Shown here one piece after another: positions 1-64,000 of a stretch of 64,000 nt of DNA. Source of the stretch: Cycas panzhihuaensis (taxonomy: Eukaryota; Plantae; Cycadophyta). Each line of letters starts with the position of its first letter. The stretch's first letter is position 1. The notes under the pieces were generated by a model. That model was not told the origin of the DNA, did not search any database, and saw only the letters and a program-made list of their open reading frames with translations. The translations under genes and the position numbers were made by a program. The stretch lies in contig CM041465.1 of NCBI GenBank assembly GCA_023213395.1, positions 78,747,741 through 78,811,740 of the forward strand. Direction: 5' to 3'.

Positions 1-2823
1 GGGTTTGATAGGCAAAATAATAAGCATTCCCGAGTATGGTCACCAAAATGTTTGCTAGGTAGAGTAGGTATGAGACCTAGAGCCAGAGGTTCACGTAAGA
101 AAAAGAGGCAAATCTCACTCTATAGGTAACATATGTCCTATGTGTACTGAAAATTTATGAGAGAGTATGGCCACCAATTATATTCAAGATATAATAATTT
201 ATGTAGGATTTGTTATGTGACTTTCAAGTAAGGAAGGAGATCTTAACTCACAACATATACAAATGCTACATCAATTCTTTTACCAAAAGTAAATTAAATA
301 GGGTGCAAAATACACTCTTACCTTGTTTAATGCTTGATGATATGTGTCCTTGATGTGTGTGTCCTTGATGAAGCACTTCAATGATCCATTTTCTTATTTC
401 TACCTGTAAGACAGTATCACAAGGGAAACTACTAAGAAATTGATTGAACATTAGAGAAACCAATGCAAAGCTATATGAAGGGCAAGAAAGAATGCCTCAG
501 TATTAGGGATAAGGCTTTTAGTTGGTTTTGTTTGTGTGTGCGTATATTGTTGGTATGTGTGTAGTTCACTGAACTAGTTTCTCCAAAGCAATACAACAAA
601 ACAAACAAAAAAATAAATGAAATATGAACAAAGTAAACAAATCAAAGATGTGAAAGAGAGATCAAACCAAATAGATTAATATCGATTCCACAACAAGAGT
701 GATTCAAAACACCTTACTCAAGTGTCAGCAAGTAGGGGATGGTGACAACATGAGGCCATTCTGTGAAGAAGTAGATGTTATTCTCAACCAAAAGAGAATG
801 GAATGAGGATATTTATAGTGAAAACTAAGAAGATAAAAGGAGAAAAATCTCAAGACATATTGTGAAGTCAGTATTTTAGACCAGTAGGCATTAATTGCAC
901 TATTTTTAATGGATATTGTGAAGATGGCCTTGAGCACCACAAAATTGGACCAATGAGAGAAGGCGAAATCATAAAAGGAGCATAACTTCCTCATATGGTG
1001 CCCATTTTTGACCCGTGAGTACTTAATTCCCATCTACTTAAAGAGATCTACACAATAGCATAGGTGAAATTAATAATGACATTCAAAATCAAGGTGAAGA
1101 TGTACTAAAAAAAAGTGTGTGAAAACCATAGAGAACGTTTGTGCTGACCAAGATGAATTTCTCAAAAGGACATAACTCATGTCAAGTCGAGATGGACACC
1201 CAAAGGAGGCAAGGAAGAGAGTGAACTAATGACAAAGGATCATGTGTGTGAAACAATGGCAAAGTATACACAATAATGGCAATCAAGAGAGAAATTGCAA
1301 TGGAAAAACCATGTCATATGGACCATAATAATCAAAGGGATGACCTCCGATGTTGTATCTCCATAATTAAATGGGTGTTATAGAAAACAGATCCCAAATT
1401 ATCATCAACAGGGGAGTGCAATATGAAAAGGCAACAAACTAGGCAAATGCTCATTCACATGCAATCTCAAGCAAATGACAAACAGTAGTATACGGTCCAA
1501 TGCATATCTAACTAATGAGAATAAGAGCAACCTGAGATTCCTAGATTGAGGGTAGGAGGCCAAAAATCAGGGAAACCAACATTACATCGAATATTATGAA
1601 ACTCAAAATATCCCAATACTATGTGTCTTTATTATTCAAAAGTTCCCATTAACGTCACTCTTTTTTTCCCTTCTATCTTTTGCCAAACAAGTATCCCCAC
1701 TGTCACAAATGTGGAGCCCATATTTTATAAAATTCATTTTTATCCTTTTGTGCTCCACCCATTTTCCATTTACTTGAAATTCACTAACATCATTGGATCA
1801 TCTATGAAGCATGGAGTTGCTGCTATTCATTTTTGAAAAACTTTTTGCACCATTGCACTTTATGCATCTTGCATTCACTTAAAATTGTGTAAGGTTATTG
1901 AAATATTTGCAAAGTGCCAAGCACGGAGCTACCATAAAACTCTATTTTTTTCTTTGCTCTTTGCCCATTCTATTATTGTGTTGTGATGCCTTTGGCCCTT
2001 AAAACTGCTCCAAAGCATGAAGAATGCTTGAACAATAGAATCATCAACACTTTTGACATTTTTCTCTTGATGCAAGACCATTCTAACATTGACCTTGATG
2101 CAACTGATTTTTGACACCATAATTTAAGATTTTACTCTACCTTCAAATACATGAAATGACCTAATTTTCACTATTTCAACTTAATAATCTTGACAATAAC
2201 TACTAAACGCAGAAATCAAAATATCTAGTGAAAACTTCCAAACTACAAAAAATTTGATATACCCTCATAAGGTTAACAAAGAGTTAACCCCTTTGCTTTA
2301 TTATTTGGTGATAAATCCATTGAACACTATTCACTCAAAGGATCAATGGCATTCATACGAGTTTATATTGGAAGCCATCCACCCTATGTATTTCTAGTCT
2401 ACTCATCAAGTTGATATGGTCGCAAAGAGACCTTTAATTTGTTTCTTAATTATGAGTCTATTGAACTCCCTAGAAATCCTTGGATAATTAATGACATTTA
2501 ATGTAGTAATAAATGCACATTAACATCCTTACATTGCTTTCTCCAAAAACTTTGAAATTTGACTACCAACTCTCCATACTCCAAAAGGTTTTGCATTATT
2601 GAAATGGAAACATCAATGCCTGAGACAACACATAAGATATCCTCATTGGTTATTGCCTTGACATGAAAAGCTACCCTATATTTGTTAAACCCATTGTCTT
2701 TTGTTGGTTTTAATCTCCAAGCTTTTATTTCATATGGTGCATTAATTCTAAACTTTGAATTCTCCAAAATTCAACCCAATCTGGAAGTTCTCTTGTTGAA
2801 ATGAACTCGAAGAGGATGATAAC

Positions 2824-3061
2824 TGGTGTGAAGACACTGAGAGAAGAGAATAGAATGCAAAACTCTAAAGTGTCATTCTATTAAATCCTTCAAATATAAA
2901 TACATGAGTGAGAGGTTTGCATGATGGACATTTGCCATCCATGTGTTACTTGCTATTTGTATATTAGAACAATAAGGAAATAATCAAAAAAGCGTAAAAA
3001 GATAAGAAAGAATAAAGAAGGAAAGGAGGAATAAAGAATAAAGAATAATGACTATTCACCA
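2824..3061 (-). repeat. 3' LTR of the truncated Gypsy element
   Basis: Bounded by terminal inverted repeat tggtg...cacca and immediately followed on + by gttcctcc (PPT complement). No partner LTR is present to confirm the left boundary. Confidence 0.6.
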
Positions 3062-6000
3062 GTTCCTCCATGCTGAGAAGAAATTTCCCCCATTTTTTAC
3101 TGAAGATAGGGAAGGTTGTTTCTAAAATCCGTTTGGCTTGTGTGGGTCAAGCTCCTTTTCTGTCAATGAGGTATGTGGTGGTGAGTTGTTGTCGGGTGCG
3201 CCACTATCTAGTGTCTAGAAAAGTATCTTTCTACAATGGTGGTTGAAAGTCAGGAATGGTATTTGATGGATGTGTGAGAGGGTTCGACTTCTAATTATGG
3301 GGGCTCGTATAATTTTAATTGGTTGACGTTTACCACATTGTGAATTCCTAAATGTGCAGGTAAGTCAAGTTGATAAGCATTGGGGCCGAATTGTTGAAGA
3401 ATGGTATGAGATCCAAACCTTATAGGTTTGAGCTTGTGATGGTGTTTGAACCTTTATCTGTCCAAATGGAGCCAAACTCTTTTGCCAACGTTCAAACTAG
3501 TTGAGACCCGATGTTGATCGTGTTGAGTCTTGTAGTTTTCTTGAGTTTGGTGTAGTATCTGTTGGACTGATGTGTGTACACACGAAAGATGCTCAATGAA
3601 GTTGGTGGCCTTTTGTTGTTCCTTGTCTTTATACTTGGTGGCTGGAGATGGTAATGCTAAAGGAAGTCCGTATAGGGCTAGAGGTTGGTAGCCATAGAAA
3701 ACATCAAACGGAGAGTGTCTTGTGATCGATGAATTGCTCAATTGTAGTTGTCCTGAATATGGTAGAGTTGCATATCCCATTGTTTATTGTGATGCTGAGA
3801 AATTCTAAGGGCTTGAACCAATGTCCTATTAACCACTTCGGTCTGGCCACATGTTTGCAGCTGGAAGGATGTAGAGAACTTGAGCTAGCACCCAAGCAAC
3901 TTCCATAAGGATTGCCAGAAGTGACTCAAGAAACGACTATCCCTATCTAAAATGATAGAGAGTGGTAACCCAAAATGGGTCCAGATATGTTGAAAAAAAA
4001 GTGTTACAATTGTATGGTAGAGATCTCCTTTTTGCACGGTATGAATATGGCCATTTTGGAGAATCGACATACAACGACAATGATGTAGTCATTGCCACAT
4101 TGTGTGGTGGGCATTCCACTGAGGAAGTCCATTGAAATTGATTCCCATGGTTGGGTTGGGACTAGTAATGGCTGATAAGGACCGAGCTTCCTATTGGATA
4201 GCTTAAATTGACTGCATAGGGAGCAGTATTGTTGCAAATGTTGAAGTGTCTTTTCAGTCCCAAAATGACCATTGTAGGAGGATGAGTGAACTTCTTTAAG
4301 AAGTTGTTGCCATGGTGCACTAGTAGGTACGCAGAGCTTATTGAGTTTGTATAATAAGTCATCCTTGATATGGAAATCCAAGTATGGTTCCATATTGGTA
4401 GTTGTTGGATGTGTTAGTGCCTACATAATAGGTTAAAATTGAGGATCTATATGGTAGAGATGTCACTAGTCTGCATAGGAGATAATGTGATTGTTTAGCA
4501 ATGTGGTGAGTGCCATTGTTGGAGGGTGGCTAAGGAAATTTGCTACTTTATTAGATCCTCTTTTCTTGTATTTCATAATGAGGTTGAATTGTTGTATATA
4601 AGATGCCCACTTGAGATGCCTATGCTCCTAAATTTTTGACTAGGTGTTGAGGAGCTGCAATGGTTAAGGATCGGTATGAACTATGATTTCTTTGCCCACT
4701 AGGAAATGTTGCCAGTGTTTAAGAACTTGGACGAGGGTGTAGAATTCCTTGTCATATGTGATGTAATTAAGCTTGGCTTGTGAGAATGCCTCTGAGTGGT
4801 AGGTGATGGGGTGTCCTCCCTGCTTAAGTACTGCACCTAGAGCAAATTGAGAGGCATCCGTCTTGAGTTTGAAGGGTTGCTCCTCATTGGTTAGATGGAG
4901 AACTGGGGTTGTGCAAAGGGCGACCATTAGTTTGTGGAATGCTGATTCAGCCTAAGGACTTCATTTTGAATTCCTCTATGTTGCTGGTGAGAGCATTCAA
5001 TGGGTGTGCAATGCTCAAAAAATGCCTGATGAATTTCTGGTAGAAGTTGACACAATCCAGGAAGCTTTTGAGCCGAGTAAGCTTGTTGGGAGTTGGCCAA
5101 GTATTAATAACTTGGACCTTTGCTAGGTTGACTTGAATTCCTTGGTTGTTTATGACAAAGTCGAGATAGGAGATAGTAGTTTGGCCAAAAGACCACTTCT
5201 TAAACTTGGCCTTTAATTGGCATTGGTGTAACAGTGAAAGAACTATGTCAAGATGTTTTGTATGCTCCTACAAGGTCCTGTTGTAGACCAATATGTCGTT
5301 GAGATAAGCAATAATGAATTTGACAAGATATGGGTGAAAGATGTCGATGATAAGTCGCATGAAGGTGGTAGGAGCATTGGTAAGTCTGAAGGGCATCACA
5401 AGCCATTCATATAATCCATGTTGCGTTTTGAACGTCATCTTCTAGGTATTCTTGGCATCCATTCAAATTCGATGGTAGCCGGAGGCCAAATCAATTTTGG
5501 AGAAGTATTTCACTCCTTGAAGCTAATCAAGTAAGTCATCTATGCATGGTAGTGGGTACCTATTTTTCACTGTTACTTTATTGAGAGCTCTATAGTCGAT
5601 ACATAATTGCCAGTCATTATTTTTCTTGGGTACTAGAATTGTTGGAGGTTCGCAAGGAGAGCAACTAGGTTGGATTTTTCCTTCATCTATTAACTGTGCC
5701 AATTGTCTTTCGAGCTTAGCTTTAGTAATAGGTGTAGTTCAATATGGAGATCGATTGGGTAATGATGCATTGGGCAAGAGATCGATAGTGTGCTGAATTG
5801 CTCTTAGAGGAGGCAGTCCTTTTGGTTCATTAAACATATCAACATATGCATCTAAGATAGTCTGTATTGTTGCTGGCAGAATTTTATTACAATTGTTTGT
5901 TTTGGCTTGGTGAATGATACAAAGGGCCATGGATTTGGATGTGCTGACTAACTTGGATGCTTGATTGCCTAAAAGTAATGTCACTATGGTTATTAGCAGT

Positions 6001-6460
6001 GTTGCTGTGGTGAGTTTGTACGCCTTTCTATCTTTGGGGATTGTATAGCTATTAAGGTTACCCATCATAGAGTGCCTGCGATCATGCTGATAAGGTCGAC
6101 TGAGGAGTAAGTTGTTGCAGTCCATTGGAGTTACATCACAGTTGACAATATCTATAAGTGACAGGATGGCGAAGGTAACTGTGCAGACGTGCTTGATGAC
6201 TGTAGGTTGCCCACTGGTAGTGACCCATCCGAGGGTGTATGGCCGTGGATGAGGCTTGGTGGACAGCTATAGAGTGTATACCATTGCTTTAGAATTAAAT
6301 TTTTCATGCCGCCATTATCTATGATGTAGAGTGCTATTCTATCTTTAATCTGGCAGTTGTGGGTGAATAGCTTTTCCCGCCCTTATATCGAGTATTTTTT
6401 TGGCCATCAGCACTAAGTTTGGATCAGGTTTTTCTGGATTAATGAGAGGAATGATAGACT
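2824..6460 (-). mobile_element. Degenerate Ty3/Gypsy LTR retrotransposon, 5' half (gag, 5' LTR) missing
   Basis: Minus-strand remnants in Gypsy order: protease region (~6000-6450), RT (~5000-5740), RNase H (TDASQFALGAVL, 4664-4927), integrase (GHFGTEKT, PWESISMDF, DRDSRF, 3450-4400), with many stops and frameshifts. Purine tract ggaggaac (minus strand) abuts a short LTR. Confidence 0.9.
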
Positions 6461-7238
6461 ATGAAGGTAAAGTTATGCATTTATTTGCCCAAAATATTGG
6501 TGAATCCATGAACAGTGTTGCAAACGCTTTGGCAGCTTTAGCTGTTCTTAAGGAGGCTAAACACTGAGAGCTAAAAAGAGTCTGCTTGGAAGTGGACTCT
6601 CAGATTATCCTTGATTCACTCCAAAAGTCAGGAAATATGGATGAGAATAGAAGTGATTGATCTTGGTAAACAATTTGAGGAGCTCTTCTTTAGCCATGTC
6701 AGGAGAGAAGTAAATGGGTAAGCTGATCTTTTGGCAAATATAGGCACTGAAAGTGGTTGGGGAGTGAAGAAACTAAACTCCACCCTTGAGGAAATCAACA
6801 ATATGTATATCAAAGGGACCATCATTCACACTTTAGAGAAAGACATCAGACCTTCAGAAGAGGATTAGTATTAGTTTTATCATTGTTTTAATTTTCCCAG
6901 TTTTGTTGGATCTTCTTACTTGTTTCTTTGAACAGCTGATGCTTTGTTTGTTTTGTTTATCCACAGCTCTGCCTTGGTCACTTAAGTAGCTGGGGATGAT
7001 GATGCTTTTCATCTTGTTTCTTGAAGAGAGGGGTGATATTTTCTACTCTCTAGCAGCAGTTCAAAGAGAAGCAGCATTGATTTTCTTCTTTGGGCTCTTT
7101 AGAAAGCTTGTTTTGATGGTTGATTAAATGTATTTCCCTGATCATTTTTTATCGTGTCTGATCCTCTTCCTGTTGAAGTAACATGTTTGTGTCTATACTG
7201 TAAATTTATTGTGTATTAATTCAATCTTCCTTTTTTAC

Positions 7239-7243
<5 letters not shown>
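6461..7243 (+). mobile_element. 5'-truncated LINE (L1-like) 3' end: RNase H domain remnant plus 3' UTR
   Basis: + strand translates to GKVMHLFAQNIGESMNSVANALAALAVL...CLEVDSQII...FSHVRREVNG*ADLLAN, matching the plant LINE RNase H motifs (ExDS, HVxRExNxxADxLA). A T-rich UTR follows and ends in a simple repeat. Confidence 0.75.

Positions 7244-7301
<58 letters not shown>
7244..7301. repeat. (AT)29 microsatellite at the LINE tail
   Basis: Perfect dinucleotide run of 58 bp. Confidence 0.97.
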
Positions 7302-7304
<3 letters not shown>

Positions 7305-8210
7305 CTTATACTAGAAAAACTCTTAAAATGAATGCATTGACCTTCGTAGGATCCATTAATGATAGATCAACTATATAAGAAATCCCATTTTGAGTTATTA
7401 AAAGCAGTCTGCACACTCTCAGATCCTATCAGCCCTTGTAGGGTAAGAGAACAGACAAAGCACTGCTTCAATTCAAAGCCCAACCTGGGTAATTATTCAT
7501 TTGATTTTTCTAACATTCAGGATTTTGATCATATCCACCCTTGTGACATGGAATTACATTAACTCAGAGCTTATTAGTCAAACAACAATTGTAACCGTAA
7601 AATATAAAGAAATTGCAACATGAAATAGATTGCACAGCTCTGCCAGCAGAATATTCAGTATTCAATCTTCTGCATTAACATCCAGGGAAGCAATTTGTAA
7701 ATAAAGATTTTCCTATTGAGTTACAAGATAGGACTAGCATTTGGAAGACTCTATTCTTTGCAACCGAGAGATATAACCTCAATGACAGACATAAACTTCA
7801 TATTTATCCCTGCAGTTGGTCCAATAATTCATAGGACCGTTGCTTACTGCCATATTCCATCTTAGCTTCCTCCACTTGAATTTTGAATAGAGCTTTCCTA
7901 CACACCTGTCCTATCCACGCATTCCACCCTTGGATGAATCTACATGTAGCAATCCTCTCAGGCAGGCTGAGAATGATGGCTATTGTCCAAAAGAGAACAA
8001 TAGAAATTGAAAAAAAATCACATGCTTATTGTTGAAAGAACATGAAAACTGTGAAAGAACTCATTAGTCTATTGACACTATGAACCTAAAATGCTGACAG
8101 GATGCTTTGATGATCCAAGAAGTTCTTGTGCTCCAAAATACAATTTTCATTAGTGTGATGAAAGGCTCAAATATTCTGAATAAAATAAGCACACTGAACA
8201 CACAACATAC

Positions 8211-8311
8211 CCAATGCAAGTGTTGTTAGCCAGACATAGTAGTGAGTTTGAGACATTGATAGCAGGCTGCTGACAAATCCCCACTTTAAACACTTCTGCA
8301 CTCCAGTTTAC
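8211..8311 (-). CDS. TUBE1: Epsilon-tubulin next exon, 101 nt, phase 0/2
   Basis: After a 109-bp GT-AG intron (8312-8420) the frame continues VNWSAEVFKVGICQQPAINVSNSLLCLANNTCI(G), matching epsilon-tubulin VSWNQEGWKTSLCSVPPVGHSHSLLALANNTCV. Donor GG|gtatgt. Confidence 0.88.
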
Positions 8312-8420
8312 CTGTCACAAATATGTGCCTTTCAGATTGTATGTGAAAGTCTTTCATGAAAGTGCATGTTTTTGCATTCCAAAGCTGGAAAAGAAAATCA
8401 TTTTCACCATGGAGTAGTAC

Positions 8421-8576
8421 CATCTTCAGTCGCTGTTTGATCCTAATCACATTACAGTTGAGGTCTGAAATAGTACAGATACTGCCACGCATTAATAATG
8501 CACATGCCAAGTAGGTGAAACTTGCTGGATTGGCTTTGATAAGTTGATTCTTTCGAGAGAATACATCAGTGAAGAG
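8421..8576 (-). CDS. TUBE1: Epsilon-tubulin internal exon (C-terminal domain), 156 nt, phase 0/0
   Basis: Encodes LFTDVFSRKNQLIKANPASFTYLACALLMRGSICTISDLNCNVIRIKQRLKM, aligning with the epsilon-tubulin segment as I recall it (MFSDAFSKDHQLLRADPKHSLYLACALMVRGNVQISDLRRNIERLKPSL). Polypyrimidine tract plus gcag acceptor; GT donor at 8420-8419. Confidence 0.88.
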
Positions 8577-10096
8577 CTGCAAAAGAAAAAAAATTAAAAA
8601 GTCTAATATAACTGATCCCATGTTCCCTAGTGAAGGGAAAGACTCAACTACACAAAAATACAAAAGAAAATAAAAGAGAATGGACATGCCAATTCTCAGC
8701 AACAGGCAAAAGTGAAGAAGCTTTTGAAATTTCCTGTCATGCTAATTGTGTTGACATAAAAGCCTCCACTCTTAATCCTTTTTCCAAACGAATATCAAAC
8801 AACACGTTGTGGATTACTTTTGATGATTGACCCTGCTAGTTCTCCAACCGACCTGTTATAGAGAGAACATACATCATCACAAGTGCAGAGCAGTGTGTCT
8901 CTACTTTACTTATGATTTTCATGGAGAGCAATTCGGTCTTTGAAGTTTAGAAAAATTCCCAAACTAGCCTCTACATCAATTCATATCTCATGGAAACTCA
9001 AATAGTTGCCCTAATAGTTTTAGCTGGGCAGTTTTAACCAATTTTATACATTCTTCTATAACTCTGGCAGAACTTTGACTAGTCGTGGGATGTTGAACAT
9101 ATATAACAATGTGAGTGCACCACATGTTGATATCACTGTTTGACAATGATGATAGAATATCACATAGTTGTAAAAAGTACTAGTAAAATTAGCATTTGTC
9201 ACAGGAGTTATGGCTAAGTTTTGTCAGTCTCAAGCACCAACCATGCATTAAGCTGAGAAAGTTCAGTTTGCCAATTGCTAACCATCATGAACCATTTCAC
9301 TAGTTGTGATGGCAGACACCCGATTCTTATAAAGGTCCTTCTTACGACATTTTCAGTTGATTGTTAGATGACCACTAAAATTAGTTTAGTTTAATATTAT
9401 ACACATTCTCATAGAAATATGACTATTTTTCTTTTATTTATTCTGAGTGTTTAAATTGATACAATGAAATGTTGCATATACAAACACACCCACAGTGCTT
9501 CAATGTTCAAATAGTAGAATCAACTCTAAATAAAGACAACTAATGTTTTGGCACCATCATTAGCCTCGCGTTCAAGCATTGGTTTTCTAAATCACGGCAA
9601 TTGCCAACAGCCCTTAATACAGATGATATTGAAATCATATAACAAAAATGAAGAATTGGATGAAGTATAGAAAGGATTAACCTTACACCACCAAATTACA
9701 TGCAAGAAGAAAAATGACCACAATGCCGTAAATGAGACCTATTTCAATAATTCAAAACAGTTCAAATCACTGCCAGTTGCTTGTGACGCATCCTATCCAA
9801 AAGTGGCCGCCTTAATTTAAAATGAGATAGGCTATAATTATTGAGCAATGATCAACACAAACAAATGAAGACACACTTAGAAAATGTTTTATGTTTTCCA
9901 TATCAACTGTCATAGCCCACAAACTCTACAAAAATAATTGCCGAATCCACATATAATAACAATTCTCCATTCAATATTCCATATTATATAACAAATGTGC
10001 TTTCAAGAGAGAAGATACTAGAATACAAGACACTGTGAGAGAATTTTGATAAGAGTATCTAAAAGTGAACAAGTAGGAAACCAAACACCAAAGAGA

Positions 10097-13000
10097 TGTT
10101 AAACCTTATGTTTACATGTTAAAACTATGTATTTTATTTTCCATGTATTATTTGTAATTTTGTACTTTAAGGGTGACTTATCACTTAAGTGATAAAGTGC
10201 ACACCCACATTCTTTTCTAGTGACACAACATTGTCACTAAAGGGTCAAATGGATCCACATGCACTTTTGCTCACTTGAGAGCCCAAAAGGACACATGTCC
10301 TTCATGCAAGGCATGTACTTTGGATGTTTGACACTTGGATTATTAGCTGAGGTTTTGAGCTGGTTTACCAACCTTTTTCATTGTGTTCTTCATTAGAACT
10401 GGTTTTTTAGCTAATTTTTTTCTATAGAAAAGAGTGTTGAGTTATTCTCCAGCCATTTGAAGCTCTCAGACTGAATTTACTTGAAATCTGAGGCCCCCTG
10501 TAGGCTGTGGATAAATTTTGGGCCATTTTCAGCCCTCAAACTCCACTAAAAAGCTCAAAATCTCTAGTGCTAATTTTATTTAGCTTGTTCCTGATTGTAA
10601 ATTAGTTCTCAAACTGATATTAGTGATATGCAATTGTTATTTAACGTTTTTAATCAGATCTGAGATGATTTATCACTGATCTCAGTGATTTCTACATCAA
10701 AAAATCAAATTTTTTACTCTTTTTTCTCACAGCAGGCTGGTTGTCCACATTCTAACCTTGCATGCAGCTGTAGTAGACTTAAGTGAAGGGTTTTAGTGAA
10801 TAATTTGTGAGTTTAAAACCCTGGATAGCCGTACGGCTCCCATTTTTCTTCTCAAGGCTGTGCGACCAACCAAAGACTTAGACGTTCTGTTCTCTCTGCA
10901 TAGTGCATGAAACGTAGTGAAAATTTAGAGAAAGTTGAATGTTGGTTGGGCACCCCTGCTCGTCAAATTTCAACTCAATCTGTGAAGTATACATGGAGTT
11001 CTCTCCTTCTGCGTGTTCACGCAGGCCATCAAAGTCACGCCGTCACAAAAAACTTCGCATTTTTCAAAAGTATTTCAAGTTTGCACTTTATAAAACATAC
11101 TTTATGTTATGTATTTAAGAATATTCAACTTTTGATAAAGTTCATTAACCTAAGTCACTTTTAAATCATTTAAAAATCACTTTTTTAAGCTATTTTTAAA
11201 TCCTTTTTAGTGATTTTCTTTTAGTTCCTGATCATAGTGACTTCAAATTAAGTTAAAAAGACTTAATCAAGGTTCTTTTAGTAATTTCTCTTATTAAAAA
11301 GTAATATTTTTTCCTTTTTTAAAGCCTTTTTTGTCATTCAAAATTTTTGTGGCTTAATTCTCTTAAGGAAAAAATCAACTTTTTTTCACTTTTTAGAGTT
11401 AAAAATCTTTATTGTACTTAGTGATCTCATTAAATCACTAATGCTAAGTCATTCGCTCATCTTTGGAAATTAAAAATACTTGATTAAAGTGTTCATTAAG
11501 GCTCCCTGTGTGGTGTCCTTGTTCCTCAAAGTTGCAAAAAAATTGAATTTCAGCCTTTGTTTTTTGGCACTTTAAGCCTTATTTAAACACTTATTTCATA
11601 TTTACAAGTGTTAAAAGGCATTGTTAGAAGTGATTTTTAAGTGTTGTTACCTTGTCAAAGTGATCCTCATCACCATATCAACACTTTTCTTAAGGCACCT
11701 TGCATGGTGACCTATTTCCCTTGGTCACAAAAAGGGCTCAAGGAGACTTGTTACTTAATAAAATCACTCATTTTGTTGATCGTTGGGACTATTTTAAAGT
11801 CCCAACACTTGGTGCGTGGCGTCTTCATTTTGCAAGTGATCTTCCTCTCTTCATTTGCAGCATTAAAAGGAACCCACTTGCACTTTCAACACAAAGGCTT
11901 TGCTTATTGTCATTGAATACTTAGCATCTCCTTCAAGTGCTTACTTTCTCAAATTTTTTCATTGTACTCGAGCACTATTTTTTATTTGGATTTGATATCA
12001 CTACTTCACTCTATAAAGTGCTCTTGTAAAACACTCAAGATGTTCATTTTGATGTACTTGGTTGCTTCTTTTTGAAGCTCCCTTTATTGTAAACATTAAT
12101 CAAGCATCTACATCATCCAAGTAAAATAAACTCTAAAGTCCACTTTAATATTTTAAAAAGTGACTTAAAATCAAGTAGGAGAGGCCCGAAAAAGGTTCAA
12201 ACTTTGCCTCTAAAATAACCTTAAGCTTGGTGCATTCCCTAAGGGACCAACCGACTATATGGTCAGTGCACGACAATTAAGGTTGTTTGAGGAAAAGGAG
12301 GTTTGAAAAGGGTGTTATTGGCGCTGTGAATCCCAAGGAAAGCATGGTGCGTCCATCTAGATCAACCCTACCTACCTTGTCCTAGATTTAACTTGGCCAA
12401 CTATTGGATCTCTTCTATAGATCAGGGTTGGACCAACTCTTTAGCCTAGTCCTCCACCCCTCATCACTCTATTCAGTTGTTGGATCTTCTAGTAAGATCA
12501 GAATTGTTGGTTTCGTTAGAAGGTGGAGCTTAAAGCGACAAAAGCTTTGAGTTTCCAAATTATCTGCCAGCTTCAAGCCTTACAACTTCAACATGGCTGC
12601 AATTAATATGCTAAATGCATGTACCATCAGATTAACAGGACAAGACAACTATCAAGAATAGAAAAGGATCACACAAAACCTCTTGATAATAAACAAATTT
12701 TGGGGTTATGTTTCTGGAAGAATACCTCGACCCGTACCTATTGTAAATGATGGTGTAATTGTTCATCCTTATGTTGCTTGTGTTGTTGCTTAGGAAGCCA
12801 AAGATGAAATTGCTTTGGCATTCTTACATATGATTATTGATGTACATGTTGACCAGAATATTGTGTGTACAAAAACTTCGAAGGAAGCATGGGATATTTT
12901 GTCATCCTTGTATGAAAGGATGAGATGAAGCTCACATTTTGATGGTAAAAGCCAAGTTGTATTTTGTAAAATTTGTCAAGCCTATGTCGGCTTTTCTTTC

Positions 13001-16000
13001 CTCCATCAGGGAGGTATGTAATGAATTGAATACATTGGGTAGTCCTACTTCTAGATATGAGCTTGTAACTACAATTTTCAAAGCATTGCCTAAGGACTAT
13101 AATGGATTTATTCCATCCACTACACGAGATGGTTCACTTAAAAGAATGTCTTTTAATGAACTTGAAAGCTTGTTGCTTCAAGAGGAGCAAATTTACATTA
13201 AGGATGATGATGACAAACCATCCACTTTAGGGGCATTCACGGCTGAATCAAAAGCCAAGCAAAATCCCAAACCTACACTTTCAAAGTTGTTTGGGAACAT
13301 GAACATTGGTTCCTCAAAGACCAATGTTATCTGTCATTGTTATGGCAAAGTGGGCCACATAACTCCTAATTGTAGGAAGAAACAAGTAGATCTCTAGCAC
13401 ACACGACAGCAGTAGCAGCAGCCATGTCAGCAGCATCAGAGACAGCAACAACCACGACAGCAATTCCAGCAGCAATGGTTTCAATAACAACAATAGCAAC
13501 AACCCCCTCCACCAAATCGAGGTGCCTATCAAGGAGGTCAAAGAGGAAGGGGGGGTTTCAGAAGTGGCAATCAACACCACTTTAATCAGTTTGGAAATAA
13601 GGATAAATTGTTTTGTGCCTATCATACATCCAAGGTTGATCAAAATTGGATCATTGACTCAGGGGCTATTCAACACATGACTAGGAGTGAAGAACTCCTT
13701 TGCGACATCAAGGAAGGAAAAGGTCAATCAGTGACCTTCGACAACAATGAATCTGTTAAGATCTCTAGCATAGGCACAATTGCCCCATTTCACTCTCCTT
13801 CCAATCCTTCCTCCACATTTCCCAATGGCAATGCCTATTTCATACCTTCCATGGAGAAGAGCTTGCTATTTGTTAGCAAATTGGACAAGCAACAGATGAG
13901 CATTTTGTTCAAGGATGGCAAATGTGTAATAAGTGACAAAAATGACCAGGTAGTAGCTGTTGGATATTGTGACAACAATATTTTGGGGCTAAAATTATGG
14001 CATGTTTTCGGCACGGTTTCCCCCCCTAATCTTTCTCGGGGGGTTCTAAGGGGGGTGAGAGCCCCCCTTGGCCGGGGGGTGCGGGGGGAATGGAACGCCC
14101 CCCGCTAAGAGGGGGTTCAGGGGCGATAGCCTCCGACCCAAAAAATTAGCCCTATAAACCATATTAAAATGTAAAGAGAATCAAGGTCGTTCGATACAAA
14201 TACCCTAGATTATACGGTTGAGATTCATGCCTTGGATGTCCCTCTCATGTAGCCCGTTTTAGGGCTTTTCTTATTATGTTGTAATGTAATGTTATGTACT
14301 TTGATGAGGGCGGCGGCTAGTTGTTGTTCCTGAGAGCACTCTGCTACTGAGATGTATTGTTTCTCCATTCTAAAGCAACAAAGATTGATACCTTTCCTAT
14401 GTGGATGTTTCCCTAGCACACTACTAGGGTTTTACCACGTTATATGGGGTGCATATGTGATGTTTAGCTTGTGTATTGATGTTATTGTATTATCTCTGTT
14501 TTTAGAACTTGCATGTTAAATCTTAGTTTCGATTCCTGTAACTAGTTGCAAAATAGTTCAAATCTTGTGGCGGTTTAAGGTTTGGGACCTTGTATTCTCA
14601 ACAGGGACATTTTGTAGTGGTTCAGGATGCATGACTACAAACTAGCGCCTACACCCATGGAGAATGGCACAAAGCTTACTCTCAATGAGGAAGCTGAATC
14701 GGCAGATTCCACTCTTTATCGGCAGTTGATTGAGAGCCTCATCTATCTCACCAACACTCGCCCTAATATCTTATTTGCAGTAGGGATTTGCTCCAGATAC
14801 ATGTCTCAACCTAATCAGAAGCATTGGAATGCAGCTAAATGCATACTCAAATACATCAAAGGCATATTGCAGCATGGCCTTGAGTATGCACATGATGAGA
14901 ACTTCACTCTGGAAGGGTTCTCAGATTCTGATTGGGCAGGTTGCCAGGATAGTAGGAGATCAACCTTAGGTTACTGTTTTACCCTTGGTTCAACAGTTGT
15001 TTCGTGGAGTTGCAAGAAGCAACCCAATGTTACCCCTGTCATCCACCGAAGCAAAGTACAAAGTCATAGCTGACTTGTGAAGCTATCTAGCTACGATGGA
15101 TTCTTGGGGAGCTTGGACTTGAACAGGATCACCCCACCAGGATTTATTGCGACAATAAAAGTGTGCTCAAGGTTGGCCAAGAATCCTGTCTTTCATGCAA
15201 GAAGCAAACATATTGAGGTTCATCATCACTTCATCAAAGAGCATGTGCAAAGCAGTGAAATCAACCTTCAATATAGACCGACAGAGCAGCAGACAACATA
15301 TATCTTTACTAAACCACTTGGTAGAGAAAAATTTGTAAAATTTAGAGATGGTCTAAGGGTCCGACTTAACATTGTAAACAGTAAAGGGGGGTGTTAAACC
15401 TTATGTTTACATGTTAAGACTATGTACTTTATTTTTCATGTATTATATGTACTTTTGTACTTTAGGGGTGACTTATCACTTAAGTGATAAAGTGCACACC
15501 CACATTCTTTCCTAGTGACACAATATTGTCACTAAAGGGTCAAATGGACCCCATGCACTTTTGCTCACTTGAGAGCCCAAAAAGACACGTCTTACATGCA
15601 AGGTATGTACCTTGGAAACTTGAGGAGTAGGAGGGACAGAGAAAGGCGGGAGAATGGATCTGCGTTCGTTAAGACTTTTTTCCAATTCAGCGATGTTTAA
15701 CACTTATCAAACATCCAATGCCTTAAGTCTCTCCTTTCACTCTATATATTGAGACCTCTTCTCATTGTTCTTATATAGAGTAGGAGTTGTATTGTTATAC
15801 TACCAGTTTGCTAATCAAACTGCTATTCATTTGGAGGTTGGACCAATTCCAACTCCTCACATTTGGTATCATTTTTCTCTTTCTCTTTATGCCTTGATTT
15901 TGCTTATGTTGATCTCAGACTTTCATTGTTAGTCTAGATTATTTTCTTTCTAGAACTAGAGTGAATATATCTCCTAGATCTTGGGTTTCAAAGGCCTTTT

Positions 16001-16013
16001 GGCCATTTCAACA
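10097..16013 (+). mobile_element. Element B: Ty1/Copia, internally deleted, inserted in the LTR of A; TSD AGAGA
   Basis: TG at 10097, CA at 16013, TSD agaga (10092-10096 / 16014-16018). 3' LTR 15392-16013 follows PPT aaagggggg. 5' LTR matches for only ~240 bp. gag ~12593-13400, protease WIIDSGA (13608+), RT end and RNase H (SDSDWAG, RSKHIEV) 14604-15390. Integrase and most of RT are absent. Confidence 0.93.
13979..14603 (+). repeat. Solo LTR of an unrelated family inside B, no TSD
   Basis: 625-bp block interrupting B pol: GC-rich start, TATA-like ctataaa, ends ctcaaca. The left terminus appears mutated (TA). Flanks aacaa / gggac differ. Confidence 0.7.
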
Positions 16014-19000
16014 AGAGAGACATGCAACACCACTATTGAGTGCAAAACTGAGATCACTTCCATCACAAGCCACTTCACATCCAAACCGTAGCCGAAGGTT
16101 AATCCATCCTGCTAACCATCTCACCCTATTATCATGAATCCATAAATGGATGTACTAGATGCACCAGTTCCACTATTGGGCTTGTTTGAACACATTTGTG
16201 GCAACTAACAACACTACATGCAATGTCTTTCACTGCACATAGTAGCTTTCCCAAATGGGCTACATGTAGCAACCACTTCTAGGTGGAATCCTTTGGCTTA
16301 GTTTGGGGTAGCTTTCCTTACAAACTCATTTATAGAAGCAAACATCAAAGAACTCATGCTCAACCATTGCCCTACACCCTAATTCACTCTTCCTTAAATA
16401 TTAGATGAAATGACCATATGAAAAGTCATTGGAAATGAAGTGAAAAGTCATTAGTAAGGTAAAGAGTCAAAAGATACCTTGACCATATGAAGTGAATAGC
16501 CACTAGTGAGATGAAGGGTCAAGAATCACCCCTTGAGGGTCTTATAAATACCCCTTTCATAAGCCATGACTTTCTCCACTAGACATAGTTTCTTTTATAG
16601 ACCTAAGTTCAATGTTACAATAGTAATACATAGTTCCACTTGGAGTTATAATAAAAATACATAAACATTTGGTATATTACAATACTCCCACCTTGAGGAG
16701 ATCATTGCCTTCAATGATCCATGGATAACAAATCATTTTCCCTTAAAAAGGCCTCAAATTCCCATGTAGCCTCTTCAATTGGTCGATCTGTCCATAGTAA
16801 AAAGTAAATAATTTTTGTTCTCCATAGTCTTTGAGTCTGAGTATCCAAAATCCTTTCAGATTCATGCATTGTAGGATCAACATCTTGAACATCTACAATC
16901 ATGGAAATCTTATTGTCAAAACATGATAAAGCGTTTTTCAACCAATTGACATGGCAAACTGGGTGTGTCTTCTCATGTGATAGCAACCACAAACTATAAG
17001 CCACATCACCAACCTTTTCCAACATCTCAAATGGTCCACAATACTGTGGAGATAACCTAGAGAACTTCCTTGTAGATAGTGAATTATTCCTTGGTTTTAT
17101 TCGAAGGAAAACTTGTGGTGTCTAGTATTGGTCTACATAAAATTTGGCTCTATCTTAGGCCTTCTTCAAATTTTCCTTGAAACTAGAAATTATTGCTTCC
17201 ATGTCCAACATTTCATTAGTTGATTGTGCCTTGGTTTGAACAATACCAAGAGAAAGAGGAGTTACTGGATTACAACCCAATATTGTCTTAAATAGATACA
17301 TTTTCAATGGTGATTTCACATTATTGTTGTAGGAGAATTCCACTAAGGGTAACGTCTCCTCCCAAGCAATCTAACATTCCACTACGTGTGCCCTTAGCAT
17401 GTCTTCCAATACTTGATTAACTCGCTCGTTTTGGCCATTGCTTTGGGGGTGATCCCCACTACTAAAACATAACTGAGTTCCCAAATCTTTAAAGAATTCT
17501 ACCAAAAATTCTATAGTAAGCTTAGGATCATAATCACTAACAATCTCTTTGGCATGCCAAAATGAGAGAAGACTTCAAACAACACAATTAGAGCAATATC
17601 AACACCACAATGAGTCATCCAACAAGGAATAAACCTTGCTAACTGTGTGAGTTGATCCACAACAACTAGGATCTCGTCATGTTGCTTTTGAGTCTTAGGC
17701 AAATGGGCTATGAAGTCTATAGAAATGTTATGCCATTTACCTTCAGTTATTGGCAAAGGTTGTAGTAAGCCTAAAGACTTTTCATGCTCTATCTTGTTAA
17801 CTCGACATTATAAACAAGTGCTAACATAATCCATAATGTCTTTTTTCATATTTTTCAATACACTAACCTTTTAGTTGTCTGGTAGATCTTTTCATCAACA
17901 ACATGGCTTGCATATAGACTATTATGCACCTAATAAGAAATAAGATGATACAGTTCACGAACATTAGGTACCACCAACATGTCTTTACACCAGAGACAAT
18001 AATTTTTTATAGAGAAATTTCCATGATTCGTTGGTGACTTTATGAGAAACAATAGAATATCCTTACACCAAGGATTAAACTTTTGTGTCTACTAAACTTG
18101 TCCTACAAAAGTTCCCTGAAAAACAATTATGACACTAGCAAAGTGAATTCGAGACAAAGCATCAACAACCACATTATACTTCCTTAGCTTGTACATAGTC
18201 TTTGGCTAAAAATCTTGAAACAATACTCCCCACCTATATTGTTGCAAATTTAACTCTCCCTTTGGAGAGAAGTGAACTAATCAAGTGATAAATATATACC
18301 TCAAACTCGTTGCCTTTCAAATAATGTTTCCAAGTCTTGATGGCATGAACCACTGCCAATAACTCTTGGTAAAAAATCGATTACCTCTATTTAATTGGAT
18401 TCATTTTTTGACTTTCATAAGCCACCACACAACTTCTTGCATCAACATGGCTCTGATAGTTTTCCCACTAGTATTAGTATGTAATACATATAGTTTTGAT
18501 GGATCATAAATGCATAGAATTGGGACAATCGTTAATTTTTCCTTTGACAAATCAAAACTCAATTGATGAATTTCCAAACAAGTATGTTTAGAATTTTCTT
18601 TTTCAACAAATCAGTTAGAGGAGCCACAAGTCGAGAATAAACCTAAATAAACTTTTGGTAGAAATTTGCAAGACCAAGAAAACTCTGCAATTCATACATA
18701 TCCTTGGGAATTGGTCACTCTTTTATTGCTTGGATTTTCTTTGGATCTAGCAACACTCTATCTTTGGAGACAATGTGACACAAATACTGTAGTTGCTACT
18801 AAAAGAAATCACACTGATAACTTTGTATACAATTTATGTTCCTTTAAGCTCTACAACACCTTTCTCAAATGTTCATATTATTTTTCTTGATTTTTATTAA
18901 AAATAAGTATATCATCAATGAAAACAACATAAAAATTATCTAAATAAGGATGGAATATCCCATTCATCAACCTCATGAATGTAACAAGAGTATTGGTCAA

Positions 19001-22000
19001 TCCAAATGGCATGACTAAAAATTCATAATGCTCATCTTTTGTGCCAAAAGAAATCTTCTCTACATCTAAAGACTTAAATCTATATTTAATTGTCGCCACT
19101 TCTCAAATCAAACTCTAAGAATATTGTTGCACCTTGCAACCGATCCAAAAAATCATCAATCTAAGGCATTGGATATTTATCCTTTGTGATGGCTTTATAT
19201 AAGGCTATATAGCATATACGCATTCTCATTGACCCACCTTTCTTCTTTACCAAGAGAATTGGAATTGGGACTCCAAATGATGACTTCCTGAGATGCATGA
19301 ACTCTTTCTCTAGTAATTCTGTGATTTGTTTCTTAACTTCCTCTTGTTCAAAGAAACTAAGTCAATATGGAATTCTAGAAATGGGTTTAGTTCTTGGTTC
19401 CAACTCAATAACATTATCAATATATCTTTCAATAGGAAAACCATAACGCAAATTTTTAGGGAATACATCAACAATCCCACTTAAAAGGCTATGCATACCA
19501 TGGCCAATTTACCGGAAGAGCTACTTGATTATTCTTTGATAAGGATTGCATAGCATGTGTTGTTATGTTGTCGAGATACCTTCTTCAATTAGATGGATGA
19601 CACCATGGGAATAGACCGCAACACTTGATCACTGGCTAAGAAGTGTTGGTGACCACCATGCTCAAACTTTATAGTATATTCTCAAAAAATTATTTGAGGA
19701 TCACAAGCATGCAACCAATTTTGCCTTAAAATAATGTCATGGCGACCAGTATTCATTACATCAAAATCAATAGCATCACCATATGACTGAATGCATAACG
19801 ACACCTTTGGACCATATATATCTTATACACGGGTTCCTTGACCATTGGTAAGTTCCACCTCGTATGTAAAATCCAATTCAATTGTGGACAACCCTAAATG
19901 CTAGGAAACTTTATAAGATATAAAACTGAAAGTTCAACCATTGTCAATCAATGCAATTACCTCAGTCCTATTGATGCTTCCTTTGAATCTTAACAACTTC
20001 ACATTTAAGTATTCATCAAAGACGCATGCTAGAACTTTCTAACTACAATCCACTTTCTTTGTTGTCTTATTTTCACATACGATTGTAATTGATTTGTCTT
20101 TAACTTCATTCTATTGGATCACATTAGAAGTTTGCTTTTATGGACAATTATAAGAGTGATGTCCTCGCTTAAAAATTAAACATAAATTGTTTTCCAAGCA
20201 TCTCTTTTGCTCTTCAACAAGATTCATTCTCTTAGAGGACTTGTGTTGATTCCTTCTCTAGAACCTAATTTTACCTCTAGCACAAAATGACGTCTTCGAA
20301 CTTGGAAAAAGACTTGGTTGACTAGTTTCCTTTTGATAATTTTTTAAAGAATTATTATCTGTGAACTAGCTCTTCCTGTCCTTTTCAAGTTTGCCCATAC
20401 GAAGTGTTAGTCCTATGGCCTCCTCTATAGATTCCAAGTTATGTGCCTTTAGCACTCTTCAAATATAAGGCTTTAAATTTGCCTTATATTGATGGAGTCG
20501 ATCAAAGGTGGATATGAGAGGGAGTTGAGCAAAATCTTTGAGTTGTAATCTCTTACTGATCTTGTTTGTTAAACTTTCAACAACTGGGTTTATGCTTCCT
20601 CCATATCATCTTCAAGCACATAGCAAGTGCACAACAATCCCTTGAATTACTCCCAAAAAGTGACCTTATTCCTCAAACCATTCTTTATGTGCTTCTTAAC
20701 CCCATCCCACCATTTTTGAGCTCTATCCTTCAACTAGAAATAAGCAAGAGTTGTTGTGTTCTCATAAGCAATGTGAAGTGCCTTAAAGTAGTCCTCCATA
20801 TAACTAACCTAATCATGAAAATCAGCGGCAATGCCTTGTCCATTGAAGATTAGTAACTTGATATTCTTCAATTGGTGGGACATTTTCCAGTAAAGTCATC
20901 TCATCCATGGGAAACCAATCATTAGTATTTGGGAAAGAATGTGACCCACTTGGACTTGAGTCCACTAGAGGTTTACATGACTACCTTCTAGAATCAACAC
21001 CAACCTTCTCTTCCTTTTGCATCCTCTTCCTCCTTTGGTACACTTTAGTAATTGGAGGGGTACTTTCATGGGGATCATAGGATCTAGTGGGGGATTGCTC
21101 TTCCTCAAGTTGGGGAATCTTTGGTTTATGAACTGTCTCCTGGCTTCTTTGTCTTTGAGACACTTTTTAATTTTACAACATCATCATCAAGAGTGCCTTC
21201 ATCATCAACAATTGGCAAGGCATATTGTCCACATTGTTCTCAAGTGTAGTTATTCTTTCTTGCGTAAGGTCAACATCCTCTCGAAGACACTTTTGAGAAG
21301 ATTCACCTTCTTCCATTTTTGTTAGTTGTACACCAATTCACCCTAAACCACACTCTACTACCAAATGTTATAGCCCACAAAAATGAACAACTTAAAAATC
21401 TTAAGTTGTACAAAATTCTTACTAATTAAAATCCAAACTTCAAAAAAGTAATTGCCAAATCCACAAATTCATAAATAATAACAATTCTATATTCACTATT
21501 CCATATTACATAACGAATGTACTTTCAAGAGAGAAGATGTTAGAATAGAAGGCACTGTAAGAGAATTTAGATGAGAGTATCCAAGAGTAAACAAGTAGGA
21601 AATCAAATACGAAAGGAAGCCAAGTAATACCGCCATTACGGGTAGGTATGGCATGTTATATCAACTAGTACACAAAGTATTTAACAATGCACTTCAAGAT
21701 GTTAATGAAGCTAAAAGATCAATTCATCAAAGTTTTCAAATTGTTGAGACATGGTAATGGCTAGAATCTACAACCTCGAGTAGTAAATAACTAGACACTT
21801 TGTATCTACAACAAGAAACAAATGGTTTGATTTGGGATATTCAACAAAAAGGTAATCATTGAATTGAACAATCAATGGCCCAAACTTCTATTTAAACAAA
21901 AAAGACATTAGAGACAAGTTCCACTTGTAACTTAGAAAGAAGCCTCAAATTTGATGGTGAGACTTGATATAGAAGGTAATGAGGAAAGATGAAGCAGAAC

Positions 22001-24409
22001 AAGTCACTGTCTTGGAAAAAACTACAATGAGAAGTCAAAAACACTTTGGTCAAGGGTATAATATTTGGAACACATGATACGACCATTCACTAGCTTGTAC
22101 ATCAATGAGAAAACAAGTTGGAACATATTATACCAAGCAAGAACAACCTCAAGAAACCACTATGTTACCAAAATTAAAGAGTTTATTTTGTTACTAGCAT
22201 TCATAAAACACAACAAACATTGACCAAACTACAATGGTTGCAAAGTTTGACATGGATAAAGAACATAGGCTGCACAAAAAACAAGGAAATTCCCTTGCAT
22301 TCCCCCAAATACAAGAGATGATGCCACTAAAATAAGAATCGACCTTACAATAATCAAGGAAATATGGTGTGTAGATTATATGTTGATAACACATCCCAAA
22401 GAATTAGGTCTAGGAAGACACTAAGATAAGGATTATTGATTGTGAATGTGTTGCGGACCTTGTCCTAGCAAAAAAAGGAAAACAGGGACTAACTTCATAC
22501 AGTTTTGGTTGATTTAATCAAAACCTAGATTTCATTATTGATAAACCAAGTTTTGGCTAACTTCTATTAACCAAATTTGGCCAAATTTTAACTAGTTTTG
22601 GACAACTTCTATTAGCTGGTTTTGGGTGTAGATACCACTTCTTTTGGTCAAATTCACTTAACCCCAATAACCACCCACTACATATAGAGGTTTACCTAAG
22701 ACATTTGGGCATTACAGGTCTTAGAATCTTGGTGGAGCTTGCCCTTTCAAGGAGCAAGTCCAACTTATCTTGGCTTCTAATTTTGGATTTCAAATTTGTG
22801 ATTTTCTATTATCACTTTATGTAAACATTGATTGTAATTAATTCAGTTCTCCGCCTATTTTTAAGTAGTACTTCTTTTATTATACTTTCCCTTTAAAGAT
22901 ATTTATTTTATGTTGAAGAACTCTTTCTTTCACAAGTGGAATTGCATTGTGTCCAAATTTCCTTAAAACAAAGGATAATTTGTAGGAATCCCTAGCCCTA
23001 GGGTCACTACAAATGGTATCAAATTCAATTTTCAATTGATCATGGAACTTTGCTCAGGATCCAAGAAACCAGACTCCTTCAAGCAACTAAAAAAGAGGGA
23101 AAAATGGTGTCCAAATTTGATGAAATTAGAATGGTTTGCTAAGATTTGGATAGATATATAGAATATAATAACCAAATATTTGAGAAATATCTGAAGGAAA
23201 CAATTGAAAGATTCAATGCTATATTGGCAAGTACTAGAAAATTGGCCATAGAACTCAAGATGCATGTAGGTTATGAAAAAATAAGGACAAAAGACACCAA
23301 TATGAGGCATCAAAACAATGAACAAATAGAAAACACTGAAAAGGACTATAGGAAAAATGAAGATCACCAACAATCGATCTTTGGCCACAACATTAAAATC
23401 CATAAATACTCCCTCAAAGGTGACAAACTCTGATGAATGGTTGGCCAAAATCAACAACTCCTTCAAAACTCTCTATATTTATAATACCCATAATAGATCA
23501 ACTTTGCTATAGAACACTTAACTGGAACTATGGAGAAGAGAAAACAAGAAAGTAGTGCAATTCTCCAAGTTCATCAAAGCATTTAGTGAATGCATGGAAG
23601 AAAGATGGAATGACCCATACAAAGTCTAGCTAACACATCGTTATCAATAAGGCAGAATAGTCAAATAATTCATTGAAGAATTTGAAAAATTATAGCTCAA
23701 AGCAAGAACTAGTTCAAAGGATGCCCTTCCATATTACATCAATAACCTACAACCTAAAATTTCTGAGGATATTTGTCGATTTAGACAAAGTACACCGGAT
23801 GAAGCTATTTAGGTAGCATGACAAACAAAAGCAAAAATTCTACTCACATAGCAAAGATGGTTCCAATCTAACACCCAAACACTTCAAAGGCTAGACTTCA
23901 AACCATCAAGACCAACCACTCAAGGATTTCCAACAAGAAACACAATCCAAACTAATCAATTGGAAGAATCAAATACCACACAACAGACTCGTGATATTAA
24001 AAGAGCAAAAGAGAAGGCCCTTGGCCTTTGCCATGCTTGTAAGAGACCATGGAGAAAAGGACACACTTACACTAAAAAAAAGTTTTACTTTGTATAAATA
24101 GAAGATGATGACAACAATGAACCCCAAGAAAAAATTGAATTAATAGATGAAGAACTGTGGAAAATGGGCATTAGGCCACATTAGTCCCAAGATCATAAGT
24201 ACAGGCACAATACTACAAATGCATGAAAGCATGAAGGCATAAAGAGCACAAAGAGAAATAGGAGCAAGAGAAAATGATACCCAATATGTGGAGTTGGAAT
24301 TTGTCCAACCTCCCAAGAAGAAACAGTTTGATTAGCAAACTGATAGCATAACAATACAACTCCAACTCTCCTTTTTAGACAATGAGGAGAGGTCTCATTA
24401 TATAGAGTG

Positions 24410-24545
24410 AAATGAGGGACCTAAGGCCTTGGATGTTTGACAAGTGTCAAACATCCAAGATACATGACTTGGATCATTAAAATGAGAGACCTAAGGCCTT
24501 GGATGTTTGGCAAGTGTCAAACATCCAAGATACATGACTTGGATC
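24410..24545. repeat. Tandem duplication (70-bp period) inside the C LTR, each unit containing a 15-bp-stem hairpin
   Basis: aaatgag(g/a)gacctaaggccttggatgtttg(a/g)caagtgtcaaacatccaagatacatgacttggatc occurs twice; the B 3' LTR has the corresponding segment once. Confidence 0.9.
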
Positions 24546-27500
24546 CTCAAAAAGTGCATGAGGGTCCATTTGACCCTTTAGTGACAACGTTGTGTCACTA
24601 GAAAGAATGTGGGTGTGCACTTTATCACTTAAGTGATAAGTCACCCCTAAAGTAAAAGTGCATATATTACATGAAAAATAAAAGTACATTAACTTAACAT
24701 TTAAACATAAGGTTTAACACCCCCTCTTACTGTTTATAATGTTAAGTCGGACACCAAGACCATCTCTAAATTTTACAAATTTGTCTCTACCAAGTGGCTT
24801 GGTAAAGATATCTGCCGTCTGTTGCTTGGTCGATATTGAAGTGTGATCTCACCATTGTGTACATGCTCCCTGATGAAATGGTGGTGAACTTCAATATGCT
24901 TGGTCTGTGCGTGGAGACCAGGAGTCGTAGTTAGCTTGAGGACACTGATTGTCACAACGAAGGTTGGTCATTTCTTGAAACCCAAGCTCATCAAGAATCC
25001 GTCGAAGCCAGATAGCCTCACAAGTCGCTACCGACTTTGTATTCTACTTCAGTGGAGGACAAGGTAACATTTGGTTGTTTCTTGCAACTCCATGAAACAA
25101 TTTCTTGAACCAAGGGTAAAACAAGAACGAGGTAGATTTCCTACTATCCTGGCATCCTGCCCAATCAGAATCAGAGAACCCCTCCAAAGTGAAGTTCTCG
25201 TTATGTACATACTCAAGTCCAAGCTGCAATGTTCCTTTGATATACTTCAGTATGCGTTTTCACCAATGCTTCCGATTGGGTTGAGACATGAAGCGAGAGC
25301 AAATCCCAAGCGCAAATGAAATGTCGGGCGAGTGTTGGTGAGATATATCAAGCTACCAATCAACTGCCGATAGAGAGTGGGATCTGTGGTTCGACTTCCT
25401 CATTAAGAGAAAGCTTGGTGTTCTCCATGGGTGTAGGCGCCGTCTTGCGATCGTGCATCACGAATCTCTGCAAGATGTCCCAAGAATATTTTGCTTGGGA
25501 AATGAAGATATAGCCTCGGTCACGCCATACCTCAAAGCCTAGAAAGTAATGGAGAAGTCCAAGATCAGGTCATCTCAAAACTTCTCTTCAAATCATCTTG
25601 GAGAACATTGATGAGCTTAGTGTCGTCACCGTGATCACTAAGTCATCTACACACAAGGCAATATAGGTGACACGGCGGTGCTCACGTTTGATGTACAAGT
25701 TTGGACCAGATGTGGATCGATGAAACCCATGTCTCAAAAAGTATTCATCGATTTTTGCGTACCATGCCCTAGGAGCTTGCTTCAAGCCATACAAAGCCTT
25801 CTTGAGGCGACATACCAAATGCTCCTTGCCTTGTTCCTTGTAACTAGGAGGTTGCTCCAAGTATACCTCCTCTTGAAGATCGCCGTTGAGGAAGGCGCTC
25901 TTCATGTCCATCGATATCTGACCCATTTGCATTGTGCGGCTAAGGCCAAGAGAAGTCGATGGTGTTCATGTTTGCTGGTGCAAAGGTCTCCTCGTAATCA
26001 ATTCCTTCTTTTTGTTTAAACCCCTTTGCTACAAGTCTAGCTTTCTGTCGCTTGAGTGTCCCATCAGAATGGAATTTGGTCTTGTAGACCCATTTACAAC
26101 TGATTGCTTGTTTGTGTGGAGGCAATTCGACCAAGTCCCAAGTACCATTCTTGTGAATGGATTGAATCTCCTCATCCATGGCAACTTTCCAACTATCACT
26201 TTGTGAAGCCTCTGAAAAGGTAGTAGGCTCATCAATAGAAAGCACTTCAGCCATAAGTGCAAAGTTTGTATCTTCGATACTTTGATGGACGCTTTCCGCA
26301 ATGATATGACCATCCTGCACTGCTTGAGTGTACCACTTAGGTAACTTCAAATGATGTCGCATGAACCTCAATATCTTACGGTCTAAGTGTATGAGTAGCG
26401 TAAGATGAAATGGAAGGTTCAAGTGGAGCGAGATGAAGGCAGTAGATGGTACGAGAAGGTGCAAATGAAGAACATGGTGTGTAAGATTGAGGGAAGGAAG
26501 TCCTCAACAATCTTTTTCCCTTTGTCAATGGGGGTTGGATTGATGCTATATCCAACTCTTTTGATCATCCTCAACAAAGATTACATCTCTTGAGAGATGC
26601 ATTTTTCTCCCAAATTTGGATCATACAACTTGTAGGCTTTGCTATGGATTGCATATCCTACAAAGATGCATTTAAGGCTATGTTTGTCCAACTTTGTTCT
26701 TTGTTGATCCGGTATGTGCATATCGCGATGCACCCGAATGTCCTCAAATGGTGATAGTTGGCTTCTTTCCGGACCATGCCTCCTCGGGTGTGATATTGGT
26801 GGCTTTGTTGTAGGACTTGATTGGCCACATAGGCATTTGTATGAAATGCTTGACCCGAAGAAGCTCTTGGAAGCCCTTTTGCATGCATCATTGTTTTGGC
26901 TTTATTAGCCAAAGTTCTATTCATCCTCTCGGAGACTCCATTTTGCTGACGAGTATGAGGAGCTGTGAGTTGTCTCCTAATTCCATTATCTTTGCAAAAT
27001 TGGTTGAATTCATTTGAAGTGAGTTCACCTCCATTATCTGACCTTAATGTGCCAATTGAGTAGCCAGATTCATTTTCTACTTCCGCCTTGAACTCTTTGA
27101 ACTTGGAGAAGGCTTCTGATTTTTGCTTTAGGAAGTAGACCCAGACTTTGTGAGAGAAGTCATCAATAAAAGATATGTAGTACAATGCTCCTCCAAAGGA
27201 TTGGGTGGACATGGGTCCACACAAGTCTCAGTGAACTAGTTGCAAAGGATAAGATGCACGCCATGCTTTGCCTTTAGGAAAAGGCAGCCGATGTTGTGTC
27301 CCCATTATGCAAGCTTCAAAAAGACATTTTGAACCATACATCTTTGGAAGCCCATACACCATGCTTTTGTTTATCATCTCGCTTGATTGTCTAGGCTTAA
27401 ATGTCCTAGACGTTGATGCCATAATCGAATTTTGACAAAGATGTGGAACCAGAGTAAGCGTAATCAAGAGTAATATTATTGGCATCCAACTTGTAAAGAC

Positions 27501-28021
27501 CTTGATCCTCGTGAGGCTACTGACTACGATCCGATCATCTTTGTCACAAATGATACATTTCCCATTTTAAATAGTACGCTCATGTATTGCTTGTTCATCG
27601 CTAGAGATAGCGATTCTTCTCCATAGAAGGAATGAAGTAGGCATCCTTTGTTGGGAAATGATGAGGAAGGATTTTGAGGAGAATTAAAAGGAGCTATGGT
27701 GCCTATTCACGAAATCTCAAGCGATTCACATTTCTAAAGGTCACCGATTGACCTTTACCTTCCTTGATGTTGCATAGGAGTTCTTCACTCCACATCATAT
27801 GTCGAAGCTCTGAATCGACAATCCAAGTGTTGTCAATGTTGCATGATTGGTATGCACAAAGTAGTTTGTCTTCATTGACAAACTGATTATAATGGCGTTG
27901 GTAGCCACCTTTTTGACCCCCCCCTCCTGTTGGACCTCCTCGATAGGCACCTCGATTTGGTCGAGGGGGATTCTGCTGCTGATCTGACTGTTGGAACCTT
28001 TGTTGAAATTGATGTCGTGGG

Positions 28022-28862
28022 TCATTGTTGTCTTTGACCACGTGGTATTCTTTGTCTTTGACCACTAGGCCGCTGCTGTCTTCGAAGATCTTCTTGCTTC
28101 TTTTTGCACTCAGGTGCAACGTGGCCAGGTTTGCCACAATAATGGCATGCTACATTGGACTTGGAAGATCCAATGTTCATATTTCCAAACTGTTTTGTGA
28201 ATGGAGTTTTGGATTTTTGATTTGGGTTTGGGTTTGGTGTGAAAGGAGGTGTTGTAGATGGTTGTTGATTATGGTTAGGATAAATTTGTTGTTGTTGAAG
28301 GAATAAGGTTTGAAGTTGATTGAATGTGATCCCTCTTAGTGAACCATCTCGTGTAGTTGATGATATAAAGCCGTTGTAGTCCTTTGGGAATGCTTTTGTG
28401 ATGGAGGCTATGATTTCATCTCTAGTAGCTGGACTACCTAAAGTAGTTAATTCATTACAAACCTCCTTAATAGAGGACATGAATGCCGACATTGGCTTTA
28501 CAAATTTGATGGAGTACAATTTAGCTTTTATCATCAAAATGCGAGCTTCATCTCGCCTTTCATACAAAGAGGACAAGGTGTCCCATGCTTCTTTAGAAGA
28601 TAGTGCAGAAGAAATATTTTGGTCTACATGTATGTCCACAACCATACGAATGAAAGCCAAAGCAATTTCGTCTTTGGCCTCCCATGCAGCAACAACATCC
28701 ACCGGTGCAGTTTGATTATTATTAACCACAAGTGTAGGATTGGGGATTCTTCCAGAAACATATCCCCAAAACTCATTCATTATCAAGAGATTTTTTGTGA
28801 TTCTTTTCCATTCTTGATAATTTGATTGCCCCGTTAGCCTTATGGTACAAGCATTAAGCATA
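28022..28862 (-). CDS. Copia gag of element C (open frame, contains the G-to-C tract)
   Basis: ORF track 28022..28891. Homologous throughout to B gag. The first ~10 codons of the ORF call come from LTR remnants. Confidence 0.85.
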
Positions 28863-31288
28863 TGTATGGGCATTAGGCCACATGATACCAAATGTGGTTG
28901 TGCAAGAATTAGATGTTGAACAACAAGAAGTATCGCTTGCAGCCATGTCAGGAATCCAAAGACTCAATACAATAAAAATTTTTACATTCCTAAGAAAAGA
29001 GGGTGATAGCACTCATCAACCCAAGTAGCACCCATAATTTCATTGACATACGAGTTGCCAAAAGAGCTGCACTATGAATAGAGAACACAAAAGATTTTAA
29101 GATTTCCATCCCAAGAGGGTAGTTAATAATGTGCAAAGGAGAAATAAAATACCAATGACTCTAGATCGATAACTACTTACTATGCATTTCCAATTGTTGG
29201 ATTTGACATAGTTTTGGGATTCAAAGGATTAATCACACTTAGAACATATACCCTAAACCACAACAAAAACTTCATCAGGTCTAGAATGGACAGACAAAGA
29301 TATCAGCTAGCGGGCATTAATGCACCAAAAAATTTTGTCACCTCCATAGAAAAAAATGAACAAAATACTCTGAAAAGGAAATGTTAGATTCATCGTCAGA
29401 TTATTTGCAATTCATTTAGAAGATACACGTGACCAAGTACCTCCAAACTAAAAACAAGTAGACCAAATCTTAGATAACTATCAAGGAGTATTCTAGGAAC
29501 AACCAAGATCTATACCACCCATAGGAAGTATGGAACATATAATCAAATCATAACTTAGAACAAGACCAATTATACATAGACCATATCAATACAAATATAA
29601 ACAAAAGATTGAAATAGAAAGACTCGCACAAGAATTTTTGGACATAGTAGTCACACCAAGTAAAAGTCCTCATGGAACACTAATAGTACTTGCACGTAAC
29701 AAGGATGGTTCATTCAGATTATGTGAAGATTATTACAGTCTAAACAAGGTAATGTTGAAGAATAAATATCCTATTTCCAATATGGATGATATCACAGATG
29801 AATTACACACGACAAAATACTTCACCAAGATCGACCTCTGCTTCGAATACTACCAAATCCCTATTAGACAACAAGATACAAAAAAAAAAAAAAAAAAAAC
29901 ATAACACATTAAGGGCTATACTAGTTAAAGTCATGACCTTCGAGTTAACCAATGCCCTGGCAACATTCCAAGCTAACATGAATCACATATTTGCCTCCTA
30001 TCTCAAGCTATTCATCATGGTATTTTTTGATGATATACTAATCTACACTAAAACATGGTAGGAATACTTATGTCACCTCCAGAAGGTCTTACAAATCTTG
30101 AGAGACACCTACTTTTTGTGAAAAGGTTGAAATGCTAGTTTGGGAGGTAGGCATTAGAATACCTTGGACACATTATATTAGAAAAAGAAATCCAAATAGA
30201 TCTAGGAAGGATTCAAGCAATACTAGATTGGCCCATTCTTAAAAATGTTTCCAAACTATGTGGATTCCTTGATCTCACATGATACTGCAAGAAATTTTCT
30301 GAAAGGATATGCTATGATCACAGGCCCATTAATAGATCTTACCAAAAAGTATACCTTCAAATGGAATGAAGAAGTGAATCAAACCTTCAAGAACCTCAAC
30401 ATAGCGGTCAACACCACCCCAGTCTTAGCTTTATTAGACTTCTCCCAAATATTCATAGTAGAATGTGATGCTTTAGGAATGGGGATTGATGCAATTTTAC
30501 TCCAAAATATCCATCCAATATCCAATGAGAACAATAAACTCAACCATTGGGAAAAGCCAAAAGCACCTATGATAAAGAAATGTTAACCATCCTTTATTTC
30601 CTAGCTAAATGGAGGCAATATTTGTTGGGAACAAAATTTATATTACACACAAGCTACCATAGCCTAAAATACTTCCTCTTACAACCTAACCTATCTAAAG
30701 AACAATAGAAATGGGTTGGCAAGATACAAGACTATAATTTTCAAATCTCCTATAAAAAGGAAAAAGAAAATGTAGTAGTAAATGCATTATCCCAAAAATA
30801 TGAAAAACCTAACTATTCAACAATAACCATCCCACAACTAATTGGTAACTACACAAAGAATATACCACAAACTCAACTACACAAGCCAAAATAGACCAAT
30901 GTATCAACAAAACGATGACACCATAATGGACTATGAAGGGAAACATCCTACCTTATAATAGAAGAATTTACTTGCCCCAAAATTCATACCTTGAAGAAAT
31001 CATACTCAAGGAACACCATCAAGCTCCGCTCATTGGTCACTTAGGATTTGCCAAAACATATAAAAGGACAAAAGCATCATTCTATTAGGAAGGAATGAAG
31101 ATAACGATAAGGAAATTCATTTTTGAATGTGACACTTACCAGAGACAAAAGGCATAAAATATAAAGAGCCATAGACTCTTGCAACCTCTTAATAGACTTG
31201 ACTAAAACTAGGAAAAAATATCAATGGAGTTTACCACAAGACTTCCCAAGTCAGAAGCAAAGGATGCTCTATTTATGGTTGTAGATCT

Positions 31289-33276
31289 ATCCTCCACCAT
31301 ATGAGGTTATTATGTTTATCCCACATGCATAAGTCTAAGAGATGGGTAGCCTTAATAGCCCATATATATGTATGTAATGTATAAGTTGGATCATGATGTA
31401 TTTTGTAATCTTATGTTAATTGAATGTTCTTTGGAACTTCATCTCTTTCTTTATCATTTATCTATCATTTTCTATTTCTATTTCTCTATGTTGAATGGTA
31501 ACAGGAATAGGTTCACTACAAGTGGTATCAGAGCGCCCAGGTTGAGAGAGGTGTTTTTGTTCGGTATTAAAGCAGTGATTTGGGAGGTGCCATAACATTG
31601 AAATTTCTGAAAAGTAATGGCGAAATTGAGACAAAATAGCTCGTTCTATAAAATTTGAGTGGTCGCACTACAGATTTTGGGGTGAAAGTGCGAAAATTGC
31701 AGCAAAATTAATTTCGGCCTGCGTTTTTTCCGTCGCCGTATTTTTGGGACAGATCTGCAACCTCAACTTCAAAGAGCCATAACTTTAGCTACAGGTATCC
31801 AAATGACCTCAAATTTTTTTTGATTCTGTGCGTTTTCAAATTTAATTTCCAATGGAAGTGGTTTGAGGTTGATCAGAATTCGGAGTGAAAAGTTATTAGC
31901 AGTTTATCAGAAGGTACTATTACAGTCTCTAGAAACCCTAATTGTGAAATTCTTAAAAGGGGCCATAACTTTTGATTGAGATGTCGGAATTGACTTTCGT
32001 ACGAACTGTTGGAATCGCGTTTCAGAGGCCATCATTTTCATCCATATTTCATGTATTTTTGAGCTATATTTTTTTTCAGAAATAAGTTTTTGGGAATTTA
32101 AGGATTTCATATTATACTTTTCTTAGTCATAAAGCCATTACTCTCGAGGCCCAATATATATTTTTGTAACAAAATTAGGGGATAACAGGCTATAGACACC
32201 CCTAATCTCTTCTATATCCATATTATCATGGATACAACAAGGCCTATACCGCGCATCTTTAATGCAGATGGGACTCTTTCTGTAAGTGATTGGATTGATG
32301 ATATAGAGGCATATTTAAAATCACTTGATGATGACTACATGAACAATAAAGAGATGACTAAAGTAGCATCATTGTATCTGCAAGGAGAAGCTTACCTTTG
32401 GTTTCAAGAGTGGTATAACACACATAATACATTTAATTCATTTTATTTCTAAAATTAGATATTCAGATTAAATACCATGCTTCTTGGTGGAAAAAATGCA
32501 AAATCTTGAGAAAGACAAACAAGAAGCACGGAAAATACTTGAGAAGTATAATCGTAGAATGGGACAAGGAATTCTCCCCACTCCACAAAGTCAAGAACAA
32601 AAGAAAGATGATGAGAAAGAAAAGAAATGTCAAGAGCAAGTAATGTTGTTTGCCACCCCATACCACCAGTGACACCTAAGGACAAGGGAGAAAAGACATC
32701 ACAAATAGTTAAAAGACAAACTAAAGTGGAACCATATCGGCATCCACATTATCAAGAGGCCCAACGCAACAAAACTTATCAAGCAAGGCACTCATCAACT
32801 ACAAACACCGTGCAAGCACATTATTCGAGTTTAAGGTTTCAACATTATAGATATCCGAGTATATCGAGGATGTTGTGGTGTATCAAAATCAACTTGGGAT
32901 GGATAGATCCCCATTCCATGCGCAACTTTTCTAACGACCTTCGCAGAGCTATCGATTGGATATTAATAATGTGAGATGGTCACATGCATCATTAAATCAA
33001 GATGCTTCGAGGGCGAAGCATTTTAGGGGGGAGGGCATGTTATGATCCTCCACCATATGAGGTTATTATGTTTATCCCACATGCATAAGTCTAAGAGATG
33101 GGTAGCCTTAATAGCCCATATATATGTATGTAATGTATAAGTTGGATCATGATGTATTTTGTAATCTTATGTTAATTGAATGTTCTTTGGAACTTCATCT
33201 CTTTCTTTATCATTTATCTATCATTTTCTATTTCTATTTCTCTATGTTGAATGGTAACAGGAATAGGTTCACTACA
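31289..33276 (+). mobile_element. Element E: ~2-kb non-autonomous LTR element (TRIM/TR-GAG-like), very recent
   Basis: LTRs 31289-31520 and 33038-33276 are identical over their shared 232 bp (the 5' copy lacks the first 7 nt, tgttatg). Perfect Met-tRNA PBS tggtatcagagc at 31523-31534; PPT aggggggaggg at 33025-33035; no pol. Confidence 0.95.
32228..32672 (+). pseudogene. Frameshifted Gypsy-type gag remnant in E
   Basis: DWIDDIEAYL...VASLYLQGEAYLWF resembles the retrotransposon gag capsid N-terminus; continues in another frame with GILPTP (32484-32672). Confidence 0.7.
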
Positions 33277-36200
33277 CAACTACACAAGCCAAAATAGACC
33301 AATGTATCAACAAAACGATGACACCATAATGGACTATGAAGGGAAACATCCTACCTTATAATAGAAGAATTTACTTGCCCCAAAATTCATACCTTGAAGA
33401 AATCATACTCAAGGAACACCATCAAGCTCCGCTCATTGGTCACTTAGGATTTGCCAAAACATATAAAAGGACAAAAGCATCATTCTATTAGGAAGGAATG
33501 AAGATAACCATAAGGAAATTCATTTTTGAATGTGACACTTACCAGAGACAAAAGGCATAAAATATAAAGAGCCATAGACTCTTGCAACCTCTTAATAGAC
33601 TTGACTAAAACTAGGAAAAAATATCAATGGAGTTTACCACAAGACTTCCCAAGTCAGAAGCAAAGGATGCTCTATTTATGGTTGTAGATCTATTAATAAA
33701 ACATGTCCATTTCATTCCCATACAAACTTCCTTCAAAGCACCCTAGATTGCAGAAGTATTCATGAAGAAGATTCATTGACTATAGAGATTTCCCAAGAAA
33801 ATAGTTAGTGATTTTGACCCAAAATTCACAAGCCATTTTTGGAATGATTTATTCAAACTTGCAGGCACCAAACTCACTATGAGTATAAACTAAGGTAGTC
33901 AATAAATGTCAAGAGACTTATTTAAGGTGCTACATAGGTGACAAGTAGTCTAAATGGGTAAGTTGGATCCACCTGGCAGACTATTGGCACAACACAAACT
34001 ACCATTCCACAATGAAGATGTAACCCTTTATAGCACCATGAATATCAACCACCATCACCTATAGACTAAATCTAGAGAACAATTAAAATCCTAGCATCAC
34101 AAAACTTGATCCTACAATCTAACAGAATTTGAAAAGAACTTAAATATAATTATGACATTGCCATTAACAAGATGAAACAATAGACTAATTTAAAATGAAT
34201 AGACAAACAATTTGAGGTGGGAGAATGGGTCTATGTGTGACTCCAACCATACAAACAAGAATCTCTCAGGCAAGCAAGTAAATACAAATTAGCGCCTTGC
34301 TTCTATGGTCCATACCAAATACAACAAAAAATACAAGTAGTAGCATATGCCTTGAACCTCGCACAAGGTAGTAGAATTCATAGACTTCTTCCATGTCTCC
34401 TGCCTTAAGAAAAAAGTAGAATTTCACATAGGACCAACAACAAAACTATTGGTAACTAATGAAGAAGGTAAACTAGTAGTTAAATTTAAAGTGATCTTAG
34501 ACATCCTCCAGAAAAAAACTTTGCTTTAAAGAAGTCATTAAATACCTATCAAGTGGAATAACCTTTTAGAGCAAGAAGCAACATGGGAAACATAACAGTT
34601 TGTCCAATAACATTTTTCTCTACCAATGCTTTGAGGGCAAAGTGTCTTTTGAGGGGTGGGACTTATTGTAGACCTTGTCCTAGCAAAAGAAAAAACACTG
34701 ACTTCATATAGTGTCGGTCGACCTAATCAAAACCTAAATTTCATTATTAATAAACCCAATTTTGGCCAACTTCTATTATAACTAGTTTTCGGCAAAGATA
34801 CCACTTATTTTGGATAACTTAACCTTAGTAATCACACACTATAGACATAGGTTTTCCCAAGAGATTTGGGCATTATAGGTTCTAGAATCTTGGTGGCCCT
34901 TTCAGGGAGCAGGTTCATCTTATCTTGGCTTTCATAATTGTTGTTTTCTATTATCACTTTACGTAAAGATTGATAGTGATTAATTCAATTTTCTAACCAT
35001 TTTTTAGGAGCATTTATTTCACTGTAATTTTCCTTTAAAGATATATATTTTTAGCTTGAAGAACTCTCTTTCATAAGTGGAATTGCATTATATCAAGATT
35101 GCCTTAAAACAAGGGATAATCTATAGGAAACCCTAGCCCTAGGGTCACTGTAGAATGCATCAATACAAGATTCTCAACATGTGCCGCATCAAATATTACT
35201 AGCTTTAGATGAAAGGAATGTGTGTTTATCCCTAGTTTAACAATATATACTTGCCCTAGAACAATCAAGAAACAAGTTCACGTAGTGAGAATGCAACAAG
35301 CTTTTCTTATTGTAGGGGTTAAAATCATACATAGTTTTAAAATAAATAACTACAACTTTGAGAAATATATAGCTAGTTTGAAGTTTGTTTAGTCCTATGG
35401 GATACATTGTACCTACAACAACTTCATACACATGTGGCCCACAATACACACACAAATGCCATACTCAGCATATTAACATGCCATTGCCAATACAACCCTC
35501 CATCAATTTCAAAAATCACCCAAAGGAACTGCTCTAAAGTCATAAACTTATTTATATGTTGTAGAAAATAACTACTAGGTGTTGCAGTAGTACCTCCTAA
35601 CTATTTTATCTACAAAGTAACCACCAATAGTTGCAATGGTGAGCACCAAATTCTCTAGTTTGCCTTTTGTTACTTTGCGAAGCTACAATAATTTCCAAAG
35701 CTCATGTATTATATGCAAAATTAGGCCTAACATCCTTATAACCTTCACAAAAAGGGGAGTGTCCCTATCTCGAACACAAAATTTATAAAAAGACATATAC
35801 ATTATCAAATTTACAACTTTTACACATTTTCCATTAAATTTTTTCCACTTACCCCTTCTCCCTTCATGCAACTCTCAACATCATAGTAGTTGCACCCTCA
35901 TGCAATGAATTTAGTATCACGGGATGGGCTTCCACATGTATGGACTACTTGTCACCTACCATTGTAATGTCCTACTGTGCTTCTATCCACTAGTTGTTCA
36001 TCCTTGCCTCAAAGATGGTTTCGTTGCGAACACCCTTGGAAGTACTTAGTTGTATTTCTCTGACACTAGTTTCTAAATTCCAACATGAAATCACATCGAG
36101 GTCATGCTCCTTATAAAATCTTATCTTAACCTTAATCTTCTGCAACACTGTAGATTTTTTACGTTAACTTCAATGTCTAATCCTCAAGTTCTCCTCGTAT

Positions 36201-36902
36201 GCCCTTGTTTGTGTCTATGGGTCTTTTATTTCAATGCTTGCAATAGTGGCACATAGAAAATACCCATGCAGCTTGGGGTCGACCACTACCTGCTAAACCC
36301 TTATTGTTGTTTCCTTCAACTCCAACCACTATAGTAGATAGTCTATGATGCCTTTCTCCAATAGCAATGTATCATTGACCTAATGTATCATTGACCTATG
36401 CTCATGATGTGTATTAATGGTGATTGGAGACTCAAATAATATTCCTTGATCATTCAAGATTGTCGAGGAGGTGATGTAGATGAAATTCTCTTCTATTATC
36501 TTTAAGAAATATATTACAATCATGTATATGCTCATGCTTGTACAATAACATGCCTCCCAATTTACATTGAGGTCTAGTAACCATTTAAGAACCATAAACT
36601 ACCTAACCAACTAATTGACCTAGTTAATTTAACAAATTCAACTAGCAAACAATTTAATTATCTACAAACTAACTAGCCTAAGACTACTCTATATAGAAGT
36701 ATAATTTCTTACACATGCTCTACATAAAGTTCCCTATTATTATAGAGGAAATGGTCCCCAATTTCATGGTCTTTGACATATATGCAAGATATAATCCATA
36801 ATGGTTGGGGTGAACCCCGTCGTATTCTCCTTGTTTACTAGGAAGAAAGATGATGTCGTATAAGATCGCCTTGTACCAAAAAATGCTTCAAATAGGTATG
36901 GA

Positions 36903-39900
36903 TGTTGGAATAAGGAGTTTAACGAGTATCAATGCAATGTTTACTTAGTGGTCAAGTAGTCATTGGTCGATATGAAAGGTTCTCGCACACATGATCTTAT
37001 TGGTTAATGTAATAGTGAAATAACATTGGATGATGCTAAAGTGACACACTTATATTGTTGGAATATGTGATCTAATTATATATGTAATGTTTAATGTTAG
37101 GTGATGTGATACATGCGCAATCCCACCATTCACATACATTGAGATATGTGAGATGCACACATAGCCATGCAAAGATGTTATTTGATGATATAAAGGCTCA
37201 AGAGATATGATAGGCTACTCATGAGGTGAACATTATTAAAAATATGTACACACACCACTTGAAAACTTGAGAAAGGAGATGCATTTATTTTGATCATTAA
37301 GAGTAGTTCCAACTCCACCTTCTCCCGTGATTTTTCCCACACCAAGTTTTCCACGTATAAATCCGTTGTCTCTCTTGTGGTGCATGCTTTATGTGCTATT
37401 TACTTTACATTCATGTTGATTTTGTTATATGTGTACATAACTCATGAGTTTATTCTATCATTATATTTGCATCTTATAATTCGGTTGTGCTACTCTACAT
37501 TTCTAATATAGTATCAAAGTGCAATTATAAATTCTAACATGATATCAGAACCATGGTTAGTTCAAAGATCTTGTGAAACAAGAAGAAGCCTATCGAGCCA
37601 ATTTGATGAACCAATATGAACCAGTAACAAAGTAATGATAGAGCCAATACAAAAGCCAATTATGAGGTGAATTTGATGAGACAGAAGTTCGAATATGCTA
37701 GAATTATGCCAGTGACATGTGAACAAGATCCGGGGGCCAAATGAGATGAAGAAGATTGATGAAAAACCACATACAAAGATCAAACCAAACAAAGTTGCAT
37801 GACGATGAAACAACAAAATTGATGGTATGTTATTTAAATTTATGTGGAACAATCATTTATGCCTGTAGGCCTATATACTCGAGACATACAAGTGTTCAAA
37901 GAAAGTCCATAGAATGATACGAGATCAAACTGTTGCTAGTTGAGTTCATTTATGCAGACTGATCACCTACCAACATGACTGAGATTTTGTGAGACTGATC
38001 ATCTAACATAATCTCATAATTAGTAGTAGCCTAGATATATTGAAGTATGCAGACAAGCCAATGATTCCATTAGTACACAAAATAGGTAGCAGGCCTATAC
38101 AATGTGTTGAGCAGCAAACAAAATAGGTATTTTGACAGTAATGAATAAAGGTATGTGGAATTGATGTATATGAGGGCATGTGAATAAAAACTGTTGATTT
38201 GGTGGCATTTTTTGAAAAAGATTATGATAGCATTATGATATTATGTGGTACATATGTTAAATTATTAGGACGTCATTAATAATATTAGGGGCATATTGCA
38301 ATGTTGTTGATATTTTTTGATGAGGGTGTATTTATGAATGGTATTACGAGAGCATGATGAAGTGATGGCACCATTATTTAAGAGAACTATGCACGGTTAA
38401 AATTTGAGGGTTTGATATGTGGTCATGACATAAACAAGGGTATGAGCAACATTGCAACATCTCAATCCAATGACCAAACAAACATCAAAAGGAATTCCAA
38501 CATTGATCCATTCCAACAATATACAAGGATTGCAATACTTTGCGAATGAGATATAAAATTTTCCCCATAGTCAATTTGAATTATGAATACTAGGAGTATT
38601 ATGGTTTACAGTTCTAATTGTAGGAACTTTTTCAAAGGATAGTTTTAAAATAGGGAGTTCTGTTGGAGGGCAGCACTGACAGGGGAGATATGGGTGATCT
38701 GTCTTTCTGCTCTCACGCTCCATGCACATGCCAGAAGCATCCAACCATCCTTGAAGCACTGACGGAGAAGGAGATCTTGTCATGCATATAAAGCAAAGTT
38801 GTATAAACACAAAGCAATAGCCAGAGAAGGATATCCTATTAGCCACCAAATGAAGCACTCCATGCCAGTTAGAAGCTAATTGGAGACGCTGCCCAATAGA
38901 AGCCCTCAGTTCGCACTCGCCCTCAAGTTGTCTCCAACTAGCCAAAGAACAATGAAGAATAGTTTGGATATATGACTGTAAAAAGGTGAAATGCTATCAA
39001 CCAATGCCCGTAGAAGTAGATAACCCTGAGATGTTACAAATTGAAGCCACTGCTCGCCCTCTAAGGAAAATCATAGAATCACAAAAGAAATCCAAAGAAA
39101 TTTTTTGCATGGAAACACATCATTAATGTTACCTTGTTATATCTAAATTGTCTTGGCCAATTAGTTCGGCTTGTTCCCAAAGTTAGTTGTTTCTGAGATG
39201 ATTTTTTGATGATAAGCATGATTAATAGATTCCAAAGAAAGCTACTAAAGTGTGCAAGTGAGGAAGCACACAAAAATAAATCTTGTTCGCAAGAGGAAAG
39301 TATAAGTTTCATAAGCTACTTTTGCACAACACACTTGATTGTGTTCTAACTCGTATCCAAGAGGCAAGATTATGCTACTCTTGTAACAAGCAATTTGAAA
39401 ATTACTAAAACATGTATCTGAAATAGTTACCTAGAGAATTGACGATTACAAAGACTAGTTACCCATGTATTTTAGTAGATGGTTATTGTTTTATATGGAC
39501 TCAGAAATTAATATGTTTGTTTGTTGATTTGATGATTGAGTTGATAGAATGTTGATGATAGCAGCTATATAGGTGAAGATATGAAGTTGTTCAGGAAGAC
39601 ACTTTATATATTGGTGATGTTGATGTTGGTGAATGAATGATGGTTCATATTTATAGGTTATTTGTTCATAGTTGGTCACTGATATACACAGATGACTACA
39701 TACAGGTTATTGATTATAGATACATAGATTAATGCTTACAGGAGACAAGTAGATGGATGATAGATTTACATATAGATGATGGACATTTATAGGTTATAAG
39801 CAATGAAATTGATACAGATACAAATACAACAAATACAGAATATAGGTTACAAGATCTAGCATACAGGTTGAAGACTGAGCGATGAACACTCTAAGACAAA

Positions 39901-42900
39901 AATTTGAAGACATTAAACATTAAAGGGGTATGTTGGAATATGTGATTTAATCATATATGTAATGTTTAATGTTAGGTGATGTGACACATGCACAATCCCA
40001 CTATTCACATACATTGAGATATGTGAGATGCACACATATCCATGCAAGGATGCTATCTGATAATGTAAATACTCGAGATACGATAAGCAACTCATGAAGT
40101 GAACATTATTATAAATATGTACACACACCACTTGATAACTTAAGAAAGGAGATGCATTTACTTTGATCATTAAGAGGAGTTCTAACTCCACCTTCTCACA
40201 TGGTTTTTCCCCCACTGAGTTTTCTACACAAAAATCTGATCTCTCTCTTGTGGTGCACGCTTGATGTGTCATTTACTTTACATTCATGTTGATTCCTTTA
40301 TATGTGTGCATAACTTATGAGTTTATTTTGTCGTTATACTTGCATCTTTTAATTCCATAGTTTTACTCTACATTTCTAATATGGTATTAGAGTGCAATTA
40401 TAAATTTTAACATATATAAGGGCAATGCGTATTGTAAGGAAGATTAGATTACATAGTCCTCCTTATGAGGGTAGATGACACACCATGAGGATTTTTTTAT
40501 TATCATTCTTTAATATGAGATCTCATATACATTTGGAGGTGGTTTTCCCATTCATGGGTTTTTCACATTGGATAGGGTGTCACATATGGTGCTTGTGTGA
40601 TTGACTCTTTGCCCTTATTCATTTATTTTGTTTATTATAGAAGTTGATTGATCATGCAATTGCATTTCCTATTGGCTTATTACATTACGTTGTTATCCTA
40701 TGCAATAAACTTTAACGTTGTATCCGACCTTCTACATAAATTACATCATAAATTTTAACATGGTATCAAAGCTCAAGTCAAAAGATCATGAAGCATAGGT
40801 GGAGATCTTGAGGAGATGTCGTATCAAAGTGGCATAGTAGAAGTAGAAAATAGGAGAAACAAGTAGAAGACCATGGTGCTGATCTTTTCCATCCGAGGAT
40901 GATCCATGCATGCGTTATGTGTGAGCCAGTAATTGGTTAGTATGAGCCAGTATAAGGAGCCCATATCAAGAGCCAATTTGATGAGCCAAAATCCAGATTA
41001 TGTTGATGACATGTAACTGCAATATAGGGGCATGATGAAGCGAAATGAAGAGATCTGCATGCAAAGCTAAAGAGAGACACATTCAAACTAGGAAGTAATA
41101 TTATTCATTTATTTATAATGGACATTTATTACGCATGCAACTAGCATATTCATGAAGTATACAAGTTTAGGAGGTACGTCCACAAGTTGAGATTGTCCAA
41201 GCAAGGTTGATCACCATGTAAAAGCAAGTTGCAAAGCTAGTACTCTGTGAGTTGAGTGAGAAATAAGCAACAAGTCTATACTAGGATTTGAAAGGAATTT
41301 TGACAGTAAGATGTACCAAGTAGTTGGCATCAATAAGAAATAACATGAGGTATGTTGAGTGCATTAAGTGTTGACAAGTATTTGAGATATTGAGGGTTAT
41401 GACAGGTTATTGGTTATTACATTGCCATATGAGAGTTTGATGTTTATTTTGTGAAGTTGGGATAACAACTTTGGTGGAAATGTAAGAAATTATCTCTATT
41501 ATGGATTACTTGGCCATCTATTTTTGTCATGGATTGTAGAGTTTATTTGTTATTGTATATTTCTTTATGAGTAATTAGGATCATTCAATGTTGTGCAATT
41601 TTATTTGATACCCTATTGCTTGTGCACCAAAGATGACATCATGGTCATGTGGGAGCATTGATGACCCTTGATCAATGAGAAGAGATCGTAAGATAGTTGT
41701 ACTAGGAGAGATAGATATTAAGGGCTATGAGATATTGTTTGCACATTGAGTAACACATTCACCATTGTAAATGGTCACTAAATTGATTTCAAGCTTGCAT
41801 GTTGATCAATAGAATCAATGGAAGATACTAAAAGGAGATTTATCACCGCCTGTGTGGAGATAACAAGTAGTAGAGATGGAAGAACAAAGCCAAGGCAAGT
41901 ATAGACAAATTCAATGCAACCAATAGATGCAATATCAATTCTAGTGGAAATTAATCAAAGTCTAAGAATAGGGACAATTGCCCATTCTACCCCCACATAG
42001 ATTGCCCAAAGCAATACTCTTGAAGAGATGTTGCAGTATGGAAAAGCAAAACATGGAAAGACAACCTTGATAATGATTCGCACACAACTAGCCATAAAAG
42101 AATTCACAGGAATTGTGGTGAGAAGCATAGAGAATGGTGTTGGTTGCCCACAGATAAAGTTTATCGATGCCTAATGTTTGCTCCACATATCATTACAAAG
42201 TTTGATGTGCTGCACAAGGTTGCCCATTAGCTCACGAGCAAACAATCTAAAGGAAATACTCGCCAATGGCACAAATCTAAAAGAAAACACTAAAAAATCC
42301 ACAAAAAGTCATTTGCCAAAATTTGGAAAAAAAGCTGTAGGTCAAATCGAAAGAGTAATTCACCAAGAACGCACCTCAAATGCATAGAAAGTCATCCAAG
42401 TCTAATCACACAGACCAAACCCTAACTAATGAATGTTATGTCATATTATTTTTTATAAAGTGGAATTCATATTTGACTAAATTGAATTCTATTTAGAAGT
42501 TTCTCCAAGCCCCATGGATGAAGTTAAATGGTCACATGGAGCTCAACCATGACCAAGTTTTACTTTGAAAAGGCATTTAACATCATTTTCTAACTTGACT
42601 TCATTTTTTGGAGGACATACTAATGATTTTTAGGGCATAACTTATGCATATGAGGTCAGAATCAAGTGTCGTCAATTGTGTTGGAAAGAGGATCCATAGA
42701 TGGAAGTGGTCATAAGGCATAGCTTGGAGACCACATGATGGACATTTTAATTGTTGAAGTTGAGTAAGTAGTTTTTGGCATGTTAAAAGGTGCATTTTTT
42801 AAGCAGTTTGAGACATGATTTGAAATTTTTAAAAGCTCTTGAGTGCATGGTGATGCAAATAGAAGTTTGATGATGATTTTTGACACTTGTTTGGTTGAAA

Positions 42901-44495
42901 ATTGATAAAAAGAGACATATTAAGGCTCATTTTACACATATTATGGCTTAATTTTAAGGTTTGAAGCATGTGAGAACCTATTTGATGATAGATGTAAGAT
43001 ACATTAGACAAATACATGTTGGACATGGTAATGAGATCCCCCTAATGCATTAAACACATTTGATATCATGACTAACCAACACTGTTCAAATGAAATTTGA
43101 CACAAAGATAAAGAAATCACCTAGTTTAATATATGATTTAATTGCATGAGGGACAAATCACCTAATTGTTTTAATTGAGTGATGAATAAAAGACACCACC
43201 TGATTGACAAGTTGTTTGAAAGATGTTGGTCGATAGCTGTTTGAAAAAAGGTTGTTGGTCGAAAGTTTGGTTGAGTTCATGTTTGAGTTTACCACCATGC
43301 CTCATATGTTTGATTGTTTGATGAAATTGAAAATAATGGTTGTGGGTTATCCATAAAACCAAGATCAACTGTTGTGGAGCCTAGTTGATATGTGTTCTTG
43401 GTTAGAAATCCAATAGCCACATATGACAAGAGGTGTGGAACACATTATGCATGTTACCTTGATGCAACGAACTTGATAGGCCAAGTGGTATGCCTTGTTC
43501 CTAGACTTAGTTGACTTGAAAAGTTCATTGATGTGAGATCAATTTCTAAAGAATGTTGCAAGGGTCACCTTTTGCAGAATCACTGATAGAGGCATCATGA
43601 GTTCTGCATATCGCATAAAACAAGAGGTGAGAGAATGTTTATAATCTACTCTTGTTACAACATGTTTGTCTAATCGAAGTATGTTATGTTTTCTTTATGA
43701 AGCTGATGAACCACATATAAGAAATACTTCCTAGTTAACTAGCGATTGCAACGGTCAGCTACACACGCATTTTGGTAGATGGTTGTTGTTTTATATGGAC
43801 ATTAGTTATTGGTTTGTTGATGAGGTTGTTTTGAAGCTTACAAGTGGAGGATATGAAGTTGTTGAGAAAAGACTTCATATATCATGATGAGTTGTGAGTT
43901 ATGTTTGTTTGATGGTGATTTATAATTGGTGATGCAATATGACAGACATAGATTTGATGATTGATATTTATAAGTGATACAAGTGATGTGAGATATATGA
44001 TGAGTAGGTGATCCATCATGAAAATGAAAATGAAGACATTTGAAAATTTTCACAAATTAAACAATAATGGGGACCGTTGGAATATTGAGTTTCATGAATA
44101 TCAATGTAATATTTAATTAATGGTTAAGTAGTCGCTGGTCAATATGAAAGATTCTCACACACATGATATTATTAGTTGATGTAATGGTAAAATAACATTG
44201 GATGATGAAGAGGTGACAACATGAGGATTGTTTAATTAACATTCTTTAATATGAGATTTCATATGCATTTGGAGTTGTTTTTTCCCATTCATGGGATTTC
44301 CACATTAAACATGGTGTCACATATAGTGTTTGCATGATTAATTCTTTGCACTTATTTATTTATTATGTTCATTAAATGTTGATTGAGCATGTGGTTACAT
44401 TTCCTACTACCTTATTACGTTATGTTATTATCCTATGCAATAAACTTTACCATGGCATCCCACCTTTTGCATAGGTCGTGTCATAAATTTTAACA
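36903..44495 (+). mobile_element. Element G: non-coding (LARD-like) LTR element; 5' LTR 36903-40760 (interrupted by F), 3' LTR 44075-44495, TSD ATGGA
   Basis: LTRs align; PBS tggtatcaaagc at 40761; TSD atgga at 36898-36902 and 44496-44500. No recognisable gag/pol in the ~3.3-kb interior. Confidence 0.88.
37056..40412 (+). mobile_element. Element F: non-coding LTR element related to G; LTRs 37056-37539 and 39931-40412, TSD TATAT
   Basis: tgttggaata...taaca LTR pair; degenerate PBS tgatatcagaacc; PPT aaagggg; TSD tatat at 37051-37055 and 40413-40417. Internal ends are homologous to G. Confidence 0.9.
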
Positions 44496-44982
44496 ATGGA
44501 GGCAAGGAATCCCATATGACAAGCTTTGGTTGCTGGTAGAAAACAATTGCTCTAGGTATCTCACTTGTGGCCATAAATTGTCATGCCTTAAAAGGTGTGT
44601 GTCCAATGGACACTAAAGGAAAGTCATACAGAGTAGGGTTTATGTGATTATACCCTTCCTCGGTGTGTTGTACCCATGGAACAATGTTATGTCATGCTGC
44701 CTATATTGGGTGTGAAATTACTAGAATGTCCAGGACACCTATATGCTTACCTAAAACCATGGCTATAGGTGCACTCATTAGCAAGGTGGGAGAATGATCC
44801 GCATATTGCTCTACCTACTCTTGAATAGACATCTTTAATGGTGCAAGTGTTGTCATGGAATCTCCTGGATCTGATGGCGGAGTTGATTGAAAAAGCATTT
44901 GCGTTTGAGGAGTGTCCAGTTTGGGCATTGATCTCACAAATAAGTTGGTACCTTCTCTAATAAGACTGGTGAGTTTGATTTC

Positions 44983-45552
44983 TTATGAACCCATTCTCCA
45001 AGTTACTAGAGATGATAAAGAGTCGAGCTCATAAATTTTCTTGTCTTTTTGCAACTGATAGATGTTTGTGAACCCATAATAGACTATTTCTCTATCATAT
45101 TGATAAGGTCTCCCTAAAAGTAGTTCACAACAATCCATGGGAGTTACATCATAGGTAATTGTGTCTATATAGGACCTAATTGCAAAAGTTACACGATGGG
45201 TTCTATCAATCCTTATTTGTGGTGCTCTTTCTTTTGTAACCCATCTAAGTGTATAAGGATTAGGATGAGGTTCTATAGGGAGATTGAGATCCTTAACAAG
45301 TTTATTAGATACTAGACGTTTCATACTATCATTATCAATGATACACAGTATAATGTGGTCTTTGACTTGGTAATTCTGAGTAAAGAATGCTTCTCTTCCT
45401 AAAGCATTGTAATCCTTAGTCATCAAAACTAGACTTGGATCTACCACCACCTGATTGGTGATAAGTGTTGTTGGTATCTCTATTGAATCACTTGATGTGC
45501 TAGCCTCCTCACTCAGTGTGTTAATTTCCTCTTCAACTACTAGGGTTTTCAC
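44983..45552 (-). pseudogene. Gypsy gag-protease remnant related to the 2824-6460 element; part of the old element that G inserted into
   Basis: IIDNDS...PHPNPYTLRWV...PMDCCELLLGRPYQYDR parallels the 6000-6450 region. No RT follows. A 3'-end-like sequence lies on the other side of G (~36730-36900). Confidence 0.7.
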
Positions 45553-47269
45553 CTTAACTTTGTATTGATCATGCTATTTCTAGCATTCCTTGTTGGAGTG
45601 ACTATCAATCTTGTGTAGGTGCAATACTTGGATTTCCCCTTCACTATCTCTGAAGGATCTATTGCATCTATTTTCTTTCTCTAATTGAATGGCTACTTTG
45701 GTGGTCATTGTGATTGTTGTTGATGTGGAGTGTATTAGTGGATTTGGATCTAGGATGCTTGGGAATGGTTAGGGACATTTCCAAGAATAGCTTTGAGATG
45801 TCATCTAGCAAGAGAAGAGTGCAAATCAATGAAAATACAATGAAGGATGATTCTTGAATAATTTTGGGATGCATGGGATGATTGCAAGTCACGAAACATG
45901 CTCTCGAGGGATAGTTTTCTTCAAGCATAGGAACCGTTTTGGGATACTTTTAAAAATTGTGAAATAGTTTTGGAATAATGAATGCTTCATGGAATAGTTT
46001 TGCATTGAAAATTTTGGAGTTGAATTGTACAACCATACCAACATATAGGCATACGTAATGACACTTGCATATCATTAATTAGGGTTTTATGTTATGAAGA
46101 GTCAAAATCTATGTTGTAAAGTTGTACCCTTCTAAGTTTTTGGCTATGTCATTTCTCTTGTTGATTGAATGATGAAAACCAAACATTAAAAGGTGATGTA
46201 ACATTCTACTGAGCATATTTAATGTTGATTAATAAAAGATACAAGTTATGAGAAAAATCTTGTGCATCTTATGTGATTAATATTTAGTCATTTAAGTTGA
46301 GATTGAATATGTTGCATATGTGGCAAATGTTGCAAAATTGCCATATATGTTGTAATTTGTATTGGGATCAAATCCTAATCAGGTGCACCTGGAACAGTGG
46401 AAAACATGTTAATTTGTGTTTGACAAGTTGAGGATCATGCAAGGCAAGGTCCAACATGCGAAAAGAATGGATAGGAGTGTGGAAAAATTTAGTGATAGGT
46501 CAAAAAGAGGCTCTCAGGGAACACATAATAGTATGCATTCCAAAGAGGAATGCATATAGGAACGTATGTAAAATGCAACAACAGTCAAACCTGAATTCAT
46601 CCTAGATCTGATAACATCATCCTCACACATACATTTGTATAGTTGCGTAGATATCATAAAAAGTAATTAATGAGTTTTTAGGGTAACCATAATGAAAAGA
46701 TGCTTTGCTATGGATTGGAATGGTTGTGACCATAGGTCACAATGATTACCAAGAGACATGTAAAATGGGTATAAATTGGTCATTTTCCACCATTTTGGTG
46801 TCAGATCCAAGTCAATGAGTCATGTGATATGTTCTCAAGGGCGAGAGTTGAGTTGAATCATCTAGTATCATAGACTGATATGGTCATATTTCCAATGATG
46901 TGAAGACATTGTATAAGTGATCTTTGCTTAATGAAATTAAAGTTACATGGAAAATATTGTGCAATGTTATAATGTGTTTCCTTTGAGGAGCATGCTATTA
47001 TTACTATGAGAATGATATGACATTGTGATGATGGTTTATGATATGATTGTGATGTTACAAGGATATTATGAATATGTGAATGCATTTATGAGTCAATGTG
47101 TATGGTTGTGAGCATGAAAAGTGGCATTGTGTTGAGAAAACTCTTGGGAAGGCTGCATGAAAGGGATCCTTGACTATAGTAAAATCAACATTCATTATGT
47201 TGCCTAAGTCCACTTATGGGGGGAAAGAAGCTAGACTTTTTCACCTTACAAACCAATGTCCAAAGACCA

Positions 47270-50200
47270 AGGAACCCTGGTTGTCCTCATGATGGTAGGT
47301 TGTAACTAAGCCTTTGATAGCCAAGGGACCTTTCAATGCCATTAAAGTGGCCTTCGAAGGTGATAAATCCACTGAAAAAACCTTCACCTAATGTAATGAT
47401 GGAGTCAACCAGGAAAAGGGCAAAAAGATGGGTAAATAAGTGAAAATTAAGGGGTAAGAGAGTAAATTCTTTAAGGAATGACAAGACCAAGGGGAGGTTT
47501 GTCGAGGAGTTTGAGGCAAGTGAACCACAACCACCCATTTAGCAAAATGAGGATGGTAAAGGACTAACTTCGGACCCAATAGAAATTGAATTACTTAGCC
47601 CCAAAATTGCATCCATAGCTCCGACATTATTGGAAGTAAAAGAAGGAAGAAAATTTAGAGGAACAAGTAGTGACTCTGAGAAACCTAAATCTAATGCAAC
47701 ACTAGAGGAAGTTGCATGACCAAAAGTATAAGTAATCCCACCTTCAATTTCACAAGGGGGAAGTATAGAACCAAGTGTTTCAAAAATGGCAGACTCGATG
47801 GGAGTTTGGGACATTGATCTTTAATATTATGACTGATGCAAGCAAACATGCATACTTATTTCAAAATTTGGTGGATAAGAAAAAATAGCAAATGAAGCAG
47901 AGATTCGAGCAAGATTTGCCTACTCATTACGGGGTGTACCCTTAGCATCATACAAGCAAGTGGATTCATCCAAGACATGGGCAAACATAAAAAAGGAATT
48001 TAAGAAGAGATTTCAAAAGTTCAAAAGTAATGAAGCAATATAACTATCACTCAGGGAAATCAGATAAAGATTGAGGTAGTCGATGTTGACATATATAAGT
48101 AGAATGACATTCATAGTTGTAAACATGTAGAATGGGGAGAAAAGTATAGACTATAACTTGAGAAATTACTTTGTTAATAGATTAAACTCAAAATTGAGGG
48201 CGGATATGGCAACACACCCCCTTCAGTACTTTAAGCATGCATAAGAATTGGCATTAGATTTTAAGGGGATAGACACTGAGATGGCAAGCCACAATCCCTT
48301 ATTATTATTGAGATTACAAGAGGAAATCCAAGAACTTAAGAGTCAAAATGTAAATAAACCTTACCATCAAGCCACAAGAGCAGAGGAGACTTTAGAGGTG
48401 GAAGCCCTCAAAAAGGAGCTAACCAGATTAAAGATAGGTACACATAAGCCTCAAGTGGAAGAAGAAGAAATGAGTAAGAAACAAAGAAATAGAGAAATTT
48501 ATATACAGAAGTGGTGTCACATTTGTGATGAGAACATGCATTCCACAAAGAAATGCAACCTAAATAGGAGAAACAATCGAGTCAAAAACCAAAGCAAATG
48601 GTGTCATATTTGTGATATAGATAATCTCAATGGATGTGGAAAATGCCAAAGAGGAAGAGGAAGAGGTGTTGAATCCACAAGAATGATGTATACCACTTGC
48701 ACAACACCAAAAGGTTCTAAAAGGAAGCCACCGTTGCGGTGCTATTTGGTTTGTTTAGAATGTGGCTTCTGGAAATCAAAGTGCCTTGTGGCCAAGGCCC
48801 ATGCAGAGTGCCTATTCATGTGTAACAATTATGGGCCTAACGCTCACCCCAAAAAAGACTACAAAGGAAAAGAAAAACTAATCTTATGTCTATGGTGATC
48901 GAATCCCTAAAGAATGTGAGTCTACAAGCTAGAAGCATAAATAAGGGGAAAGAAAATATGGAAGAGGAGTATTTGAATCCTAAAGTAGAAGCCAGTAAAT
49001 GTGCAGCAGCAAAAGAGCTTTGGAAGATGTTGTTAGAGAAGTAGATAAGAGTTTACCTATGGCAAAAGCAAAGACAAAACAAGTATGTACAAGAAGGAAT
49101 AAGGCTAAAGAATGAGTAGCAAAACCTAAGGAGGTAAAACTAGTGATAAACCAACCGCCCACATTAAATGCAAAGAAACAATTTCGGGGAGATATTCCAA
49201 GAGTTTTGGTGGTAATGGAAAATTTGGGGAAACAATTAAAATTGACTACTCCATTAGAGCTATTGAATGGATAAAAGCTACAGTTCTGGAACCTAAGGAT
49301 ATGGTGAGAAGCTTAAACAAAATTATACCCTCATGTAACCTAGATCCTATGGTGATAATAAGCATTTTGGGTGGAACATTTTGAAATGTAATCATTGATG
49401 GGGGCCAATAGTAAATGTGTTGCCAACATTTACTTGGAAGAAGTTAGGGAGCCCAAAACCTGAACCTACCAATTATTCATTAAAGTTGGATAATGATCTC
49501 TTGGTTAAGCCAGTGGGGAAACTACTAGATGTGAAAGTGAACATCGATGGCATTATAATCCCCATGGATTTCACTATTGTAGAAATGGTCAAGAAAGTGC
49601 TAACCTACCTAGCTTTGTTAGGACAACTATGGTTGTACAAAATGAAGTGTTTACAAAGTTGCAGAGATGTGACCCTCACCTTATCAAATGGAGGAAATGA
49701 AATAGTGTTGTCAATGCTAAGCAAAGGGAAATACACTCTGGAAGCCATTCACAATAGCACATCAAACACAACAATTGCGTGTGAAGAGACTGAATCCTCC
49801 TTCGATGAGGCTAATTTATATTGAACAATGGAAGAGATGGAAACAATGAGCAACCCCCATGATAGCAAGCTCAATTATTATGGGGAATTGCAACTAGAAA
49901 TTTCTTCAAATGAAGAAGGTGCTAAGAATCTTGTAAATGGATGCAGGAGTCATACGAGGTAGACCCCGCTCGTTCCACTATAACTTACTTTCTATTTCTC
50001 CTATGATTGACATGGATGATAATAAAACAAATAACTTGGAGGATACTAGTGTCATGTGCAATTCTAGCATTCATGATAATAGTGATAACTTAGGAACCAA
50101 CATAGCAAATGGATGTTCTCAAATGAATGTTGAATTAGCAAATGCTTATTTTTACAAGAAAATGAAGGGGAGAAACAAATAAAGGTAGAAATAATGGAAT

Positions 50201-50520
50201 CATCTCCCTTATCTTTTGAACCCCTTAACCCTAATCCCATTTCCAATTCCATTCCTAACCCTAGACTTAACCTTAATCCTATCCTTGGGCTCAAAATGAA
50301 AGGTTTGTCCAACCTTTCCCCAAACCCTAACCTCCCTTCTACTTCAAATGTAAAACTTAAAGTAGAATTTCCCTCCCAATCCTTATCCTATCTTGGGGAA
50401 ATTAGCTCTAGTTCTTCCCCATCTTCTCTTAGGGTGCATCCACCTAGTGATTATAATTCATCTAAAGAAGACACTCACAAAGGGTTTTCACCCACCTTAA
50501 GGGAAAAAACTATAGAAAAA
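47270..50520 (+). mobile_element. Element K: decayed relative of element I (gag with multiple Zn knuckles, protease, Pro/Asn linker), truncated by J
   Basis: LLLRLQEEIQELK, WCHICDENMHSTKKC, WKKLGSPKPEP, PNLPSTS...SSSL.VH.PS are collinear with I. Left boundary uncertain. Confidence 0.85.
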
Positions 50521-52266
50521 TTGGCACATGCACAATGTCATCACATGATCACATAGTAAGCAAATACAGGTAACAAAATGACACTGCACATGTACACCAG
50601 TTTGACAGGTGGAAAAACCTTTCTAGGGAAGAAAACCCACCTCCTAAAGTTGTAGTTTTATTAAGAAAATTTGAGAAACAGAAAACCATTTACATAATCC
50701 ACCTAACCACCAAACTAGCCTTGTAAAAGGCATTTAGACAGCCCTCCTAGATTCTCGGAACCATCTCCTTGAATCTAGGAGAAGAATTTATATTAAGAAA
50801 GGTTCGTTGAAATGCAGTTCCACATTTCAACCACCTTCCACATAAGATTAAATAATAAACACTAAAGTTAAGCATTATAATAACTTAAATACAAATTTAG
50901 ACATGTGACTTAAATATAAACTTTAAAAAGAACATAAAAGTTACATTACATTAATATTCCTAACATCCCCATTTAATGTAAACTTTTATGCTATAGAAAA
51001 AGAAGGTCTTCATCACGGTGATCCCCCTTTGATGGAGACGTCTTTTATCTGTAACAGATCTCAGAGATTTAGAAACTTTAATTCAGTTAAAGACTTCGTA
51101 AGTATGTCAGCAATCTGTAGATCTGTTGGACAATAAGACAAAGAAACAAGATTATCAGTAACTAAATTATGAATAAAATGCTGATGTAATTCAATATGTT
51201 TAGTCCTAGAATGTGAAACTGGATTTGTAGCTGTTGACTCAGGTGTTCCCACTGCACTTGTGGGAACAGTGCACTTGTCAAGGTTACACAGGCTATAGTC
51301 TAGTTACGATATGGTCAACATGGTTATTCACATACATTCCACAGATTATATCACAATAGTACACAGCAGCATACAAATCAACACATATTCAGCATTTCAT
51401 CCTTATAACACAGAGAATACACAGTTTTCCACATAACTCTTCTTTCCATTAAGCAACAAGTTCAATTACACAGAGGGCTGGAATGCATTCCTGTGCATTC
51501 CAGCAGCATACACTCTTCTGTTACATGCGTACCTAGGTGGTACTTATCAATAAACACTGTTTCAATCGGCTATCATACGTGCTGGCATCTGTACCATTGC
51601 GTACCCTGAATATTCGACTCTCGCCCTTTGAGAGTATACAATAGGATTGAATCACTCAGCTCTCACACTGGAATGGTCCTTGTGTGCTTCCTTAAATGTG
51701 CCTCTTCGCATTTTTGGTCAAGGGTTATGACCGCTCATCATAACCGCATTCTTGATCAAACGTATTTTTCATTAGTCATTGGTTATCCCATAACCAGTGC
51801 CTTAAGCATGTCCGACGTAAAATGCGACGTGCAGCGACTCCCCTAGGCTTCCACCGTCCTGCATCGTCATGCGCATCGCCTGCCTATTTACGTTACGCTG
51901 GTACGTATGCGTATTGCGCACTGCTCTGTGCACGCACCTATCATACGCACCCATAATGCTAGTTTTTCCACTGCCGCCTGTGTACCTCCGCACGGTCCTG
52001 CACTGCACATCTAGGGTTATCTAGCCTACCTTTGGTCTTCCAACAGCCATATGATCAATTTCTACCCCAACATCTATCCTGTGTCAATAAGATGGGTTTG
52101 AGCATCCTTGCTCAACAAAATTCCAAAAATTTTTCAAAATTTTGGGGTATTCCTCCCCGCCTCGCCTCAAGGCGCCTGCTGCCTCTGTCCTACTAGGATT
52201 TCTTCATTAATCTGTGTTAAGGTAGCAATGATAGCATCCTTTTCCTTAGTTTTATCTTGAAGGGCG

Positions 52267-53237
52267 CTATCTCGCTTTATACCCTTCCTCCATTTCTTGA
52301 ATAAGCTGAATTATAGGTCCTGATTTATTATGTGGTGTGGGAGGTGCTGAGGCTTCACCTGCTTCCATTGACGGAGGGAAGTCTTCCCATTCTTCCTGGA
52401 GGCCTCGCTTCTTCTTCCTCCTCCCCTGATTCCTCTTCACCTTTCTTCCGTTTACCTCTTTTGTGGACAGCCTGTTTTGTTCGATGTGGAATAGGTGTTC
52501 CTGGTGTTTTCTGACCGGTGAGTACCTTTTGCATTTGTTTTGAACCCTTCTTTTGCCTCTCGGGTTGTTAATCGAATCCGGAATTCCGCCCACTATTTAA
52601 TGATAGGTTCCCGCGGAGAAATGGTGGTTCTTGTTAGCTGTACTCCTGGACATTGATAAAGCAAGATAGCCAATAATAAGGAGGGATGTCGAAAGGGATG
52701 TGTCCTGATCTCCTTGAGTTGGTGCCTCATATTTTCTGCCAAGAATTCGAACCAATTCAGTTTCTCTCCTTCCCGAATTTTTAATAACACTGGCATCATA
52801 CCTCCTAGAATGTATGTATATTTCCATTTGGACAAAAATCGGGAATTTATAACTTTTGCTATCAATTGGAGTCTGATATCAATGATATCTGCTACACGAA
52901 TTCCACCAGACATTATCTGGGTATTTGCTTGACATAATTCTCTTAACCACATTTCACGGTCAACCTCTGACCTCTTGGTACCTAGGGGAATTTCCCCTTC
53001 ATTTGGGAGTTTTGTTATGGTGTGAATTATTCCTGCATCCATCTTGACCTTCCTGCTATCTTCCTTCAGTGCTAGCAGGATCTGGTCCATGAGTTCTGGG
53101 TCATAATACATAGGATTGCAATAAATGTAGTCTCCCCATCCTGCTTGTTTTACCCTGGTCTGAAATTGAGCTGGTAAAGCTTGCAATTCCAACTTAAGCT
53201 TTGGTATAAACGCTTCTTGGCATCCTGTTGTCCTCAT
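52267..53237 (-). CDS. Extra 3' ORF of element I in env-like position (214 aa plus 108 aa after a frameshift), function unknown
   Basis: Same sense as gag, between the repeat array and the 3' LTR. ITKLPNEGE and LNWFEFLAENMRHQL...F..PSLL resemble accessory ORFs of plant LTR elements; basic/coiled tail. Confidence 0.7.
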
Positions 53238-53429
53238 TTTGGCTGTGGAATTCCAGAGATAGCTGAAAATAACCTAAGAGTGCAAATCGGAACCCTACGT
53301 ACGTACCTTTTGGGTATGCTTGCCGTTTTCTTGAAATTCTGTGCCGAGATGCATACTGGAGTCACTTTTTCGTCTTATAGGGTCGTACGATTGCTTGGTA
53401 GAAAATTTAGAGTCGATTCGTTCGTCGTC

Positions 53430-53850
53430 TTCCGCTGCATACTTCACAGGAATGCTCGCAGGTACGTAATGTTTTGTCTTATTCACTGTTTTGTCTTATA
53501 CGTGCTTTTTGGTATGTATAATGTTATTCGCTTCCACTGTGCATACTTGATTGCATACTTTTTAGGTACGTATAATGTAACTGGGCACTTAGGCTTACTT
53601 TCCACTGTGCGTACCTGACTACATACTTTTCAGGTACGTATAATGTAATTGGGTAACTTAAATCTTCTTTTCACCGTATGACTGATCGCTGCACTTTTCA
53701 GGTACGTATAATGTAGTTTTGATTCACTTTTTTGGACTGTGCGTACTGGACTATATTTCCCTAGTACGTATAGTGTAATTTTTGAAATTTGATCATTTTT
53801 TAAACTATGCGTACCTGGTAACATACCTTTTTGGTACGTAAAATGTATTT
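53430..53850. repeat. Array of ~6-7 degenerate 50-70 bp units sharing ggtacgtataatgta, most forming a hairpin
   Basis: Motif at 53461, 53511, 53565, 53633, 53701, ~53763, 53833. Example stem cgtacctga (53610-53618) / tcaggtacg (53630-53638). Confidence 0.85.
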
Positions 53851-54074
53851 TGCTTGTATGCTTTTGAATTTTCCTCTGAATTTTTCAGTTTATGATGCTA
53901 TTACCTATGTATGTGATGAGTTACGGTTGTTTATTTTTTTCCCATTTTTTTTTCTCTTTTCTGTATCCATACCGAACTGGATCATGTTTCGGTATCAAGG
54001 CAATCTATTTTGCCTCAACTTCATGCAACACAATATAGTATAACCAGTTGATCCGGCTGGTAAATTGCTCCACC

Positions 54075-55076
54075 CTAGTTGATATAGGGTTTCAGTTTAC
54101 TACCCTTGACCATTTCAGGTAGTAGCTGGTTTGATAGTTTCTTCAGTTGGATAGTGCCATTCTGGTACACCTTCTCAATCATATATGGGCCTTTCCAATG
54201 CATCTTCAATTCTCCTTGGGTTGTTTGGGATTTGTTGTCGAATCGCCATACTCGATCACCCTTCTTGAAATACGATGTCTTGTCGTGGCGGTCGTGCCTT
54301 ATCCTTTGTCGCCTTTTCCTTGGTGTGGTATGCTTTGTTAGTTTCTTCTTATGATCCCTTAATTGATCTTGGTTTATTATTCCTTCTTCCAACCAACGTT
54401 CTCTACAATGTATCAAATGGGAAATTCCACATAGTGGTTCTTCATAAAAGGGCTTCACATAATTTCCAACGTATTCTCCATGATTTCTATCTTCTGGAGT
54501 GGCAACTTTGTTTCCTAGACCGGAATCTCTAGGGATACTCTCAGCAGGTTCCTTTCCTTCTTCCTCAAATTTGGCATCGATGGTTGAAAAGGATCTTCCG
54601 CTGGGTAGGTGTACCTCTAAAGAAGATGAGGAAGGTTTGTTACTTCCTTCCTTGGGCTGGGATGGGGGTGGGAAAGGGCAATCTACCTCAAGACCCACAC
54701 TAGAGGTAGAGGGAAGGTTAGGGTTAGAGGGGGTTGGGGTATTGGGAGGTGAATTAGGGTAAGGTTTTGGGTTAAAAGGGGGATTTGGGTTCGGGTCTAG
54801 GTTTTTAATGTTATTATTAACACTCGTATAATCAACAAATTTAGATTTAATATCGACATCCTCAGTTACATTCCGAGAAAGCAGGTTACACCTATAGGAT
54901 GAGGGGTTGACTTCATATGCATCTTGTAGCCAGTAATCCACAAATCTCATCCCGTTTTCGTCGTCCAAAGAGTTGTATATTTCTCCAAAGTACGTTGGTT
55001 CTGCTTCTTGGCGGTTGATCAATTTGGTGGGCTCTTCAGCAGTTTTCTTCATCGAGGGAAGATGCTGTTGTTTCAC
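54075..55076 (-). CDS. Pro/Ser-rich linker fused to integrase C-terminal GPY/F domain (no RT, RNase H or integrase core)
   Basis: Ends FKKGDRVW...LKMHWKGPYMIEKVYQNGTIQL...VKGSKLKPY, typical of the Athila/Tat integrase tail. No YxDD, HHCC or DDE motifs upstream. Confidence 0.82.
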   Translation of the reverse strand: MKQQHLPSMKKTAEEPTKLINRQEAEPTYFGEIYNSLDDENGMRFVDYWLQDAYEVNPSSYRCNLLSRNVTEDVDIKSKFVDYTSVNNNIKNLDPNPNPPFNPKPYPNSPPNTPTPSNPNLPSTSSVGLEVDCPFPPPSQPKEGSNKPSSSSLEVHLPSGRSFSTIDAKFEEEGKEPAESIPRDSGLGNKVATPEDRNHGEYVGNYVKPFYEEPLCGISHLIHCRERWLEEGIINQDQLRDHKKKLTKHTTPRKRRQRIRHDRHDKTSYFKKGDRVWRFDNKSQTTQGELKMHWKGPYMIEKVYQNGTIQLKKLSNQLLPEMVKGSKLKPYIN

Positions 55077-55863
55077 TTACGACAGTCGTACTCGATCCCT
55101 CGTCTGGTATCATTTCAATGGAATTTCTTCCCAGCATCGGTAATACTACTTTGTTCCCATTATCTGACAAGGTGAAAGTCACATTCTTCCAATTTTGGAG
55201 GCATTGGGTCTTGTATAGCCAAGGCCTCCCCAATAATCTTTGGATAGGGTATTGTCCCTTTTACATTTCTACGATCGTAAAGTCAATCTTTACGATAATT
55301 CCTGCCACATCCACCTTGATGTCGGCTAATCTTCCCATAGGTTGCACTAATAATTCGTTAGCCAATTTCAACAAATATGTTGCTGCTTCCAACTTTGGGC
55401 TTCCCAGTTTTCGCCATGTCGAAGCTGGTAATACGTTGACGGTCGCGCCTCCATCAACAATCACTTTTGGGAATGTTTCTCCCAGTACCATCATTGTTAC
55501 CATAGGATCCATATCGAATGATGGCATTATTTTCTTTAAACTCTTTGTAATTCCGCGTTGTAGTACTCCTCCTTTAATCCAATCAATGACTTGGCATAGG
55601 GGGATGGTCAATTGTAGCTGTTTGACCAAATTCTCCATCAACAACAGCATTCTCGGAATGTCTTTCACTGGTAACCCTTTAAATAGTTCTTCTATTTGCA
55701 CCATCTGCGGCTGCACCTTTGGCTCTTCTGGTATGTTCTCTTTTTCTTTCTGCTTATTTTTCCGTACGTATACGTATTTGGTTTCTGGTTTTCCCATTGG
55801 TAATGTATTTTCTTCCTGAGCTAAGCCATCCAACACTTGTTTTGCTTGTTTAAACCGATCCAT
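55036..55863 (-). CDS. Aspartic protease region of element I (disrupted)
   Basis: VIVDGGATVNVL active-site motif; GRPWL closing motif. Confidence 0.88.
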
Positions 55864-55914
55864 TTCTGTTTGCGGATTCGGATATACTCTGTTTTGTTTC
55901 TCCTTCTGTTTATT

Positions 55915-57378
55915 CTAGAGTTTTACGTTTTTAGTTTCTGGTATAATCGTCATTAGGTTGGAGGCTTTGGCCTTCCCTTTACAATCCTCTATCTTATGCT
56001 CACTTGGGCCGCAGTTGTTACACACGAACAGTTTCTGTTCGTATTCCCGTTTAGTTGGGCATTCGGACTTCCAGTGCCCAAATTGCAAACAGATGAGGCA
56101 TCTACCCATTGGCGGTTTCTTTCTCGAGGGCTCTTGTGTACCCCTCATTGTGTAAACATTTCGAGGTGGGTTGCCTCCCCTTCCCCTACCTCGTCCTTTG
56201 TAGGCTTTCCCTCTAGAATTATAGAAGCAATCCTTAATCATATGCATATCTACATCGCATATGTGGCACCATTTGTCCTGTTGGTGCAACGCACTATTTT
56301 TTGGATTCAGTTCGCATTCTTTAGTTGTATGTGAATTTTCTTCATAGATATGGCACCATTTGGTTACCCTCCCGGTATGGTCTTTCTTTTTCGTCGTTTC
56401 TTCATCTCTACTATTTCTGATTTTTAGCCTGGCCACTTCCTTTCCTAAGGCTTCCAATTCTGATTCCTCTTCTGCTACTCCCACCTGACAGAAGGGTCGA
56501 TTATACTGATTTTGCTTGAGTTCCCTAATCTCCTCTTGCAATTTTAATAGTAGGGAGCTATGTCCTCCTGCCTGTGCATACATCTCCATTTCAAAATCCA
56601 ATGCTAAATCTTGGGCATTTTTAAATGATTTTAATGGATGGGCATGCATCATGGCTCTCAGTTTTTCATTCAATCCTCTCACAAAATAGTTCTTCAAGTT
56701 GTGGTCAGTTACCGTTTTATTAATCATACTGTCCACAATGATTTTCATTCTGCTAATATAAGTTAGCACTGATTCTCCCGGCCTTTGTTTAATTTCCCTC
56801 AAGGCGATTTCCAGCTTTCGTTACTCTGAAACTTCAAATCTTTCTTCGAAGGATTTCTTGATCTTTGCCCATGAATCATTCTTGTTTATTTCTTTGTACC
56901 ATGCCAATGGTACTCCCCTCAGTGTACAGGCAAATCCGGCTTTTATCTCATCCTCGTCTATAATCTTTTTCACATCAATCAGATTCTGAAAGAGGCATAC
57001 GTGTTCTGCTGCATCCGAAGTGTCGTTGAAAATCAACTTTCCAAAGTCTCTGTAATCATCCATCTTGGGGGATTGCAACGGTGTCCCACCTGGTGGTGAT
57101 TCTTCCCTTCTCCCCTCCTTTGGGGATGCACTTGGAGTGCCTACTGCTGTATTATCCTTCCCAAATAACGGATTCTTAAATGGAGTTTTGATATGTATAG
57201 GTTGTACTACACCTGGTACTTGTATGGTTAATGGTGTCACTGTAATATATGATTGATCAGATCCCTTTTCTGATGAATCCTCAAAAAGCTGTCTTGTAAG
57301 CTTATTTTCCCAATATGCCGAGGGACCTTCCTCCGCCTTCTTCTCGCTGTCACTTAGGTCCTTCGGACTATCCTCCAC
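55915..57378 (-). CDS. gag of element I (one frameshift near 56810) with four CCHC-type zinc knuckles
   Basis: FACTLRG.PLAWY and IKQRPGESV capsid motifs; CHIYEENSHTTKEC (one Cys mutated), CHICDVDMHMIKDC, CLICLQFGHWKSEC, CNNCGPSEHKIEDC. Confidence 0.88.
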
Positions 57379-60300
57379 AGGTATACTTTCCTCTTTTAAG
57401 GTTTCTTAATGCTTTTCATCCACCTTTGGTTTTCCTTCAAATTCTGGGCTAAACAAATCATCTTTGATTGGGGCTGGTGTTAATACCATACGTTCACCAT
57501 TAGTTCCCTCTTCTTGTTCTTGAGGTGTCTGGGCTCCACTTGCCTCAGATCCTTCAATGGACTGTCCCTTGGTCTCGTTGTTCTATGAACTTAATCTCCT
57601 CGCCCTTCTCAGTTTTGATTCCTTCGACCATCATAATGCCCTTTGTCTGTTGGTTTCCTTCCCTTTGGGTGAAGTATCCTTTTATGGCTCTTCTGACCTT
57701 AAAGGCCTCTTAGGTGGCATTCAGAGGTCCCCTGGCTGCCGGTGGCTTAGTTACAGCCTGCCATCACGACGGCAGTCAGGGTCCTTTGCCCTTTACACAT
57801 TCCTTTCCTTGAATCTCCTGGGCCCTGTCCCTCCTCAATGGACGTAGGCAACGGAACCAATGTTGACTTAGGTGTTCCCACTGCACTTGTCAAGGTTACA
57901 CATGCTATAGTCTAGTTAGGATACAGTCAACATGGTTATTCACATACATTCCACAGATTATTCAATGTCTCCACAGAATTATATCACAATAGTACACAGC
58001 AGCACAGAAATCAACGCATATTCAGCATTTCATCCTTATAAGACAGAGAATACACAGTTTTCCACGTAACTCTTCTTTCCATTAAGCAATAAGTTCAATT
58101 ACACACAGGGTTGGAATACATTCTTGTACATTCCAGTAGCATACACTCTTCTGTTACATGCGTACTCAGGTGGTACTTATCAATAAACACTGCTTCAATT
58201 GGCTGTCATACGTGCTGGCATCCGTACCATTGCGTACCTTGAATATTCGGCTTTCACCCTTTGAGAGTATACAATAGGATTGAATCACTCGGCTCTCACA
58301 CTGGAATGGTCCTTGCGCGCTTCCTTAAATGTGCCTCTTCGTACATTTTGGTTGAAGGGTTATGGTATGCTATATAACCGTACCTTCGATCAAACGTACC
58401 TTTTCATTAGTTATTGGTTACACCTTAACCAATGCCTTAATCATGTTAAATGCGTCCATACGTCGTCTGGCGACTCCCAGCTTCCACCGTCCCAGTCTTG
58501 TCATGCGTGCATTCGCCTATTTCCGTTACGCCGGTGATGCGTATACGTATTGCGTGCATTCGGTATGCACCTATCATCGTGCTGCAATCTTTGGTTTTCC
58601 ACTGCTACTCGTGTGTATCTGCATGCAGTGCGGACTGCACATCTATCTAGGGTTATCTAGCCTATCTCTGATCTTCCAACAACCATATGATCAATTTATG
58701 CCCCAACAGTAGCTATAGCAATTACACCTTGATTATCAACTTTAAGTTCAATGGAAGAGTTTAGAGATAGACCAATTTTATTTAGTAAAGATTTGAGCCA
58801 AAGTGCTTCTTTGCTGGCTTCAACAAGTGCACGATATTCAGCTTCAGTTGTTGATAAAGCTAGTGCCTGCATTTTCTTACTAGACCAAGTAATAGGTGAG
58901 AAATCTATAAAAAATACATAACTTGATGTAAATTTTCGATCATTTATATCACCTGCCCAATCTGAATTAGCATATTCAGTTAAAGTTAGAGGTTTATTGC
59001 AAAAATTATAAGTTAAACCATAAAAACAGTATGCTTTAGATATCGTAAGATACGTTTAGCAGCTTTCCAATGAGATTCATGTGGCTGGTGCATATAATGT
59101 GAACATAAAGCGACAGCATAGGAAATGTCAGGGCGGGTATGATTTAAATAAATAAGACTACCAATTAGTTGTCTATATAATGTAGGGTCACATAAGGGTG
59201 AGGAACAATCAGTAGATAGTTTGACTCCTGATTGTAACGGATTAGATACGGGTTTGGCATTTTCCATGTTAAACCGCTGAATTAAGTCTAAGATATATTT
59301 AGGTTGTGATATTGTTATTTTTAAATCATGTTGATAAATTTGTAAACGAAGAAAGTAATGTAGTAGACCTAAATCGGTCATTTTGAATTTGTTCATTAAA
59401 GTAGTTTTTAAATGATGAATACTATTAGTTGATGATCCAGTAATGATGATATCATCAACATACAAGATTAGAATAGTAATATTTTCATTTTCACGTTTAA
59501 AATAAAGATTTGGATCACTAATACATCTAGTGTATCCAATGTGAATTAAATAATTATCTACTTAAGTATACCAAGCTCGAGGAACTTGTTTTAAACCATA
59601 AACGGATTTCTTAAGTTTACAAACTAAATTAGGATTTTTAATAAAGCCAGGTGGTTGAGATATGTAGATCTCTTCTTTGAGATCACCGTTCAAGAAAGCA
59701 CTCTTGACATCCATTTGGTAGATTTCCCATCCAAATTTGGCTGCTAGAGCAATAATTGTTTTAATTGTGTTCATCTTTGCAACAGGGGCAAAGGTTTCAT
59801 TATAATCTATGCCATCTATTTGCGAAAATCCTTTGCAATAAGGTGAGCTTTATATTTTTCAACATTGCCTGTTGAGTTATATTTTGTTCTATAGACCTAT
59901 TACAGTCAACTATATTTTTCCCAGGTGGGAGAGGAACGAGATCCCAAGTTGAATTTTTAATTAAAGCATCAAATTTAGTTTGCATAGCGTCTTGCCATAC
60001 AGGATTGTTGCTAGTTTGTTTAAAGATTTTGGGATTGTTCTTGTCCATTATTTTAGCCATTAAGGCAAAGTTAGCATGTAATTTTTGGGCACGAGTTTGT
60101 CTGATATCTGAAGGATTACCTACATCAGATCTAGCATCAGCCAGTGTTTTCATTGCCCAAACAGGTTACTTGTTAGTAACTGTTTCTAAAGGTACATGTT
60201 GATTTGTTGAAGTAGTTTGAGAGGAGGAATCTATTTCATTAGATTCGGATAGAGTCCAATTTTGGACTTGAGTTGATAAGGATTCTATAACTTCCGGATC

Positions 60301-63300
60301 AGCTTGTTTATCAGAGGGGTCAACCAAATAAGTGTTGGTTAACAAATTTTCAACGGGAAGTTCTACATAAGTAGATGTTGAAGAAGATCCTTCTTCATCA
60401 AATATTACATCACACAAAATGGAAATTTGATGCATGACTAGATCCAGGAGTCTATAAGCTTTACTCTCTTCGCTGTATCCAACAAAGATGTATTTTTGAC
60501 TTTCTGGATCTAATTTTTTGCATTTTTCTTTAGGGATGTGTCCCCATGCAATACTGCAAAAGATTCGTAAATGATTGATAGATGGTTTTCTTCCAGACCA
60601 TTCTTGTTCTGGAGTAACGTTGTGCAGACTTTTGCTAGGTAAACGATTTAATAAATAGTTAGAGCAGTTAATTGCTTTTGCCCATAATTTAGATCTAGAT
60701 TCTTTGCATGTAATATGCAACGAATCATTTCAACAAGAGTACGGTTTTTGCGTTCAGCAACACCGTTTTGTTGAGGTGTGTATGCAACGGAATGCTGAAA
60801 CCGAATTCTATTTGATTTACAGAAAGAAGTGAATTTTCCACTTAAATATTCCTTTGCATTATCAGATCGAAAAATTTTGATTTTTGAATTTGATTGATTT
60901 TCAACTAGCATTTTGTATTCAACGAAAATGTCAAATACTTGACTACGTGTTTTAAACATGTAAACCCAACATTTTCTTGAATAGTCATCTATAAATGTAA
61001 CAAAATAACGAGAACCTAAGTATGATGTTACATGAAAAGGTCCACATATGTCAGAGTGAACAAGTTCAAGTGGAACTGTTGCTTTGAATTGAGTTTTATG
61101 TGGAAATGGGTCCATGTGTTGTTTACCTGTCACACAGGCTTCACAAACACCATAAACAGTGTTTAAGGGTGGAATACTATGAACCATTTTATGCTTGTTT
61201 AGATATTGCAGTTTGCCATAACTTGTATGGCCAAATCGTGCATGCAAAAGTTTGATGACTGAGTCAGATTTGGCAATAAAGGCACTAAAAGATTTTGTTT
61301 TGTTATTTTGTAGACTTGTTAGACTATAGAGACCTGTTTTATGATCAACAGGTCCTGAGGCAATACGTCTAAATTTGTTTAATGGTTCCTTAATGATAAA
61401 TTTATTTTTCCAGAATTCAACGACAACGTCTTTCTGGCAGATTTGATAGATAGAGAGTAGGTTTGGTAATAGACCAGGTACGTAGAAAACGTCTTTTATT
61501 GATCCATCCTTTAAGGTAACATCACCTGATCCTTTGACTTTAAGTTGGGTACCACTTCCAAAAGAAACCTCTTCTTCAGAGTTCGATTCAGATTGATAAG
61601 TGGTTAAATTTTTCTGGTGTCCTATCATGTGATAGGATGCACCAGAGTTAAGGATCCATTGTGGTGGTTGATTTGTAGGGGCAACAAACGCAGAAGTTGT
61701 TGCCGCTAAAGAATGATTATGAGTTTATCGATTTTGAGGTCGTGATGGAGAATGGGATTGAGGTCGATTTTGCAATCCCTTGGTAGCTTTCCATGCTTCC
61801 GAAGCTATTCTACTTCTGCAGACATCAATAATGTAGCATTTTTTATGACAATAGGCACAACTAGTGTTCTGAGAAGGAGTTACGTTGTTCCTATTATGAA
61901 ATGACTGGTTAGAAATATTCTGGTGTTTAGTTGGACCAGAATACTTAATATTGTTTTGAGAATTGAATTGTGAACCTCTATGAGGTTTCTGAAATTTTGG
62001 AGTATTATGAAAATTATTCTGTTGTTTGTTTTTAAATTGTGGCTTAGTTTTGGAAAACAAAGCCTGTGAAGGATCTTTTAATACGCTTGTTTGAATTAAC
62101 ATTGTTTGATGTTCAATCAGCTAGTTTGTCAACAGATTGAATGTTATAGGTGGGTCGCCAGCTTGCTGTCTGACATTTTTGTAGAGATTAAATTATTTTG
62201 GTAACTTGTTTACTGCAAGACATACGAATGTATCGTCGTCTCTAGCATGCGTGATTATTTTTTTAGTATCACCTTCTTTAGTTTTGCATTTGATACAGTT
62301 TCCTAGATCTTTATTAATTAATTGAATTTTACATAAAAAATCCTCAACATTAGAAAAATTATCAAAAGTAAGGTCATACAATTGTTGTTGTAGGACAGCC
62401 ACTTGATGTGTATCAACCTTATCATATTTTTCTTGCAAGGTTTTCCAGACAGTGGCCAAGTCATCTATTTCAGAAAACTGCCGACTAATTTTTGGTGAAA
62501 GTGAGTGTAATATGGTGCCTAAGGCTGCATCTGAGTTCATCAGATATACCATATAACTCTCTGTAGCATCTTCTTTTGGTTTTTTAAATTCACATGTCAT
62601 ATATCGCCATATCTTTTGCTGTTTGAGCTGATGGGATATGCGATTCCTCCAGTCGACATAGTTTGAGCCGGTTAACACTGGAATTGGAATGCAAGTGGTT
62701 GTCCTTGGCATTAATGCTATATTGGGAGTTATAAGGTTTGATTGAAGATTGAAGAATATGAAGATAGGTGAAAAAAATAATCACTTACTAAAAGCACTAA
62801 TCATTAGATTAATATTTTAACAGGCATAATTCAAGAAAGCATTGTAGTATGCATTACTTGCACTTAAAGAAAAAATCACATGTTTTCAGGCAGATAGTTT
62901 CTCTTGAATTGAACAAACAAACAACTTCTTAAAAAATTCCCTTAAGCAGTCCCTTTTTGAAAAAGGTTCCCCCTTAATTTAAGAAATAAACAATCCCCCT
63001 TAGGTGTTTAAGTTTGAAGTGATTAATTTTACAATAATTTTTAAGATATAAAACTGATTTGCAATAAAAAAGTTAATCATTTTTTATTAATTAAGTTTTA
63101 TGTTTGAAGAAATATAAATGTATTAAAAAACGGTACTCAGATAAGAACAGATACTATACTTTGATCTTGGTCAAAAAACCAAGAAAAAATATTAGTTTTG
63201 CCTAAGTTAATTAGGCTTTGTTAATAGTATATATATATGTATAACTTTTGAATAAATGTTTGATAGGTAATGTATACCTTATATATGACAAAGTAAGCTA

Positions 63301-63784
63301 AAATATTAGGCGAGAAGAGAGGGAATTTGTGCAATCCATGGAATCATAATTAGGGTAGAATGGTAAGATATGCACTTATACAATGCCTATACTAGAATAA
63401 GTGACCTAAAACATGGATTAAATAGAAAATTTTAGTAATTTCATATGGGTTTTAATTGTAAAAAATGTAAGGGAGGTCTTATTGTAATAATCAAAATAAA
63501 AAAGAAGGGGGGTTAAAAAAAAAAATATTAAAACATTAACTTAGTGAAGGGAGGGGTTTAGATTAATATATACTAATATGATTAAGGGGGGGTATAGTTT
63601 ACTTTGATTTTATAATTAAATGTGATAATATATATAAAGGGGGAGGCTTTTGTAATGATAGATTAAATGTCTTAAAATGTAATAAAGAAAAAATTTTATA
63701 ATAAATAAAAGTTTAAGTAAAAAAAATTTAATCAAAGTGTATGTGGGTTCCTATTAACAAGAGAGAGTTTATAAGGTATAGGGG

Positions 63785-63864
63785 GGTTTGAATCTTAAAG
63801 TTTAATAATTAAAAAAACTTCAGGTTTGAATCTTAAAGTTTAATAATTTAAAAACTTTAGGTTT
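63785..63864. repeat. Short tandem repeat (~38-bp period, 2+ copies) in the J leader
   Basis: ggtttgaatcttaaagtttaataatt at 63785 and 63823. Confidence 0.8.
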
Positions 63865-64000
63865 AAGTAAACTTTTATATATATAAGATTATATATAAAC
63901 AAAAAACGAAATAAAAAAAAAAAGGAAAAAGGAGGTCGCGGACCCAACGGAAGGTTTCAATTCAAAAAAGAAAATTGAAATTAAAAAAAAATGAGATCCG

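Follow-up and report, generated by a model that had tools for sequence, protein, structure and literature searches.

How did a young LTR retrotransposon in the genome of Cycas panzhihuaensis come to lie between two copies of a 417-bp piece of its target, in place of the usual target site duplication (TSD) of 5 bp? The element, here called E, is inserted in an older element, D, within the window (the whole stretch of DNA analysed, 64,000 nucleotides). A preliminary description had proposed that integrase joined one end of a cDNA that was already defective at its other end, the second end being joined by host repair. Our analysis retains the core of this proposal as the most probable reading, and changes what each junction can be said to contribute to it. 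The features discussed are collected in Table 1.

Table 1. Features of the element, its duplicated target and its host element, in window positions.
Feature	Position	Strand	Description
Host element D	22449–35152	+	old, broken Ty3/gypsy element; LTRs ~73% alike; own 5-bp duplication GAATG
Left copy of the repeat	30874–31290	+	piece of the D integrase region; derived G at 31106
Element E, whole	31289–33276	+	young, non-autonomous LTR element of ~2 kb
5′ LTR of E	31289–31520	+	without its first 7 nt; identical to the 3′ LTR at 232/232 positions
Internal region of E	31521–33037	+	1517 bp; without protease, RT, RNase H or integrase domains
Primer binding site (PBS)	31523–31534	+	starts 2 nt past the end of the 5′ LTR; read from the sequence
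Short ORF	32228–32452	+	74 codons
Polypurine tract (PPT) and 2-nt spacer	33025–33037	+	tract itself 33025–33035; read from the sequence
3′ LTR of E, complete	33038–33276	+	239 nt, TG...CA; the CA abuts the start of the repeat exactly
Look-alike at the 3′ junction	33268–33285	+	LTR end against target 30873–30881: 8/9 alike, one gap
Right copy of the repeat	33277–33693	+	runs on into the right flank of D; ancestral C at 33509

Anatomy and family of the inserted element

E has the hallmarks of an LTR retrotransposon, namely two direct LTRs, TG...CA ends, a PBS, which we take to be of the initiator-Met tRNA type, and a PPT. It is non-autonomous, lacks pol domains and belongs to a dispersed multi-copy family. 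As first described, the LTRs are identical except that the 5′ copy is short at its start; alignment with the complete 3′ LTR identifies the missing bases as TGTTATG. Comparison of all six frames of the internal region with Pfam gave no significant family. The short ORF is presumably Gag-derived, judging by motif likeness in the absence of a Pfam match. Homologue searches with this ORF revealed no similarity to Gypsy Gag or Pol and no homologue of similar or greater length. Its six matches among protein representatives comprised five partial matches to unrelated repeat-rich proteins and one relative (84 aa, 53%) with no significant Pfam family. A 20-nt LTR motif had no match in metagenome contigs, and these searches gave no family match for E.

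TR-GAG elements carry one ORF for a full Gag protein. We rejected this assignment for E, which has just the 74-codon ORF, broken frames and no Gag family match. Assignment as a strict TRIM was also rejected, as E would measure 1995 bp with both LTRs whole, against a total length of up to 1–1.5 kb given for that class (PMC13570524). E does resemble the long-TRIM/TR-GAG continuum outlined in the same source, non-autonomous plant LTR elements of 1.5–4 kb, with which it shares short LTRs, a PBS, a PPT, the lack of pol and a high copy number.

In sequencing runs of related samples, between 16,903 and 20,263 contigs per run were aligned. The summed depth of the E family reached 10^4–10^5, compared with ~5–7 for single-copy D contigs. 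Most family copies diverge by 5–10%, and contigs at least 99% alike made up ~7–9% in each of four runs (1537/16,903 in run X1). As the LTRs of E are identical although the family is varied, both are likely to stem from one reverse transcription. Within the window, E and the 417-bp repeat have no further copies. Insertion and duplication had been described as contemporaneous, and the differences observed, 0/232 between the LTRs and 1/417 between the repeats, are compatible with this; with 95% upper bounds of 1.6% and 1.3%, they confine both events to less than ~1.5% divergence, too broad a limit to establish contemporaneity in the strict sense.

The duplicated target and its single-copy state

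The repeat itself stands as described: two direct 417-bp copies with one mismatch (G at 31106, C at 33509), beyond which similarity ends on both sides. The left copy falls in the Integrase_H2C2 match of D (E-value 7e-13). The integrase frame of D is open through the left border into the repeat, and again from the repeat into the right flank; because this frame is continuous over both borders, D originally held one copy. The window is free of N. Separately, it encodes a Copia protein whose matches to land-plant elements reach just 38–46%, which supports a plant host but points to no genus.

Perfect 5-bp duplications flank four of the six other LTR pairs examined, the remaining two not being delimitable. 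A published survey of normal plant LTR integration, which counted duplications of 4–6 bp alone, found 87% of them to be 5 bp (PMC6911290). E resembles such insertions in its TG...CA ends and its nesting in another element, but differs in the 417 bp that flank it. We therefore rejected a canonical concerted integration product, which would have a 4–6 bp duplication and intact termini in place of a 417-bp duplication and a 7-nt clip.

An empty site with a single 417-bp copy had been anticipated, and it is indicated by contigs from two of the six runs compared together with the continuous D frame, no one contig covering the whole site. The six were taken from 22 runs listed, and the reading covered about half of each. 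The runs differ from the window by ~0.7% in D and so probably derive from other individuals or species than the source of the window. A contig of run X3 (33476–33764, 289 nt, one difference) leads out of the repeat into the right flank of D without branching. One from X1 has the same start and leaves the stretch at the same point, with the end of the repeat likewise unbranched. Contigs of X1 and X3 carry C at the mismatched position, which makes the G of the left copy the derived base. Among pieces at least 93% alike, in four runs, none carries G, few pieces reaching the site. A depth of ~5.5 in X2 was not counted as C there; it disappeared at 93% likeness, and the apparent non-C base is probably that of a distant paralogue. 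Depth fell to zero at 33630–33668 in X2, X5 and X6, and with about half of each run read such holes prove nothing. Neither junction of E is spanned by the pieces listed for the six runs, so both are known only from the window sequence.

Junctions of the element with its target

At the 5′ junction, the bases AT at 31289–31290 are common to target and LTR. This 2-nt microhomology, offered earlier as a sign of repair, is present, but it is at chance level and was dropped as evidence: at least two terminal bases are found near the LTR start at 72% of D positions, and ~0.17 of fixed junctions would show this overlap. A broader resemblance between the start of the LTR and the end of the repeat is not significant either, 7.9% of D positions scoring equally.

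The 3′ junction, previously called clean, does join CA to the repeat exactly, with 0 nt of exact microhomology and without the 2-nt spacer found between the 5′ LTR and the PBS. It is not featureless. That the last bases of the LTR resemble the target (Table 1) had been overlooked; the junction can also be read as a perfect 8-nt tandem repeat. The last 6 nt of the LTR recur 2 nt into the target, and a match of that length occurs at 0.46% of D positions. An equally good gapped match occurs at 25 of 3118 D positions (<1%), and eight control junctions show 1–3 nt; this test was chosen after the match had been noticed. The target around this point is A- and C-rich, with a second copy of the 6-mer 28 nt upstream. 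The 3′ end is thus exact yet target-like, and repair at both ends is a rival to be weighed.

The damage at the other end lies no more than 9 nt from the 5′ terminus. For a random join the probability of this is ~0.005 in the element and 0.04 in the LTR, and damage so close to the terminus ties the event to integration.

Origin of the insertion

Aberrant one-ended integrations arise from avian sarcoma-leukosis virus (ASLV) end mutants, and from HIV-1 under sub-optimal integrase inhibitors or with weakened integrase. As reported in PMC5041404, these products have one normal end and another that is often truncated, usually with short homology, and host DNA on the aberrant side is mostly duplicated over hundreds to thousands of bp; unperturbed proviruses were aberrant in 0/99 and 0/85 cases. 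E shares the normal end, the truncated end and the long host duplication on the aberrant side. The viral cases were induced in cell culture, whereas E is natural, heritable, non-autonomous and in a plant. Our literature search found no plant case of one-ended LTR integration.

We consider it probable, though well short of assured, that a borrowed integrase joined only the 3′ end of E and that host repair joined the 5′ end. Integrase would trim two terminal bases and insert the CA end at 30873|30874, and the opposite end would fail to insert 5 bp away. The free 5′ end would shed 7 nt and prime on, or be joined to, target 417 bp downstream at the 2-nt overlap. Repair synthesis would then copy the stretch in between as far back as the initial cut, making the left copy the new one. 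One end exact at CA, the other clipped with a short overlap, and a single-copy pre-insertion site all match such a product. The exact CA, missing spacer and lack of exact microhomology are as expected for a processed, integrase-joined end. The aberrant end is joined downstream of the good one, the side that yields duplications in the model given in PMC5041404. It is the left copy, predicted to be the new one, that carries the derived base, which is weak evidence from a single site. The anatomy thus fits the aberrant ASLV and HIV products, but, given the look-alike, the sequence by itself does not prove integrase action at the 3′ end. A prior defect in the cDNA was not supported: according to PMC5041404, an end can become truncated while a priming site is being sought, and such products form from intact ends too. 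The 7-nt clip may accordingly be a product of repair.

An unlikely alternative is that E integrated normally with a 5-bp duplication, CAACT, and that its 5′ junction then broke, either at the unrepaired gap or later. The left end would have copied 412 more bases from an empty homologue, a sister chromatid or an excised circle of E plus flank, before being joined again to the LTR at a point 7 nt inside it. The final sequence would be the same and the exact 3′ end is explained too. A homologue as template would also predict a mismatch between the copies, and chimeric circles of element plus flank are reported from Arabidopsis mutants (PMC10462705). A break unrelated to integration must, however, land within 9 nt of the terminus, and the G is absent from the few pieces covering its site. 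At one locus, one-ended integration and the collapse of a normally integrated junction are inseparable.

We judge it about equally unlikely that a broken chromosome took up the cDNA of E without integrase, each end being closed by microhomology-guided end joining. In that case the 3′ end would have annealed at the 6-nt look-alike, extended by 2 nt and re-primed to give the 8-nt tandem. The 5′ end would have joined at AT, and the duplication would come from a staggered break or repair copying. The 8/9 likeness at the insertion point, rare across D and absent at the control junctions, speaks for this. In Arabidopsis, microhomology and templated insertions mark joins made by polymerase theta (PMC12153051), and integrase-independent insertion is described for Tf1 and HIV (PMC11042837). 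Against it, an untrimmed CA end, re-priming and a 417-bp stagger are all required at once, and the A/C-rich target with its second 6-mer makes the look-alike less telling. Integrase-independent HIV insertions are, in the account of PMC11042837, mostly LTR-truncated without target duplication; homology to the PBS was used in some of them, and there is none at E.

An assembly artefact, whether a chimeric read or a mis-join of empty and normal insertion haplotypes, is very improbable. The family is very repetitive and the junctions are missing from the pieces listed for the six runs, but these runs, each read to about half, are probably from other individuals or species. The join has an overlap of just 2 nt and no N gap, and it sits no further than 9 nt from the end of the LTR; had LTR homology caused a mis-join, it would not have taken off precisely the 7 terminal nt. 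Slightly less probable still is a pseudo-duplication, either from unequal recombination between two separate insertions of E that lay 417 bp from each other on homologous chromosomes, a model put forward for HERV-K (PMC5488345) and helped by the abundance of the family, or from a pre-existing tandem duplication: the LTRs are identical in a mostly divergent family, the 7-nt clip is left to explain, none of the seven joints listed leads from the end of the repeat to its start, and the X3 contig is unbranched there.

If one-ended integration is the correct reading, the locus is of a kind already known from retroviruses and from the long duplications of HERV-K (HML-2), in which eight sites exceed 10 bp among 451 putative duplications (PMC5488345). 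There, duplications of 111 and 250 bp were proven through empty alleles and one of 450 bp was inferred. Like E, these LTR insertions arose naturally in the germ line and are flanked by long duplications. The HERV-K sites are mostly solo LTRs or older proviruses and, as presented in that source, are not linked to a clipped terminus or one-ended integration, whereas E keeps both LTRs, whose identity makes the clip measurable.

The single locus has no likely function, since what it duplicates is part of a dead retrotransposon. It is of value as a clean natural specimen, in which identical LTRs measure the clip and the target frame gives the ancestral state. Annotators that require 4–6 bp duplications would discard or misfile copies like E. 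In sugar beet, 229 of 1581 full-length non-autonomous copies lack a 5-bp duplication, which was attributed to age or recombination, 5-bp motifs alone having been sought (PMC13570524). That one-ended insertion is regular in the E family, with a borrowed integrase handling the 5′ end poorly, is distinctly doubtful; if it were regular, there would be hundreds of such copies in the genome, clipped and flanked by long duplications. A search of 20–5000 bp of flank around TSD-less copies would give the rate of one-ended failure in the plant germ line and the amount of local duplication made. Were one-ended insertion regular in this doubtful sense, some young TSD-less plant LTR elements now ascribed to recombination would be aberrant integrations, and local duplication in giant plant genomes would have a source so far unrecognised.

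The E insertion and its surroundings

E, a young LTR element, lies within D, an old, broken Gypsy element whose LTRs are about 73% alike. Two 417-bp direct repeats of D sequence, encoding the zinc-binding domain of the D integrase plus the start of its core, flank E; re-derived, they fall exactly where the preliminary description placed them and differ at a single position (see table). As also described there, the 5′ LTR of E lacks the initial 7 nt and equals the last 232 nt of the 3′ LTR without a difference. A 2-nt spacer separates the 5′ LTR end from the PBS, and AT at 31289-31290 is assignable to target or LTR. There are no N bases in the 64-kb window, and neither E nor the repeat recurs elsewhere in it; the insertion structure is read from the window sequence alone.

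Coordinates of features in the window
Feature	Position	Strand	Details
Left repeat copy	30874-31290		417 bp; G at 31106
Right repeat copy	33277-33693		417 bp; C at 33509
3′ LTR of E	33038-33276		239 nt; TG start after polypurine tract; CA end
D	22449-35152		5-bp duplication GAATG
LTR element, Gypsy-type	51232-58708	minus	5-bp duplication GTAGC; several long open frames; Gag, zinc knuckle and protease matches; short internal duplication near start of one LTR
LTR element	37056-40412		5-bp duplication TATAT (perfect); nested in left LTR of 36903-44495, terminal sequence common to both
LTR element	36903-44495		5-bp duplication ATGGA (perfect)
Copia element	10097-15861		PBS-like motif at 15864, after right LTR
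Copia element	about 24260-28960		nested in D
Copia element	59000-62800	minus	Gag, integrase and RT frames comparatively intact
Divergent tubulin exon	8577-8420	minus	AG/GT ends; open frame; Tubulin_C E 2.8e-06
Second exon-like tubulin stretch	from about 8311	minus

Of the six other LTR pairs considered in the window, four have perfect 5-bp duplications; the remaining two have no clear limits. E is a local exception. Across 12 plant genomes, 5 bp made up 87% of the duplications counted, with 4 or 6 bp for the rest (PMC6911290).

No significant Pfam domain was detected in six frames of the 1517-bp interior of E, which is therefore non-autonomous and would need integrase in trans. Searches with its 74-codon ORF, which we presume from its motif to be Gag-derived, gave only one unnamed 84-aa relative and no further support for that assignment. 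At 1995 bp in total, E falls within the 1.5-4 kb size range described as undefined for non-autonomous plant LTR elements (PMC13570524). Per sequencing run of related samples (runs are named X1-X6), 16,903-20,263 contigs align to the window. The family is abundant, with very many members; summed depth over E, which is not a copy number, is 10^4-10^5 versus about 5-7 for single D contigs.

LTR and repeat pairs pooled differ at 1 of 649 sites (0.15%, 95% interval 0.004-0.86%). Plant substitution rates span 2x10^-9 to 1.3x10^-8 per site per year, which would date the insertion to some 0.06-0.4 million years ago, and at the upper limit to about 2 million. Both pairs are compatible with a single event, the contemporaneity first proposed, without proving it. 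The observed/expected CpG ratio is 0.68 inside E versus 0.07-0.23 in D, a milder depletion that appears in line with youth.

Two Copia elements, at 10097-15861 and inside D, are related (72-87% alike), oppositely oriented and about 9-15 kb apart. For that at 59000-62800, the protein collection contained no close relative (best 44-46%). Among named sequences, those closest to a Copia protein of the window come from fern, pine and yew (38-46%), which makes the host a land plant but resolves it no further. The tubulin exon matches alpha-tubulins weakly and resembles epsilon-tubulin, its candidate subfamily. If so, a plant whose sperm are flagellate would be indicated, and a giant intron might contain or adjoin the retrotransposon nest.

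The site before insertion

Two lines of evidence indicate that the duplicated interval was single-copy before insertion. The D integrase frame reads without interruption into the repeat on the left and out of it into the flank on the right. In X3, a single 289-nt contig matches 33476-33764 along its full length, with one difference, and passes unbranched from the repeat into the D sequence to its right. A 281-nt X1 contig has the same start, runs along the repeat as far as it goes and continues for 63 apparently non-LTR letters. None of the seven joints listed returns from repeat end to repeat start; this and the unbranched X3 contig leave a tandem duplication older than the insertion unsupported. 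The X1 and X3 samples therefore likely hold the single-copy empty site anticipated in other individuals, though no contig spans it whole. Both contigs carry C at the mismatched site, so the G of the left copy is derived.

Depth was about 5-6, and roughly half of every run went into the comparison. Among the pieces listed, none crosses the repeat end in X2, X4, X5 or X6, and none contains either insertion junction in the six runs compared, of 22. Eleven hand-picked D pieces (at least 95 nt, no more than about 2% different, some of which overlap) show 15 differences from the window in 2267 bases (0.7%), so the runs are probably from other individuals or species. In X5 and X6, a 438-nt contig leaves out 405 bases (window 33316 to 33722), the greater part of the repeat, and has 20 different letters in their place; with 3 differences over the 53 positions that align, it is probably a D paralogue with a deletion.

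Probable one-ended integration and its alternatives

When only one end is inserted by the integrase of ASLV or HIV, insertion of the second falls to host enzymes; this second end is often truncated and usually shares short homology, and host DNA is most often duplicated, over hundreds to thousands of bases (PMC5041404). In the model given there, the free 3′ end uses target DNA close by for priming, and the duplication arises if it is joined on the downstream side of the first cut. E has this geometry and every structural feature of such aberrant integration that sequence can test. Its 3′ junction has an exact CA and no exact overlap with the target, and it lacks the 2-nt spacer carried by unprocessed retroviral cDNA; damage at the 5′ end lies at most 9 nt from the terminus, rare for a randomly placed join. 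E thus seems to work like one-ended retroviral integration, with a predicted enzymology in which integrase would join only the 3′ end and host enzymes the 5′ end, the free end priming on target DNA downstream of the first cut to give the 417-bp duplication. With this join the left copy would be the new one, which the derived G, a single site, weakly favours. The preliminary reading is partly supported, in this outline. Its 2-nt microhomology is present as AT at chance level, and its pre-existing end defect is unnecessary, since, according to the same source, trimming may occur while a priming site is sought, and weakened integrase yields these products from normal ends as well.

Alternatively, E may have integrated normally and the 5′ junction then broken and been patched from an empty homologue, sister or circle; the final sequence would be the same, and we consider this improbable. 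Slightly less probable still is capture of E cDNA through microhomology-guided repair of its two ends. The 3′ end, first called clean, stops exactly at CA, yet resembles the target there, a likeness that speaks for such capture: with a single gap, the last 8 bases of the LTR match 30873-30881, and a perfect tandem repeat of 8 nt can be read across the junction. Of D positions, 0.46% have a 6-nt suffix match no more than 12 nt away and 25 of 3118 an equally good gapped match, and likeness at eight junctions of four control elements is 1-3 nt; this test was chosen post hoc, however, and the target is locally A- and C-rich. Polymerase-theta scars of this kind occur in Arabidopsis (PMC12153051), and Tf1 and HIV show integrase-independent insertion, though mostly without target duplication (PMC11042837). 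An assembly artefact, quite unlikely, would have to join sequences that overlap by 2 nt, at a point just short of the LTR terminus. Recombination between two separate E insertions is the least credible, because the LTRs are identical in a family where only about 7-9% of aligned contigs are at least 99% alike.

Precedents and meaning

Natural long target duplications are known for HERV-K, where 8 of 451 putative duplications exceed 10 bp, up to 450 bp, two of them proven by empty alleles (PMC5488345). The literature searched, thin in subscription journals, yielded no plant LTR element with a duplication of such size. A 9-bp duplication has been termed unusually long (PMC10462705), and 60 of 63 resolved somatic insertions had duplications in a study collecting only those under 15 bp (10.1101/2025.02.07.637047). 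Aberrant one-ended integration is already known from ASLV and HIV, and E is possibly an early well-resolved plant example. It is doubtful, though conceivable, that the E family inserts in this way routinely, in which case such events would hide among young elements without target site duplications.

Follow-up and report, generated by a model that had tools for sequence, protein, structure and literature searches.

Can a retrotransposon that keeps Gag, protease and the extreme C-terminus of its integrase, and that lacks reverse transcriptase (RT), RNase H and the integrase core, be the form of a whole family, and does the retained integrase end serve a purpose? The question is raised by an LTR retrotransposon, here called element I, in a window of 64,000 nucleotides from Cycas panzhihuaensis (Table 1). 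The original prediction described its ends as intact, and the paired TG...CA LTRs, the matching 5-bp duplication and the primer-binding site, Ty3/Gypsy LTR features that are all present, bear this out. Both LTRs read TGTTG...CAACA on the element strand, and the K2P divergence between them, 0.129 for the full alignment, is 0.073 in the first 520 columns and 0.22 in the remainder. The primer site shares 11 of 13 bases with the Athila tRNA-Asp/Asn motif as given in the available part of the ATHILA account (10.64898/2026.03.20.713144). A search for tRNA genes found none.

Table 1. Features of element I and of the related element K, in positions of the window.
Feature	Position	Strand	Description
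Element I	51232-58708	minus	LTR retrotransposon with both LTRs
Left target-site duplication	51227..51231		5 bp, identical to 58709-58713
Right target-site duplication	58709..58713		Same 5 bases as left flank
3' LTR	51232..52072	minus	841 bp, aligns with 5' LTR
5' LTR	57861..58708	minus	848 bp, pairs with 3' LTR
Primer-binding site	57847..57859	minus	After 5' LTR
gag	55700..57720	minus	Capsid domain and several Cys/His knuckles; protease frame, with in-frame stops
Aspartic protease	55189..55500	minus	D-G-G-A motif; one in-frame stop at 55263
Linker	54381..55150	minus	About 255 codons, Pro/Ser/Asn-rich middle block; between protease and tail
333-codon ORF	54075-55076	minus	Stop-free; frame differs from gag-protease
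Integrase C-terminal tail	54078..54380	minus	About 100 aa; basic helix and SH3-like barrel, W-x-G-P-Y
Short degenerate direct repeats	53532..53853		3 copies, 54 nt, family D11; spacer between tail and 3' ORF
3' ORF, Athila-like	52593..53273	minus, sense of element	226 codons stop to stop
Element K	47190..50472	plus	gag, protease and first two-thirds of linker; by tblastx collinearity

The coding content points to the same superfamily. Pfam recognized Retrotrans_gag (E 2e-4) and zf-CCHC (E 4e-4) in gag, and the protease scored below the cut-off with Asp_protease_2 (E 7e-4) and strongly with a local profile that includes P0001, the relative described below (E 6e-36). The order gag-protease-(gap)-integrase tail fits Ty3/Gypsy, and the matches of the tail carry RT, RNase H and rve upstream. 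Downstream of the tail lies a sense-strand ORF that the earlier reader had overlooked; its first ATG is at 53237 and it has a stop at 52595, beyond which the frame runs on. A direct Pfam search with this ORF gave no significant match. By language-model features of the Atlas (0.92-0.93), 22 of its 30 matches are PF20167 Transposase_32 clusters and four are one cluster with PF03078 ATHILA on 17% of its members. The same order, tail and then Transposase_32, is found in the protein P0113. Judged by these sequence features, element I is likely an Athila-type Ty3 retrotransposon. A Retand/Tat assignment was considered and rejected: the region from tail to LTR is about 2.0 kb and its sole ORF of at least 150 codons is on the sense strand, against an antisense TRP28 ORF and a pol-3'LTR region of 2.9-6.6 kb in the available description of that group (PMC11963269).

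The absence of RT, RNase H and the integrase core from element I is solid. A Pfam scan of its ORFs found no RT, RNase H or rve. The window was also compared by tblastn with 20 queries, the majority of which include RT, RNase H or integrase core. The pol-bearing queries matched only the protease and the last 115 or so codons of element I, bar one weak row; the interval 54425-55185 was reached only by the linker relatives P0001 and P0006 and by that row, from the repeat-containing P0003 (155 columns, E 0.009). The same queries matched three further Ty3 pol relics elsewhere in the window, which served as positive controls; considered as relatives of element I, these relics proved not to be close. 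A local RT profile built from five sequences gave E 4.2 on element I and 3.3 on element K, against 3e-21 on a control relic. This confirms the domain loss that had been proposed. We also asked whether the end of the linker might derive from the N-terminus of RT, and dropped this reading as unsupported, since a profile that includes the pre-RT part scored nothing on element I.

This copy of element I is dead. Over 890 codons its gag-protease frame is broken by seven stops; the frame closes at 55038, and a frameshift near 55040-55050 separates it from the 333-codon ORF that holds the linker end and the tail. The protease had been described as running straight into the linker; in this copy the two lie in different frames. 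Loose contig ends at 55046 (18 and 27 contigs in two runs) indicate that other copies differ from element I there. The 333-codon ORF is indeed stop-free, as first noted. With decay of 3.5% the chance that 333 codons stay free of a new stop is about 0.27, and with 6.5% it is 0.09, so an open frame of this length is by itself unsurprising and counts as weak evidence.

A word-index search yielded one protein of 707 candidates, P0001 (424 aa, from one Logan contig of 3,659 nt), a single record in which gag end, protease, linker and tail all lie in one frame. It is identical to element I at 124 of 147 positions in gag end and protease, at 50 of 63 and 31 of 35 in the linker, at 33 of 36 in the helix of the tail and at 57 of 61 in the barrel, which is the best-conserved segment. 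Part of the element I stretch was found in 20 of the 24 runs listed, which came from 11 coded organisms and 13 studies; none of the 20 is recorded as RNA. The contigs of six of the runs were compared, four over 53900-56000 and four over 54078-54470, with two in both; over 53900-56000 there were 8,671-16,981 short contigs per run, and all 30 bins were covered. Three listed contigs bridge the junction of linker and tail with at least 31 bases on each side (X1 record 4, X11 record 8 and X15 record 16), and none of those listed spans the entire stretch. Contig depth, which we do not read as copy number, falls at the junction in each of the four runs compared over 54078-54470. No indel in 54078-54470 reaches 25%; among the 12 listed of 14 indels at 5% or more, none lies in the 333-codon ORF and five lie in the non-coding stretch 53930-54003. 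The RT-less form is thus common to independent copies, namely P0001 and the three bridging contigs. Among the loose-end rows listed (24 of 2,633 and 24 of 355) are nine contigs in X11 and 14 in X15 that part from element I upstream of 54370. The tail thus has a different sequence ahead of it in some molecules, one that may come from a sibling or a helper. A more distant parallel is offered by P0138, a single unchecked record of an angiosperm-type Athila in which the protease is joined to the tail without RT. Its junction falls at profile position 92, compared with 96 and 99 for element I and P0001, and its tail is 32% identical to that of P0001.

An exhaustive protein search against 1.84 billion representatives returned 370 matches, and of the 150 that were listed P0001 and P0006 alone match the linker; an Atlas search with the linker gave a best match of just 0.77. 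The middle 117 linker codons are missing in frame from P0001, and one contig of run X7 joins the flanks of the same 117-codon block, again in frame. The existence of two linker length variants, the shorter of them in P0001 and X7, implies that RT-less copies replicated.

The original prediction also drew on element K, which it took for a much older copy of the same lineage, and here the evidence divides. K is collinear with element I through leader, gag, protease and linker as far as residue 167 of the ORF, and part of the Pro/Ser linker is indeed common to both (39% identity over 84 columns, E 4e-10), which shows that this linker is old. Their DNA identity is about 60% and their LTRs barely align (E 0.009), features by which K appears as an old sister-family relic, separate from the family of element I, and not as a second copy within it. 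As had been seen earlier, K is truncated before the tail: the match leaves off 67 codons ahead of the junction, where K probably meets the 3' end of a Copia element that later received element I. The integrase-end profile finds no tail in K, and K gives no RT signal. With its sequence ending ahead of the junction, K is silent on both the tail and a missing RT, and it cannot date the loss of RT, which had been placed before both insertions. The semi-autonomous, RT-less Gag-protease element is supported by P0001 and the bridging contigs, and not by K.

We next consider the tail. In agreement with the original prediction of an integrase C-terminus at the end of the ORF, a 63-sequence integrase-end profile aligns to ORF residues 234-332 (54380-54078; iE 1e-27). 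We take this to be the region named GPY/F in integrases. The profile alignment of element I begins at position 96. A multiple alignment had hinted that the retained part reaches into the end of the core, a suggestion dropped in view of that starting position. Of 59 matches with enough upstream sequence, 46 extend, unlike element I, into the end of the core. The other 13 do not, and several of them are named eukaryotic gene models, which may be spliced or mis-joined. AlphaFold, run on a 43-row alignment, predicted a helix (residues 8-36) followed by a beta-barrel with a mean pLDDT of 86, suggesting that a whole structural module has been retained. The predicted barrel resembles the integrase C-terminal domains of MLV, RSV and PFV about as closely as it does Tudor/PWWP domains (Z 6.2-7.3), with no Z of 8 or above and no Foldseek match at E 0.001. 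A sequence search of solved structures gave weak matches to the MLV integrase C-terminal domain (E 0.14) and Ty3 Gag-Pol (E 0.15), and the same search with the single tail sequence gave nothing; the top row of the solved-structure search was the unrelated PsaD. The tail is at most 47% identical to any listed match other than P0001; these matches include two Pinus taeda proteins. Its helix is strongly basic, with a net charge of +9 over 28 residues in both element I and P0001, compared with a median of 0 (sd 2.3, maximum +7) among 65 other anchored sequences of 154 examined.

Is the tail under selection as a protein? The 26 variants listed as reaching 25% in 54078-54470 were each sorted by their codon effect. 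Of the six private to element I, one is synonymous, as expected of decay. Among variants shared with other copies, nine of 16 in the tail are synonymous against an expected 0.33 (p 0.044), as are six of nine in the barrel (p 0.037) and none of four at the linker end, which shows no sign of constraint; one of the 20 shared variants is a stop. The excess in the tail weakens to p 0.099 without codon 246, that in the barrel to p 0.075 without one near-private site, and leaving out the stop row gives p 0.016. We regard the pattern as a weak sign of constraint on the barrel; the excess is fragile and may be inflated by autonomous relatives.

The RT-less state is, in our judgment, very probably family-wide. 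Somewhat less firmly, we consider element I to be a dead Gag-protease-tail copy of an amplified semi-autonomous family to which complete Athila elements supply the enzymes. Active copies would encode a single Gag-protease-linker-tail polyprotein, as anatomy and precedent suggest, and would assemble and mature their own particle; RT, RNase H and integrase would come in trans from an autonomous Athila that has its primer site and LTR ends in common with them. The tail, a probable remainder of a recurrent pol deletion of about 3 kb, would be present once per Gag in the polyprotein. An autonomous partner had been expected and was sought, with weak searches: those for longer proteins gave one weak match of 4,117 candidates and none of 1,694, a metagenome scan for relatives gave 47 pattern matches, none of them confirmed by tblastn, and a metagenome scan with the LTR-primer junction gave no match. 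As no such partner was found, the case for trans-mobilization is drawn from precedent only.

What the tail does is less certain than the nature of the family. The strongly basic helix and the weakly constrained barrel make a nucleic-acid-binding or nuclear-targeting appendage on Gag the role that we think most likely, a tentative choice that we favor over a decoy and hold at somewhat short of an even chance. The same family could also carry the tail as a passive leftover of a deletion hotspot, or keep it as RNA or DNA and not as protein, and this is about equally likely. As nucleic acid it might, for example, carry a packaging signal or one for the 3' ORF. For Arabidopsis ATHILA, the available part of that account (10.64898/2026.03.20.713144) proposes that pol deletions of about 3 kb arise at a conserved recombination hotspot, and such a hotspot would also explain the junction common to P0138. 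Moreover, the synonymous excess loses significance in two of the three sensitivity variants, and autonomous relatives could cause it. On the other hand, element I, P0001 and P0138 all keep the frame across the junction, and with it the whole predicted module; the barrel is the very segment best conserved between element I and P0001, and constraint at the level of RNA would not predict an excess of variants at synonymous sites.

It is quite improbable that element I and P0001 are minor deletion derivatives within a family whose members are mostly autonomous, with the same linker and a full pol. K is compatible with an autonomous family, some tails carry the other upstream sequence at 54370, and only a small part of the loose-end rows was listed, all of which would fit such a family. 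Against it, no place where many molecules begin or end is listed in either contig comparison, no protein joining the element I linker to RT was found among the 150 listed of 370 matches or in the longer-protein search, and the two linker lengths of RT-less copies imply that these replicated. Most improbable is a tail that acts as a decoy or brake, its free C-terminal domains competing with helper integrase and limiting copy number, for although gag and tail in one frame in P0001 would give one tail per Gag, the family appears highly amplified in several organisms and the charge of the helix has diverged far from that of ordinary integrase helices.

Taking the tail as an appendage on Gag leads to a wider proposal, which we regard as rather unlikely: that RT-less Athila elements in distant plants have repeatedly kept a useful in-frame tail, here rewired to a basic appendage. 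Few plant retrotransposons are commoner than Gag-protease-only Athila elements, which annotation tools label 'gag-protease only' for want of a match to the integrase core profile. Should the tail be in frame and selected across independent lineages, a domain of integrase would have a job apart from catalysis. If the tail proves useful, 'gag-protease-only' elements would become a Gag-protease-CTD class with a third functional protein. This would also bear on how retrotransposon parasites compete for helper enzymes. Hundreds of annotated copies from Brassicaceae and Triticeae already exist that bear on the tail question.

How does element I compare with known systems? The original prediction implied a new kind of element; Gag-protease-only elements are a described and abundant Athila class. 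In the available part of the ATHILA account, 934 of 2,322 elements in six Brassicaceae are gag-protease-only and average 3,102 bp shorter than autonomous ones (10.64898/2026.03.20.713144, citing Wlodzimierz et al. 2023). Like these, element I keeps Gag and protease, has lost RT, RNase H and integrase, and has an Asp/Asn-type primer site and a downstream ORF that resembles the Athila one. Unlike them, it is distant in host and sequence, and its linker is long and Pro/Ser-rich. The frame of the integrase C-terminus is not stated in the part of the account available (10.64898/2026.03.20.713144), and the 3.1-kb ATHILA deletion may well leave the same tail in Arabidopsis; the deletion ends may already appear in figures or supplements of the Arabidopsis ATHILA and ATHILAfinder work.

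Similar elements are described elsewhere, to the extent that the accessible parts of the following papers cover them. In wheat and barley, RLG_Sabrina_SA and RLG_WHAM are high-copy members of the Athila clade with an intact GAG-Pro ORF (PMC9744471, PMC5738225) and without RT or INT, and are termed 'semi-autonomous' (PMC9744471, PMC11302176, PMC5738225). Their tRNA-Asp primer site matches that of a proposed helper, Wilma or BAGY2 (PMC9744471, PMC5738225). They differ from element I in that a helper has been proposed there and none was found here, and in that no integrase tail is described in those parts. Pol-less Athila families of Arabidopsis, in which purifying selection maintains gag, in some cases together with the 3' ORF, and which persist for up to 2 Myr (PMC2410132), resemble element I in lacking pol, but the description there is of gag or gag+env alone. 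TR-GAG elements and the non-autonomous families of sugar beet are likewise comparable; in beet, 28 families retain GAG/PROT alone and another 15 retain an extra partial pol domain (PMC13570524). The extra domains are described as partly decayed remnants, whereas the tail of element I is an in-frame module that is predicted to fold. Wheat Fatima subfamilies 1.4 and 1.5 keep gag and protease ORFs (PMC6097303), and derivatives of pine Gymny without internal regions are common (PMC2633040). In the literature covered, we found no account of elements of this kind that keep an integrase tail in frame. Element I is a further example of a known and common class, and its lesser-known trait is the retained integrase tail.

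Element I, the decayed Athila-type Ty3 element, is nested within a Copia element on the minus strand (window positions ~50500-51226 and 58714-62780), where it splits the RNase H region. The 3' end of this Copia host likely interrupts element K, the old sister-family relic, near 50500; within the 64-kb window, no partner LTR was found for that 3' end. In contrast to the perfect target duplication of element I, divergence between its LTRs (51232-52072 and 57861-58708) is uneven: K2P is 0.073 across the first 520 columns of the alignment and 0.22 in the remainder, where indels and transversions are numerous. Because divergence varies along their length, LTR dating of element I is unreliable. This pattern in the aligned sequences is suggestive of gene conversion or of recombination involving a different subfamily.

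The other features of the window are listed below. The tubulin fragment is probably a pseudogene piece. The two Copia elements in the table lie in opposite orientation and share 72-81% identity, and the duplicated blocks either arose by recent duplication or are an artefact of assembly.

Other features of the window, with positions and strands
Feature	Position	Strand	Remark
Decayed Ty3 pol relic	3989-5822	-	Unrelated to element I
Decayed Ty3 pol relic	17128-19066	-	Unrelated to element I
Decayed Ty3 pol relic	29554-30864	+	Unrelated to element I
Tubulin C-terminal fragment	8286-8741	-	Pfam E 3e-6
Copia element	12606-15885	+	Related to Copia 24262-28963
Copia element	24262-28963	-	Related to Copia 12606-15885
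Duplicated blocks	30871-31520 and 33045-33693		99.5-100% identical, order rearranged

The linker occurs in a short variant that keeps the frame while lacking a net 351 nt (window 54507-54868). It is present in P0001, the independent protein with protease, linker and integrase tail in one frame, and the same in-frame variant was found in one contig (depth 186) of sequencing run X7. A third lineage is represented by P0006 (Logan, 114 aa), which matches the second half of the linker at 47% identity and stops just ahead of the linker-tail junction.

Seven stretches resembling the integrase C-terminal domain of element I were found in each of two predicted salamander proteins, P0003 from axolotl (4,446 aa) and P0004 from Pleurodeles (3,852 aa). 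Neither contains other Pfam domains at E 0.01. They are possibly domesticated proteins with a repeated C-terminal domain, or gene-model artefacts.

P0138, a 260-aa ENA record predicted from one 2,350-nt contig, consists of a protease, a spacer of ~50 residues and an integrase tail; RT is absent from this single record. In this one predicted gene call, the junction falls at nearly the same profile position as that of element I and P0001. P0138 is classed as an angiosperm-type Athila protein; in the tail it shares 55-61% identity with three matches that are named or Athila-like, and 32% with P0001.
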